Below are positions 1-64,000 of a stretch of DNA of 64,000 nucleotides, one piece after another. Position 1 is the first letter of the stretch; every line of letters starts with the position of its first letter. The position numbers were made by a program, and so were the translations under genes. The notes under the pieces are model-generated. The model saw only the letters and a list, made by a program, of their open reading frames with translations. It was not told the DNA's origin and did not search any database. This DNA comes from Raillietiella orientalis (lineage: Eukaryota): positions 558,001-622,000 of the forward strand of contig JAYWIR010000049.1 of NCBI GenBank assembly GCA_036172245.1. The letters are read 5' to 3'.

Positions 1-119
1 CTTGCTGCCTGTGCAGAAGGTGGGCAGCATGCGGTGCCGCACTCGGACCTGCTGGGACCGCTGGACCATGGCGACGACTCACGGGATCTTCGCGTCGGCG
101 AAGAGTTTGACCCTCACCA

Positions 120-380
120 CAGTCTCCCCGGAGAAGATGTCTTCAATGGTAGAGGGCCACTCTCGGAATAAGGGGTGCACTCCTTTGCACAACTGGAGGG
201 AAACTCCCACTCCTTGGTTCCTGGAACGACTCCTGGAGGTCGACTCCAATTGTCTCGGCTACTCATCGTGGACATCCGGTTTCGACCGCTACCAGCGCCA
301 TCTTGCGGGAGGAACTCGGAACCCCGACGCACCCCCGACCTCTCGGCGTCGATTCTTTGGTCGAGGATTCGAACCTGTCG
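120..380 (-). mobile_element. Repeat family B (candidate tRNA-derived SINE), copy truncated at its first T-arm by a LINE 3' end
   Basis: By-eye similarity to 57050-57250, 21240-21482 and 48634-48950 (e.g. ctccttggttcctggaa, ccagcg.catcttgcgggagg, ggattcgaacc). Confidence 0.65.
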
Positions 381-1090
381 TTTATCACCCGGTTATGTCA
401 GGAAGTTTATTATAAAAAATAATAAACACACAGGTATAGGGTCACCGGCCTTACATTGTCCTAAAATGTTTGGAACCTGCCGAGTATCCTGCACGCAGGC
501 CGGCGAGGTTAGTCTCAGCAGCGGAGGAGGAGGGGGAAAATAAAAAATAAACAAAGGAATATATACAAAAAATTGGGAGGGTTAGGGAAGGGATCACCGG
601 GTGCTGGAGGGCGTTTTCTGCATCCTTTCCAGGATGCTGCCAAGTTCCTTTTGAGTATGTCCCAGGTGGGTCCATCTTGATGTCCTCATAGAGCTCAGGG
701 TGAAGCAAATGGAGTTCCTTTGCGCCGTCCTCCTCTCGCGTGGCTCCAGGTCGCCGCAGCCCCGCTTAGGCAGCAGCCAAGAGCTGCTGGGATGCAGCGG
801 ACGAAAGGGCATCGCACACGAAGGAGCGCTACATCACGTCCCTGGGAATGTCCTTTGATGGTCCAAGGGCTGTTACGTGAAGCAACCACAGGGGCCGGAG
901 GGCAACACAGTTTGCAAGCAGGTGCAGGAAGGATTCCCGTTCCCCGCACTGAAACAGTCGGGGTCCACAGCCCCCCGGCTCCAGTGGGACCGGCGGGCGT
1001 TGCATGGGATATCCCAGTGTCGACGATCTGCATCTCTGAGCTCTTTGGGTGATGGACGCGTGTTCGTCCACCTCCAACCCCCACCACGTT
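381..1090 (-). mobile_element. 5'-truncated L1/Tx1-clade LINE: ORF2 C-terminal zinc finger region, 3' UTR and terminus
   Basis: Frameshifted translation HWDIPCNAR..DPDC..GERESFLHLLANCVALRPLW matches 42361-42738; T-rich 3' UTR, AATAAA and terminal hairpin present. Confidence 0.8.
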
Positions 1091-1149
1091 CGGCCATACC
1101 GGCGAGTCTTTACAGTCTTTACAGAGACGACACGCGCTCTCGGAGGAAA

Positions 1150-1750
1150 AAAAAAATGCGTCTCCTCGTCGGCGACTCTGAATGATCTTCCCTGGTTCGC
1201 ACTTCGGGATGGAGCGAAAGATGCTTGAACGAACCGTCAAAGTGAAGTGTCGTTGTCGGAGGCAACGCTCCCGGCTGATACTCAGGCAATAGCGGTGCCG
1301 TTGCCTTCAAGAAACCCTACAAGGAGGGCTCCCCTTTTTGGTTCAAGCTGCCCATCGGACTAACGTGCATTCTCGGAAAAAGAGTGATGAAATGCACTAC
1401 GGAAATGGCAGACAGCCAAACCGACGATTTCGTTCTCATGCGCCCCGGGGTTCCTTCGACGGACGATTGGTTGGTTTTGCGGATGCAAAAAGACTGAACT
1501 GCGTCCATAAAGCCCCTTTGTTTCTTCTAAGAGGAAACGCTGCAATGCTTGAGTGCCTCGACGGCTCTTTTTCTCTTTTAAACGGGTACTTGGGATTTGC
1601 ATTGGGTGGATTTCCTCGTCATCCGTGGGCATGCTGAGATACATGGGTAATAGTTATCCACAAAAGTGGTGGCTGGTTTTGCACAACACGTATGGCGAAG
1701 TCTTGCCCGCGACCTGACGAACCCTAGAAAGATAACGTGGCATCAGACAC
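1150..1750 (-). mobile_element. Degenerate PIF/Harbinger-like transposase remnant
   Basis: Broken-frame motifs GKTS..RVV, YLSMPTDDEE and VGLAVCHFRSAF resemble HARBI1-family FGVGKSTV / YIxFP / VQAVCD motifs. Confidence 0.4.
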
Positions 1751-2130
1751 GACAGCCATCGATATGGAGTCACACGAAGATGAGCTGACCATGCAGTGAC
1801 CAGACATCGAGACGGCGATCAGCCGATGCCTCCGAGATGAGCCAACGACACAGAGATCAGTAGACGTTACAAAGATCAGCCGAGATGAGCAGAAGACCCG
1901 AACAGGTCAAAAAAGCCGACACGACGATCATCCATCGGCAAGATGATCGCGGTGATGGACCACGACCGGAAGATGAGATGGAGATCCGAAGATGAGACGA
2001 CGCCGTAGAGATCAACTGACTCCTCGGTAATCAGCGACGACATGACCCGGCGAAGACGCGGAGATGACCCGATACCATGACGAGCCAGAGACACGGTGAT
2101 GAGCCGACGACCTGCCTGACCAATACGACA
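1740..2130. repeat. Degenerate minisatellite-like tract built from GAGATSAGCCGAC-type units
   Basis: Recurrent gagatgagcc/gagatcag/gacgac motifs; top strand is T-poor. Confidence 0.5.
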
Positions 2131-2369
2131 CGACACACAGGGACTAAAATGTGCAGACTTTCTGCCATGGTCAGTGTTGCCAACATGCCGTTCCAGCTGC
2201 CTATTGCTAAGCCCTCCGTGTGCCTGCAGTCGCAATTGCGTGCACATCGGTTGACTGCGCTTCAATGTGAGCCCGGTTGTGTCGTACACGGCACCACGTC
2301 ACCTTATAGCAATTTGCACTCCTGGCCTCTCATTATGAAATTTTCACACAGTGTAAGGGCTGATTGGAC

Positions 2370-3043
2370 GCCATGAAGGAGGAGAAACTAATTGGGAAGA
2401 CTTTTCACCGATGAAGGCCAGGATTCAGATGACGGAAATTCGTAAGCAGGGAGCGTACAAGGCGACGAATTTGCAGCTGATGAAAGTGATGTGGATGGCC
2501 TTTGGGAGTTTTTTATGGAATGCTAGACGGGGATGGGATAAACTCGTATGTGGCGTTCATTGCCAACAACCTTGGAAATCCAAATTATAAAGTTATTTCC
2601 AGAAAAATGCTCCTTCAAAATTTAGGATACCAGCCTCCAACTCCTCATGGGGAGCGGCGGTCGCAGTGCAAGGAATCGCCTCGTTCTTTGAGAAATTTGA
2701 TTTTCTCTGTACCAAATGAAGAAGACCTGAGGTTCCGAGATGTTCCACAGGAACCTTCAACCGCCCATAAGCTCTGCGAAATGTTCCTCCGCGTTCCGCC
2801 AACCGGAAAAGAAGGGAAAAGCGCACGTGCCTGTTGCAAAAAAGTCACGTGTGCCCAACGCCGAAGGCCTTTGCGTTGTGAATGTGCAAATAACTTATAA
2901 GATAATTTGTAAAGGTAATTGTAATTCATTAACAAGATAAAATGTTTATGAAAAATTATTAAGGCTTTATGATTTTAATCGGTGTCCTACTATGACACCA
3001 CGTGATCATTTATGCACAAAATCGTCACGCTACCCCTCTAGGG
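2370..3043 (+). mobile_element. Internally deleted piggyBac element (right end intact)
   Basis: Acidic N-terminal fragment (DEGQDSDDG..DESDV) fused directly to WPLGVFYGMLD.GINSYV and a Cys-rich C-terminus; subterminal palindrome ggtgtc-N7-gacacc; ends GGG followed by TTAA at 3044-3047. Confidence 0.75.
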
Positions 3044-3694
3044 TTAATCTGACCGAAAACAAGTCCGCAGAAAAGCAGCGTGGCCGATTTCCGATGCGAA
3101 GAAGATTGCCACAGATTATGGGTCCCTGCCACACTCCTGGAAATGCTGCCGTTGCGATGACGTCGGCTGCTCGCGCCGACCGGCGCGTTTTCTTCGTTTC
3201 AAGGAAGAATTTCTTCCTGCCCACGCTTCCCGAATAAGAAGATCCGAGCTCAATCTCAATTGGCGCAGGCTCCACCTTTAAACAGGGCGCCAACCCCAGA
3301 GCCACGAGCGGGAATTTGTCTCGGACGGCACACGAGCAATTTTCTTCCGACGTCTGCACCAAGTGGATGCACCAACCTCCTCACGATCAGCGTTTGCTCT
3401 TCCCTTGAGAATCGTCTCTCGCGTCTGCTACAACCTCCAAAATTCGTCGCCTCCAGGTTTTTTTCCTGTGCTCGAGATGACCGACTGCGCTCCCTCCATC
3501 CCAGCAAACTGCTCTTCCAAAGCTAAAGCAACGTGCGTGGAAACTGGGATCTGTCGAAAAGTGCTCTAAAACTGAAGTTGCTGATGTCGAGGCATGGGCA
3601 TTCCGTTTTAACCCTTGGGATTGCGTAGCAATACATGTATACAACGCACCAAGGTCTTTTTTTATATAGATATGTATGTATGTATACACGCATA

Positions 3695-4045
3695 CCGTGG
3701 TACCTCGGTACTCGCCGGTAATTCGTTCCGGAACTCGTGACGAGTTCCGAACAAGTTCCTTTCCAGACTTCATGGTGGTGTCATTTTTAACCATTTTAGG
3801 AGCCATGATTAACGCTTAAAGTGCACATGAAGCGCAGGAAAGAAGGAACGATTCGCAGGAGACACTCCGTGGAAAGGTTCGGCACTGTTGGCGAGCTTGA
3901 CGAAAGCGTCCACTCATCTTGAGAGTGGGGTGTCGAGTTCCGAGCACGTGCCAAGCGTCGAAACTTTTTTTTTTTTTTTCCGGCAAAATACGACGAGTAC
4001 GGAGTTTGACGAGTTCCGACACCGTCGAGTACCGAGGTGCCACTG
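3695..4045. mobile_element. pogo/Tigger-type MITE (351 bp)
   Basis: TIRs CCGTGGTACCTCGGTACTCG and CGAGTACCGAGGTGCCACTG (18/20 complementary); TA on the left flank; no ORF. Confidence 0.75.
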
Positions 4046-5285
4046 CCCATCATCTGCAATCGGTGGAACTTCACGGTCGCCGGCCACAGGCCTCAGGGTC
4101 TCATGAGCATGCGCAACCGAAGCATCGGATGAAGAACAAAGTCGTTGCGGTGGCTTCGAGAGCGAAACGCGGTCGGACGTATCTTCCTGAAGCGGAGCTG
4201 TCTCGGAGCACGCGTGTTTCGACCCGAAGAGAACGAGTTGACGGGACGACGGTCAGCCACGGAAGACCTTGCCCGCCTTCCGACCAGAGACTTCTGGGGT
4301 ATTTTCTCCGCCAGATCGGAAAAACTTTTCGCTCCCAATAAGAAGGTGGAGTGCCAAAAGCGGAAGACGCCCTGATATTAAGGGAGGGGGGGGGGGGAAC
4401 AAGAGGCTGCGACCCGGAAGAGTAGATTCTGCAGATGCAACCTGGGAGTCGGAAAAGCAGGAAGGCCGCGCGGGCGGATCTGCATGCCCCTGTGCGGTGG
4501 TCCGCAAGAAGTAGTCCACGTTTTGCTGTCTTCGCGTGGTGCGCGCAATTCTCTCTGCCTCTCGTTTTCGCGCCTTCCGACCCGGTAGTGCTTGTAGATA
4601 AAGTTACATAGAATGTACGGTGAGGACCTCCGGTCAGGATTGCGGCGAAAATCTCATCCAAGCTAAGCGCCATCTTGCTCCACCAGCGTGTCCTCGGCGG
4701 GACACGATGGTGAAAAGGGGTGCGAAAAAATGAAACCAGAAATCAGCACGACCAAATCCCCGGTCGCATGCTAAGCATCTTATCCGGGCCAAGTGTTTAT
4801 CTTCGCCGGTTTGTTTGCGTGCCGCAGCCGTCGAGTGCGGCAGCGAGGCGAAAAATCCCTTCGAGAACCTCGTGGCGCGCGGGGCGGAAGCGATCGGATT
4901 GCACCACGGGAACACTCGACGGCCTCTCCCGAACTCACCGCCACCCCGACCAGTGCGACCAACCCTCACGGGAAAATTTCGGCGCTCGCCTCCCTCCCTC
5001 TTCCTGCGACGCGCGAAGAACGCCGGCCACTTCGGACGTGGAAACGGTTGCCAGGTGAGGTTACCTCCCACGGCTCACTTTCTTGAGGACGGGGGTGAGG
5101 GAGGGGCATTGTGGATATTTTGCCGGATGCGAACGACGCTCCCGTCCCTCAGCGATGCACCCCATAGCGAAAGCGCGCTCCCTTAGGGACACTTCACGAC
5201 CTTTGCGAAATGCGTTCTATATCGGAGGCGCAAGACAAGTCGTCGTGCTCGAATTCTGAAACCGACACGACGTCGGGCTCTCCTC

Positions 5286-8200
5286 TCAGTTCTGTTCCAT
5301 GACGCTGACCACCCAGCTGACGAACGCCGGAACTCTGCTGTAAATCCCGTAGACTCCCTTCCTCCCGCACTTGTCGCCGAAACTGGTTATCCCGTAAATG
5401 GTCCATCTCTCCTCGTGGAGGCACAGAAGCGGACCGCCGGAGTCGCCCACACACGTGTCGATCGTCTGGTTCTTGTATCCCGCGCAGAACATGGTTTTCG
5501 GGTTGAAGTGGTAATCGTAAATGTATCTGCACTCATCGTCTTTGGCGATGGGAACCTGAAATCATGGAAACACGACATTCCACTTGGCCTCCCGAAGCAG
5601 CAGCAGCTTACTACCGGCGGCGCGGTTGTTCGAAGGAACAGCAACAACAACAACAACAACAAAAAAGGAAACTTTGCCCTCCCCTAAAATTCGTGCAAAG
5701 GGCATCGTCTGCAGCCTGCAAGACGACAGATACCCCGAGGCGGGTTCGCCAGACCCTCCCAGTAATAGCGCTCGTTCCTCACGCCAGGCCTGCGGCCCGC
5801 CAAGCTTCCCTGTGCGGCCCATCCATTGGGAATTTCTTTAAACTTCTGACAGTTGGGCAATGCGGTTGGCAGCCCTACGCTCACAGCGCCTCTCGCGGGT
5901 TGTCGTCTGCGTACAGTCTCGTTTCTTGGAATTTTAAGTGTTCGTACGCGGAAAGAGTACAGTGTGTGCTCAACTCACCACAATTAAAAAAGTGCTTGCT
6001 TACATCCATCCATCCTTCAGGTTTTTTTGCATACAATATATGAATGTAAAAAAAATTTACATTGTGCTGAAATTTGTGGTATTAAAATACATTAATGTAT
6101 TTTTTTTTTTTTTGCATGATTATATTATAATGTATAACGTACTATGTACAGCCGGCGTAATAGCTGCAAACTTATGTATGTGGCCCGAGAAGACGAAAGG
6201 TCGAGTATCACTGCGCCAGGCCAAGGAAAGGTCTAGAAGCGCGGAGAGTGCCTTCGACGAGAAGGCAAGGACGCGCGCGAGAGGGAGGGGGGAAGGGGAT
6301 GGGGTGACGACGCCTCGGGATTTGGACCTGTCGGCGGCCGGCCCGCGTGCAGGCCTCGGCCGCAGGCAGACAAAGAGCAGAGAGGCGCCCCTTCGCGCGC
6401 TCGCAGCTCCGCCGCCTCCGCGGCGCGTGCGCGGACCGAACGAGGCACGGCGAACGGCGGGAGCGCCAACGCGCAGAACCAAGCCCTCTCGCAGCGCATC
6501 GGCAGAACCACCCGGACGTTCCACGAGGCACCGAGGGCCACTCCCTTTCTTTATTTTATTTTTCCGCCAAGACGACAAGGAAAAGCAAAGCCTCTGCTCC
6601 GCGCGTCACAGGGAACTCCCTCCCCCATGCGACCTTCCTCTGCTGAAGAAGACACGGGCGGCAGCCCCTGCGCCCACGGGGTCGCGCGTTGCTGGCGGAC
6701 TGGCCCGCGTAGAGCCGGCGTCTTACCTCCGAGCTGGTTGCGCGCCCTCCCCGTGGAGAACCTCCCGGAATGAGCCCAGGGATGTTCCGCTCAGGCCGGC
6801 CGCCGCACTCCCCCGGGCTTCATCCCGCTGGACCTCTCCGCGAAGCTGGAGGGCCGCTCCGGCCTCTATCCGAGCGAAAGAGGAGGGAGGACGCTCACGT
6901 GGGAGCTGTGCGCTCGGGGGGAAAAGCGGGACTGTGTCTTGGACCGGGGGCACCCGCCAGAGACAGGCTCCGCGGACATCTCCCGCCCCCCGCCGTGATC
7001 GCGTCTGGGCACTCCTTGCAGCGAGTGCTTCTTCTATCTCCCTCCCTCGAAGGGTGGGGCCTGCACCTCCGATCGCCTCCTCGGTCACTGGGTACGTCCC
7101 CAGGCTAGTGGGTGAAGGACATGAATCCAGAAACCCAATCTTGAATTTTTAATAAACGAAATCAAAGACCAAATTGTTTTATTTTAATTATTAATTATTT
7201 TATAAAGTGAAATGAGCAAACACACGATGATATAAATTAATTCCTATAGAAAATGGCCACTGATGCATGTCATGCAGCACAAATGTACCGATGTTTACTT
7301 ACTTGGCTTACACGTATATAAATGAACATGTGAATACTAAATGTGGATATTAAACGCACTTATATGGCGATTACTTAATTAAACACATTAGATACATTTA
7401 CGTGGAATATTTATAGTGGTAATACGTTAGTGAGCAAAGGTCTGAGAGCGCTTTTCACGCAAAGATGGCTCACGACACGGAACGTTCAGCGAAAGGAAGT
7501 TGGGCATGGCGCGCGCTTCAGATGGATGCGGAGCGCTCGGGGTCGTCAGCGCCCGATGCCAGAGAAGTCCCTCCCGATGTGCAGGCGACCACGTCTGCTC
7601 CCCGTGCATGCGCTTGGGCCACGTTGGCCCCACGCGCGCGCAAGCACCGTGGGACTGAGCCGTCCTTCGGCGATCTCGGAGCGCGGAAAACCGCCCGCTC
7701 TCTTCTTTCCACGCACCCCTGACCCCTGTAGCCTTGCTTCCTGCTCCCCTTCCCCAAACAGACGCGTCTGCGCAGCGCTCCCTTTTTTTTGGCGTTTTGC
7801 CCATTTATGACGCTCCCACCCGACTGAGACGGACGCTCTCTTCGGGAGAGCACGAGGCAGAACCTGCCCATCCGTCATCCCGTGTCCCAAGATGGCAGCT
7901 TCCCGCATCCCCGGAAGTTCGTTCCTTCCTCCCTTGGACGCCGCTGTCTGCTCGTCAATGCCCGTTCGCAGAAAAATCGGGGCAGCACAGCTCTGTCCAC
8001 GTGGGACGCCCACCCGACTGTCCTGCTGTTCCCGTCCAGTAAACCCCCTCTCGTCACAATCTTCCCTCGAGAAGGAGGGCGAGGAAGAGGAAAAAGGGAG
8101 GAAGGAAGGAGAAGGGAGGGAGGCAGGGAGGAAGGAAGAGGAGGAGGAAAGGAAGAAGAAGAAAGGAGGAAAAGGAGGGAGGAGGGAGGAAGTGAAGAAC

Positions 8201-11200
8201 AGGAAGAGAAGAAAATGGGAAGAGGAGGAGGAGGAACGGAGGAAGAGAAGAAGCACGGAGCGCGCTTACCGCAGCCTCGTTCAGGATGATGGCGCCCAGG
8301 TGGTCCCGAGTGGACGTCTTTCCCCATCCGGTGACAACGCAGCTCGTTCCCGGCTTGGGCAGCGGGCTCCTGTGGGCCGGCAGACAAGCCGAGCTAATGT
8401 AGTCGCTCTGCGGAACGGCCGAGGGCAGTCGGATCAGCGCGACGTCGTAGTCCACCATGCTGGGGTCGTAGTTGGGATGGATGAAGACGGTGGACCGCTG
8501 CCGCGGTCGTCCCCTCCTTTCACGCTGGCGTGGGCGAAACGCCCCGGGGGCGAACTCCACAGACCTTGACGTCGATCTCCGAGTCCTCCTTCTTCAGGCG
8601 GTGGTACTCGCCTACGCGGAGCGTGAGCGGTCCCAGGAAGACGCTGTCGTCCAGGCAGTGCGCAGCCGTCAGCACCCACTGCGTGGAGATGAGCGTCCCG
8701 CCGCACACCATGACCTGGGGAGGGAGTCCCGGGGGGTGAAGGAGGAAGGGCGGGCTGCCAGGCAGAGGGCGCCTCACCGCGCAGGGCTCACTTCTTTGCT
8801 GAGCAGCAGCACCTGCCAAGGCCACTTGCCCCTCTTGGACCGACGGCCTCCGATGATGCGCCGCACGCGCGCGGGGAACCGCGATCTGCCGCACTCCCCG
8901 AGGGGGCCGCCAGGTGGACCGGTGCCCCTGGAGGCGGGCGGGTGGCCTTCCTTCTCCTCCTTCGCCTCCTCCTCCTCCTCCTCTTCCTCCTCCTCCTGGA
9001 GGTCGACGCCTCCACACCGCCCTTTCTCCAGGCAGCGTACCCTCCTGGCCACCTCTCGGTGACAGGGCGAACCGCGCGTGTAGCAGAGGCCCCACTGGTA
9101 CTGCACGTCGCCGTCGCACATCAGGCCGTCCTCAAGACACACCCTGGAAGATCACACCCTTGATCCGTGGCCCGGAAGACCGAGGTTCCCTTCTCCTGCT
9201 TGTCAGGACGTGAGCCCCCCCCCCCTTCCCCGCGGGAAGAACCGGCTCCTCCGGACTTCCGCGTTCCCTTGGCAACCGAGTGACCGAGCAGCAGGAGCGG
9301 CCGTAAGGCTCTGCGGAGGGCCGCGTGCCGTCCACCCTGAGGGAAGGAAGTGGGAGGGGAGTGGAGGGAAAGAATAGGGAAGGAGCCCTCCCGAGACCCC
9401 CTTCGACGCGCGCGCCGGCCCTCGGTGCTCACCTGTACCTGTAGGTCCGGCAGGACGCCGAGCACGGTTCCCATGGCGACCAGGGCGTGTAGGAGAGCCA
9501 CGAGAGCAGCCAGTCGAAGGTGCTCTCCGCGCCCAGCGGGATGACGGTGGGTCCGGAGGGTCTCTTCCGCTGCAAGAAGGGGCTCCTTCGGTGGTTCTGG
9601 AGCGCGCGCAGGGCGCGTGTGGGGGTGCGGTTGGGCTGGGACGCGACACGACCCCCGTTCCTCTCCTTACTCCCCTCTCCCCTTCTCAGCTGCCCGAAAC
9701 CATGGAAACGGAGGAGAGTAGACATTCCGGAGGGCATCCCTCCGTCCCTCTTGTCGGAAATCCCTCTCCCTGCTCGAGGGAGCGCCCTTGGAAAGTCAAC
9801 AGAGAGCGGCCCAGAACCCGTCCGCGAGCGTCCCACTCGCCTGCCGGGAGGAGAGCCCACCGCACACGGAAAGCCACCACGGGTGACGGCGCTTTCCTTC
9901 TTCGCTCCAGATCGCGGACCCGAGCCGGGAACCTGGAAACACCTGTCCGAACTACGGCAGCGGTGCGATCGACCGGAATCCCCTTAGCTGATGTCAGGTG
10001 CAGAGACGTCTCCCTTCTATTGGACTGCTCCCTCAGTCCGACAGGGCTCGAAGTGGGGAGGAGGAAGGGAAGAAAAAGAGGAGAAGCAAGAGGAAGAGAG
10101 GACGGGGGAAAGGAAGAGGAAGGGCGACGAGGAATAAGACGCCTTGTCGGGTCTGCGAGAGATTGCTGACAGTCTTGGTAGACGGGCTCACTCTGTTCGG
10201 CTGAAAGCCTCGCATCCTTTCCAGTGCCCCCATGAGGGCGCCGACTCGTCAGGGAAGCGCGATCAGAGATTTCAATACTGCTGGTTCTTTCTTGGGCTCA
10301 GAAGCGGGCGGAAGAGCGGCGAAGATTTTGCGCTGCCTCGGACGCAAGAGCTCCGTTTCGTTGCACCAAACGGAGGTACCCCGGGGAGCCGGCCGCTTCT
10401 TGCAGGCCTAATTCCGGGGCGAGAGTGTACGGCAGTGTTCCCGTGGCGGGGACCGAAGATGAGCAAGATGAGTGGGTGCACGCACACCACCCACCCATCT
10501 CGACCCCCCTTGGGAGCTGGACGCCCGAAGACTGCGCCGTCGATGGCACCAAAACACGGTGCGTGGTGCGCGCGGCAAGGAGTTCCAGGACGGGCGAAGC
10601 GGAGGAAAAAAAAGTCCTCCGGCGAAGATGCCCGGAAAGAACGGCGATGCCTTCGAGGAGATTGGCCGGTACACCTTGCTGTACACCCTGGCAGCGAAAG
10701 AGCTGGCAAAGTCTTATGCGCATAGGGGAAATCTGGAAGTCCTTCCCGGACTTGCCACAGCGAAGGCTCAACCTCGGTGGTTTGCGGTGCCTGGGTCTCT
10801 TTGTCCGGAAAGATGGGATGTTGGGTGCGAGATGTGGTCACGGGAAGATAAACGACCCAAAGCAATGTGAGAAAGCGGGTTCTTCGCTCAAACGCAGTGG
10901 CCAGCTAGAAATCCACGCAGTTGCTTTGGTTATTCGCTGCTCACCGGTCAACGGTAGCCGAGGTCGGCTCGGAACCCTGGGCAGCGAAGGGGTGCCTGGA
11001 GGCAGGAAGATGTGCATTCGTCACACCTGAATTGCGGCGGTATGATGCATTTCCAGTTGTTTCAGTCTACGAAGAGGAGGATGCCGCGTAGTGTGTGCAC
11101 CCAGGTCCGCTCATGTGTGCATGTCGATTGTGTACACCGTGCATCGCGCGACGAGTGCCTGCGACCATTGCAATACTCTAGACACATCCTCGTGAGCTCA

Positions 11201-11998
11201 TACGGTGGATGAACTTCGATCGGTTCTCTCAGGTAATTGACGTAACACGGCTGTCATTTAGTAATGACGATCCTGCATCCAAACGGAAGGGAGAAGGAGA
11301 CAAATTCTGGCGGTGTCATCAATTACATTGTGAAGAAAGAGTACAATTGGCACCGACGAATAAATTGTACTGCTAAAGCGAAACAGCTGTCGATGGGGAG
11401 GGGGGGAAGGAAACAGAAATCCGAGGATGTACGCGTGCATCTCCCCCCCCCCTCCCTCCCTGAAGCGCTTATGGTTACAGTGAGTGCGAGGGAGGGGCGA
11501 CGCAAAAGTGAACTTCCTGAAAATCCACGGCACCGTCGGATGGGAAACGCAGCCTGCCTGCTCTCTCGAGGGAAGCACGAGCTGCGTGCAGAGGATCACT
11601 CTGTCGACGCACCTCGGATGCAGGAAAAAATCCCCGGACCGGCGACTAGATGTCTCCGCTGTTTTGCTTTTCGTTCAATATCGTGTTGCGGGACTCCTAT
11701 GGTTGCGAACACCCTCCCACACCACCCTCTCTTCCTCTCTGCGCGCGCTGCACATACACACACACCACAGGAGGCGGGCCAACTCGCTGGTGGACGGAGC
11801 CACTGCGGCCGGATACCGCTGTTGCCGATCCGGAAGAAGAGAGGAAACGGGGACAGAAGGGAACGCCTGATCGCATGGCACCCATCCTACCTTCCACGAC
11901 GTACCGTCCGCGGACATCTGGCGCTCCACGTGTCCTCTCCCGACCGTGCAGGCCGCGGTAAGCGCGAGCAAGACGAAGAGCACCTTCGCTGCCGCCAT
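5286..11998 (-). CDS. Secreted trypsin-like (S1A) serine protease with N-terminal TSP1-like domain, ~454 aa. Exons 11998-11891, 9689-9433, 9143-8792, 8714-8565, 8497-8270, 5555-5286
   Basis: Signal peptide MAAAKVLFVLLALTAAC; YTPWSPWEPCSASC..RYRVC (TSP1); RVRR|IIGG activation site; TAAHC, DYDVAL and GDSGGP triad; Asp at S1 (DTC). All GT-AG with consistent phase. The first exon and the start of exon 2 are less certain than the protease domain. Confidence 0.9.
8070..8255. repeat. Polypurine (GGA/GAA) microsatellite tract in a protease intron
   Basis: About 185 nt of almost pure G/A. Similar tracts at 10055-10135, 22670-22760, 26810-27030, 28590-28920, 29915-30020, 50420-50510 and 62570-62650. 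Confidence 0.9.
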
Positions 11999-12599
11999 TC
12001 ACCTAAGGAAGCGGAGCCCGTGGAAGTAACGTAGGCAGTCCAGGGCCGGGAACCGCGCGCAGGGTGTATGTCGACTGCTGAGTGTCGGGTTTCTCCTATT
12101 CGGTCGTTGCGTTCCTTCTTTTGCTCGCTCGCTCGTGAGAGCCCTGTTTTCTTTTTTCTTTTTTTTTTGACGCATCTGCCGCCGCCGGTCCCGTGGGAAG
12201 ATCAGCCGCCTCCCTAAGGGAGAGAGAGCTTGTACGGTTCACGGCGTCCCTTCTTGTCCCCCTTCCCTCCATCCGCAGGCACATGCACCGCCTTGCTGCG
12301 TTCAGCCTGTCGTCCCGTCCGCCCCTTGAGCAAAACACGCTCGCCGTGCGTCGGAGAGAGATGGGCGGGCACGTGAAACCCGAGTCACGGAGAGTTCTCG
12401 GCGTTTCGTCCCGGGTTTCCCTGAGACCCGAGAGTCCGAGGATGCACGCAGGCGAGGACGGAGGATTCTGCCCTTTTTTTTTTTGGCTTTCTCCTCCTTG
12501 CGCAGAGAGGATCGCGTTACGGCAGGCACCGCGCTCGCTTGTCGCAAACCGTCCTCTAGACGGGGCTGCAAGACGATCCAGTAGAGAGGCCTGGCACCC

Positions 12600-13800
12600 C
12601 ACGGAAGTGGGCACCAGCCGGCAGCCCCTACCTAAAGCCACCCCTTCCTAGCTTCTTGGCTTTCTAGCCAGGACGTCCCGGGCTGTGGGTAAGCTCCCGC
12701 AGAAGGAGGGAGGGGCATGCAAGGTCCTCCGTTGTTTCCTATGGTAGACGAGACGCTGGTGAGCACCTCCAGGCCGGCGTTTCCGAGACGAAAAAGCGGC
12801 CTCTACGCCGTATGAAGGAGGCGCAGATACGCCACTGTGCCTGGAGACTCCGAGGAAAGGGAACGGGTGAGGTGACACTCCGCATCCGGAACCAGAGGTT
12901 ATTTCCTCTTCCTCTGCAAGGTTCCTCTCAGGCACTCTCAGCCGTTAGGCCATCCCTGGCTGACCTCACCCCGGAGGAAGGTTCTCCCGTGCTTTGATCG
13001 CTAAAGTCTTGAGAGGTGGGACGGGACTTGGCCTCCACTCCTCCATGGACTGGGTGGTCTTTTGGCTTCCTTCGGCTATCGAGGAAGGATCTCTGCATCA
13101 CGAACGCCTCCGTAAGTTCCCCTCCTCGCCTTTGCGCCTGCGATGGGCCGGAGGACGCCCCTGAAGCTGCCCTCTGAAGAGAGCGCAGCCTCCCCCTCCT
13201 CGAGCTCCCGGCTGTGGAGGGCTGCCTGTTCCTGAAGGCGATGGGTCTTCGTCAAATAAGACGGGAGACTGAACCGGAGACTCCTGGAAAGGGCGTCCCC
13301 ACGTCCTTGAGAACGCTCTATTTGCGTCCAAGTAGTAAGAGGGAGAGATGTGAGCTCTTCCGCGCGTTGTTTTCGGTCATTGACCAACAGCCGTGGGGTG
13401 ACCTCTCCGCCCTTCATGAAGTGACGGACCCACACCCGGGTACAATTCCCAGGAAAGTTACTTTCAGTCTCCAGCATTCTCCAGTTCGCAGCCGAAAGAC
13501 TGCTCGCATGTTCCTCACGTCTCAGAAAGCGGTAGGAGGGGCCCTTTCCCCCGAGCTCCTTTTCTGACCTTTTCCGTCCGCGCACCCCGAGAAACTTCCC
13601 ACATGATCTTCAGCAGCGACATTAAGGATGACGGTCTGTGGGAGAACCGATCTTCGAACACGTTTTTCGCTCCCGATCCTTCTTGCAGCATTCGCGGTCG
13701 ATCTCGAGGGAGACACGGAGGGAGGAGAACTCCGTGGAAAACCAGCTGATGCTGCGGTTCGGTTCGGTGGTTTCCAGCCGAGACGTCCGGGGAGTTATAC
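12600..13800 (-). mobile_element. Highly degraded LINE ORF2 C-terminal remnant
   Basis: PSFCGSLPTARDVLAR resembles the CPxCxxxETxxHxLxxC zinc finger; multiple frameshifts. Confidence 0.35.
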
Positions 13801-14369
13801 GGACGAGCGGGTGCATCTAGAAAGGGAAGGGAGAGGAGCCACGCGTGCCACAAGCGGCCCGAGCAAAAGACCAATTCAACCGAAGAGCAAAGCTTGAGGA
13901 GCACGCTGGGGTGGGGGAAAAAGGAAGGATGGGGGAATGGGAGCAGCGCACATCCAAGGAACGGAACACGACGATCTTGAATCCGCGGAGTAATTTTGAA
14001 TCAACCCATCCAAAGCAAACCAACTTTTGCTCCTTTGCAGCGCCAAGGCGTTCGCTGAAGATTCCCGTCTGCAGCGTCCTTAGGAACACGGGACACGCGC
14101 CTCTTCGTCATGTCTCGCGCCACGCTGTGACCTCTTCGCGCGCCCCCGTGCCTTGCCCCGTCGCAAAGATGACCAAAGATGAAATCGAAGCATCGTGATG
14201 TTTTCCAGCACGCATCCGACCCTGCATCCTCCGCAGCGAGTGTTCTGGAGCGCGCACCGATCGCGCCTTTCCAACAATGCGCGGCTGCCGGTTCCTCCCC
14301 CCCCCCCCCCCATTTTTCGCGGCTCCCGAAAAGTTTTATCGATAAAGCGAGCGAGAGAGGGGGAGAGAG

Positions 14370-14383
14370 GTTGCCATGGCACT
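14370..14383 (+). promoter_or_regulatory. Candidate RFX X-box upstream of NME5
   Basis: GTTGCCATGGCACT, 12/14 match to GTTGCCATGGCAAC, about 500 nt upstream of the ATG. Confidence 0.4.
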
Positions 14384-14542
14384 GGAAATCAACAGCGAGC
14401 GCGATTTACACACGATCGGATATATAGGACGCCTTTTATAGTGGTGGTGGTGGCGGCGTCGCCAAAGTGATGGTCACGTAACCTTGAAGAGAAAAGAAAA
14501 AGCAACCTTAAAAGAAAGCATATGGAATTCACATACGCTGCA

Positions 14543-14568
14543 ACACACACACACACACACACACACAC
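14543..14568. repeat. (CA)n microsatellite
   Basis: About 13 AC units, seen directly. Confidence 0.95.
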
Positions 14569-14883
14569 AGATAAATACATATCCACACCGTAATCGGCAC
14601 AGCCAGCCGTACTTACTAATCACCTCCCACGGCATGCTCGCACACCGATGCCCATGAATCTGGAAACGTGCACACCGTTTCGAAGGATCTTTCACGGACA
14701 TTCTGAAGCTCCGAGAGATCGCGAACACCCCCACTGGCGCCGTGCGCACTCCTCTCGTAGACCCATAGCTGCGACCGGCGGTCGCCACGCGACGGCCGCG
14801 CGAAGGAAGGCTCCGTCAGCCTACGAAAGCTGCCGAGCGATTGTTCGCCCACGGAAAGCGAAGAACCCTCGGGCGCTGGTCCC

Positions 14884-16770
14884 ATGGACGTGGATCCAAA
14901 AGAAGGCTGTTCCATCCACGTGGAGCAGACCTTGGCGATAGTCAAGCCGGAAGCGTACAAATTCTCGGATAAAGTGGCTACTGAAATCAGGAGCCATGGA
15001 TTCGTCATTACAGCAGTGAGTAAGGGTACCTTTGTCGTCAAACCTGTGCTCTCGCCATTGAGGCAGTGAAAACGGGGCAAAAGTACACAGAACAAAGGGG
15101 AAAAAAAAAAAAAAAAATCATCACGGTTGGTAGGGGAGAGTCATCCACGGCAAAACTCATTCGCAGAGTCCAATGATAATGGACTGCATGTTTCGAAAAG
15201 TCGTGCTGTGGGCGGTTACCGCAAAGCGACAGCTGGAGACGGCCCCCGTGTTGCGCAAGCAAAATAGCCTTCAGAATTCTTGCTTTTCGAGTGCTGTTTC
15301 AGCTTCTGCTGCTGAAACAGCCTAGCGTGCGCTCCTAGCTACGGAAAGCCTTCTCTGACAAGCACCGATCTCATTCAGTACCAAAAATCCAGAGCTTTCG
15401 TGAACCATCCATGCGCTTGCATCATCATCATCATCATGTGCAGAAATCATCGGTGCGACTCGTCACAAGCAAACTACACGGCGACTGTCCGCACGAGCGC
15501 TTTCCCGCTCCGTTTGAGAGGTCACGGAGCTGCCTCCGCCGTCGTAGGACCGTTTTGCTATTTACGCCGGTCCACGAGATTCAAGGCACTTGCGTCTTCG
15601 CGGGGGCGAAAAGACGTTACGGCCTTCCTTCCCTCCTGGGACGAATTCACTTTGGGACGGGGTCCTTCCCAGGGTGCAAGCGAGAGGACGGAAACATGGC
15701 CGGAATTTTCACCCGGCAACCGTTTCGTACCGGCGGGTCCATCAAGTGTACACTGCACACGATACATCCAGGTCCCATCACCACATTCACAATTTCCGGA
15801 ACGCAGCTTGTGTAAGGTGTGGGTGACACCTCGACCGAGAAGACACTTTTTTTTTTTCCTTAATCTTTCCCACGGCGGCGCATAAAAACAGCAGAGGAAG
15901 ACGGAAGGCAGCAGCCATGCGTCGGCAAGGGATGCCGACGAAACTTCAGGAGCTGCAGAGAAACGCTTGCCTCTCCGCTGTCCTTCGTTCTTCGGCACAA
16001 GGACGAGGGGCAGGGGTCACCTGATCGGATGGAACTTGTCGAAATCGAACCCCTTCTGGAACCTGCACCGGCACAGGCGCGATTTCGGGATTCACCGCTG
16101 AGGTCTCGGCGTTGGAAAAACCTCGCGTTTTTTACTCTGAGGGCTTGTAACCCCCGCGTTCGATTCCGCGCAGGAAAAGCACACGCGCCTAACCCCCGAG
16201 GAGGCGAGCGAATTCTACGAAGACCACTACGGCGGTCCGGACTTCTCGAACATGGTGAGCTGTTTGTGCAAAGGGGACATTCGCGTCATGGTTCTGGCCA
16301 AGGTGGACGCCATCAAGCAGTGGCAACTGCTGGTGGGCCCTTCCAACGTAAGTAGGGCCACGCGGTCTTCCCAATCCTAGAAACGGCGCAGCTGGAAAAC
16401 GCAACCTCGTCGTTTCCGGGAAGTCTGCGTGCCCGGTACGGCGTGAACGCCATCCAGAACGGGTTCCACGCATCTGGCAGCTCCAGAGATGCTCACAGGG
16501 AAATCCACTTCTTCTTCCCCGAGAGTAAGAACGTTTTGCTTGGTTCCCGAATGGCAAGCCCCCCCAACTCCTACAGTCGTCCTGGAACCGATCATGACTC
16601 CCCTACAAGCACGCGACTACATCTACAACTGCGTTCAAGGAACGTTAATGAAAGGACTGACAGCTCTTTACAAGGAAATGCCTAGGGACCCCATTCAGTG
16701 GTTGGGACACTGGCTCCTGGAAAACAACCCAAACAAACCGCACGTGATCCCCCATCCACGTGGTGAATAA
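14884..16770 (+). CDS. NME5: Nucleoside diphosphate kinase homolog 5 (group II NDPK with C-terminal Dpy-30 motif), 210 aa. Exons 14884-15015, 16174-16347, 16392-16524, 16577-16770
   Basis: VEQTLAIVKPEA, LTPEEASEFY, GPSN..PGSLRARYG..NGFHAS, EIHFFFPE and DPIQWLGHWLLENNPNKP align colinearly with NME5; GT-AG introns, phases sum to 633 nt. Confidence 0.95.
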
Positions 16771-16933
16771 GAGACACTTTTCAAAGCATGAAACATCTGC
16801 CTGTAACACGAAAAGGTACAAAGAAGTTTGTTTTTTTTTGTGTGTTTTTTTTTCCTTCGCCGCCGCAACTTCCATGCCTCTTGCGGACGCACTTGGAACC
16901 TAACGGAGTGAGGTCCCCTTGGTTCGGATGAAT

Positions 16934-16939
16934 TTTATT
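16934..16939 (-). terminator. Probable prosaposin polyadenylation signal AATAAA
   Basis: tttatt on the + strand, about 57 nt beyond the stop codon. Confidence 0.55.
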
Positions 16940-16995
16940 ACGTGCGAAGAATCAAAGAGGGCATGTGGCCGACCCGCGGCCCCAGCAGCTCCCGC

Positions 16996-19900
16996 TCAGT
17001 ACAAGATCACTGACTTCCATATCGTGCTCTGGCAGTAGGCCACGGCCTGAAACGGGATTTCAGGGGCGGCGCGCGCAATGGACGCGACCCTTTACCTTGC
17101 AGGCTTTGGCGTGACTGCGGGAGATGCACCAGTAGGAGGCGCCCGAAGCGCAGTGGGGACCGCCCAGGATGTACCTGGGGTTCTGCCTGGACGAGGGGCA
17201 CATGACCAGCGCCTCGCAGACGTCGCTCCTGTGCACGTTCTGCTCGATAAGCTGAACCAAATGAGGGCCGTACTGGTGGATCACGTCCTTGCACTTTGGA
17301 TCACGGGAGGAACTCGTCCCGCGAACCCGCCCGCTCTGCTTACTCTTTGCCGCATTGGTTCGGGCGCGTACTGAACCACTTTCTCGATTACGGCGTCCAA
17401 GCTCGTTTGGCTGTCGTCGTCATCGCTTCTTCCGGCCCTGTGGAAGTATTCGACGATGCGGTGGCAGACCTTGCATCTTGGCAGGTACACAGGTCCTTGG
17501 ACTTCTGAAACGCGCCAGTAAGCGCCCACGAGTACGAAAATGGAGCCCGAGGCAAAACAGAAGGGAGGCGAGGCCTCTCACCTTTGTCCGAATCGCCATT
17601 CAGCTTGGCCCCGACCAAGGGGCACATCTCGACTTTCTGGCAAATCTGCTGCTGACTTGAAAGCCTGTTGGTCATGAGGAGGACCATGTGGTCCTTGTAA
17701 GGGCTCAGAAGGTGCTCGCAATCCACGTATACGGTCTTCGGCATGCTGTGGCAAATCGACTGCACGGCCACCCTGATCTCCTCGTCGGTCGATTCGTTGG
17801 AAACGGAGGAACGCAGCATCTGCACCGCGTACTCGCACATGATGCACGCGCTGTTAGCGTCTCGCTGCAGCTTGGGCTGCTGCTTCATCGTTCTCGCGTC
17901 GAGCTTCGGAATCTCGTTGCTCGCTGAACCAAAAAACGAAAGCAGCCTGCAGTCACCGCGGGCAATTCGGGAAGAACGCACGCACTCTTCTCGGGGACAG
18001 AGCCGCGTGCGCCGGTACCTGGTTCCTGTGGCGTCGCGTCGTCGACCAGGTTGTGCGTCTCGAAAGAATAGCAGAACTCCAGCACCTTGCAGATGCGCTC
18101 GGGGCTCATTTCTTGAAATATGAAGTTGATGACGACCATGCCGAAGGTGTTCACGAATTCTTTGCATTCCAAGGACAGCTCGGAGTTGGGCAGCTTGGAG
18201 CACAGTTTGTCCACTTCGTCCAGCACTTCCTGGAACAGATCCTGGGTTCTTCCCGATTTTCCTCTGCCCTCGACACAAACCTGGAAGTTCATGTCTTTGA
18301 GCAGAATGATCAGCTCCTTCACCACCAGCTTGCAAATGATGCACTCGCTGCCGCCGAGGGCCAATTCCGTGGAGGCCCGCTGATGGGGACACACGTGTAT
18401 GTCAATGCAAACCTGAAACGAGAGAGAGAGAGAGGAAAAAAAAAGGCCGTCGAAGGCTCTTTTGGAGGGGAACCGTGGGAAATCCCCAGTCCACCCAATG
18501 AACCGAAAACAAGAATGGTCGGGGAGCGCGCAGTACCAAGGAGGGGTCCAAGCGCTGAGCCAACATCACGATTATCGCTTTGCCGTATTCCTCCACGAAC
18601 ACCTCGCACTCGTTCATGAGACTCTCGGGGAGATACTGGCAGCCCATTTCCACGTAGTGGGTGATTTGCCTCTAGCATCATGGCAGGGTTACTACCCGAC
18701 GAGCGGAGGCAACAGACCTCCGTCGTGTCGTTCATGAGGAAGTCCTGCAGGGCATGGAAGAGCAGCTCACACACGTAGCAAAGGTTATCGTCGGCAAAGG
18801 CAATTCCGCCCGTCTTGAAGGCGATCATTTTCTTGTATGCGGAGACCACGTCGGGAGAAGCCGTCAGCCACGACGTTTCCTGCGCCGAAATCAGCGAACT
18901 CGTCAAGACACGGGGAGGACGTCGCTACCTGGTCATCCGACTTCCTGCCGCAAATCCTCAAGGTTGTGCACACGCTTTTACCATCCGAAGATAGCAACAT
19001 CACGTAGAACTCATCGAAGTATTCTTCCAAAAAGAACAAACACTAAAAGGAAAAAAAGGAGCAAACGAAACTCTTTCGCGGTGTTTCCGAGTGTCTTGTG
19101 TTTGTTGTTGCTTTTTCTTTCTCTTTTCCTCCTTCCGATACCAACCTGAGATTTGGCATCCTTTGCGAGACCGCACAGTTCCTGCAAAATGTGCTTCACT
19201 TCATCCTTGGTGGATCCCATCAGAATGAGCTTCCTCCAGTTCTCGAAAACGCGCGCGCAGAAGGAGCATTCGCTGCTCCCGAGATCTTCCACTTCCTCGG
19301 GCCAAATCGAAGGCAAATCCTGGAGACGAAAAGAAGGGAAGGGAAGAGAGAATCGACGCCGGGAGGCAAAAGGGCAATACTTGCTTTCGTGGCCAGAGGG
19401 AAACAGAAACCGCTCAGCATGCAGAATTCCTTGGTGTTCACGTTCAACATGTACTCGCGGATCTCGACCTGGTTCAAGACGACCATCTGGCGACATCCGT
19501 CGCTGAAACTACCCATGTTCCCGCACACCTAACGAGTTTCATGGGTGCGCCGGCGCGCGTTCCTCGACTGGCATCCCGCTTACCATCAGCAGCGTGTTCA
19601 GGAGCCTGTCCGGCGAAGTGGCGTTGATGTCCTGGATCAGCGCGTCCACCATGGAACGGCAGTAGGAGCAGTAGGACGACAGCTTATTCAGAACGGGAAC
19701 GGGCGCGTCGGGCTCGGAGTGGAGGCGCTTTGAGAAATCGTCACTGGCGGCGGCGGCACCAGTGCACAAGCCGATGGAGGCGCAGAGCTGTGAAGGATCC
19801 AGGCGCGCGCGCAGGATGGCGAAGAATTTTTCCGAGTAGTTGTCCACGAGGGTCAGGCACTCGACCCTGAACTCGTCCACCTGTATTGTGCGGCAGGGCA

Positions 19901-22900
19901 GCTCGGCGATCCTCGTCACGGTCCGCTGGATTTCCCTGCTGCAGACGACAGAGCGCACCTGCCGGACCACGCTCTTGCAAGAGGTGCAAAGGTCGCTGTT
20001 GTGAGCTGCACTCCACACACTGTCCATACAGTATCTCAATTTGTTGCATGTCTGCGCTGCACTAGAAGAAGACGGTAAAATAAGACCCGGCCGACGCTGC
20101 TAACTGCCAGACCCTGAATTCACACAACGACAGAGCCCCCCACCCCACCCCCAAACCCGGGGAATTCGAAGCACACGAAGTGCTGAGACGCGACAGAAAC
20201 CTGGTTCGCATAGGGGAGGTTACCCCGGTTACCTCGGTTCCCGTGGTTGGTTGCTAGCCCATGATACACGTTGACAAGAACAGAAAGACCGTGGGTTCCC
20301 GCCTAGGGATTTCAAGTTCGCGACAAGAATTGAGTATCACTCCGGTTGCTTTGCGGTGTTTGCGGACTCTTTTCCGTTCCCCTCGAAACCCAACGATCAC
20401 CGCGTTGCCGAGACACCCATATGTGATCGATTCAGTGATTTATCTTTAAACCCTCGCAACCAATTGACGACGCCCGCTGGCTTCAAGCACTGGCAATGGA
20501 TCTGTGAAATCCAAAGTGGGGTGATCAGATTTCTTCAAGGGCGAGGCTTAAAAATGGGGCACAAAAAAAAAACCTTCTTCTCTGCCGGGGGTTTGCCTGC
20601 AGCAGGCGAGGCACGAACTGTCCCATCCCCCCTTCCCTTCGGAGACTGCAGCTTCAGCAGACTTTTTCGCCTGCGGGACGCCAAAGTGCCCTCGCACTGG
20701 CCTGACCTGCCACTTGGCGTTCAGGCGTCACGGATGATTCCACAAGGCCTTCTTCCTGCAACGACAGCACGACCGCGACCTCCGCTTGTGCTTTCGACAT
20801 CTGCAGCAACACGAGCGGTCGGACCTCTGACCTCCCCTAACCACCGGAAACAACGCACCCGCTTCCTCTGCTCACTGCATACAGCAAAACAACCCAGCGA
20901 ACGAGATGAGCTCGACGTTGCCAAGGCAGCAGCACCTCGGCGCATCTTTCCGCTGCTCCCTCCTCCGCGTGGACCGAGTCGGCGCCGCGTGCGCCGACTC
21001 GGTCACTCGGCAATGTCGCAGCGAGGTGAAACGAAACGAGGTGGGTGCTCTTGCAGTCGAGCACCTGATGGGCTTCGGCGCAGCCCGATGCTTGCGACAC
21101 ATTCCGGACGCAAGGCGGGCGTGAGAACTCGTCCACCTGTATTGTGCAACAGGGCAGCTCAGCGATCCGAGGGCAGGTTTACATGGTACTCGACGGAGGG
21201 GGCCCGCGAGGGAGAAGACGACGCCATTTTCACAGCCGAACGGGAACCCTGAAGGGAAACTGACTCTTTGATTCCGGGAAGGAGGGTCGACATCCAATGC
21301 CGACCGGCCAATGGGGGCACCCAGCTTTCACCGGTGCCGCATCCTTAGCATGTGGACCAACCAGCACCATCTTGCGGGAGGGAGACTCGAAACCCAAGAC
21401 GCGCCCTTATTTCGCGTCGTCAATCCCCTGGGCAGGATTCGACCCCGCGCGCGGCCGCAGACGCACGGTTGCCGACGCAGGCACAGACTATTAGACTACA
21501 GCTCGTACGCACGATTCAAGCGCGCAAGCCATCGTAGGTCACCCGCTTCCACGAATACGCCGGCTTCGTCGACGACTGTGGGAACAGCGGAAGGCGGCAA
21601 GGAAGATCTCCCAGAGAATGCCGGATTCAAAGGGTTTGCGCGAAACAAAGAAACGCACACGGATGGCCGTTTTCCGATGCGAAACTAAAGTACACACGGG
21701 TGCGAGAGGTCGCGCCGGAGGTCACTCGGGAAGCCACCGGCGGTAATGACCAGATCTTCCATCTCTTCTTCTCTCGGTTCATCCGGACGCAGTTCGCGAT
21801 CGCCTTCTGCGTACACCCGAAAGCTGCCAGCGGGCGGGTCACGATTTCTCGCTGGGAGTGACCGCTCTGACGGCAGGTTCACCTCCGTGCTCCGAATCCA
21901 CGACCTTGACACTCGGAAGGTGGTCTTTTACGGGCCTGCTAAACCCGTGTGCCGGCGTTACCAAGTGCGCCTGAGGCGAAGAATTCCGCCGCCTGGTTCA
22001 CCGGGGTAGCGCAGGTCGAAAGATGGCTCGGGCTGGGGAGGTCCGTGCTCGGTCGTTCGGTGCGTCAAGCGGATCACCGCAGCACTGGGCATCAGACGGC
22101 ACCGTCATCTATCCGACCACGATTCGCTAGGTAAGCAGTGCTCGGTTATGCGCAGTAGAGGAATTTGCAGCTCCAACATCGCCGTTGCTGGGGTCCCAGC
22201 ATCCCAACGAGCCGCCGACAAGCGCGCAGAAACGAACGTTGGGTCCCCTCAGAGCGAAAGGGAAAGCGGATGCAGGGCGCACCACTTGAAACCGGCTTTG
22301 TGATGTCAAAACGGCATGGCGCCTCTCCGGTGATCTCTAAGAACGCAGGGTGAGCCACTTGAAACCTCAGCGCGTTTCGCCCGGACTTGAGGCGGGCAGG
22401 CTCGGCGCCTCTCACCCTGCCTTCTGCTTCTTTTCTTTCAAGAGCCGTCTTAAAGGCTGCCGTTGTGCTGCGAACGAGCAGGCCCGAGCGTCACGCACCA
22501 TCGTCGGTTCCTTTCCCGAAAAATAAACCCTGGATCCACCAGAATCGAAGCCAAAGAAAGATAAGGAGTGCACAAGATGGTCTTTCAGTTGCGATCCATG
22601 CATCCTTTCGTCACTTCCCTATAGGGATGTACGCGAAGGACATCTTTCAGCAACAGAACCCCTTCGAAGGTGAAGAGGAGGAGGGGAAGGAGGAGGAAGG
22701 AAGGGAGGCAGAGAGAGAAAGGAGGAGGGAGGACGAGGAAGAGGAAGGGAGGAGGAGATGCCCCTTCGGCCACCTCGCAGGTCTGCTGCTTCGATGATGT
22801 CTGCAAGCGCGCGAGCTCGCTGGTTGCCGCTCTGAGCTCCTCGCAGGGCAAACGCGGAATCTCTTTCGCACTGGAGTGCCATCACGTTGTGTCAGCAACG

Positions 22901-24833
22901 TGATGGTTACATGGCATTCCAAGGCTGCCGTTACGTCTCCCTAAAGACGGACGGGAGAGATTCCGATCCTTGCAGTACAGTCCAACGGAAGAGACGTCTG
23001 TGTCCAAGTGGTTTCCACAGCTCCCGTGCTCCGCAACTTCGGAAGAACGGGGACGCGTTCGGCTTTCACGGTCCCCGCGTGGCTCCTTCTCTAGGGCCGT
23101 TCCGAAATTCGAAACGGGGATCGCAGGTATTTTCTGGAGCGACGCAGAAATTGCCCGTGAACCTACTTTACCCCTGTGCGCCAGCTGCGCGGTCGGATTG
23201 CGATCGCGGGGGGTCCCATCTTCGAAGGTCTTCCGCCCCGGACGTTTCTAGGCGATCCGACAGACGAAAACAACGCACGGTGCGTTTCGATCGGCTGGAA
23301 GCACCGAGAGATGGGAACCTGAGCATCAGAAAACAGGGCGCCGCCGCAGGGGGGGAGAGGAGGGGGAGGGGGGAAGACGCACGCGAAATGGTGCACGGCC
23401 GAAGACGCTGCGGGGTGAGGACGAGCAGAGGAGAACGGAAGAAGCCTCCGAAAGGCCCCCGGAGGCGACGTCCCTCGATCCAGATGCCGGCCCGATCTCG
23501 CGGGAGAAGCGCCCGAAATCACCCGGGAGTGCGCTCAAGCGCGCGGCGGAGCTGGTGAGCTCCCTTTTATCAGCGGGCCTCACGTCGCCGTGGAAACGGA
23601 ACCGACGCGCGCGCCCACCCACCCGTCTTTGGGTCGGGCGGGCGCATCTGGCGAGCCGCCGTTTGCCAAATGCGCACTTGATAAGAAGTGCATCTCGACG
23701 AAATCGGTCCACATCTCCCGAAAAAACATCACGGGACTCGACGCTCCTCTCCCCGTCGGCGAGGGAAGCAGCAGCCCGGTTTTTGCTTTCGCGAAAAAAT
23801 GCGCATTCGGCGGCAGGCGCGGCGCCTCTCCAGAAGGGAGGGGGGGGGGGGGGGAAGAAATCAAAAAGACTCGAGGGGAAGAAAGGGGGAGGAGCTGGAG
23901 AGGAAGGGGGGAATCGAAAGGACGCGCGAGGGAAGGGAACCACGCGAAGAGATACGCATTTCAGCGCGTCACGTGGCACGGGGGACCGAAGGAAATGCGG
24001 ATAATTACCGAACTGCGGATAATGGGCGCGCCACAGGAAGCAACCGGCCGACCTGGGCGCGCTCGCGGCACGGCTGCCTGTCGGTGAAAACTGATACAGG
24101 AAGAACGGAAAGGGAAATGCGCGTGTGTGTGCATCCGACGATCTCGGAAGGGAAGGCGGGGACGGAAAGACGCAGCGGGCCTGCGAAAAGCTGAGGCCCG
24201 CGCCGGAGGGGTCGAGGCTCCTCCAGCTGTCCATCGAGCGGCGGCGGTTTCACGCAGTTTCCCCGTCTCCCCCTCCCCGGGGGGGCTCGGGAGAAAAACG
24301 TCCGCGGAGCGGTCGCAAGGTCGGACGTCTGTGGCAAACTCGACCGGCGGCGAACTTTTCGAAAACTCTTTCGAGCCGGCTAGGTTTCGCCGAAGCCACG
24401 GGAACAGAGCGGAGCCTGCGGGGGGAGAGGGGGGCACCCCCAGCGAATCCGAACTTTCGGGAGGAAAAAAAACAAAAAAGAAAGGCACGCGGCTGAGTTC
24501 GAATGCCAACGACTCGCACCCCTCTGAAGACGCTTTTCGCGCGCGTGCACTCTCCCGACGCACGCGATTCCGCGCGGAAAATGAGGGGAGAGGGGGGGGG
24601 GGGAGGGAGGAGTGTGAAAGGGGATCAAAACGAAGGTACCCCCCCCCCTCGTACCTCAAATCCCGGCACCAATACTCGCTTCCTCTCCGGCACTGCTCTC
24701 TTCCGAGCAACTCTTGACCACCATCACGTGCATGGGACGCATTCAGTGGCGATTCGATTTTGGCGGGCTGGACCGAACTGCCCAGAGACGACAACAGCAG
24801 CAGCAGCAGCAGCCAAGCGAGATGGGAAAACAT
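16996..24833 (-). CDS. PSAP: Prosaposin / Saposin-related protein, SapA-7xSapB-SapA, ~830 aa. Exons 24833-24655, 20061-19584, 19528-19385, 19319-19146, 19042-18929, 18879-18718, 18671-18537, 18412-18281, 18241(or 18229)-18019, 17923-17582, 17504-17344, 17293-17096, 17046-16996
   Basis: Signal peptide; SapA LLGREQCRRGSEYWC..C..YC..VW; seven CxxC...C...C...CxxxxxC domains; C-terminal SapA LGGPHCASGASYWC..YCQSTIW. Exon phases all consistent (2493 nt). Alternative upstream ATG at 24860. Confidence 0.95.
21240..21482 (-). mobile_element. Repeat family B copy in prosaposin intron 1
   Basis: Head gcctgcgtcggc; T-arm GCGGG-GTCGAAT-CCTGC; second arm gggtttcgagtctcc; body similar to other copies. Confidence 0.7.
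21650..22020 (+). mobile_element. Tx1-type ORF1 remnant
   Basis: KVVFYGPAKPVCRR resembles the VFYxGQPKxCRxC knuckle lead-in; shares gaggt.gcgcc.gaggtcac with 32960-32980(-). Confidence 0.45.
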
Positions 24834-25499
24834 GTCGACACGACACGACACTTCACGCATGATGCCCGGCGATTTCGACGGCCCTTCACTGCTCTACCGC
24901 CAGCTACCAAAATACCGCCAGGCGTGAGCGCTCGAGGCGCCCATCTAGCGGAGGGAGCTCCAAGCTCCTCTGCGCCGCCGAACCGCACCGTGGTGAGTGC
25001 TCGACCAAAGGAGAGCGTGGAAACCTTCTTCTTGCACAGCCCCCCCGGTATCCGGGGACCGTCGTCCTGCAGAGAGTCCTGGAGGAGGTGCAGAAATGCT
25101 GAGGGTTCGATAAGCGCCGAAGCTTCGGGGAAGATCGCGCACGCTGGAGAGGGGAGGAAGGCGAAGATGCGTTTGCCGCAAGTTCTGGGAGAGCAGAGGC
25201 GGAGTGCGTGGGTCTCAGTCGACCCCTAGGGCGGGGAAGGAAAGCATGTCATTCCTTGGAACTCTTCCGCTTCGCTGCTGCTGCTACTGGGGTGACGGCG
25301 ACTTCACACCCACGGCTTCACGAAGACGAAAGAGTCTGCTCCGCGGGGTGATGGTCGTTCCCGTGAGTTGAAGTCGGATAGAAGATGAGGCTGGAAGGGG
25401 GAAGGGAGAAGGCTGAACTTTCGTTTTCGAAGGACGAGGAAGAAGAACAACGATGAGAACGTGGAGAGGAGCCTTCGTTACTGGCCAAGAGATGGCGGG

Positions 25500-26300
25500 G
25501 TAAACTGCCTCCAGCTGCAACGCCAGCGGCTGCACTCCGCCTTTCCGGGACGCTCTCACGGAAGCTCCCGCCCGAGGAAGCATTTTCCGGCTTGGGATTT
25601 TCCGTGTCCATCGCGCCATTTCAATCCCTTCCAGGACTGCAGAGACAAAATAAATCAGCGCAGAGTTCGGACAGGGGAAGAAGGAAGGGTGGATCATTCC
25701 ACCACCTCCACGTCGACCATGGTTCCACCCTCGTAGTTCTCCAGCCGAAGAGGAAGAGGAGGAGGACATCTTCCCTTCCTTCAGCCGAATAACTACGACG
25801 AATTACTAAGCGGTCCATCCTCATGCGAAAGAAGCAGGGATGTAGAAGAAGCAGGGGCGAAGGACCCTGCTCCTTAACCTAACCTGAGCAAACGTGGGAG
25901 AGAATGTAAAAGAAGAAAGGGAGAACGGCCCTACTTCTTTTGCATCCACACCCACGCAACAGGATCGAAGGAAACGCCTCATGCAGGGTATTCGGACAGA
26001 AGGTCGCCACCGAGGTTCGAACCGACTCCCTCGTGTTCGATGCCTTTACCATCTTAGGAGCTCGAGATGGTGCGGAGTGCACGTCGGAATTTGTAAGTAG
26101 GGGGGACGGCGGTGGCGAGAGTCACTCGTAGGTAAAGCAGTAAATTGTAAACTGATCAACGATGAAATCTTTCGCAGCAGGATGTGTGGAGGGGGTGGGG
26201 GGGTGGATCGCGTCCTTGGAATTACGGGATTGCCAGTTCCCTGCGCCAGCAACCCCTGCGCGTTTCTGCCCTGCGCTGCTGGAACCAAGAATTGGAATGG
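25500..26300 (-). mobile_element. Degraded reverse transcriptase remnant
   Basis: Broken-frame KAxxT, VxQGxxLxPxxFxI and YSAE (YADD-like) motifs in the expected order. Confidence 0.35.
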
Positions 26301-26589
26301 ATCGTGGGGAAGGAGGGGAGGTTAGGCGGGACGAATGAAGGGTAGAAAAATATGAGGAGGAGATAGGTGTGGATTCATTCTAGAGGCATTCACTAGGACG
26401 TATGTCCTGGAAACGGGGATACGCCTAAAAGGTCGAGTGTTACGGGGAATAGGAGGGGTGAGAGAAGGTGTAGAAACATGGATATGAGGAAGTGAGTGGG
26501 TGTATTGGTTTCGAGGAAGAGTAGTCTGCATCCGGAAGGCAGTGAAGTGTGTTCATCGTATCGTGGTATATGGGATGATGGACGAACCG

Positions 26590-26810
26590 GAAATCTTTTC
26601 GGGTTCCTCCGTCTTTGTTCCTTCGCTTACAGCTTTTTTTTTTTGTTAATCTGCAACGTGTTGAGGGACAGTCCGCCTCCTCAAGGAAGACTCATGAAGC
26701 TCTTTAATACTGTCCACGTCACCCGAGGGTGCGTGGAAACCTTCAACTAGGGGACAGCCTGGAGGGAACGCCCTATGAATCCAAGAAGACTCTGGAGAAA
26801 GGAATCCTCC
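26590..26810 (-). mobile_element. Repeat family B tail fragment
   Basis: Similar to 56600-56850 (gtccgcctcct, ccc.agggtg.gtg, cctatgaatcca); T-run on the + strand. Confidence 0.55.
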
Positions 26811-27953
26811 GAAAGGAGGAAGAAGGGAAGGAGGAAGGGAGAAAGAAGAGAAAGAAGGGGGGGAGGGAGGAAAGGGAAAGAAGTGGAGGAGAAAGAAGGG
26901 AGGGAGAAAGGAAAGGGAAAGAGGAGGAGGAAAAGAGGAGGAAGGAAGGGAGGAATAGGAAGAGGAAGGAGAAAGGAATAAGAGTAGAAGCAGAGGAAGA
27001 AGACGAAGGAGGGGAACAGAAAGGGATGAAGAATCGTTCCTGCTCTTGGCGGTAGCGATGGTTCTGTTGTGGCTGCTGCTGATGACCTGGAGGAGGAGCA
27101 GGCTGGAAAAGTGGCACGGAGCCCTCTTTGGACGGTCCGTACGTCTTTCCAGATGGGCAGTCCCTCTGGAACGCTTGGAAACCACGCGGTTCCACCGAAA
27201 GGGCTGTCGCCTCTGCCGCGCGCGGAGGTGCTCTCGTTCGCTTCCAGAAGGGAAGCCAGGCAGCTCCGCCCTGCAGCAGCTCCGGGGAAGCAGGAATTCC
27301 AGGTCTCCTCCTCCGCAGCGGGGCCGGCAGTGGCTGCGCATCCCGGAGGCCAAGGCCACTCCTCCCAGCTGCCGCTGAAGTTTCATCCGCGCCGGTGCCT
27401 GTGCTTGGAGTCCCGCATGTTTGCGTGGGGCTACCAACCCTTTGAGTAGGACCTTGGGCAACTTTAGAGGCCGGTCCGTCGTGTCCCGCGTGAGGGAGGA
27501 GTAGGAGATGTCCCGGGGCGTTTCGATCCAGGGAGGAGGTCAAGGACGCCTTTCTTGACCGCGGTGGGTGCTGGTGGACCATCCTACGTTCCTTTACGGG
27601 GAGCGGGGAGGTAGTGGGCAGAGGCAGTCTATGAGGTGCCTCCCATGGGCCGCGGATCATGGGCAAGAACGACCGGTCACACTTTGGTTGTCAAGGGAAA
27701 CGATGGAAGGACCCCACTGCGCGCTCCCCACCCAAGGGCAACTTGCAGCTGGGTTGATGCCAGCGCGCGGGAGGGGGGGGGGTCAGAGGCGGCCTAGCGA
27801 CGTCCGTCCACTTGGTCACTGACTCAGGAGGGTCCACAAGGACCACGCGCTCGTACCGACCGAGACCCTAGCAGATTTTCCTTCCCCTTCCTCAGTCCCC
27901 TATCAGAGGAGCTCCCGCCCGCAGCGCCACCGGCTGGACGGCGCACACCAAGC

Positions 27954-27967
27954 GTTTCCCTGGAAAC
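27954..27967 (+). promoter_or_regulatory. Candidate RFX X-box upstream of the CFAP157-like gene
   Basis: Palindromic GTTTCC-CT-GGAAAC, about 155 nt upstream of the ATG at 28123. Confidence 0.55.
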
Positions 27968-28122
27968 GGTTGGAAGAGAGACTCGGAGGAAGGCTGAGAC
28001 CGCGACGCGCTCCAAGTCTCGTTGAGAATCATCCTCGGCTGCCCGGGAGCCTGCGTTCTGACATCCCCCACGCCTTCTCACCTGACCTTCCACCCCACAG
28101 GTCCTCCCTCCCGGCGAGGAGG

Positions 28123-31100
28123 ATGGAAGAGGAGTGGAAGGTATCGGAGGGGATCTTCCGGAATGCCCAGGGCAACAGAGAGGGCCCGCTGCCCTTCGGA
28201 GAACAGCTGGCCTACGAGATGGCGGAGGAGGTCGCCAAAGGCAAGCTGACCAGGTGAGTGGGCTGGCGTCCCCTTCCCTCCTGGAGGGGTGGGGCAACGG
28301 GCGGGCGTCCACTGCAGGCAGAGGGCGAGGCGCGACGCCCTCCAGCGCTCAGTGGAGAGGCTACGCTTCGTGCACCAAGACGCCCTGGCCGACTTCGAGG
28401 ACAGGCGCCACACCTACGAGGAGCGCGTCGCCGCCGAGCAGCGCGAGGAGGAGAAGCTGCGGAGGCAGATAGACTCCCTGCGAGAGGTGCGTAATCACGG
28501 AGACAGACGCAAGCGGGAGGGAGGGGGAGGGGAGGGAAAATGGCGACGGCGGCGAAGCCACTTCTTCTCCTACTGTCTCTCCCGATGAGGAGGATGAGGG
28601 AGAGGTGAGGAAGGGAGAAGGAAGAGGAGGGTGTAGAAAGTGGAAAAAGAGGAAAGAAGAAGCAAGAGGAGGAAGTGGAGGAAGGGGGAGGAAGAGAGGA
28701 GGAAGAGAAAGGGAAGGAGAAGAGGAAAAGAGGAAGGAGACGAAGAGAAAGAAGGACGGAAGAAGGGGAGGGAGGAGGACGAAGAGGAGATGGCAAGGAG
28801 GAGAAAGAGGAGGAAGAAGGAGATGGAAAAGATGATAAAATGTTGTGGTTCTTGGCGGTGCCGGTGGTTGCTGTTGCTGCTGTTGACAGTGGTGGAGTGG
28901 AGGAGGAAGAAGAGGAGGAGATGACGATGCTAGAGGTCGAAGGTACGGTGGTGAAGTCAGTTGGATCTTCTGACCCTGGTGTTCTCTTGCCTGCTCACCG
29001 GCCCATTTGTTGGCTCTTCCTGGTTACGCACTGGAGGCACACCCATCCTCCTCCCCCGTCCCCAGGTGACCTTCAACCGTGTCGCCTCCCCCGTCTCCCC
29101 GGGGGGGTGCGCGCTTTCCACGGTGATGTGCGCTCTGCTTCTCCGCAGGAGTCGAGAACGAAGGAGGATGCTCGCATCTGGATGGAGGAGGAGCTGACCC
29201 AGAGACACGCCGAGATGGAGCGCACCTACACAGTGCTCCACCAGCAGATGAGTTGAGACCCCGTCGCTGAGCGGCGCATGCTCGCAGGATCTACTAGGGG
29301 AGGCAGTGGCAGAAGGAAAGACTCCCTCCAAGGCATCTTTTCGCTCAGCTGCCTCCCGGGAAGACAAACTGCCGGCTTACCCCGGGGTCTTCCATCCAGG
29401 AGAGGAGATCACGAATCTGAAGGCCTTCGAGGCCGCCAGGGGCGCCCTAGGCGCCGCCCTCGCGCGTCTGAAGGCGCTGGCTGCAGAGCGGGGTCAGCAG
29501 CACGAGACGGCCATCCGTGACCTGCAAAGCAGGTGCACCGAGCAGATGCAGAGGTGAGCCGGGAGACATCCGGGAAGGGATACGTACCTCCTCCTTCCTC
29601 CCTACCCGTCGCGGCCTTCCTCTTCTCTTCCTCTGCTTCCGCTGATGCGGCTGGGACAGTGTCGCTGACCACATCCAGGTCAGGGGACACTGCATTCATT
29701 ACAAACATGGCCCCCGTACGAGGCCTGCTGTGCACCTACGCGGGCGTGGAGGGCTCCATCAACCACATCGTGGCCGTGAACCGCATCCCCAGCCACCATT
29801 TGGTCGGAGACGATCTTACTGACCACGTCGTGGTAGAAACCTTCTCTTAACCATCTCAATGTGCGACGCTAGAAAAACTGCCGCGTGGTTGTGGAACGCG
29901 ACGCGCCACTAAACTTCCTCCTCTTCCTCCTTTCCTCCTCTTCCTCTTCCTTCTCCTCCCTTCCTTCGCCTCTCTTTCTCCTCCTCCTTTCTTCTCCCTT
30001 TCTCCCTTCCCCCTTTGTTCCTCACTTGCTCCAGGAGACTCAAGGGGCTCCTCACCCGTACCTGGTGCGTCCCTGTCCTGCTTTCGAGCCCCCCGAAAGA
30101 GGCGGGAGTTCGTTGAATGTGCATTCTCCATCCATTGAGGGGATGCGAATCCTCCCGGGGCCGCGGCACCCTGCGGCCGCGTTGCCGGACGGAGGTCCTC
30201 TGGTCTTGGGGAATCAGCCATCGACGCTCACGCCAATCCTCTGCCGTCCCTTCACGGGGGAAGGAAACCGTCCGTACGCGGTCCGTGGCGTTCAGGTCTC
30301 CCTTCCGGGGGGTCCACGCTCCTTGATCCGCAGCTGTCTGCACGGAGACGACCTCGCCGACTTGCCTTCCGCAGGTACGCCGAGAACATCTGCTTCCAGC
30401 TGACTCATGAGGAAGACGCACTGAGGTACGCCATGATCCGCGTGTGGCCGCAGGAGCTCCAGGTAGCCGTTCTGCGGAGGGATGCCGCCAGGGCGGACGT
30501 CGAAGTCGCCGAGAGCGGCCCTGCCGTTCACGAGAGCGAGAACGCTCTTCTGGAAGAGGAGCTGCGAGGTCTGGAGGACGCTCTGCAGAAGACCCAGGCC
30601 AAGAGCGGGAGGCTGACTCGGAAAGCGGTGAACTCCTTGCAGGTGACTCTCATCTGTTCCTGATGAGACGCGCGCCCCTCCGCGTGTGCACAAGGAGGCA
30701 CCTGTCCGTAATCGCCTCCTCTGGGAAGGCTCGCGCCACGCCCTCTCTCCGACGGCTGGCGCACCGTTCAGAGATGCGCCCGATCTGCCATCTCTCAAAG
30801 GCAAAGTCAACGAACCCCGCCCTGTTTGTTCAGACCTCAAAGAGATTTCTCGTCTCCTCGTATTCAAGGATGGACTCTGTCTCTCGAGCAACATCTGACT
30901 CCTCTGCCCCATTCGGGGATGGAGGAAATCGAGCGCCTGTAGCGCTTCCGGAGGTCTTCACAGTCTCTCCTTCGCAGGAACTGCGGAGCCTGAAGGAGGA
31001 AGACAAGAAGCTGAGGCAGGGGACTTTGGAGCTAAAGGAGCTGCCGGAGGCCAATGAGGTAGAGGAGGACCTGCTTGCCGAGCTGCAAGATGAGAAGTTC

Positions 31101-31734
31101 AGGCTCGAGAGCTCTCGAGAGGCTGCTACGCGGGCTCGGGATGAGCTGGAGACCTGCAGATTTCAGAAAGCGCACCTGGAGGTGGCGGTCAAGGCGGAGA
31201 GCAGAGCCATCTCCGAGCTATCGGCCTCACTATGCAGTGCTCTTCGCAAAGCGAGTGCCTACCTGAAGGTTGGTTCTCCTCTCTCCCTGACCAGAGGGGA
31301 AGGAAGGGAGAGAAAGAGAGCGATGGCAGACCCTCCCTCCCTTTTGCTCTAGGAGGAAGATGTTCGCATCCCTCCAGAGATCTGGGATGCGTCCCGGGCA
31401 ACAGAGCGTCTGCCGGAGCAGAGACGACTGCTTCTGAGCCTTCTGGAGTCCCTGAGCTCCAAAAACATGGCAGCCCTCCCCTCCAGCCCGTGAGTATCTT
31501 TCTCCACCAGCCTCCTTCCCTTTGCCCCCCATCGTTGTCCTCCTGGAGGCCAAGCGCTGGAGGGGCGAGGCGCTGACTCCTCTCGTGCGGGGGTCAGGGC
31601 ATGGAAGAACTCCCTCATCTTCCCTCTGCAGGTCGGATGTTCACCTCCTGTCCTCACTGGAGATTCTCGCACACCTGGAGCGGGACGTCGGCGCGGTCCC
31701 GTCGACTGGCAACGAAGGCACAAGCGATCAATAG
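28123..31734 (+). CDS. Coiled-coil protein, CFAP157-like, ~451 aa. Exons 28123-28253, 28318-28486, 29149-29251, 29400-29553, 30375-30642, 30978-31268, 31353-31489, 31632-31734
   Basis: Eight GT-AG exons in consistent phase (1356 nt). Heptad-rich; segments EQLAYEM..KLTR, EEITNLKAF and AIRDLQSR..MQR parallel the remembered CFAP157 N-terminal half. The gene model is solid; the identity is tentative (~0.55). Confidence 0.75.
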
Positions 31735-32299
31735 AAGGGACAGACGAAGAGCTGGGGAGAAGAGTGTATGAAGGACGTGGGGATCTGTGGCACCAGGGCC
31801 AACGGGTTAGGAGGAGGACGGGGAAGGCTACCGGGTCAGGTCGCGTCTCGGGCTGCCGGACGCCGCTGACCCGCCGGGTAGGTGACTTCCCTCTCTTCAG
31901 AGGAACCAGCGGGCGACCTCTCTGCAATGGCGCGGGCCCGGCACGCCTCGCGCACTCGCGGCATGAGAAGAATGCTGGGGTCCCTCATGTCCCTGCCAGA
32001 AGCCATGGCCTTAAACCTTGGCCGTCTTCCCCGCTCCCATTTTGGGATGGGGACCCATTTCTGGGAATAGGGGGGAAAAGCGTTTGGTCCCTGGGTTGTG
32101 CCAAAATCCGTTTTTAGACAATTCCAGTAGATCTTTTAGATTCTGTAGGTCTATTTTTAGACTCGTGCTTATAAACACGCCCTTGGGGGCTCCTTAGAAT
32201 TTTTTTTTTTTTGTTTGAGCCTATTTTTTGATCTGGTTCGACGCCTGAGCGATCTATTCTTAGCCCTCAAAATCCACAAGAGTGGGTTTAGCACCTGAC

Positions 32300-33300
32300 A
32301 GCAGACTGCCCCCCTTTGAAGCTTCCGGGTCCTGTAGCGTCTTCCGGACCGGATGCCGGCAGCGTTCCTCGCGGCGGCCCGGAGAAGCTCCCTCGCGTCC
32401 CTTGACGTCCGAGCGCGCGGCTCCGCGGCTGGAGCGCTGCGGGCTCAGGGAAGCGACCGGTGATCACCCGTCTCCCTGGAGAGGGCGCGTCGCTCCCGAC
32501 TCGTCTCCCCGGGGGCGCTTTCCCTCATCCTGGGAGGCATCCATCCTCCCGTGCTGTATGGGCGCAGGGATGCCAGAGGGCGCTCGCGTACCTTGCAAAA
32601 CGACCGTTCCCAGCATGTGGCGCCCTGTGACTTGCAAGCCCCGCGGAATGGGGCCTGACGGCGATCGCAGCCTGGTGGCATCCCCAATTCCTCCAACGCC
32701 TCGGTTTGGAGCGGAAGAAGCTGAGCTGAATCATTGGCTGGAAGATGGCTTAGACCACCCGGCAAGCTGGCAGCGGCTGTTCCTCGGGCGGCGTTTCCTT
32801 TCGGTCAGACCTGCGTCCACTTGTGACAACGCAGCTGACCTTCCTACGTGATGCCGACATGACCTCGAGGGCGAGACCGTGACCTCGAAGGAGCAGCCAG
32901 GCTGCTCGGTCGGGGGCACGGCTCTACACGGGCTCCCTCGGGGCGCAGAAGTGGTGGTGACCTCGGGCGCCACCTCTGCGTCCTTCCCCGGGTGCGTTGG
33001 AGCCACCCTCGTTCCGGAGCTCCGAGTCATGGGACGCAGCTCCTGGAACAGGACTGCTGGCGAGCGTCCCGGGAGTGCGCACTCGGAGAAGCGCGCTATA
33101 AATAGCCTGAGGGCGCGGATCTCTCTCCTCGGGGCGGTGGTTTCTATGGCATCGCTCCAAGGAATGCGGACTGCTCTGGGGGAGCCCGCTTGCGCGCGTC
33201 CTGGCTCATGGAGACTTCTTCCCGCACTTCTGGTCATCCCTCTGGGGCCTAAGCGAACGAGAGTGGCGTCTCCGCACTCGGAGCGCCTAGTCCCGCGGGA
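32300..33300 (-). mobile_element. Tx1-type ORF1 remnant
   Basis: GGLSHLP...GMPPGC..C..C resembles the Tx1 ORF1 HLP-xxx-YxGxPxxCxxC knuckles; degenerate. Confidence 0.45.
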
Positions 33301-33758
33301 GCTCCGAACTGGTCCAGCCTCAGAGAATGCCGCTGGGACGCCGCCTCACGTTGGCATTTCCATCGCGATCCTTCGTGGACGTCATCGACTGCACAACTTC
33401 CGGCCGTGCCCGGTCCGAGAGACCCACGCCGACCCAACGTCCTTCATCCCAGGTGCGAAACGGATGTTTGGGGGCACTCTACAGCGCCCCCACCCTCAAA
33501 CCACCCTGCCGGCAGAGTGAGGAAGCGCCCGCGACCTCAGCGGACACGGGATTTATCCTCGCCGGCGTCCAGGAAGCTGCATCCGTGCTGGCACGCACCG
33601 TCCTCCGTTCCAGAGACCTCTTCCTGGATGAGAGAGAGACCAAGAGGACCCTGGGATTTTCCGGTCCCTCTAACGCTAGCGCTCTTACCGTAGCCAGCGT
33701 TTCTCTTCAGTAGAAGAGGTGGAGCGAAGACTTCTTGACTTTGACCGCGCTTCTTCCA

Positions 33759-35150
33759 GGCCCGCGTTGGCACCCGTGCAGCTGCGGTCTCCGCGCGTGG
33801 CATCACGCGTCGCAGGTTCGAATCTCCCCGTGGAGGATCGACTCCAAAATGGGGGGTTAATCGTGGGCTTCGAGTCTCCCCCGCAATATGTCACTGGCTG
33901 ACCCCTCTGAGCTTCGGGTGCGGTATTGGTTGACAGCCGGTCACGCCGGGGAATTTATTTATAAAAAATATACATACATGTTTGATTTTTCTCATACATG
34001 TTACTTACATGTTACTATAAACATACATGTTACTTATAACGACGAGAAAGAACCTGCCGGGAACTGGCAAACGAGCCAGCGGGGTCGGCTTGGCAGCAGA
34101 AGGGGAGGAGGGCAACAAAAAGGAAAATAAAACAAAAGCATAAATATGTAAAAAAAAAATTGGGAGGGTTTCAGGAAGGGATCGCTGTGTGCTGGAGGGT
34201 ATCCTCTGCATCCTTGCAAGGATTCCAGCGAGTTCCTACTCCATCATTCCCAGATGGGCCATTTTGACGCTATCCTCATGAGGAGGACAGCAAAATAGAT
34301 GGAGTCCCTGTCGTTCTGGCCTCCACTGACGTTCCTGCTCCAGGCAGCCACGATCTCGCGTAGGCAGCAAAGTGCTGCTAAGGATGCGGCTGGCGTGAGG
34401 GCGTCGCGCAGGAAGAGGTGCTTTGAAACATCTCTGGAGTCGCTGCCAGGGGTTCCAAGGGTCGCGACAAAGCATCCCCAAAGAATTCGGAGGGCAACAC
34501 AGTCCACTTGGAGGTGCAAGAGGGATTCCCGCTCCCCGAACCTTGCACAGTTTGGGTCCACACCCCTGTGTCCACAGATGCCAGCAGGCGTTGCACGGGA
34601 GGCCTCAGTGCAGCAGCATCAATGTCAACTCCTATCACGTTGAGGGGAGGGTGTGGCACTGGTGGAAGCCGAAAACCGTGTCTTCTATGAGTATCCAGGA
34701 TTAGACGTTGATCCTCCAGGGTCCTTCCAGGAATTAAGGAACCCTTCGGGGTTTCCCTCTGGTTGTGCAAGTGGAGTCGTCCCCCTGTATCGTACCATGG
34801 AGTTGGTGGATGGATGGGTATCTCTCCAGAGTGTGAAGTGCGTTGCTCTCTTCGGGAAGCGAGTCCCGAAAGCGAACACCCTTCAGAGAAAATGCAGAAG
34901 CGTCCCTTTGGGGTTCTCTTCAGAAGAGGAAACAAGGAGCGGTTCCCGTGCGGGTTCCCTCCGTAGAAGAAATTCCAAGAGATGATCCTTTCCGGGTTCC
35001 CTTTGGAGGAGAAACGAAAGAATGGAGCGGCTCCCACAAACCGGAGGGGTGTCTCCGGAGAGAATGAGGAAGGGATTCCCTTCGGAGACTACCAGAGCAA
35101 GAATTCCCTACCGAGAGTAAGAGGAACGGACTCCTGCCTCCGGAGCATTC
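33759..35150 (+). mobile_element. Repeat family B copy split by a LINE fragment (33933-34648)
   Basis: Head ggcccgcgttggc at 33759, two T-arm motifs; the body resumes at 34649 after a degenerate 17-bp duplication. Confidence 0.7.
33933..34648 (-). mobile_element. 5'-truncated Tx1-clade LINE 3' fragment
   Basis: DPNCARFGERESLLHLQVDCVALR; 3' UTR nearly identical to 61255-61770; AATAAA plus hairpin. Confidence 0.85.
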
Positions 35151-35619
35151 TTGCCGCCTGCTCCCACAAGCAGCAGCCATCGGGCATGATGACTTGAACC
35201 TCATCCTGGGTGACCGGCCACGGAAGCCTCGGCATCGGCCCTTCGATATCAGCTGGTTGGAGACCGTTAGCTTCATTTTTTCCTTCAACTTGGTTGATCA
35301 CTTGGTCACCCTGGGTCAACCCTCCCTGCTCTTGTGCTCCATTTTCCATGTAACTTTGAGTCGGTGAGCCCTTCCTGCCGGACCCCTATCTGTCTTTTGC
35401 TGGAACCCTGTTCTCGATTTGTAGGTCTATTCTTTTTGATAGAAGGAATCAGTCTCACTCGGTCGTGACCGGACAAAGACCGTTTGAAAACAGTGGGCAT
35501 CCTTACCCCGCGCATCCTGGCCGCCGCGGTAGCAACGGCCAAGGATGCGCGGAGTAACCCACTCTTCCTGCTTCACCAGGAAGGGGTCCTCGCGCGCGAC
35601 AGCATCCGCGCCTCTGGCG

Positions 35620-37235
35620 CCCATCATACGGCCGAAATCCCGAACGTTGAAATCCCTAGCCGAAATCCCGAACGTTGAAATCCCTAGCCGAAGTCCCAAA
35701 CGTTGAAATCCCTAGCCGAAGTCCCAAACGTTGAAATCCCTGAGGTAATCCCTTTTGATCCTCGAAGAGAAAAGTCCGAAGATCACAATCCCGAAGGATC
35801 AAGCCCCGAAAATATAATTCATCATTTATTGAGGAATCCTCTTTTACTGAGTGGTGGGAATGCTGCGAAGACTAAATGGATGATTAAAAAAAAAGAAACA
35901 CTGCTGACAATTCAAAGCAGTAGAGAGAAAAAAAAATAAGAAAGCATAAAAGAAAAAGAAAACCCGACTTATCGCTCATGGATTTGCGAGCAAGTGCACG
36001 GAGATGATAGCCCTTGAGGTCTGGTCGCACTTTTCACAATCACTGACCACACTTCCAAAGAAGGTCCTGCATCGCCACAAAGTGTCTGCTTCCGTTTTTC
36101 CTCCTAGGGCACGGCTCTCCTAGGAGAACTCTTTCGCATTCGTTTCCTAAGTGTCGCTGCCCTGCTTTCGAATTCCTCCTACGGTGATTCGATGTACTCC
36201 GAAACGAGCATTCCCCGTCAAGTTCTCCCATCCCCTGGGAATCCTGGAACACTCTCGCAAGGGTTCCTTACTGTGCAGCAGGCACGCGTCACTTCCGAGG
36301 TGGAGCGCATAGGTAGGCGACGCCGGCTACGCGAGACCTCACTTCCTGCGCCGATTGTTGCACGCACCAATCAAGTGATGCGGTCTCGTCGGAAATGCCA
36401 GGTTACTTACTTCGTTTTCCAGCATACGGTAAGTGGAACTTCGTCGATAAATGATGGAATAATTCCATCATCAATCGTGGGCACTTAGTTATATTTTTGG
36501 GATTTTCATCTTTCGGGACTGCGTCTGTCAGCACTGAGCCGAACCCCCAGCACCGCTTGCTGAAGGCGCTACTCGCACGGAGTTGAGGCAGGCGGCGGCT
36601 CCGCAAGCGGTTTCCGATATCCAAGTGGCTACGCGCATGGTGCTTTCCAGCTCAGGACCTACACCCGCAAGGAAGAGCACTGCCTCCCTGAGCCGGAGGG
36701 CGTGCGTACGCTCGAGGTCGATTTGTGTACTCTCGAATAGCAGCTCGGGCGATCCTTTACTTGGTTTACCCGCTCGCAAAGGTCCGGTGCTCTCTCGCGC
36801 TCACCCCCCACTGTTTGTGCCGCACGCTGCGTACGTCACTCCGCTCGCCCAACTCTGCGGACGCGTCTTCGGATATGGAATCTCTCCCCAAGCGTGCATG
36901 GGAGGCGAATGAAGTCGTCTTGCGACCCCACAAGCGTAGAGTTGCCCGATTGAGGTGCGGAACAGCTCGAGCGCGCTGGTAGCATAGTAAGGCCACTCGA
37001 GCAAGATGCATGGATTAGGTAGCAGCAGCCTCAACGATCATTTCAATAGCAGCGCCCAAGTCCAGCTTACGACAGCTTACGGCCACCGCGGCACCTCACT
37101 TCCTGCGCTCACACCAATCAAATGACGCATTCTCTTTCGTATAATACTAGGCTACGTACTCCGTCTTCCAACATTCGGTGAATGGAACTTCCCCGATAGG
37201 TGATAAATTATATTTTCGGGATTTCGGGATTGACG
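35620..37235 (-). mobile_element. MULE/Mutator remnants (one internally deleted copy, plus a second copy of the 5' end near 37090-37235)
   Basis: Broken-frame EEFxKxQ..NECERVLLGEPCPRRK..LRALA C-terminus; aatcccgaa repeats on the left and ttcgggat on the right; 36336-36460 is similar to 37094-37205. Confidence 0.65.
35631..35741. repeat. 4 x 28-bp tandem repeat in a MULE terminal region
   Basis: Unit gccgaaatcccgaacgttgaaatcccta x2, then gccgaagtcccaaacgttgaaatcccta x2. Confidence 0.95.
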
Positions 37236-37915
37236 GAACTGAAAACACCAACTGCCGCTGTTGAGGAATCTTTCTCAAAGCTGACTCTGGGAAAATTCAA
37301 GTCCACCCAAGGATTGCATTGAGTGCTGAAGTGAAGAGGCATATCGCCGACACGTCTTGATGCAAGAAAATTCGTTGCAAGAAAAAAGATTGAAACGCAT
37401 CATCCCATTCTTCAACCCATTTCCAGGATAGTTGGTGACTGATGCACCGCAGGACTCTCCTTGATGAGCTTTAATTTGATATTCTGAATTTTGATTTCAA
37501 AATCTCGTTTCGTCAGTTGCATACCGAGTAACGGAAATACTGAGAGCAAACAGCTGAGTCTGGGAGGAAATTGAATGATGATAATGAGTGCTAATTCATT
37601 AAAATATAACGATAATAATCAAGTATTCATTGCAATTTGTGCAATCACTCATGGCATGAATGTTTGCCAGAAACAGATAAGCTGCACACCGCTAGTACGC
37701 AAGAGAGAGGGAACTTTTTTTTTTTTTTTTTTAGAAAAATTTTGAACTTGGCATTTCCGTTTTTCCCGTAGCAGAAGGACTGAGTGCCACAACAGCTAAT
37801 GGCGCTCTCCCCAAGAGATGAATGAACCCGGTACGCAAAACGGTCGGTTCGTGCGAGGATCCAAGAAGCTGCCTTTGTCATTTCTTACCCAGTTGCGCCG
37901 GTTGCCTGAATGAGG

Positions 37916-40900
37916 TTTTTCACCCGGATATGCCGGAGTATTTATTATTAAAATTTTAACAAAATGTAATTTTATAACAAAGTCTTGAGGTTCATTCAGG
38001 CAGAACACGTGGTTCTGCCTGTCTTGCAGCACTTGTCTTTACCGGCACGAAGGTAGGTGAGGTGCTCACCGCTGACGAAGGGGATGAGGAAACCACAAAA
38101 AACAACAGGGGAGGGAAAGGATCACTGCTCACTGCGGGTGGTCCTCTGCGTCCGGTTTTGAATGCGGAAAAGTGTTGGTATTAAAGTTCGTAGTCGGCGC
38201 CATTGGGAAGGCTTCTCCATCCAGTTGGCCGCCGAGTGGATGTCATTCCCCGTGGCCTCGCATCAATGCAGACCACTTGGCCAGGATGCCGCGTATGCAG
38301 CAAACAACTGCAACACACGCGGCTGCTGGCAGGGTGTCCCGCATTAGGAGGCGACGAAAAATGTTTCTCGGGTCTCCAACCGGAATGTTCAGGATCGACG
38401 ACAGTCGATTCCATATGGGGCGGAGGGCGACGCACTCGATTAGCAGGCGCGGGAAGATTTCCCTTTGCCCGCAGCCTGCACAACGGGCATCCACACTTCA
38501 GTGTGTCCAGTGAGAGAGGCGTGCTCTGCAAAGGAGTCCCCAATGCAGCACGAGCAGCGTCGTCGCCTGCCAATCCAAGGGGAGGGTGCCATTGTCCCAT
38601 AGCTCTGGGGGCCATTTCACCTCCTACGGAGGTATGCCGAGCAGCTCGCCCCAGCGCACAAGTTCTTTAGGCGGGACACTCGGGGTTGCAGAGTCCGCTA
38701 GCTCCTGAGTTGTCCAAGCCTTTAACAGTATTTCCCTGCCTCCGATGAGGCAGCACACTTCCCACGATGCCTCTTCCTGGCTGCCCCTAGCGTTGTTTAG
38801 TGAGGGCAGCAGTGGGGCAAGGGGAGTAAATGAAGCCCACAGAAGTTTCCGTGGATTGGAAACAATCTCCTGCAGGGGCTGTCCAGCGTACCTGCCTCTA
38901 CGGAGACATGAGTAGTCCGAGTCGCGGGAGGAGTTGATCTTAGCCCACGCAGAAACTGACTCCTCAAGCCAGGTAATGCAGTTTGCGGGGTGATAGGAGA
39001 TCCACGTATTCTCCCTCACCAGGGCAACCACGTCACGCAGCTAAAAACCACAATGGTTCAGATTGCGGTCGTTAGCCACAGGGATCGATGTGAATCCATT
39101 GCAGCCGATTGCTCTACTGGCAAGGAGGCGTGAGGGAATGTACCATGGAGTCGTCCATAATCTCGCTGCAAGGGAGAGTTTGCGAAATCGGAGCTGTCAT
39201 TCCATGCGCTCCAGCGTCAGGAGACCTAGTCCACCGTCCCTGCGTGGAGCGCACAAGTCTTTAAATCGGAAGCGGGACCTCCGTGTACCCCAGAGGGCTT
39301 TTCTCAGGAGTCCCTTTGTCCTAGTTTTTATTTGGGGTAGGCGGGGAAAACAAAAAGTAGGGGGCGGGAAAGGGGGAGGGTCGAGAAAGAGTTCCACATC
39401 GCGGCCCGTTCCTGCAAGTAAAACTTGCCGTCACGGAATAGGACATTCGCCAACTCCACCTTTCGGAGACGATCGGACCGAACTTCTGCTGCTCAGAAGT
39501 CCCCCAACGGAACGCCAAGTAGTATCCGCCCGTGGGGATCCCCAAGCGGATCAAGTCCGCCCGTCCCGCCCGCCCCGCACCAACTGGTAGGACGACTTCG
39601 TCTTGTTCACTTCGAGGCCTGTCCTGCGGCTGAGCAACTCCAAGAACTCCTCGACAGCAGAAGGCGGGGTGGACCCGGCGAGCAGCAGCAGAAGATCGTC
39701 TGCATAGACCGACACGTCAGGCGTGCCGGGACCGAGCTCGACAGGGTTGCCAGAGTCTCCCTGTATGCTCTCAGCACCAATTCGAAATAGATGCTAAAGA
39801 GCAGAGGGCTCAGGCTGTCACCTCGCCTTATGCCACGCCGAATCGGCACGCCATACACGTGCCGGCCGCTGAAAGTATGTTGATGTACGCGAAGCGCCAT
39901 CAGGAGGGCAGATAACCCAGGAACACGGTCGGGAAACCCATGCGTTCCAGGAGCTCCAGAAGGAATGTCTGGTTGACGCAGTCGAAAGCTTTACCCAGGA
40001 GTTCTGCGACCAGTTCCCTCTGCACCGCCTACCTGCGGGTTTGGGGGATGGGGTCCGTAACGAACGGGCCTATCTACAGACCCGACGTTACGCCAGGACC
40101 CCCGACATCCGCAGGCTGGTGGAATACAAAGCGGGAGCCGAGAGGCAAGCCTGGCAGTCCGGATCGGCCAGCTTGCTGGATGATCAGGGCCAGAAGCACT
40201 CGGCACCCGCTCAAATCCGCGGCCTGCTGCGGAGTTTTTATTCCTCCCTGTACGCAAGAACACCTCCCAAGCGGGATGTCTCACGAATCCTGCTCCCGAG
40301 AGGCGCTCCAGAGATCGGGGAGGAGGAGAGAAGGACCCTCGACGAGCCTTTCACGATGGACGACATCCTCTCGGCCATCAGAAAGCTCAAGAGGCGCAAG
40401 GCTCCAGGGGAGGACGGCCTGCCCGCGGAGTTTTATCAAACTTTCGCGGCTGAGCTTACTCCCCTGGTACATCAACTCGCCTTGCTGATCCGCGAAAGAG
40501 GTGACGTTCCCGCCTCGTTTCGTTCGGCAAAGGTGCGACTCCTCCCTAAGGGAGGAGATCTGAGGAGCATGAACAACTGGCGTCCCATCACAATAGTGAA
40601 TGCGGACGCCAAGTTGCTAGCGAAGGTTTGGGCAGAGCGTCTGGGACGGGTTGCCAACATCTTCATCAGCCCGGAACAGACATATGCTGTTCCCGGGCGA
40701 AGCATGGAGGCGAACCTGTTCCACGCTTCCACCTGGCTAGAGCTCCAACAAGAAAGGAGCTTGGTGCGCAGCCGGAATTCCGGTGCGTGCGCCGGCAAAG
40801 GGTCGGATGGTCGGGTGGGGGAGGGAGCCCTTGCGGTCGCAGTCGACTTGCGGAAAGCATTCGACTCCGTCGACCAGAATCTCCTGCTGGAGCTTCTGGA

Positions 40901-43410
40901 ACGCTTAGGCTTCCCGGCCTCATTATTGGCCTATCTGCGCTCCTGTTGGCGCGACGCGCTCATCAATGTTACTTTCAGCAAGCAGACCGTACACGGCGTG
41001 CCTGTGCGGCGTGGGATACGGCAGGGAGACAGGCTGAGCCCCTTGCTCTTCAGTACCTACTTTGAGTTGGTACTGAGAGCGTACAGGGAAACTCTGGCGC
41101 ACCTGCCGCACGACTGCGCCGGTACGCCTGCGGCTCCAGCATACGCGGACGACCTTCTGCTGCTGCTCCCTATGTCCACCCCGGTTTCGGCGGTCGAGGA
41201 GTTCTTCGACCTGCTGAGTCGGGGAACCGGACTGACGGTGAACAGGGCAAAGTCGTCCGTGATGCCAGTTAGTGCGGCGTGGGTAGAGCAGCAGGACTGG
41301 GTCCGTTTGGGGATCTCCACGGTACGGTACTTCAAGTACTTTGGTGTGCCATTGGGGGACTATTCCCCTGCGGAAGCGTGGTCCGGATGCCTCTAAAAGT
41401 AGAGACGGCGATCAGCCCGTTCCAAGGCGGCAGGTTTTTCCTGCCGGAACGGGCCGCGGTTTGGAACACGTTCGCGGCTCCTCTCCTCCGTTCCCTGCTT
41501 TTTGTTTGCCCCCCCACAGAGAGGATTAAAAAGCGGACGAAGAACCTCCTCCGTATCGCCCTTTGGGGCAACGGGAGGGCATGAGTCCGCCCGAAGGACT
41601 TGTGCGCTCCGCGTCGGGACGGCGGTCTCGGCCTACTGACGTTGGAACGGCTGGAGCTTCAGCTCCAGTTCCGTTTGATGGCCGTTGTGCCGGAGTTGTG
41701 ATGCACCTGCTGGTGTGTCCCTGCACGTCTCCTCCTCCAGCAAGCCACCGGAAAGACGGGACTCACGTCCTTTCTTGCACTCCGCTGCCGTGTCAACCGA
41801 TGTGGACTTCAGCTACGGAGGGTGGCTGCGCTGACACGGAGAAACCATGGATTGATCACATGTCGGCCCGCGAACGGTAGTGCCTGGTTGTAGGAAACTG
41901 TTCGCACGTGGGGACAGTGCTGCATGCAACGCTCCCAACAGGAACGACGGTTCCTGTTTGGGAGTTACAGAAGTTGAACGCTCCGTGAGATCCTGGAGGA
42001 TCCTAAGAAGAGAGCGTGGGCAGGAAGAACCCCCCTCGCTGCTGCGCTCGACTCCCTAATGGAAGATCAGGACAGCGATGTTGCGGCGAAGTGGGAGGTT
42101 ACAGTTACAATCTCTGGGAAGGAGAAGAAGATAGGAGAGTGGAAGACGGGTCAGCTAACTGACGCTGCCACCTCAAGTACGCCTCCCCATGGACTTCTGC
42201 GCTGGGGTGCGCTGCTCGATGTTCTCATTGAACGTCTAAACTGGCCCCGGTACTTATGAACACCTCCACCCTCCCCATGAAATGGCAGGAGTCGGCTCTC
42301 CTGTTGCAGCACTGGGGACTCCCCTGCAACGCCCGCTGACACCACGGGACCTGGGAAGCGGTGAACCTCAATTGTGTTAGGTGTGGGGAACGGGAATCCC
42401 TCCCCCACCTGCTTGTGGATTGTATTGCCCTTCGGCCCCTTTGGTTCCGCTTTGCCGCGGCCATCTGTATCCCCCGCAGCAACCCCAGGGACGCATTGAA
42501 AGCACTCTTCGTTGCCGACGTCCTTCGGCCAGCGACCTCGATAGCAGCCTTGTGCTGCCTTCGCGGGGTCGGCGCCGCATGCAGCAAGGCTACGGGAGGA
42601 CCTCGCGATAAGCGTGCCATCCAGCACGCCGCCGAATTTTTGAGGAGGGCGTTGCGATGGCCCCACCTGGATCCAGGAATGCAGAAAGAGCTTGCCGGCA
42701 TACTGCGAAGGATGCAACGGCCCCAGCAGCAACTGTAATCCCTTCCCGTACCCTCCCACTTTTTCTTTTCTTTTTGTTTAGTTTTTTGTTTTACCCCTTC
42801 CCCTGCTGCCGTGGTGGACCGTACCGGTCTGCGAACCGGTGACCCGGCAGGCTCTGTTTCTTCGTGCGTGGCTGGTGCAGTGGTCCAGCCACTGCACGTC
42901 TTTGGTAAAGTTTGTTTTTATAATAAACGCCCCGACGAAACCCGGGTGAAAATCGAAAGCTTTACCCAAATCTACTGCGAGCGCAAGGGCCCTGGGGGCG
43001 TGCGTTCCTTCTCGGTTTTCCCCTTGCTGGTCAGAGGGTAATACAGGATTCTCTTGACACAGCTGCGCCTCGCGTTGTTGCAGCTGCCACCAGGTGCTGG
43101 AGAGGAACAGGTTGGCTTCCATGCTTTGTCCAGGAACAGACCGGATATCCGGAATGTCCGGGACTGACCACGGATTCAGCCATCCGTCCCAGCCGCTTAG
43201 TCCAGAGTTTGGCATGCAACTTCGCATCCGCATTCACTGCTGTGATGGAACACCAGTTGCCTACGTTGCGTGTGTCTCCTTTCAGCAGGAGACGTACTCT
43301 GGCTGACCGGAACGAGTTGGGGACGTCCCCTCGTTCACGGATCAGCAGGCATAATTGGTGCACCAGGGGGACCAGCTCTGTCGCGAAACATTGATAAAAC
43401 TCCGTCTGGT
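37916..43410 (-). mobile_element. Older Tx1-clade LINE copy, interrupted by a younger antisense copy
   Basis: RT fragments EFYQ..LIRERGD..AVDLGKAFD (43410-42953) continue at 39997 with GIRRGDSLSPLLFSIYFE, RDGGLGL and CAGCGQRE; AATAAA plus hairpin at 37916-37946. Confidence 0.85.
39998..42952 (+). mobile_element. 5'-truncated L1/Tx1-clade LINE with 16-bp TSD; RT domain open (40041-41396), frameshifted C-terminus, zinc finger at ~42370
   Basis: KAPGEDG, NWRPIT, DLRKAFDSV, GIRQGDRLSPLLF, YADD, VNRAKS, FKYFGV and CVRCGERESLPHLLVDC; TSD tcgaaagctttaccca at 39982-39997 and 42953-42968. Confidence 0.95.
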
Positions 43411-43959
43411 GCTTTGAAGATGTTGAAGAGCAGAGGGCTTAAGCTGTGGTGGCTTAAGCTGCCCATCGCACCGGCATGCCGTACACGTGGCAGCCGCTGA
43501 AAATGCAGGAAGCTACTTTTGTCGGAATCTGATTTTGCCGAAGACATTGACGGGATTGATAACTGCGGGAGGTTCGTCGCCCGGTTGCGCCGAAGCGTCT
43601 ACTGGAAACGACTATTGGAACAAGAAAGCAGCGGCTGGACAGGACATGAGGTGAACTTTTGTGGACGTGACCCTGTCACTCACGTCCAAAAGGTCGAGGG
43701 GACACGTCGAGATGCCGGTGCACAGGTCAGAGTGGTCTGTCCCAGAAGGGAGGGGATAGACAAAAAGAAAACAAAACAAAAATACAACATATGTATACAT
43801 TACAACATATACGTATATTACAGGACCTCATATCCTGTCCTACTTTTCTTATTGTGAGTCTGTTCTGTTCTCCCTCTGTGTATATATACACTTACAATTG
43901 CCCTGTATATATATAAGGGAAAACTTTGTGTGCTTCAGAAAGGCATCACAGAAGGTTGC

Positions 43960-44770
43960 GGGACCACCACCAAAAATAAAAGCATATTTATTATATATAC
44001 TTATACATAGATTAACACATAGATTCATATATATACTGAAGATTATTGATATTTTATAATCTTAAAAAGTATACATGACTATTACGTATATCAGTATGTA
44101 TTCATACATGTAAATTTTAATGGAATGAATCCAAAAATATTGAATTATAAACGTACATACGTATTACATGCATATTATTAATATAATTTACATGTTTATG
44201 ATATATATTTGTATATAAATTGTTATATATTGTAAAAAATAATTGTCTATGTTTATCGTATATATAACTATGCATACCATAAATACATAGGAAATGAATG
44301 AATCTGTACATTTCGAATATATATTTATCAAGCGACCAATATTCCAGAAATAGAATTCGTCATGTAATCAGAAAGTCTCATTTATTTTTTGTTTTTATTT
44401 ATCCAATATTTTCATATTTATTTAACGTATATGCATTAAACATATAACTATATAATGAACGCACATATTTATTTTTATAACCTTCAAATTGAATGTAATA
44501 TATATCAACATTTATATCATTAATTATATCATTAATATGAATGTCAAAATAAATGTGCATAATATCTATATGTAAGCATATGTATTATTATTAATATGCA
44601 TAATAAGAAAGTATATTTATTTTTTTATAAACCTTACAGTACACTTTAACCATATATATATGTACAATATGCATTCATCTACATGTGATACGATCCTCAT
44701 GTAAATGTGCAGGATTTAAATGCAAATGTGCACGAGCATCATATAAACATTAAGACATATATTATTAATG
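43960..44770. repeat. AT-rich low-complexity island (degenerate AT/ATAC repeats)
   Basis: Very low GC against GC-rich flanks. Confidence 0.9.
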
Positions 44771-46499
44771 TTTCGGCAATTCGTTGGGCGCCTCCCAGAA
44801 TATTTGTGGAGATGCGATACGCTCCGACTGCACGGCAGCAGTGGGCTGCAGAAAAGTGGAACTTCGCGGCAAGGCAGTTCGCAGGCGCCAGCTTGGATCG
44901 CAAGGCGCCAGATCCAAGCGGACCTCGTAATGCGCGCAGCCAGGGTAACCAGGTGTATTCGAAAGTTTCAGGTGCTCTTCCGCCGTTTTCAGCATGCTTT
45001 CCTTCGTCGACACCATCTTGGTGACGGATGACGCTTTCCTGCCAGAGGACGATGGTCCATTCTCCGAACGACGCAATGAGGACTGCTTGCTGCAGCCCTG
45101 CTTGCTGAGGCTGCAGACCTCGTCCAACTCCTCCCGTCCGATGCTGGCCTCAGCCACGGAAGGCACGCGCGGGAAGACACCTAGGTGTTTATTCTCTCGT
45201 TGCAAGGAGCTGTTGGGTTCCTTGTCACCACTGCTGACTCTTCTACACACCAATAGAAGGGAGTTTCTGGCGCACTGGATCATTTCGCGCCTTCGGAGCC
45301 AGGTAATTCAGTCCCGAGAGGTGAAAATGATATAATGGAGAAGTGGGAACCCTGACAGAGGACCGAGTCTGGCAAAATCACTTCTGGGAGGGCGAGTGGT
45401 GCGCGCCGCAAGAGCCTCCGCCGGTCCGGTGCGCGCGTGCCTCCCGACAGGGAGGCGCCAGCTGCATGCGCAGGGACGGTTCTGCGCCCTGAAGTCTCAG
45501 GGTCGGTGTGGCGTCGGGCGCCGGGGCGTGCGGAGGGACTCGTGAAACGGGGGAGCTGCGCCCTCGGGTTTGCCGTTGGCCCTGCTTAGCGGATTCTGGC
45601 GTCCCGAGGCGCCGACCTCGAAGGAACCCGAGGTTTCCGCGCGCATCGCGGCCGCCTGGAGGAGTGCTGGCGCTCGACTCTCCCGGGGTGCTCGCCGTGC
45701 CCATCTGGTACTCGCGCGCAGAGTCTGTGCACATGCGCGCGCGCGCCTTGGTTTCATCCGTTGCGCGGCCACACGGCGACAGCATTCCTCCACCGCGCGG
45801 AAGAGCCCTCGCTGCGACTTTCGTTCTCTAAAGACCAAAAAAAAAAAAAAAAAAGGTCTTCCACCGGGAATCAGGAGCAGTCCCGTTCCCACCTCTCCAA
45901 ATTTCTTCGGCAAAGCATTCCCTCCAACGACTGGAACCACCCAGGTTTTCTCCTTTTCTTTCCCTCCGATTCCACAGCGAAAAGTCATGTTTCACTCTGG
46001 AAGATTTTTGGTATGCGATCCCGTCCTTTTGTATCATGTGCATTGAGTTCAGGAAAGGCCTTGAGGCTCTTTCCTCTGGAACCGAGGCGATCCGTCCGCC
46101 GATGTGGCTCCGTGCTTCGCCTCACTGCTGCTATCCCCGTGAGGACTCCCCACGGGCCGCTGATCGGCTTCCGCTCAGGAAAGGGCGCTCTGCAATTCCG
46201 AGAACTCCTCCAGCGACCTTTCCCGGACAGAATCCTGCCGTTTTCCAGAGCAGCCATCGTCAGGATTCTCCCTTGGTGACGCAAGCAGGTGAGATTACAG
46301 TCAGTCCAGAACCTGCTAGGGAGGAACGCGTCGCTTTCTCCGTCAGGAATGGGGGCGTGTTACAGTGTGAAACGCGAGCGGTGCACTCATCGTAGACACG
46401 GGGCCCGACTTGTCTTTTCCTTCCGCCCAGAAATGACAATATTCTACTGGATCCTGCAGCTGCCTTTTTCTTCTGGTTTTACTGCGGTGGATCTCTTGT

Positions 46500-49400
46500 G
46501 CCATCCGCCATCACCTGCAAATGGAAGTCATTTACGAGACGGAGAGTCCCTTCGCCTTGGCGGGCGCAGTTCATCAGCAGCGCTTTGTTGCCACCGCGAG
46601 CTTCACATTTGGTTCGGATCTTCGGCTGACCAAAGCCTTGACGACCGGAAGCTGGGCCGCACACTTCACTCCAGGGGCGCTTTGCAAGAGGTAACCGAAA
46701 TGTGGGTTTGGTTCAAAATCCCTAAAGCCCTTCAAAAGAAGTACATCTGTTGATTGTATATATTAATATACATATTTAGATATAGGTTAATATATAGTAT
46801 AAAGGTTATAAAAAAATGTACATGCATGTTGACATATCTATTTATAGATAAACGAATATGCAAATTCATTTAAACGTACATACTTATTATTGGTATAATT
46901 AACAATAAGTATTGATAGATTATCAACATATATGCATTAAATATTATAAAAATAGGTAAATGTTGTTATTATATAAATTTATATGCAGTAGATGTTTGTT
47001 AAGGGAATATATAAATGTCAAATTTTAAGAAATAAAAAGAATGGTGGCAATCAAAAATGGCGGGAAAAATCAAAAAGGCAAAGATAAGAAAACGCAAAAA
47101 AAGAAATTCGCTGTTTCGTTTTTTTTTCTTTCTGGCTTCCAGAACTCGACAAATGACACTTCCTTAGGAAATGACGAATGTCATTTTCGGGATTTTGCAC
47201 GTGAGTACGTATGTTTAGAAGTTGATGTTTACATATCCATTCCGAATACATTTTATATATATATACACTCTTCACCCTCTGTATATTGATAATATGTTAA
47301 TTATTATTATTTATCATATCAGTAAACATCCATCTTTGGATGTATGTATTAGTACATGCACATATTAATATTACTATATATAATAATAATGTATTTACTT
47401 TATCACATATGTGTTAATATATAATAAACACAGTATTAATTATGTTAATTATACGTATGTTAATAAATATTAATAAGTGTATATGTTCGATCAATATTAC
47501 AAGATGATTATATGCACATCAGTAAATATCTATAAATATGCATAGTAAAAGTAGAGTTGTATATTTATATATATATATCAATATGCACACATGTCATCAT
47601 ATATTTTAAGCTATATTTGTAATAAGCATATCATTACTAATGTATATTGATAAATGTATATTTTGGATTAATATTGCTATTAATTATATGCATATCAATA
47701 AATATTAATGAATGTACATGTTAGAAGTAAATTTGTGTATTAATCTCCATATACATACATACATCAATATGCATATATACTTATTTTCATGATCTTTACA
47801 ATGGATATTTCATATATCAATCTATACATAAACGTGCATACTAATATTTATAATAAGCATGTGTATTTATTTTTTATGTAGTCATTATTCGGGATTTCGA
47901 GCGGCACCGTTGAAATGTTTTTTATGCCATAGCAGTCGGTAAAAATTTCATCGAGCCGCGAGCGACAACCCTCATTTTGAAGGGGGAGATGACGGTGACG
48001 TCGAAGGGTATAACGATGACAGAAGAGAGGAGGAGACTTGAAGAACGGAAACCAGCAAAGTAAAGAATAGCAACGTCTCGGAGAGGAAGGTAAGCTTTCC
48101 ATAATACAATTCGTTCGAGGCTGCTTAGAGAGATGAAAAGCTGCTTCGGGGCTTCTGAGGGTATTCCGAATCGCACCGATGATGGAACCGATCGATGATT
48201 CCGATAGCTGCGAAAGGACTGTGCAAGGGAAACCATGGGCTCATGGAAACCTCGTGTAGTAGTCAGGCAGCGTCTGAAGACGTTGATGCGGAATTTGAAA
48301 CCACAGAACACACTCGCGATAAACCCGAGTCTGCGAAAAGAGTGAAAGAGGAGGAAGCAACTGACAGAAGAAGCATTTAGCGGCGTGTCTGCCCAGCAAC
48401 AACAAAAGCGGCTGATGGAAGGCCCAACACTCGCTGAAGCCGTGGGCATGCAGGGAAACGTGCTGGGGAACGTTCGTGAAGCGAAGGAACGAGTGAAATC
48501 CACGGGAGAGCTCTGGTCAGTTCTTGCTCATAGAGTGGATCCAAGATAGAGGGCAGGCCCTTTCTCCTGCTCGTTTTTTGCTAGCCCTTCCTTCAAAGAG
48601 ACCAAGTAGAGGACACCGTGCCCTTTATTCGCTGGCCGCGCCGGCGGCCGTGTGGCTGCGGAATCCGTGCAGGGCACCGAACGTCGCGGACTCGAGTCCC
48701 GCCCGGGGAAGGATCGACGCCGAGAGATGGACGCGGTGTGGGTTTCGAGTCCCACCCGCAGCATGACGCTGGTTGTGATCCCCCACGGATGCGGACTGGT
48801 TGCCTCCGTTGGTGGCTGGCGTGGGAAGTTTGACCCTCCGGGATCGTTCCACGGAGCCTTCGGTGTTTCCCCTCCAGTTATGCAAATGGAGTCGACCTCC
48901 CCAGAGGGGAGAAGAGGGAAGACCCTCCATTGCATATCAGTGAACATCTAGCGCGCTTCTTGCACTCTGGAGAGACAACCCCCCGGGATAGGTGGGTATC
49001 AACCAGCTCCATGGGAACGACTCTACTTTCCCAACTGGATGGAAACCCTGATTTCTGGAAGGACCCCGGAGGGTCAACTTCCTAATCCCGGCCACTCAAC
49101 CGGGGTATCCAGTTTTCGGCTGCGTCTATGGATGCCGCCCCTGACGCCACGCGAGGCCAACCAATGGTTAGGGTACCGGGGTCCTCAGATGAAATCATGA
49201 GGGAGGTCAAGGTTGGATTCTGCAGGCTGTGCCTCAGCAACGAAATGCTGCGGCCGCGATGCTCACTGGACCCGCAGCTTGGGACATCTGCAGGGCATGG
49301 AAATGGCGAAGACCTCGACCCCTTTTTCCCATGCAGTCCCTCACTTGACCCCGCCTTCGGAAAGGGGGGAGGATGGCGGCATAAGGAGGTGAGCGAACCC

Positions 49401-50385
49401 CGCGGGCGCAGCAGAGTCGGACCGAAGCGAACAGCACCAGAAGGGGAAGTGACCGAAGGAAAGTGGCACCCCTGCGAGAGATCTAAAAACAGATCGCTTT
49501 CGGTGCACGAATGCCGAATCATAATCTGGCGCCCCGTTCTAGTGGACATCCCTAGAGGACGCCGCGCGACGAGAATTACCTCACGTGACTTCAGATTTCT
49601 CGGTTCGCAGGTTTGTTTCCTGGACGCGGCATCGCCTCGTCGCCGTGGAGACTCAGTGCACACGTTCCGCCAGCACAGGTTCGTCTTCCATCTCTCCCTT
49701 CCTTCCCTTAGTGCCACTGGGTGGCTACCGAACCAGGTCCGTCAGGGCAGGCGCGCATCACGCCCTCCTCGGCGGCCAGAGACGTGAGGGGAGGGGAGGG
49801 GGTGAAAGACACGCCCAAGAGTGGTGCGCCGCCGCAGGGTTCCTTCTCCACCGCCGCTGCTCCGCATCCAGGAGACCATTCTTCCCCGCAGAGTTCGTAT
49901 CTTGGAACCGCGTCCTCCTCGATCTGCTCCATGTGCTCGCTCGGATGCAGCGGCTTAAGATGCGGATTCGCTGCCGTAGTGACCGTCGAACCGCGCGGAG
50001 CCTCTAGGAGGGACTTTCACCTGATACCGAGCGTTTCCGTGGTTTCCTCGGCTGGTGAGTCTGGAGAAGCTGCACGGCGGACGCTTCGCGTGGATGCGCA
50101 GCGATGGCAGGCCGGCGCCCGCGCAGGTTCTTCGAGAGACCCCGGGCGCTCTCCGCCTCGAGACGCAGAGAAGACTCCTCCGAGCTGAACTCCTGCAAGC
50201 CCCTGGGCCGACTCTTCCTCGACGAGGAGGAGGAAGGCAGCGAGACGATGCCGGGGTCCAGGTCGCAGATCTCCAGCGGCAGCTTTCTTTACAACTACAA
50301 GGACAGCAGCCGGCCCAGTACGCGCAAGGAGAGAGCAGGATCAGGATGTGGGATGCGATCCCGGAGAACGACTCGGAGTACGTGA
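46500..50385 (+). CDS. Putative unidentified spliced gene (candidate exons ~46500-46690, 49611-49678, 49712-49783, 49892-~49950, 50008-50054, 50127-50385)
   Basis: Successive polypyrimidine-AG acceptors and GT donors are phase-compatible; no recognisable domain and no clear start. Confidence 0.3.
46750..47880. repeat. AT-rich low-complexity island
   Basis: Very low GC; contains ttcgggatt MULE-end-like motifs near 47186 and 47888. Confidence 0.9.
48050..48500 (+). mobile_element. MULE transposase N-terminal (FLYWCH-like) remnant
   Basis: IATSRRG lead motif followed by a degenerate C..C..H pattern; in-frame stops. Confidence 0.35.
48634..48950 (+). mobile_element. Repeat family B copy (best-preserved head), abutting an inverted partial copy at 48960-49120
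   Basis: ggccgcg head; T-arm 1 at 48686-48702; T-arm 2 GTGGG-TTTCGAGT-CCCAC at 48738-48755. Confidence 0.7.
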
Positions 50386-53300
50386 GCGGGTCCTTGTCCG
50401 GAGAGAAGGAGGAATAGAAGTTCCTTCCTGCTCTCTCCTTCTCCTCTTCTGTTCCTCTTCCCCCTTCTCCTCTTTCCTTTCTTCCCTCCCTCCTCCTTCT
50501 CCTCCTCGCCATCCCACGGATCTCTGGACGTGGACATCACCTCCCGCCTTGGATCAGTTTCTCAAAGTGACCCGTTGCATCGTCAGAAGCTGAGCTCCCA
50601 TTCGGACTTCACCTCTGAATATCAGGACACACACGGCGACAGGAAGTGCCCGCCTCGCTCGGAGGAGCTAGCTCGAGCTCAGCCCGATAGCAGCAACGTC
50701 ACAGAGTTGGAAAGATGCGGAGGGCAGGCGATGTTGTCGAAATGGGATGGCACCGCTCCGGATGGGAGATCGCGTTGGGCACAACGCAGCGGTGGCAGAG
50801 ACGGGAGCTCCGGCTCGCAGCTCTGCCTTGCTCCCAGCTGGAAAAAACAAACAAGAAACAGATGAGGCAGGTAACTCGACTCTCGTCTTGTTGAGCACTC
50901 AGCCGGTGGAAATAGTAGTGCTGGTCCCGACACGGATCCACGCTTTTCGATTCATGCGCTGGGCTTTCTTGAGTTCGCCGAGGCAGCCAGCTGGGAATCG
51001 ACCGGAAATCGCCGACCTAAAACACAGGAGAAACAAACGAGGGAGCTGGACCACGGACGGATCCTTCCGGTGACATTTGTGCATCGAGAACGCGGCATGC
51101 GGGTCCTGGCAGCACTTCCTCAGAGACGCATACTGTCCGAAAGGCGCGGCACCTCACGTCCGAACGACGTGACCCGTTCAGCTTCCTAAGAGCTTCCCGC
51201 TTCGTCATCGCGATTCATACAGGCAGGGGAATCGGAAAGTACCATTCTCACGAGTAGAGCCAGCCCGGGGAACAGCCAGCATCCGCAGCCCCCCCGAATC
51301 CGTACCGTAAAGTGGACTGCGGACTGATTCCCGACGGGATTTGTATTCAGGGAAGTTGAAGAAGCGCTGCGAACGTTGCTGTGCTGCGTCAGCGCAGCGG
51401 GAAGAAATCTGATCTTTCTGCTTTGCTTCCCTGCGTTATTGGAAGCAGTACTGGAAACTACTCCTGAATTCGAAGTAGGCCACCCTTCATCAAGGTCACC
51501 GTTGCTCGCTCAGTTCCAGTCCGTCCCGACAAAAAAGCTGTCTGCAAAGGATTAAAACTTATGACGAACCGTAGAGCCTGCGCCAGGGATCTTCACGGAT
51601 GGCTTTCTGCGATTCTGTTCGAACCTTTCAAGGATACCCAATTTTCACATCGCAAGGCTGCTCCAAAGTCGTCTCCACGCTGACCGCCGTGGGCATAATG
51701 CATCGCCTGTCAAAGCAGCAGTGGCACGAATGAATCCAGGCCTGCTTTTGCAGTAGAAGCTCACTTACTTTACGTTCGTTTTTTCAATTCATTCTCACGT
51801 GCACCCATCATGTCAGGAGACGCTTCTCTTTGTTTGCTGATGCGATGTTACACGTCTCAGGCAGCAGGATGAAGTGAAACGGTTCCCAGAAAACTAATTT
51901 TATCGATGTGCTGATTCAAGTCCGCAAATTTTGCATTTTAATATGTGAACGGACCGAGCGAAGAGCCTGGAGAAAGAAGATTATGCCACAGACACTTCGA
52001 AGGTAGTGGGCAAGACAATCTGTAATGGCACTATAAGGCCCCACGAGGAAAAAAAATAAAAACAGATGTGGGGACCAGTGCATTTGAGAAATCTCATACC
52101 ACACAATGAGGTGAAGGTCCACGGGGTTCCATGCTGCACGAAATTCGCGTTTTATGAACATCAGCTTCAGCAAGAGTATGCATCAGTAAGTCCCACGCCC
52201 CCTTTTTGCATGTGGATGCACTCGTCCGACCTTCCTCGGAAGCCAAGTCTCGAGGAACACTGACCCTTATAAATTACCGTCGTGAAGTTTCAAGTGGAGT
52301 AAAAACAACAGCAAAAAAAAATGCAACCCGCATCCGGAAAAGGAGCTCGAACGCTTGCTCCACACGCCCGCAGCCCATTTGAATAAGCGAAGTAAGCGAT
52401 TTGAGGAGTGTTTTTGGTTCCATGGCCACAAACATGTGTGAAACGTGTGACTATTGTGTAACTTTTTCTTTCTTTCATGAAAATGGGGCTTGAAACTTGG
52501 ATATGCGAGATTTGGACAAAAGTTTACGCTGCAGGCAACCATCGAAGAACTGACAGTCGGTAAGTCACAGGCGTGCTGCCTCGAGGAAACAAAAAGTCAA
52601 AGATCTATGGAGAGTTCAGATGAGAAAACCAGAAATAGAATCCAAACTTGGGGGATACTCTGGATATGCAGGATAATGCTGTAGATGAAGAGAATTAGGA
52701 GAAGAAGGCCGAATATGAAAGCATTGCTTGCCGAGCACTGAGAGGAGCAGAGAACTGACAAGGATAAAGAGGCGCACCTGCCACTGCAATCCATAATATG
52801 GCATAAGCCTGGGCATTTCCTACGGCGTCTAAACCCTGCTTTACCAGCAGTCTCGAATTCATGGGTAAAGAAAGTCTCACAGAAAGGGCTTTCATGCTAA
52901 TAACTTCAACACTATTGTCTTCATCAAGCCTCATAAGGTCGAAATCAAGCCATTCCAAATGCTCTTGCATGTTTCAAATGGCAAGAAAATCAATTCCCTG
53001 CAGTATTTTCAATTTGCATCAAGGTCAGGACCAAAAGACCAAGGATCATCTTTTCCATGCTGGGTGGATTAAGGAGGCACTACAACTCACATTTAGATAA
53101 GATACTGTTCTTCTATGATGAACTGGAACTCGACTGCAAAACTAATGGAGGTACAGCCCTAAATTTAGGATTCAGAAGTATGAGATAAATTTCCCCGGAA
53201 CTTCCTAATACTTTTGGGGTCTATGCTTTTCCCAACAGAAAAGACAAACTGTCAAGTTGCCCGTGAGGAGCACCAGACTACACGGCACAGATGTTGCAAC

Positions 53301-56300
53301 CAATGCTGTCACGACACCAATGCAGATAGCAAGATCACCAAACTTTCCTGATGATCCCAAAGCTCTTCTTCATTGCCAGGTATTGCCGACCAACGTCGGC
53401 CACAAGTGAACATGACTTTTTTTTTTTTTTTTTGGCAATGGCTCTCGAAAACTTTAGGCAGTGAGGGGTGTGTTTGTATTCTCGCTAGTGACCCTGATGA
53501 CAGATAAGGATGAATATCTGGAAGCTTGTTACAGTGTAATCTAGCACTCAGAATGGGTAGGATTTTCGGTACAAGAAAGCTGGAATGAACACAGACAAGC
53601 ACCTGTTGGAATGGGCAGGTTTTCTGGAAACGACCAAAGCACCATCTTTGTCAGTCTGCCGAGAGTAACCAAATGAGAATGACCTAAACTCTACTGGTTT
53701 CCCGCTATACTCCTCTTCTTTAGCGGGATTTTCATCACATGTTACGTGGAACAAATCTAAACTCTGTACCTCCCCATATCGACTGAAGAAACCTGCACCA
53801 AAGCACGATACCTGTAAATCAAAATTAAAGCTTTCAAACTCCAAAGTCAAACTCTAAATGGTGTGTTCCCTGGCGAGAATCGCCTGAGGGAGTGTTGCCG
53901 AAAACTCTGAGGGGAACTTTTTGAGGTTTGATAGACCCAAACGCCTATGCAGAATTCTGCCTTTTGGATTCATTTGGATGCAACTCCCAAACCAACCTCC
54001 GCCAATCGGCGGTTGCTGACATCCACTAGAAAAATGCTTGCCACTAGAAAAAGCAAAACATTCTGCAGCCGTTTCCCCGGGACAGTTTAAACGCTCGTTT
54101 TTTCCCGTTGCGAAATTCTTCGGAGTAGGGACTTTGTTTCATACTTTTCAACCACTTCCTTGGTGGCAACATCCAGAATACGGTGCATCTCTTCAGACGA
54201 ACCACCTGCCTCCGGACTTTCGGGCTCGCACCACGTCCAAAAGTGGTATGGAGCACGCGCGTGCAGTTACCACTTAGAAGGCCCACCCGCGGCCACGCAT
54301 TTCCGGCACTCCTTCACGGACTTGGGATCCATTTGTATTTTCCATAGGATCACGAAGATTCTTCACCTTTTGACGAATCCGTGGGGGAAGAGACTTTTCT
54401 TCATCGTGTCGGCTTTCTTGCTCGATGTTTCGCGCAGCTTGCAGCTGCTCTGGAAATACTGCTGCTGCGTGCGACCAAGCAGAATGGCGGAAGGGATGTG
54501 CACGCCTCCCTCATGAAGACTTCCGGACGCATACGTCAATTGCTCCCTGTCAGGTTCGGAAGAAAAAGGCAAACAGAATAGACACAGGTGACCACTTGAA
54601 CAACTCGCGCTCACGAGTCCTTCAGATTCTCGTTGCTGATTCGGATCTCGCCATTTCACGACCTCCTTAGGAACGTACCAGCGAGCGACTTCCGCCTTCA
54701 TCGGAAGGAATCATCCTTTACAAGGCACGAAGAAAAACTTAAACTATTGAAAATTAATGCGGACACACACAGATGGAGCAAGAGCAATTAACCTTCATGG
54801 TCATCTCCTAATGTTTTGAGGTACTCTGGTTCCCCGTGAAAGTGTCAAGTTGCTCGTAATGGCGTCCTCAATAAAATTCCAGTTTTAGAGAGATGAATGC
54901 CGCTCTGTCTCAATAACAAAACGCAGCTGAAGCAGCGTTCATTTGAAGAAAAAAAAAAAAAGCCTTCAAGTATATCAGGCTTAGATTCCATCCACGAATC
55001 CATGGAGACAATCTTATCCACTTCATCGGGAAAGATTGACTGTCATTTCTTCTGATCCCTCAGCTCGCAGCTTCGTCCTTGTGATGTTTCTCGTATTTCT
55101 TCCTGTTGGAACATCCGGGATTCGTTTGGCGCTCTCGATCGCTAAATTATGGTCAGTGCAAAAAAAAAGCAGTTACATAAGCCTCCTGCTTTCCATCTTC
55201 CATGAAAAGAGAAGACGAGCTGTCACGAATTTGGCACTCCAGTGGACTGACCAGCTAACCGCTGATCCGCAAGCGAGCCGCCATGGTTTGCTGGCATTCT
55301 TTCCCGGGGGATCGGAAAATGAAGTCTCATTTGTGCTTTTCGAAGGGGAGCACAACGGCCCACATCATCTTGTTGCATCCGAGTATTTGCGCCATGGCTT
55401 GATGCAGACGCGTCCTTGCCCTGTTCTGTCCGTTAGACCGTAATAACAGTGTCAGTAATACGTCCTCTGTGTACTGCCACCCAAATAAGTGTCGATCACA
55501 AGCCTTGCGGATCGGTCTTTTGTATTTTCTCAAGGAAAAGGCCTTGGCTGTATCCGCTTTGCCGAATCAAAAATCCTTTCGGCGAGGAGTTCAGGAACAA
55601 AAAAGAAAGAATTTCTTTCTCTGATCACCTGAGGACCACTGTGGCACGTTGCAACCACCTTGACAAGCACGAGTAAGTGTTTTTGAGATCTCACTGAAGC
55701 TGTAAATAGAAGACAGATCGGTTCTGACATGGAAATTATTCTTTCAAGCTGCTCATCCATCCGACTGAGTGAGGAAAAAGTTTCCCTGTCATACGAAGAC
55801 GGACATTTTCAGACATTTTCAATGCCATGCCGTGTGACACTCTTCAAGCAGGCATCTTCCGAAACTCACTCCTTCAGCGGAAGGAAAAGAAAAGGACTTG
55901 GAATTCTCACGGTTACTCCCCTCACGAAATGAAATCTTTGGTTCCTTCGCTGCCTCAGTTATGCGCTCCAGCAGTCCGCGGAGCATCCATTGAGCTAAGA
56001 CTACTTGTAGGAATCGAGAGCCCCATTTGTTCTTACAGCATTTGAAACAGGGCATCCCAGATCGAACGATCCCAGAGCAGCGTATATGGAATTTTTCTTT
56101 TTTAAAAAAAAAAAAATACTTATTACTTGTCGGACAGTGCCTTAGTGGATGGGCAGCTTTCTGTCTCATGCAGTACAGAAAGCACCTCCCGTGCTCCAGT
56201 GACAGTCAGGGAGCAGCACAGTTCCTTCGGGAAGAGCGTTGGCCAGTTTGGGGAACCTTGGACTTCATGCCGGCAAGCCGAGAGGCACCCGAAGAGGAAA

Positions 56301-56599
56301 GCGTTTTGCGTTGCTACGTTACCCATGAAGGGAATTCAGCGGAGGGGAGATTTGCTGTTTGAGGCTGCTCATCAAAGTGCAGCTGCATGGTGCCGGCGCT
56401 GCAGTTTGCTGCCAGGATGTCCTGCTGGTCAGCCAACCCATACGGAACGAGAGGGTTCGAAAACGGTAGACGCACGCTCATTCCGGAGGTCCTTCAGGTA
56501 GAAACAAAGCTTCCGTGTAGTGGAAACTGGCACACTTCTTGCCTTCGACCAAATGACCCCGGCTCCCGAATAGGACTTGTCTATTTATGCAATCCCCCT

Positions 56600-59237
56600 C
56601 TCTATCAAACGCAGGTTTCAAAATCCTTTTGGATCCTTTTCTGTTTTCACTCTCTTCCTTCTAGTTTTTCTTTTTTTTTTTCGAATTTTTTTTGGGGCGG
56701 GATGGGGGGGGGGGCTCTAGGAGTGCCGAAGAACCGTCCGCCTCCTTACGAGGAGCTCACAAAGTTTTTATCCCAAGGGTGTGTGTATAACTCTTCAGGT
56801 TAAAAAGAGTGAACTCCTATGAATCCAGGAAGGCCCTTGAAGAAGGAGTCCGTTCCTCTTGAGCTTGGTAGGGGAACTCCGAAGGGAATCCTCCCTGGTT
56901 GTCTCCGGAGGGACCCCCGGAAGGGAGCAGTGCTCTTCTGCACACTCTGGAGAGGAAGTATCAACCAGCTCCATGGAATACAATGGTGGCCCTCCCCCTT
57001 GAGGGGAGATGCGGCTTTATTTTCACAGCCGGAGATCGCATCTCGAGGAGCTCCTTGGTTCCTGGAAAGACCCCTGGAGGGTCGACTACCGATCCGGGGC
57101 TGTCAACGGAGATATCGGGTTTCCCACTTCCGCCAGTGCCGCACTCGAATGTAGTCCAACCAGCGTCATCTTGTGGGAGGAACTCGAACTAATGACGCAC
57201 CCATTTCTCTGCGTCGATGCTTCTCCCGGTGGAGTTCCAACCAGCGACGCTTCCGGCAGAGAGACAGACTGAGCCCCTTGCTCTTCAGCATCTACTTCGA
57301 GTTAGTGCTGAGAGCATATAGGGAGACTCTGGTAACCCTGCCGAGCTCGTGTCCCGGCACGCCTGCCGTGCGGCCTATGTCGCACTGTCGGCCTATGCAG
57401 GCAGTCTTCTGCTGCTGCTCCCCGGGTCCACCCCGCCTTCTGCTCTCTAGGGTTTCTTCGAGTTGCTACGCCGCAGGACGAGCCTGGAGGTGAACAGAGC
57501 GAAGTCGTCCATCGTTCATGTCGGCTCGGCGTGGGCTGGGCGGCCGGACTGGATCCGCTTGGGGATCCCCACGGGCAAGTGCTTCAAGGACCTTGGGTCC
57601 CGTTGGGGGACTTCTGCGCAGCAGAAGCTTAGTCTGGCCGTCTCCAAAGGGCATCGTTGGCGATCGTCCCGTTCCACGAAGGCAAGTTTTACTTGCAGGA
57701 ACGGGCCGCGGAGTGGAACGCGTTTGCGGATCCCCTCCTCCGCCCCTTGCTTTTTGTTTGCACCGCCACTCACATCATACGAAAGCGAGCAGCGGGCCTC
57801 CTAAGGACAGCCCTGTGGGGCACAAGGAGGCCCCGCGTGCGATTGAAAGACTTGTGCGCTTTACTCAGGGACGGTGGACTTGGCCTCCTCACTTTGGAGC
57901 GTATGGAGCTTCAGCTCCGATTCTGGACTCTCGCCCTTGCGGCCGAACTTTGGGATACGCCTTGGTGCGTCCCAGCACGCCTCTTGGCCCAATGAGCCAC
58001 AGAATTCGGCGAACATTCTGTTTCTGTCGACGCGCAACCTCAGGCGAACGCACTGCGGCCCTCAGCTGCGTCGCATGGCCGTTGTGGTTCGGGAGAACAC
58101 CTGGATCTCCTGCCTCCCCCAGAACTGCTCTGCATGGCTGCGGGAGTCAGTTTCTACTTGGGAAAAGATCCACGTCCCGAGCGGTACAAAAGGCACTCTC
58201 ACTGGACGCCGCAGGAGATCTTGCAATCCCCAGGCAAGCTGCCGTGGGCCTTGATTACCCCCCTTGCCCCTGTGCTGGTGAACGCTAGGGACAGTGACGA
58301 ACTGGGACAGTGGAAAGTGTCCTGTGTGATTGGAGTCAGGAACAAACCGATAAAGGCGTGAACATCTCGACAGTTAGAGGACGCTGCTACTCCGACCGTC
58401 CCTCCCAATGGACTTACGCTGGGGCGAGCTACTCTCATTACCTCCGGAGAAGGTGAAGTGGCCCACAGCGTGTTGGAAGTGTGGCTCCCTCCCCGTGAAG
58501 TGGCAAGAGGTGGCGTTGCTGGTGATGCATTGGGGACTCCAGTGCAAAACACACCTCACTCACTGGACTCGTGGAAGTGTGGATGCCCTGTATGACCGGT
58601 GCGGGGAGAAAGAGACTTTCCCGCACTTTCTCGTGGAATGCATCGCCCTCCGTCCCCTTTGGAGTCGTCTCGGGACGATCCTGAACATTGGAGGCGGCCC
58701 CAGAGACATTTTCAGGCGCCTCTTCTCGCTTGCCGCCCTGCCTCCGGTCGTGTCTGCAGCAGTGCTTTGCTGCATTCGTGGAATCGTGGTGGATGGAACG
58801 CCTCCAGAAGAGGTCGGAATGGAAGAGATGCCATCCATTGGACGCGCATCTTTGTTAGGACCGTGTCCCGGTGGCCCCACCTGGGCGCAGAAAGGACGCA
58901 GCTTGTTAGGATCCTGAGCAAGATCTAGAGGACCGATCCGCGCTCACCGTGATCCCTTCCCCTCCCTCCCCTCCCCTATAGATTTCTCCCCTCCCCACGT
59001 CTGACTTTTTGTTTCTTTTTTGTTTAATTTATTCCTACCCCCGCACGTTGGATGGATCTCGCTGGTCGCTACATTGGCAACCAGCAAGTTGTTGTAACGT
59101 GGTGAGCCCTTGAGTTCACCACGAGAAAATGTGTCTGTATTTTTATTTTTATAAATAAATGCCCCGGCATATCCGGGTGAAAACGACGCGTGCTGCCGCG
59201 TGCGGAGGCAGCAGCCGCACGGCCTCCATCTCGGGCC
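56600..59237 (-). mobile_element. Longest repeat family B copy, split in its head by a LINE (57251-59183)
   Basis: Head at 59237-59184; body at 57250-56700; A-rich tract (T-run on +) at ~56665-56693; 6-bp duplication cgacgc. Confidence 0.7.
57251..59183 (+). mobile_element. 5'-truncated Tx1-clade LINE
   Basis: RQRDRLSPLLFSIYFE, ERAAEWN, RDGGLGL and CGEKETFPHFLVEC; ends ataaatgccccggcatatccgggtgaaaa. Confidence 0.9.
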
Positions 59238-59249
59238 AAGTGCAACCTC

Positions 59250-60960
59250 ATGTAGGTGCATGATTCTTAGCACAACAGCCCTCAGCAGCGAACTCGTTTG
59301 AAGTGGCCGAAGATGCGAGTTTGCGCGTAAATAAATAAGGAAACGCTGATACATGGTCAGCCAACAGAAGCGCTGGTTCCTAAAAAGTATATCTAGGGAG
59401 AACTGCCAGATTGCAGCCATTGTCCGTACGCAAGAGGCGCAAGTCACTGGAATTCATCTTCACTTGCCGTTCGTTTCTTCCGAGGCAGTTCCGTTATTCC
59501 CTCCGAGTTTTGGAGGCTCCGCCAGTTGTTCCTTTGGTCAGCTTGGACATTTCTGCGGACTGATGCTGCGAGTGGGCACTTTCAGCAAGCCCAGTCGGTT
59601 TTCTTATTTTGCGCGATGCCAGATGATGCGATTGTCCGCTCTGGAGAGCTCCATCCGGAAATTTTTTTCCTGATGAGCTGAAAGAGACGGTGGTGCCTGC
59701 GGTTCAGTGTACAGCGTGACGGGAGATCCACCAGTGACGTCCTCGCCTCACCCAGGGACGTCTGCTTCCTTTCCACCGCTTATGCCGAGCGTTCAGCTCT
59801 TAGCCAGCTGCAGCGATAGCGAGCGGTCTGATGTCATCCATCGACTGCCATGTACGGTTACACGGCCATTCTTCCGCTGGCGCTCTGAAGTTCCCCGTAG
59901 ATCGCAGGCTACCAACCGCGGCCGGAGCTCGCCCTTGCCCTTCCGTGCGGTCCGTACGACAGGATGAGCGCAGCGTGCCGCTGTTTCCGTGCAAAGGGTG
60001 ACCGTGGCGTTCGCCCAGCTTTCGGTTCGGCCCGTCACCGTGTGCCTGCGGAGCGACGTGCGCTGCTGGGGGACGCTGTGGCTGCGTCCCGAGCAGGGAA
60101 GAATTATGCGTTACAATAGGAAAGAACCGCTCCCACGGTCGGCACGACGCGAAGCGACGGAGCTGTCGCAAAGGGTTGTGGCTCTACTGGAGGACGGGCT
60201 GCGACGAGAGGGAGGGAAAAAGTCACCACCGGACGTGTCGCCAAGGTCCCTCACTCCTCCTGACTGTGTTTTCTTTTTTCTCCCAAAAAGCCAGTAGCGA
60301 TCTTACGGAGAGACCGTTGCTATTGGCGTACAATGATTATCAAATGGTTGTGCCGGGGCATTTATTTCACAGAATAATGAAATTACATTTTTGTGATGGA
60401 ACCCTGGGTTCTACGTGCAAGCAGTCTGCCCGAAGAGCGGTACACAGACCGGCAAGGTCCGCTTGGACAGCGTGGGGGAAGGGGGAAACAATAACAACAA
60501 AATAAACAAACAAAACAGGGATAGAGGAAGGGATCCCAGTACGCTGCCAAGCGTCCTCTGTGTCCATTCTTGGTGGACTCCGTCGTCATCTGAGAGCTCT
60601 GGTGCCCAAACCGAACTCGCCGCAGCCCCGGATGGAGGCACTTCATTCCCGTGTTGCATGGACACCGAAAGACGACCGCCGAGCGTGGCGTGAGGACCAG
60701 CCAGTGTCCATGAGGAGTGACCCTCGGAGTGACCGCTTGGATAGGCAGCATCAGGAGGCAGCATTGACGGCAGCATCAGGAGATGCGAGGAGCTGGAACC
60801 AACACAACACCATGATGAAGGCATCAGCTTCATTGGACAGCCGTCTCCGCTTCGGACGTCCCGTTCTTCCATCCCCGAGTAGGAGTTGGTCGGCAGCTCT
60901 TGCAAGCAGGCGGTACAGCGCTGTCTTCGCCATTCTTCCGAAGGCAAACAACTGGGTGCA
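59250..60960 (-). mobile_element. Degenerate Harbinger-like transposase, interrupted by a LINE 3' fragment at ~60340-60570
   Basis: Colinear broken motifs RMAKTALYRL..GRP..LSNE..IMVLCW, VACDLRG, LAESAH (GDSAY-like) and a C-terminal VLHN-like region. Confidence 0.45.
60340..60570 (-). mobile_element. Tx1-clade LINE 3' UTR fragment
   Basis: aataaatgccccggcac terminus and the conserved 3' UTR GC block. Confidence 0.7.
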
Positions 60961-61244
60961 ACGCCAAAGAATTCAACATTTCTTTCTTCTCGTTGCCGCC
61001 GCCCTTCCGAAGGGGAGAAACGGTGCGAGGGTTGCCGCAGGCGACGATTCTGCTTCGTGGCGCTTCCTCGGCCTGCGGAGCATCCGCCCAGCTGCCCGCT
61101 GCGCTCAGCGAGGGCGTCGCTCGCAACGGGTGGTCGTTCGGTCGATGACGGTGCACTTGGAAGGAAGTCGGGTGGGTCGGCAGTGTTCGGTTCCTTCTTG
61201 CTGCCCTGGTTTGGCACCGACCGTTGCCTTGGCCCTGCCACGTC

Positions 61245-62550
61245 ACAAACATACAAAAAGGAACTTGCTGACAACCGGCGCGCAGGCCGGCGAGGTTCGT
61301 CTCGGCAGCAGAGGGGAAGGAGGGCAAACAAAAAGGAAAATAAAAAAAAAGCATAAATATGTAAAAAAAAAAAAATTGGGAGGGTTTCAGGAAGGGATCG
61401 CTGTGTGCTGGAGGGTATCCTCTGCATCCTTGCAAGGATTCCAGCAAGTTCCTACTCCACCATTCCCAGATGGGCCATTTTGACGCTATCCTCATGAAGA
61501 GGACAGCAAAATAGATGGAGTCCCTGTCGTTCTGGCTTCCACTGACGTTCCTGCTCCAGGCAGCCACGATCCCGCGTAGGCAGCAAAGTGCTGCTAGGGA
61601 TGCGGCTGGCGTGAGGGCGTCGCGCAGGAAGAGGTGCTTTGCAACATCTCTGGAGTTGCCGCTAGGGGTTCCAAGGGTCGCGGCAAAGCATCCCCAAAGA
61701 AATCGGAGGGCAACACAGTCCACTAGGAGGTGCGGGAGGGATTCGCGCTTCCCGCACCTGGCGCAGTCCGGATCCATCTTCCCCTCCTGGTCCAGTGATT
61801 CCTGAGGGCAAGGAAATCCCCAGTGCACCAGCATCAACGCCGACTCCTGCCAGTTTAATAGGAAGGTGTGTCTGTCCAGCAGCACTGGAATCCGCTGCAA
61901 ATCTTTTTCCGGAACAGCTCTTCTCAGCAAAGAAGTCCTCAGGATGGAGCACTCGGAATCGCAGCGTTCGTAAGCTGACCCGTCGTCCACTCACGCAGTC
62001 CTCTTCTCCTGTCGGAGATTTCCCATCCCAGGAAACCTTCCATCTAACCACAAGGCTGCTGCCCATGTATTCCCTCAGGGAGGCAGTGCTGCGGCAAGGG
62101 AGATTCTTCCTGCCTACGCATCCTTCTCGGGATGTTCAAGGATCTCCAGGAGCGAGCAGTTGTTATGGAAACAGTACAGCGTCTGCTGTGCTTGTTCTGG
62201 GCATCGCTCTTGCTTCATCGTCCACATGCGGACGGTTTCCTGTAGCCAGGCACTACCGTTTTCTCGGGGCGGAAGATCTAGCTGTTGGTTCTCGTCAGGG
62301 TTGCCTCTAGCCGGTGCCGCAGTCTGCAGTAGGATAGGCTGCATAGACGGCGTGTAAGGAAGGGCGCGAGTCCCATGCTGTCGATGGCCTGCTGGGAGCG
62401 GCGGTTCGCACCAGGTGGTACTCCAGAGTTTTGCCACGAGGGCGAGGATCCGAAATTGAAGCTGCTGCAGCTCCCTTTGTTCCAGCATCAGGAGGCCGAG
62501 ACTGCCGTCCCGGAGCGAAGCACACAAGTCCTTGAGGCTGATGCGGGACC
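61245..62550 (-). mobile_element. Tx1-clade LINE C-terminal fragment
   Basis: LKDLCASLRDGSLGL and DPDCARCGKRESLPHLLVDC; close match to 34050-34560. Confidence 0.9.
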
Positions 62551-64000
62551 TCGGAGCGGGGCTCCTCCGTCTCCTTTCTTCCTTGCCTCTTTTTCTTCCT
62601 TTTTTCTTTGCGGAGGGAGGAGGAGGAAGGGAGGGAGGAAAGATAGAGATGGCACCTTTGCTCGGTATCTTCCCTGTGGCAACAGCAGACCCTACCCCAG
62701 TAACACGGGACTTCTTGAGGCGCCGGGCTGCCTGCAGCTCCGAGTCCACTGTAGAGATACTCCAGGTCGGCTTTGGAACGACTCGTTCCCCTGGAAACCC
62801 CCCAGCGCTAAAGAGAGCAACGAGACGATCTTAGCGTGGAAGGAGGGCAAGCAGGAACCCTCCCGCATCTCCGACGGGATGCAGAGACCTGGAACATCCC
62901 ACTGCCCTTGCTGGGTGGATTCCTCCGCTCACGAGGAGGAGTCCCCTCTCCTGACTTCGCAGGGGCTGGCATCCCTCCCTGGACTCCCTGGACTTAGTCC
63001 TAGTCCTCCTCGCTGGATGCTCGGGGCACCTGCGAAGGGATCGCCTGCGGCTGCTACTCGGTCTTCTCTCCCGAGACTGTTCCTGCCGGGGCGGCGGCCT
63101 CGTCCTCCTGCGCCCGCGACTTCCCGCTCGACGGCGGCGCCTCCTTCCTGTGGTCGAAGCCCCGTGATCACGCAATCCCGTGCGCCAGATAAGATAACGG
63201 GACGGAGGCCAACGGATTGACTCGGGATCGTTCATCTAACTGCTGTTCCAGCGCACTTGCCAGGGCGCGCGCGTCCTCCTAGTGCGTTCCTGCTGTTTCG
63301 ACTGTACTGAACGGCCTCCGTCCTTCCGTTTCTTCTTCCTCCTCTGCCGCCCTTCCCCCTGAAATCCTCAGCTCTTTGGACACCCTGTTCTCTCCGGCCA
63401 TCGTTGTTGGCGGTAGCGCCTCGTCTCCTCCCTGTTATCGCCAAGGGTGGCTCCAGATAAAAGCGCGGTTGGAATTCCAAACCTGCGCAGAGGCACTTCG
63501 CCTGGAGTACTCTACCCGAGATAAGGAAGAGATTTATAGAGGCAGCTCGTCCCAGGATCTGCCCCTTCCCCCTTTTCGAAAGTGCGATCGGTCCCGGAAG
63601 CCCGACCCTGCCAAGGAGGATGCGCCGGAACGTGGAAGATCAATGACTGCGCAGCGCCGCAGCCGCCCCCGCCTGCCATTCTTCCGCCGCGATCAGTTGG
63701 GCAGATTTCGCCTCAGGTTAGTGACGCGCACCCGGTTTCCTTGACGACCAAACGGGGCGGGGTGGAGTTGTGGGAAAAGAAAAGCGGGGGAAGAAGTCTT
63801 CCGTCCCAGGAGCCGGGAGCTTGCTGCCGCGTGTTTCGTCTGCGTCGTGGCCTTCGATCCGGCCTGAGCCTCTGCACGGAGGAGGCATCGCCATTCCTCT
63901 CGGGAAGCAGCTCCGCATCTCCTTCGCTAGGAGCACGCAGGCGCACACGCCGACCTCGCCCCAGCACCTTTCAGCATGGCGTGGCAACCCCGACCTGATC

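Follow-up and report, generated by a model that had tools for sequence, protein, structure and literature searches.

Three old LINE copies in one interspersed repeat of Raillietiella orientalis hint at a mild landing-site preference

Introduction

When copies of a LINE are repeatedly found inside the same unrelated repeat, it must be asked whether they were drawn to it or merely came to rest there. This question is raised by a stretch of 64,000 nucleotides of the Raillietiella orientalis genome (assembly GCA_036172245.1, contig JAYWIR010000049.1, positions 558,001 to 622,000 of the forward strand; hereafter the window), in which a LINE interrupts an interspersed repeat of about 0.35-0.5 kb, here called B. 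A preliminary description of the window proposed that this LINE has a relaxed preference for tRNA-like or Pol III-promoter DNA. We find that the nested insertions are real and that a relaxed hot spot in B is plausible; targeting by Pol III factors or by tRNA-likeness is unsupported. Three old LINE copies in B, two of them at one spot, hint at a mild landing-site preference, and coming from one window they are not proof of it.

Results

LINE insertions in repeat B

The insertion at 57251-59183 (Table 1) is the most completely documented. This copy begins within the reverse transcriptase (RT) motif ..RQRDRLSPLLFSIYF.. and its 3' terminus reads AATAAATGCCCCGGCATATCCGGGTGAAAA, and its full length is matched by other LINE copies in the window. 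It was described at the outset as flanked by CGACGC with B resuming on both sides, and this proved correct, with a perfect duplication and with B continuing at profile 55-348 on one side and 1-62 on the other. When the LINE and one copy of CGACGC are removed, B reads ..GGCAGCACGCGTCGCTGGTTGGAACTCC.., and this reconstructed empty site is colinear with the uninterrupted stretch at 33751-33929 (..GGCATCACGCGTCGCAGGTTCGAATCTCC..). The LINE and its host B lie on opposite strands. The zf-RVT domain (PF13966) gave a match on 58378-58917 (E 0.0071, 17.4 bits) that is below the cut-off of 27.5.

At 381, the minus-strand terminus of a second copy (..CCGGGTGATAAA) is followed by CGACAGGTTCGAATCC, where B is entered at profile position 62. 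The junction coincides with the 3' edge of the duplication at 57k within about 2 nt, which is closer than the 6 nt or so given earlier, and the opposite relative orientation reported for the two copies was borne out, the LINE here running in the same direction as B. Past the 5' end of this copy the B head was sought without a profile hit, local alignments scored no higher than those of shuffled sequence (p 0.28-0.98), and a likeness to the B head seen there by eye was set aside. Since the head was undetected beyond the LINE, the event at 381 is documented at a single junction only. However, its absence carries little weight, since at about 65% identity a head of 60 nt would escape detection in any case.

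The third copy, at 33930-34649, had been placed about 100 nt deeper in B, and it does divide B at that depth, into profile 1-176 and 159-348, its entry point being about 100 nt further into the repeat than the site shared by the other two. The candidate duplication, GGTGCGGTATTGG (33917-33929) and GGTGTGGCACTGG (34650-34662), is alike at 10 of 13 positions, and perhaps only 7 bp of it are genuine. Over the 3' 800 nt the three LINE copies in B are only 51-62% identical to one another, or 53-61% when the aligned part is counted. Since this mutual identity is so low, the three insertions are separate events.

Table 1. Positions in the window of the LINE copies, the copies of repeat B and the target-site duplication at 57k
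Feature	Positions	Strand	Remarks
Repeat B, profile 62-323	142..380	-	begins at CGACAGGTTCGAATCC
LINE copy, 5'-truncated	381..1057	-	3' end at 381 adjoins B; 5' end between ~1019 and ~1114
Repeat B copy without LINE	21178..21490	-	GCGTCG stretch deleted
Repeat B left half, profile 1-176	33751..33929	+	GCGTCG site intact
LINE copy, 5'-truncated	33930..34649	-	splits B copy
Repeat B right half, profile 159-348	34650..34856	+	
LINE copy A, 3' part of element split by copy C	37917..39997	-	3' end at 37917
LINE copy C, RT to 3' end	39998..42952	+	sits within another LINE copy
LINE fragment D, RT region, 5' part of element split by copy C	42953..43405	-	
LINE 3' fragment E, short	43573..43790	-	diverged terminus ..CCGGGCGACGAA
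Repeat B copy without LINE	48625..48969	+	site reads AACGTCG
Inverted partial B, profile 146-336	48950..49163		follows the 48625-48969 copy
Repeat B, profile 55-348	56917..57250	-	body and both T-arm-like motifs; profile match at 57252-56917
Left 6-bp target-site duplication	57245..57250	.	CGACGC (GCGTCG in B sense)
LINE copy, 5'-truncated	57251..59183	+	part of RT, C-terminal Cys/His region, 3' UTR, AATAAA-hairpin-GTGAAAA terminus
Right 6-bp target-site duplication	59184..59189	.	CGACGC
Repeat B head, profile 1-62	59184..59245	-	cut off from remainder by LINE
LINE 3' fragment F, short	60337..60572	-	diverged terminus AATAAATGCCCCGGCACAACCATTTGATAA
LINE copy without recognisable 3' terminus	61217..62552	-	89.6% identical to the 33930-34649 copy over 568 nt

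Census of LINE junctions

The LINE terminus pattern occurs four times in the window against an expectation of 0.01, and further LINE ends were located by a profile search that used the 3' portion of the element. Together these gave seven readable 3' junctions, three in B, one in another LINE copy and three in unclassified DNA; the earlier count of three termini in B out of six thus holds for B, with the total corrected to seven. The copy at 61217-62552 is an eighth, left out of this count for want of a recognisable end. The junction within a LINE belongs to copy C, which stands between perfect 16-bp duplications of TCGAAAGCTTTACCCA (39982-39997 and 42953-42968); a target-site duplication of the LINE that it interrupts (A and D) was looked for and none was identified. 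The duplications at LINE insertions are of different lengths, with 6 bp at 57k, 7-13 bp at 34k and 16 bp at copy C. No common nick motif was found over the seven junctions, the first bases after the LINE being CG, CC, AC, TC, CC, CG, and TC or AT. In the hairpin of the LINE 3' end, the five-pair stem is conserved, with no pair showing compensatory change.

Classification of the LINE

Pfam RVT_1 is matched by the open reading frame at 39873-41396 (E 1.9e-22), and the best solved relative of the RT is human LINE-1 ORF2p (E 5e-41, versus 5e-18 for R2). Among named relatives an unclassified fish protein ranks first (27% identity), ahead of plant L1-like proteins, and a protein atlas search returned generic RT clusters only. 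Judged on protein similarity, a placement of the LINE in the L1 superfamily (L1/Tx1 group) is supported, at superfamily level only. The LINE copies in the window are all 5'-truncated and contain no endonuclease domain, and in tblastn with full-length relatives the matches are confined to the RT, starting near residue 349. The endonuclease is probably of the APE type to judge from its relatives, since Exo_endo_phos (PF03372) is found in every one of the best 18 among 64 database relatives, which are about 29% identical to the LINE. The genome is CpG-rich, and neither its LINE nor its trypsin-like gene has close database relatives; a word-seeded search with the trypsin-like open reading frame returned no relatives.

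In X1, the one sequencing run found, which contained 0.10 of the sampled words, 544 contigs aligned to 40000-59999 at 80% likeness, 343 of them being less than 90% alike. Three of the pieces listed had no differences to the window, which places this organism, or one almost identical to it, in the run. Many short contigs aligned to LINE parts, and 10 at 48696 in B. Since X1 contigs stack in this way on both, the LINE and B are each multicopy. Elsewhere the terminus pattern was matched at four loci in metagenome contigs, which have no other similarity to the window and were rejected as chance matches, and by one chance match in prokaryote genome contigs, in a Bacteroidota MAG; viral contigs gave no matches.

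Discussion

Preference or chance

We propose that the LINE has a relaxed, non-exclusive insertion bias for a segment of B, and that this bias is due to a local sequence or structure preference of its endonuclease and not to tRNA-likeness or Pol III factors, a reading to which we would give about an even chance. Diverged lineages of one L1/Tx1-superfamily LINE entered the unrelated repeat B independently, as 5'-truncated copies. The mode of integration appears to be ordinary target-primed reverse transcription, with an intact 3' end (AATAAA, a hairpin of 4-5 bp, GTGAAAA), a truncated 5' end and duplications of varying length. In this reading the CG-rich and partly palindromic CACGCGTCG, just 5' of the first T-arm-like hairpin of B, was nicked twice, once per strand, with primer strands finishing ..GCGTCG and ..CTGTCG, and the third copy entered about 100 nt downstream. 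An endonuclease favouring GCGTCG would hit B beyond the expectation from its length, since the motif is concentrated there (10 of its 57 occurrences in the window, on both strands). Two B copies carry CGTCG at the site and were not used there (33751-33929 and 48625-48969). With up to two mismatches, GGTTCGAATCC has 26 matches across the window against 22.95 expected, which is no enrichment.

Alternatively, there may be no targeting at all, the LINEs having been kept in harmless older repeats, three of them in B by chance, with the shared site a coincidence noticed post hoc. We consider this doubtful, yet a possibility to be taken seriously. The B copies add up to 1873 of the 64,000 bases, or about 3%, and the probability of at least three of seven junctions falling in B is 8e-4 against the whole window and 1.4e-3 against non-LINE DNA. 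Both argue against chance, as does the fact that three of the five B copies were struck, by three diverged LINE lineages. However, when only repeat DNA is taken as the target (B plus LINE, of which B is 15%), the probability rises to 0.07. One junction certainly lies in LINE sequence and two more may do so, and since this is the case general nesting of transposable elements within one another is at work here. Chance is further favoured by the lack of a nick motif shared by the seven sites and by the entry into B in both orientations and at two different positions. Furthermore, the sample consists of three events in a single window and was picked out after the fact. The shared site also speaks against chance: for three sites placed at random in 350-480 nt, the probability of some two lying within about 2 nt is 0.02-0.04 by itself, or about 2e-3 when multiplied with the 0.07 above.

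The first interpretation is partly supported, in that B is over-represented relative to its 3% share and one site was used on both strands, and less so where B is compared with repeat DNA only (P 0.07). In a target-specific LINE most copies would occupy one site in one orientation; here only three of seven junctions lie in B, at profile 55-62 and 159-176, with both strands used at the shared site. The nested positions, the duplications, the separate origin of the insertions and the site common to two of them are demonstrated, while a true bias behind the excess in B, and its cause, are inferred. If the bias is real, a little-studied genome would add one more L1/Tx1-type LINE that prefers to land in a particular repeat, and this relaxed case, in which a palindromic CG-rich site is used on either strand, could show a nick preference grading into target specificity. 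If it is not, the window displays ordinary transposon nesting. Either way, the clean LINE ends and target-site duplications are useful in annotating this LINE family.

Possible guidance by Pol III factors or a tRNA-like head

It was also considered whether tRNA-like or Pol III-promoter DNA might attract the LINE, for instance through TFIIIC on the B box or through the T-arm-like hairpin, so that it would insert in the head of B in either orientation and also in tRNA genes. This is unlikely in our estimation. Box-B-like motifs (GGTTCGANNCC with at most one mismatch) are present in four of the five B copies and are concentrated in B (6 of the 20 matches in the window), and the insertions at 57k and 381 are both 8-10 nt away from the first of them, on its 5' side. 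Insertion in both orientations would suit tethering by a protein better than sequence specificity, and L1-clade precedents exist in Dictyostelium TRE5 and TRE3 (PMC5911963, available part). Against this, the third insertion in B lies about 100 nt from the first two, and the other four LINE junctions have no box-B-like motif nearby. Furthermore, the Pol III-targeting LINEs described in the available part of PMC5911963 land outside the gene at set distances, and not inside it.

The tRNA-likeness of B itself is weak. Set to 80% of its thresholds, ARAGORN places a cloverleaf at the corresponding point of the head in three B copies and in the consensus, with the call in a fourth copy (21178-21490) apparently offset, but the same setting produced 102 calls from 360 shuffles. 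At normal thresholds ARAGORN called no tRNA in the window, which is without tRNA genes, and no Rfam family was matched in it at the gathering score. Two B copies (48500-48950 and 33650-33950) had no Rfam tRNA match at E up to 10. Box A was found in none of the five B copies at one mismatch or fewer and in one of five at two or fewer, where the background is 1.95 per kb per strand. By the usual standard for SINE2 elements, the head would not be called tRNA-derived from ARAGORN and Rfam at normal thresholds. By BLAST and by profile, B has no similarity to the LINE 3' end, and its own 3' similarity fades, extending between the 57k and 34k copies to about 56826 in the former and to about 35153 in the latter. 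The preference for tRNA-like or Pol III-promoter DNA put forward initially is not sustained by these results.

In its most specific form, the idea would be that B is a decayed tRNA-related SINE and that the LINE recognises either its T-arm-like hairpin or a Pol III factor on its box-B-like motif, entering the SINE head in either orientation where the variable loop would meet the T stem. This we regard as equally improbable. If it were true, integration into a Pol III-type repeat, guided by structure or by a factor, would set the LINE apart from the sequence-specific Tx1 elements as well as from the TREs of Dictyostelium, which land outside tRNA genes.

Finally, it is very unlikely that the junction at 381 is a template-switch chimera, in which the RT would have copied a B transcript from its 3' end, moved to the 3' end of a LINE RNA at the base of the T-arm-like hairpin and the fused cDNA been inserted whole: L1-mediated chimeras of such a layout are known, and the common strand, the exact LINE 3' end joined to a 5'-shortened B and the head undetected on the far side would agree with one, but the insertions at 57251-59183 and 33930-34649, with B on both sides and duplications, are left unexplained, the junction coincides with the proven nick site of the 57k insertion, and the missing head is uninformative as noted above.

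Comparison with known systems

The endonuclease-based bias that we favour can be set beside several known systems, as these are described in the available parts of the papers cited. Some Tx1-clade families prefer transposon families at set positions, such as Tx1L in Tx1D of Xenopus and Tx1-Mar in the crocodilian Mariner-N4_AMi, while Tx1-9_AMi lies about 300 bp into Harbinger elements and Tx1-8_Crp and Tx1-4_AMi lie in LTR elements (PMC4494074). Our LINE resembles these families in that an L1-superfamily element with a presumed APE-type endonuclease is repeatedly found in one unrelated repeat at a recurrent position. It differs in that only three of seven junctions are in B, at two positions and with both orientations at the shared site, that B is not a recognisable DNA transposon, and that the LINE is placed to the L1 superfamily only.

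The target-specific Tx1 families cited in the preliminary description agree with the available parts of PMC4494074 and PMC3706591, where Keno inserts into U2 snRNA, Mutsu into 5S rRNA and Dewa into a spacer of tRNA-Leu, the last being a spacer target that calls for a change of wording. As with these three, an L1/Tx1-type LINE is linked here to Pol III-type or small-RNA-related sequence. Unlike them, each with one defined site, it uses two sites in both orientations, has four of seven junctions elsewhere, and enters a repeat that is not recognisable as an RNA gene.

The Dictyostelium elements TRE5, TRE3 and NLTR, which are L1-clade LINEs with APE, RT and zinc-finger domains, target tRNA genes via the B box and TFIIIC/TFIIIB and not via the sequence of the nick site, integrating outside the gene, upstream at about 40-54 bp or downstream at 40-150 bp (PMC5911963, available part). 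They are the model behind the Pol III idea of the preliminary description. The present insertions differ from theirs: they are within the repeat itself, with a box-B-like motif 8-10 nt away, and there is no true tRNA gene.

In their intact 3' ends, truncated 5' ends, variable duplications and LINE-in-LINE nesting, the insertions are like ordinary nested 5'-truncated L1-type insertions. They are unlike these in their excess in a repeat that occupies 3% of the window and in the reuse of one site on both strands. Taking these comparisons together, it is plausible that the LINE in B is a new case of a known kind, that of Tx1-type LINEs preferring particular repeats.

Three LINE insertions in repeat B

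The preliminary description of a LINE repeatedly inserted into B, an interspersed repeat family, is correct as an observation. In the LINE copy c57k, CGACGC is found on either side of the LINE, and once the insert and one CGACGC are taken out, B is colinear with uninterrupted copies, confirming that B resumes on both sides. In the B sense this duplication reads GCGTCG and lies immediately ahead of the first T-arm-like motif, the LINE being on the strand opposite to B. In the copy c1, CGACAGGTTCGAATCC directly follows the LINE 3' end and B begins at its profile position 62, where the c57k duplication has its 3' edge, while LINE and B share one strand; the LINE end at 381 therefore does occupy the same spot of B, within ~2 nt, in the opposite relative orientation. 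Since the priming strand ends in ..GCGTCG in c57k and in ..CTGTCG in c1, opposite strands were nicked within ~2 nt. The 5' end of c1 lies somewhere in 1019-1114; past it the B head (5' part) gave no profile hit and local alignments no better than shuffles, 60 nt at ~65% identity being undetectable anyway. The third copy, c34k, splits one B copy into halves overlapping at profile positions 159-176, which bears out an insertion ~100 nt further downstream in B, again on opposite strands. Its candidate duplication is GGTGCGGTATTGG / GGTGTGGCACTGG, or just the last 7 bases.

It had been stated that three of six LINE termini lie in B. The three stand, but seven LINE 3' junctions (points where the LINE 3' end meets flanking DNA) are readable, the others being one in LINE and three in unclassified DNA. 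Copy C within A/D is a LINE-in-LINE insertion absent from the earlier account, with a perfect 16-bp duplication, TCGAAAGCTTTACCCA, on both sides. The unclassified junction of LINE A has a LINE-terminus-like hairpin next to it: this 3' flank (37881-37916) opens with ACCTCATTCAGGCAACCGGCGCAACTGGGTAAGAAA, its hairpin part is much like the terminus of E, CGGCGCAACCGGGCGACGAA, and a further LINE copy may end there. Next to the unclassified junction of E, between D and E (43410-43552), is a possible RT fragment with weak likeness to the RT motif region (E-value 0.05).

Features of the window
Feature	Position	Strand	Basis or remark
LINE c1	381 to ~1057	-	
LINE c34k	33930-34649	-	
LINE A/D, one element interrupted by copy C	37917-39997 + 42953-43405	-	
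LINE C	39998-42952	+	
LINE E, short 3' fragment	43573-43790	-	seen by profile alone
LINE F, short 3' fragment	60337-60572	-	seen by profile alone
LINE c57k	57251-59183	+	
LINE c61k	61217-62552	-	without recognisable terminus
LINE nest	37917-43790		C (+) within A/D (-); E ~170 nt past D's 5' end
B copy	142-378	-	profile
B copy	21178-21490	-	profile
B copy, two parts	33751-33925 + 34650-34856	+	profile
B copy	48625-48969	+	profile; inverted partial copy (profile 146-336) directly after, at 48950-49163, the pair forming a long palindrome
B copy, two parts	56917-57252 + 59184-59245	-	profile
Two open frames	8057-9131	-	Pfam Trypsin, E 7.6e-15 and 6e-10; no relatives by word-seeded search
Short trypsin-region segments	8070-8259		repeated at 26828-27032, 28649-28760, 29914-30027, at 75-80% identity; a local gene family is possible
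Saposin-like frames	17391-20099	-	SapB_1, SapB_2 (E 1e-6 to 2e-7); a multi-saposin gene is the probable source of these exons
Tandem 55-bp direct repeat	35631-35741		93% identity
A/T-rich island	44000-48000		G+C 36-45% vs 55-60% in rest of window

Identity of the LINE

The longest copy contains a 507-residue open frame (39873-41396) matching Pfam RVT_1 (E 1.9e-22). The nearest solved relative is human LINE-1 ORF2p (E 5e-41), R2 proteins being far weaker (5e-18). Database relatives number 64, the best just 29% identical; an Exo_endo_phos endonuclease domain is present in every one of the 18 best of the 64, and zf-RVT in many. The C-terminal frame of c57k (58378-58917) has a weak match to zf-RVT below the cut-off (E 0.0071). 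The RT likeness supports an L1-superfamily element, predicted from its relatives to be of APE type.

Every copy in the window is 5' truncated. The 3' end consists of an A/T-rich stretch, AATAAA, a 4-5-bp CCGG-type hairpin and GTGAAAA, in that order, and this pattern occurs 4 times in the window against 0.01 expected. The hairpin stem is conserved between copies, with no compensatory changes among those in the window. Four metagenome loci with the terminus pattern were rejected as relatives, being chance matches with no other similarity to the window; prokaryote genome contigs gave 1 chance match and viral contigs none. The copies are mutually 51-64% identical over the aligned 3' 800 nt (c34k vs c61k, 79%). 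Since the duplication of copy C is undamaged, this divergence stems less from the age of the individual insertions than from lineages that are old and separate.

One public sequencing run (X1) contains a tenth of the sampled window words, and at 80% likeness it yields some pieces identical to the window along with many LINE-like contigs of 80-95% likeness, from which LINE and B are both multicopy in that organism. High summed contig depth in this run at 47337-48003 (139.8) suggests another high-copy repeat there. The window is eukaryotic DNA of ~56% G+C in which CpG is not depleted (observed/expected 0.94), and it contains trypsin-like and saposin-like exons besides the two recurring repeat families, LINE and B.

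Repeat B and its tRNA-likeness

The five copies of B, located by a profile built from B copies, are 59-66% identical and together make up 2.9% of the window (~1.9 kb). The head has a CG-rich stretch, ..CACGCGTCGCAGGTTCGAATCC.., and a similar second unit ~55 nt further on; in each, GCGTC and GACGC bracket a T-arm-like hairpin. Within B, the motif CCGG(C/T)TGTG(A/C)AAAT (56970-57030, and homologous places elsewhere) resembles the LINE terminal CCGGGTGAAAA; it is not the end of B, since B runs on past it, but it could be what is left of a LINE-like tail.

The claim that the head is tRNA-like was not upheld. Box-B-like motifs cluster in B (6 of 20 window matches, at most 1 mismatch), but box A was found in none of the five copies at the same stringency, ARAGORN called no tRNA in the window, Rfam gave no matches at gathering score, and two B copies searched up to E 10 matched no Rfam tRNA. 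With ARAGORN at 80% thresholds a cloverleaf appeared at the homologous head position in three copies and the consensus, and apparently offset in a fourth (B21k); 360 shuffled controls gave 102 calls. A decayed tRNA-related SINE is a candidate identity for B.

Discussion

The probability of at least three of seven junctions falling in B is 8e-4 against its share of the window and 1.4e-3 against non-LINE DNA, and that of any pair among three random sites lying within 1-2 nt in a 350-480-nt repeat is 0.02-0.04. On the best reading, held with moderate confidence, this L1/Tx1-type LINE has a relaxed hot spot in B, at a site that is CG-rich and in part palindromic. GCGTCG clusters in B, with 10 of its 57 window occurrences, and if nicks favoured a GCGTCG-like motif, B would be enriched with no need for B itself to be recognised.

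Plain nesting plus coincidence is a serious rival and quite possible: if B and LINE DNA alone are the tolerated target, the first probability is 0.07, in two B copies the site has CGTCG but no LINE, and no motif is common to the flanks of the seven junctions. It is improbable, and has little support, that tRNA-likeness or Pol III factors guide the LINE. Passages of PMC5911963 describe TRE5, TRE3 and NLTR as L1-clade elements that depend on the B box and TFIIIC/TFIIIB and integrate either upstream of tRNA genes or downstream of them, and a passage of PMC3706591 sets host-protein-guided TRE5-A in contrast to sequence-specific elements. A full-text literature search found no description of a LINE targeting the head of a tRNA-related SINE.

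For the preferred reading of a hot spot in B, the nearest parallels are in the Tx1 clade. Passages of PMC4494074 describe target preference in many of its elements, with Tx1 inserting into the Tx1D transposon, Keno into U2 genes, and Kibi and Koshi into microsatellites. The hot spot in B would belong to a known theme, that of Tx1-type LINEs preferring particular repeats, as a loose version in which both strands are used.
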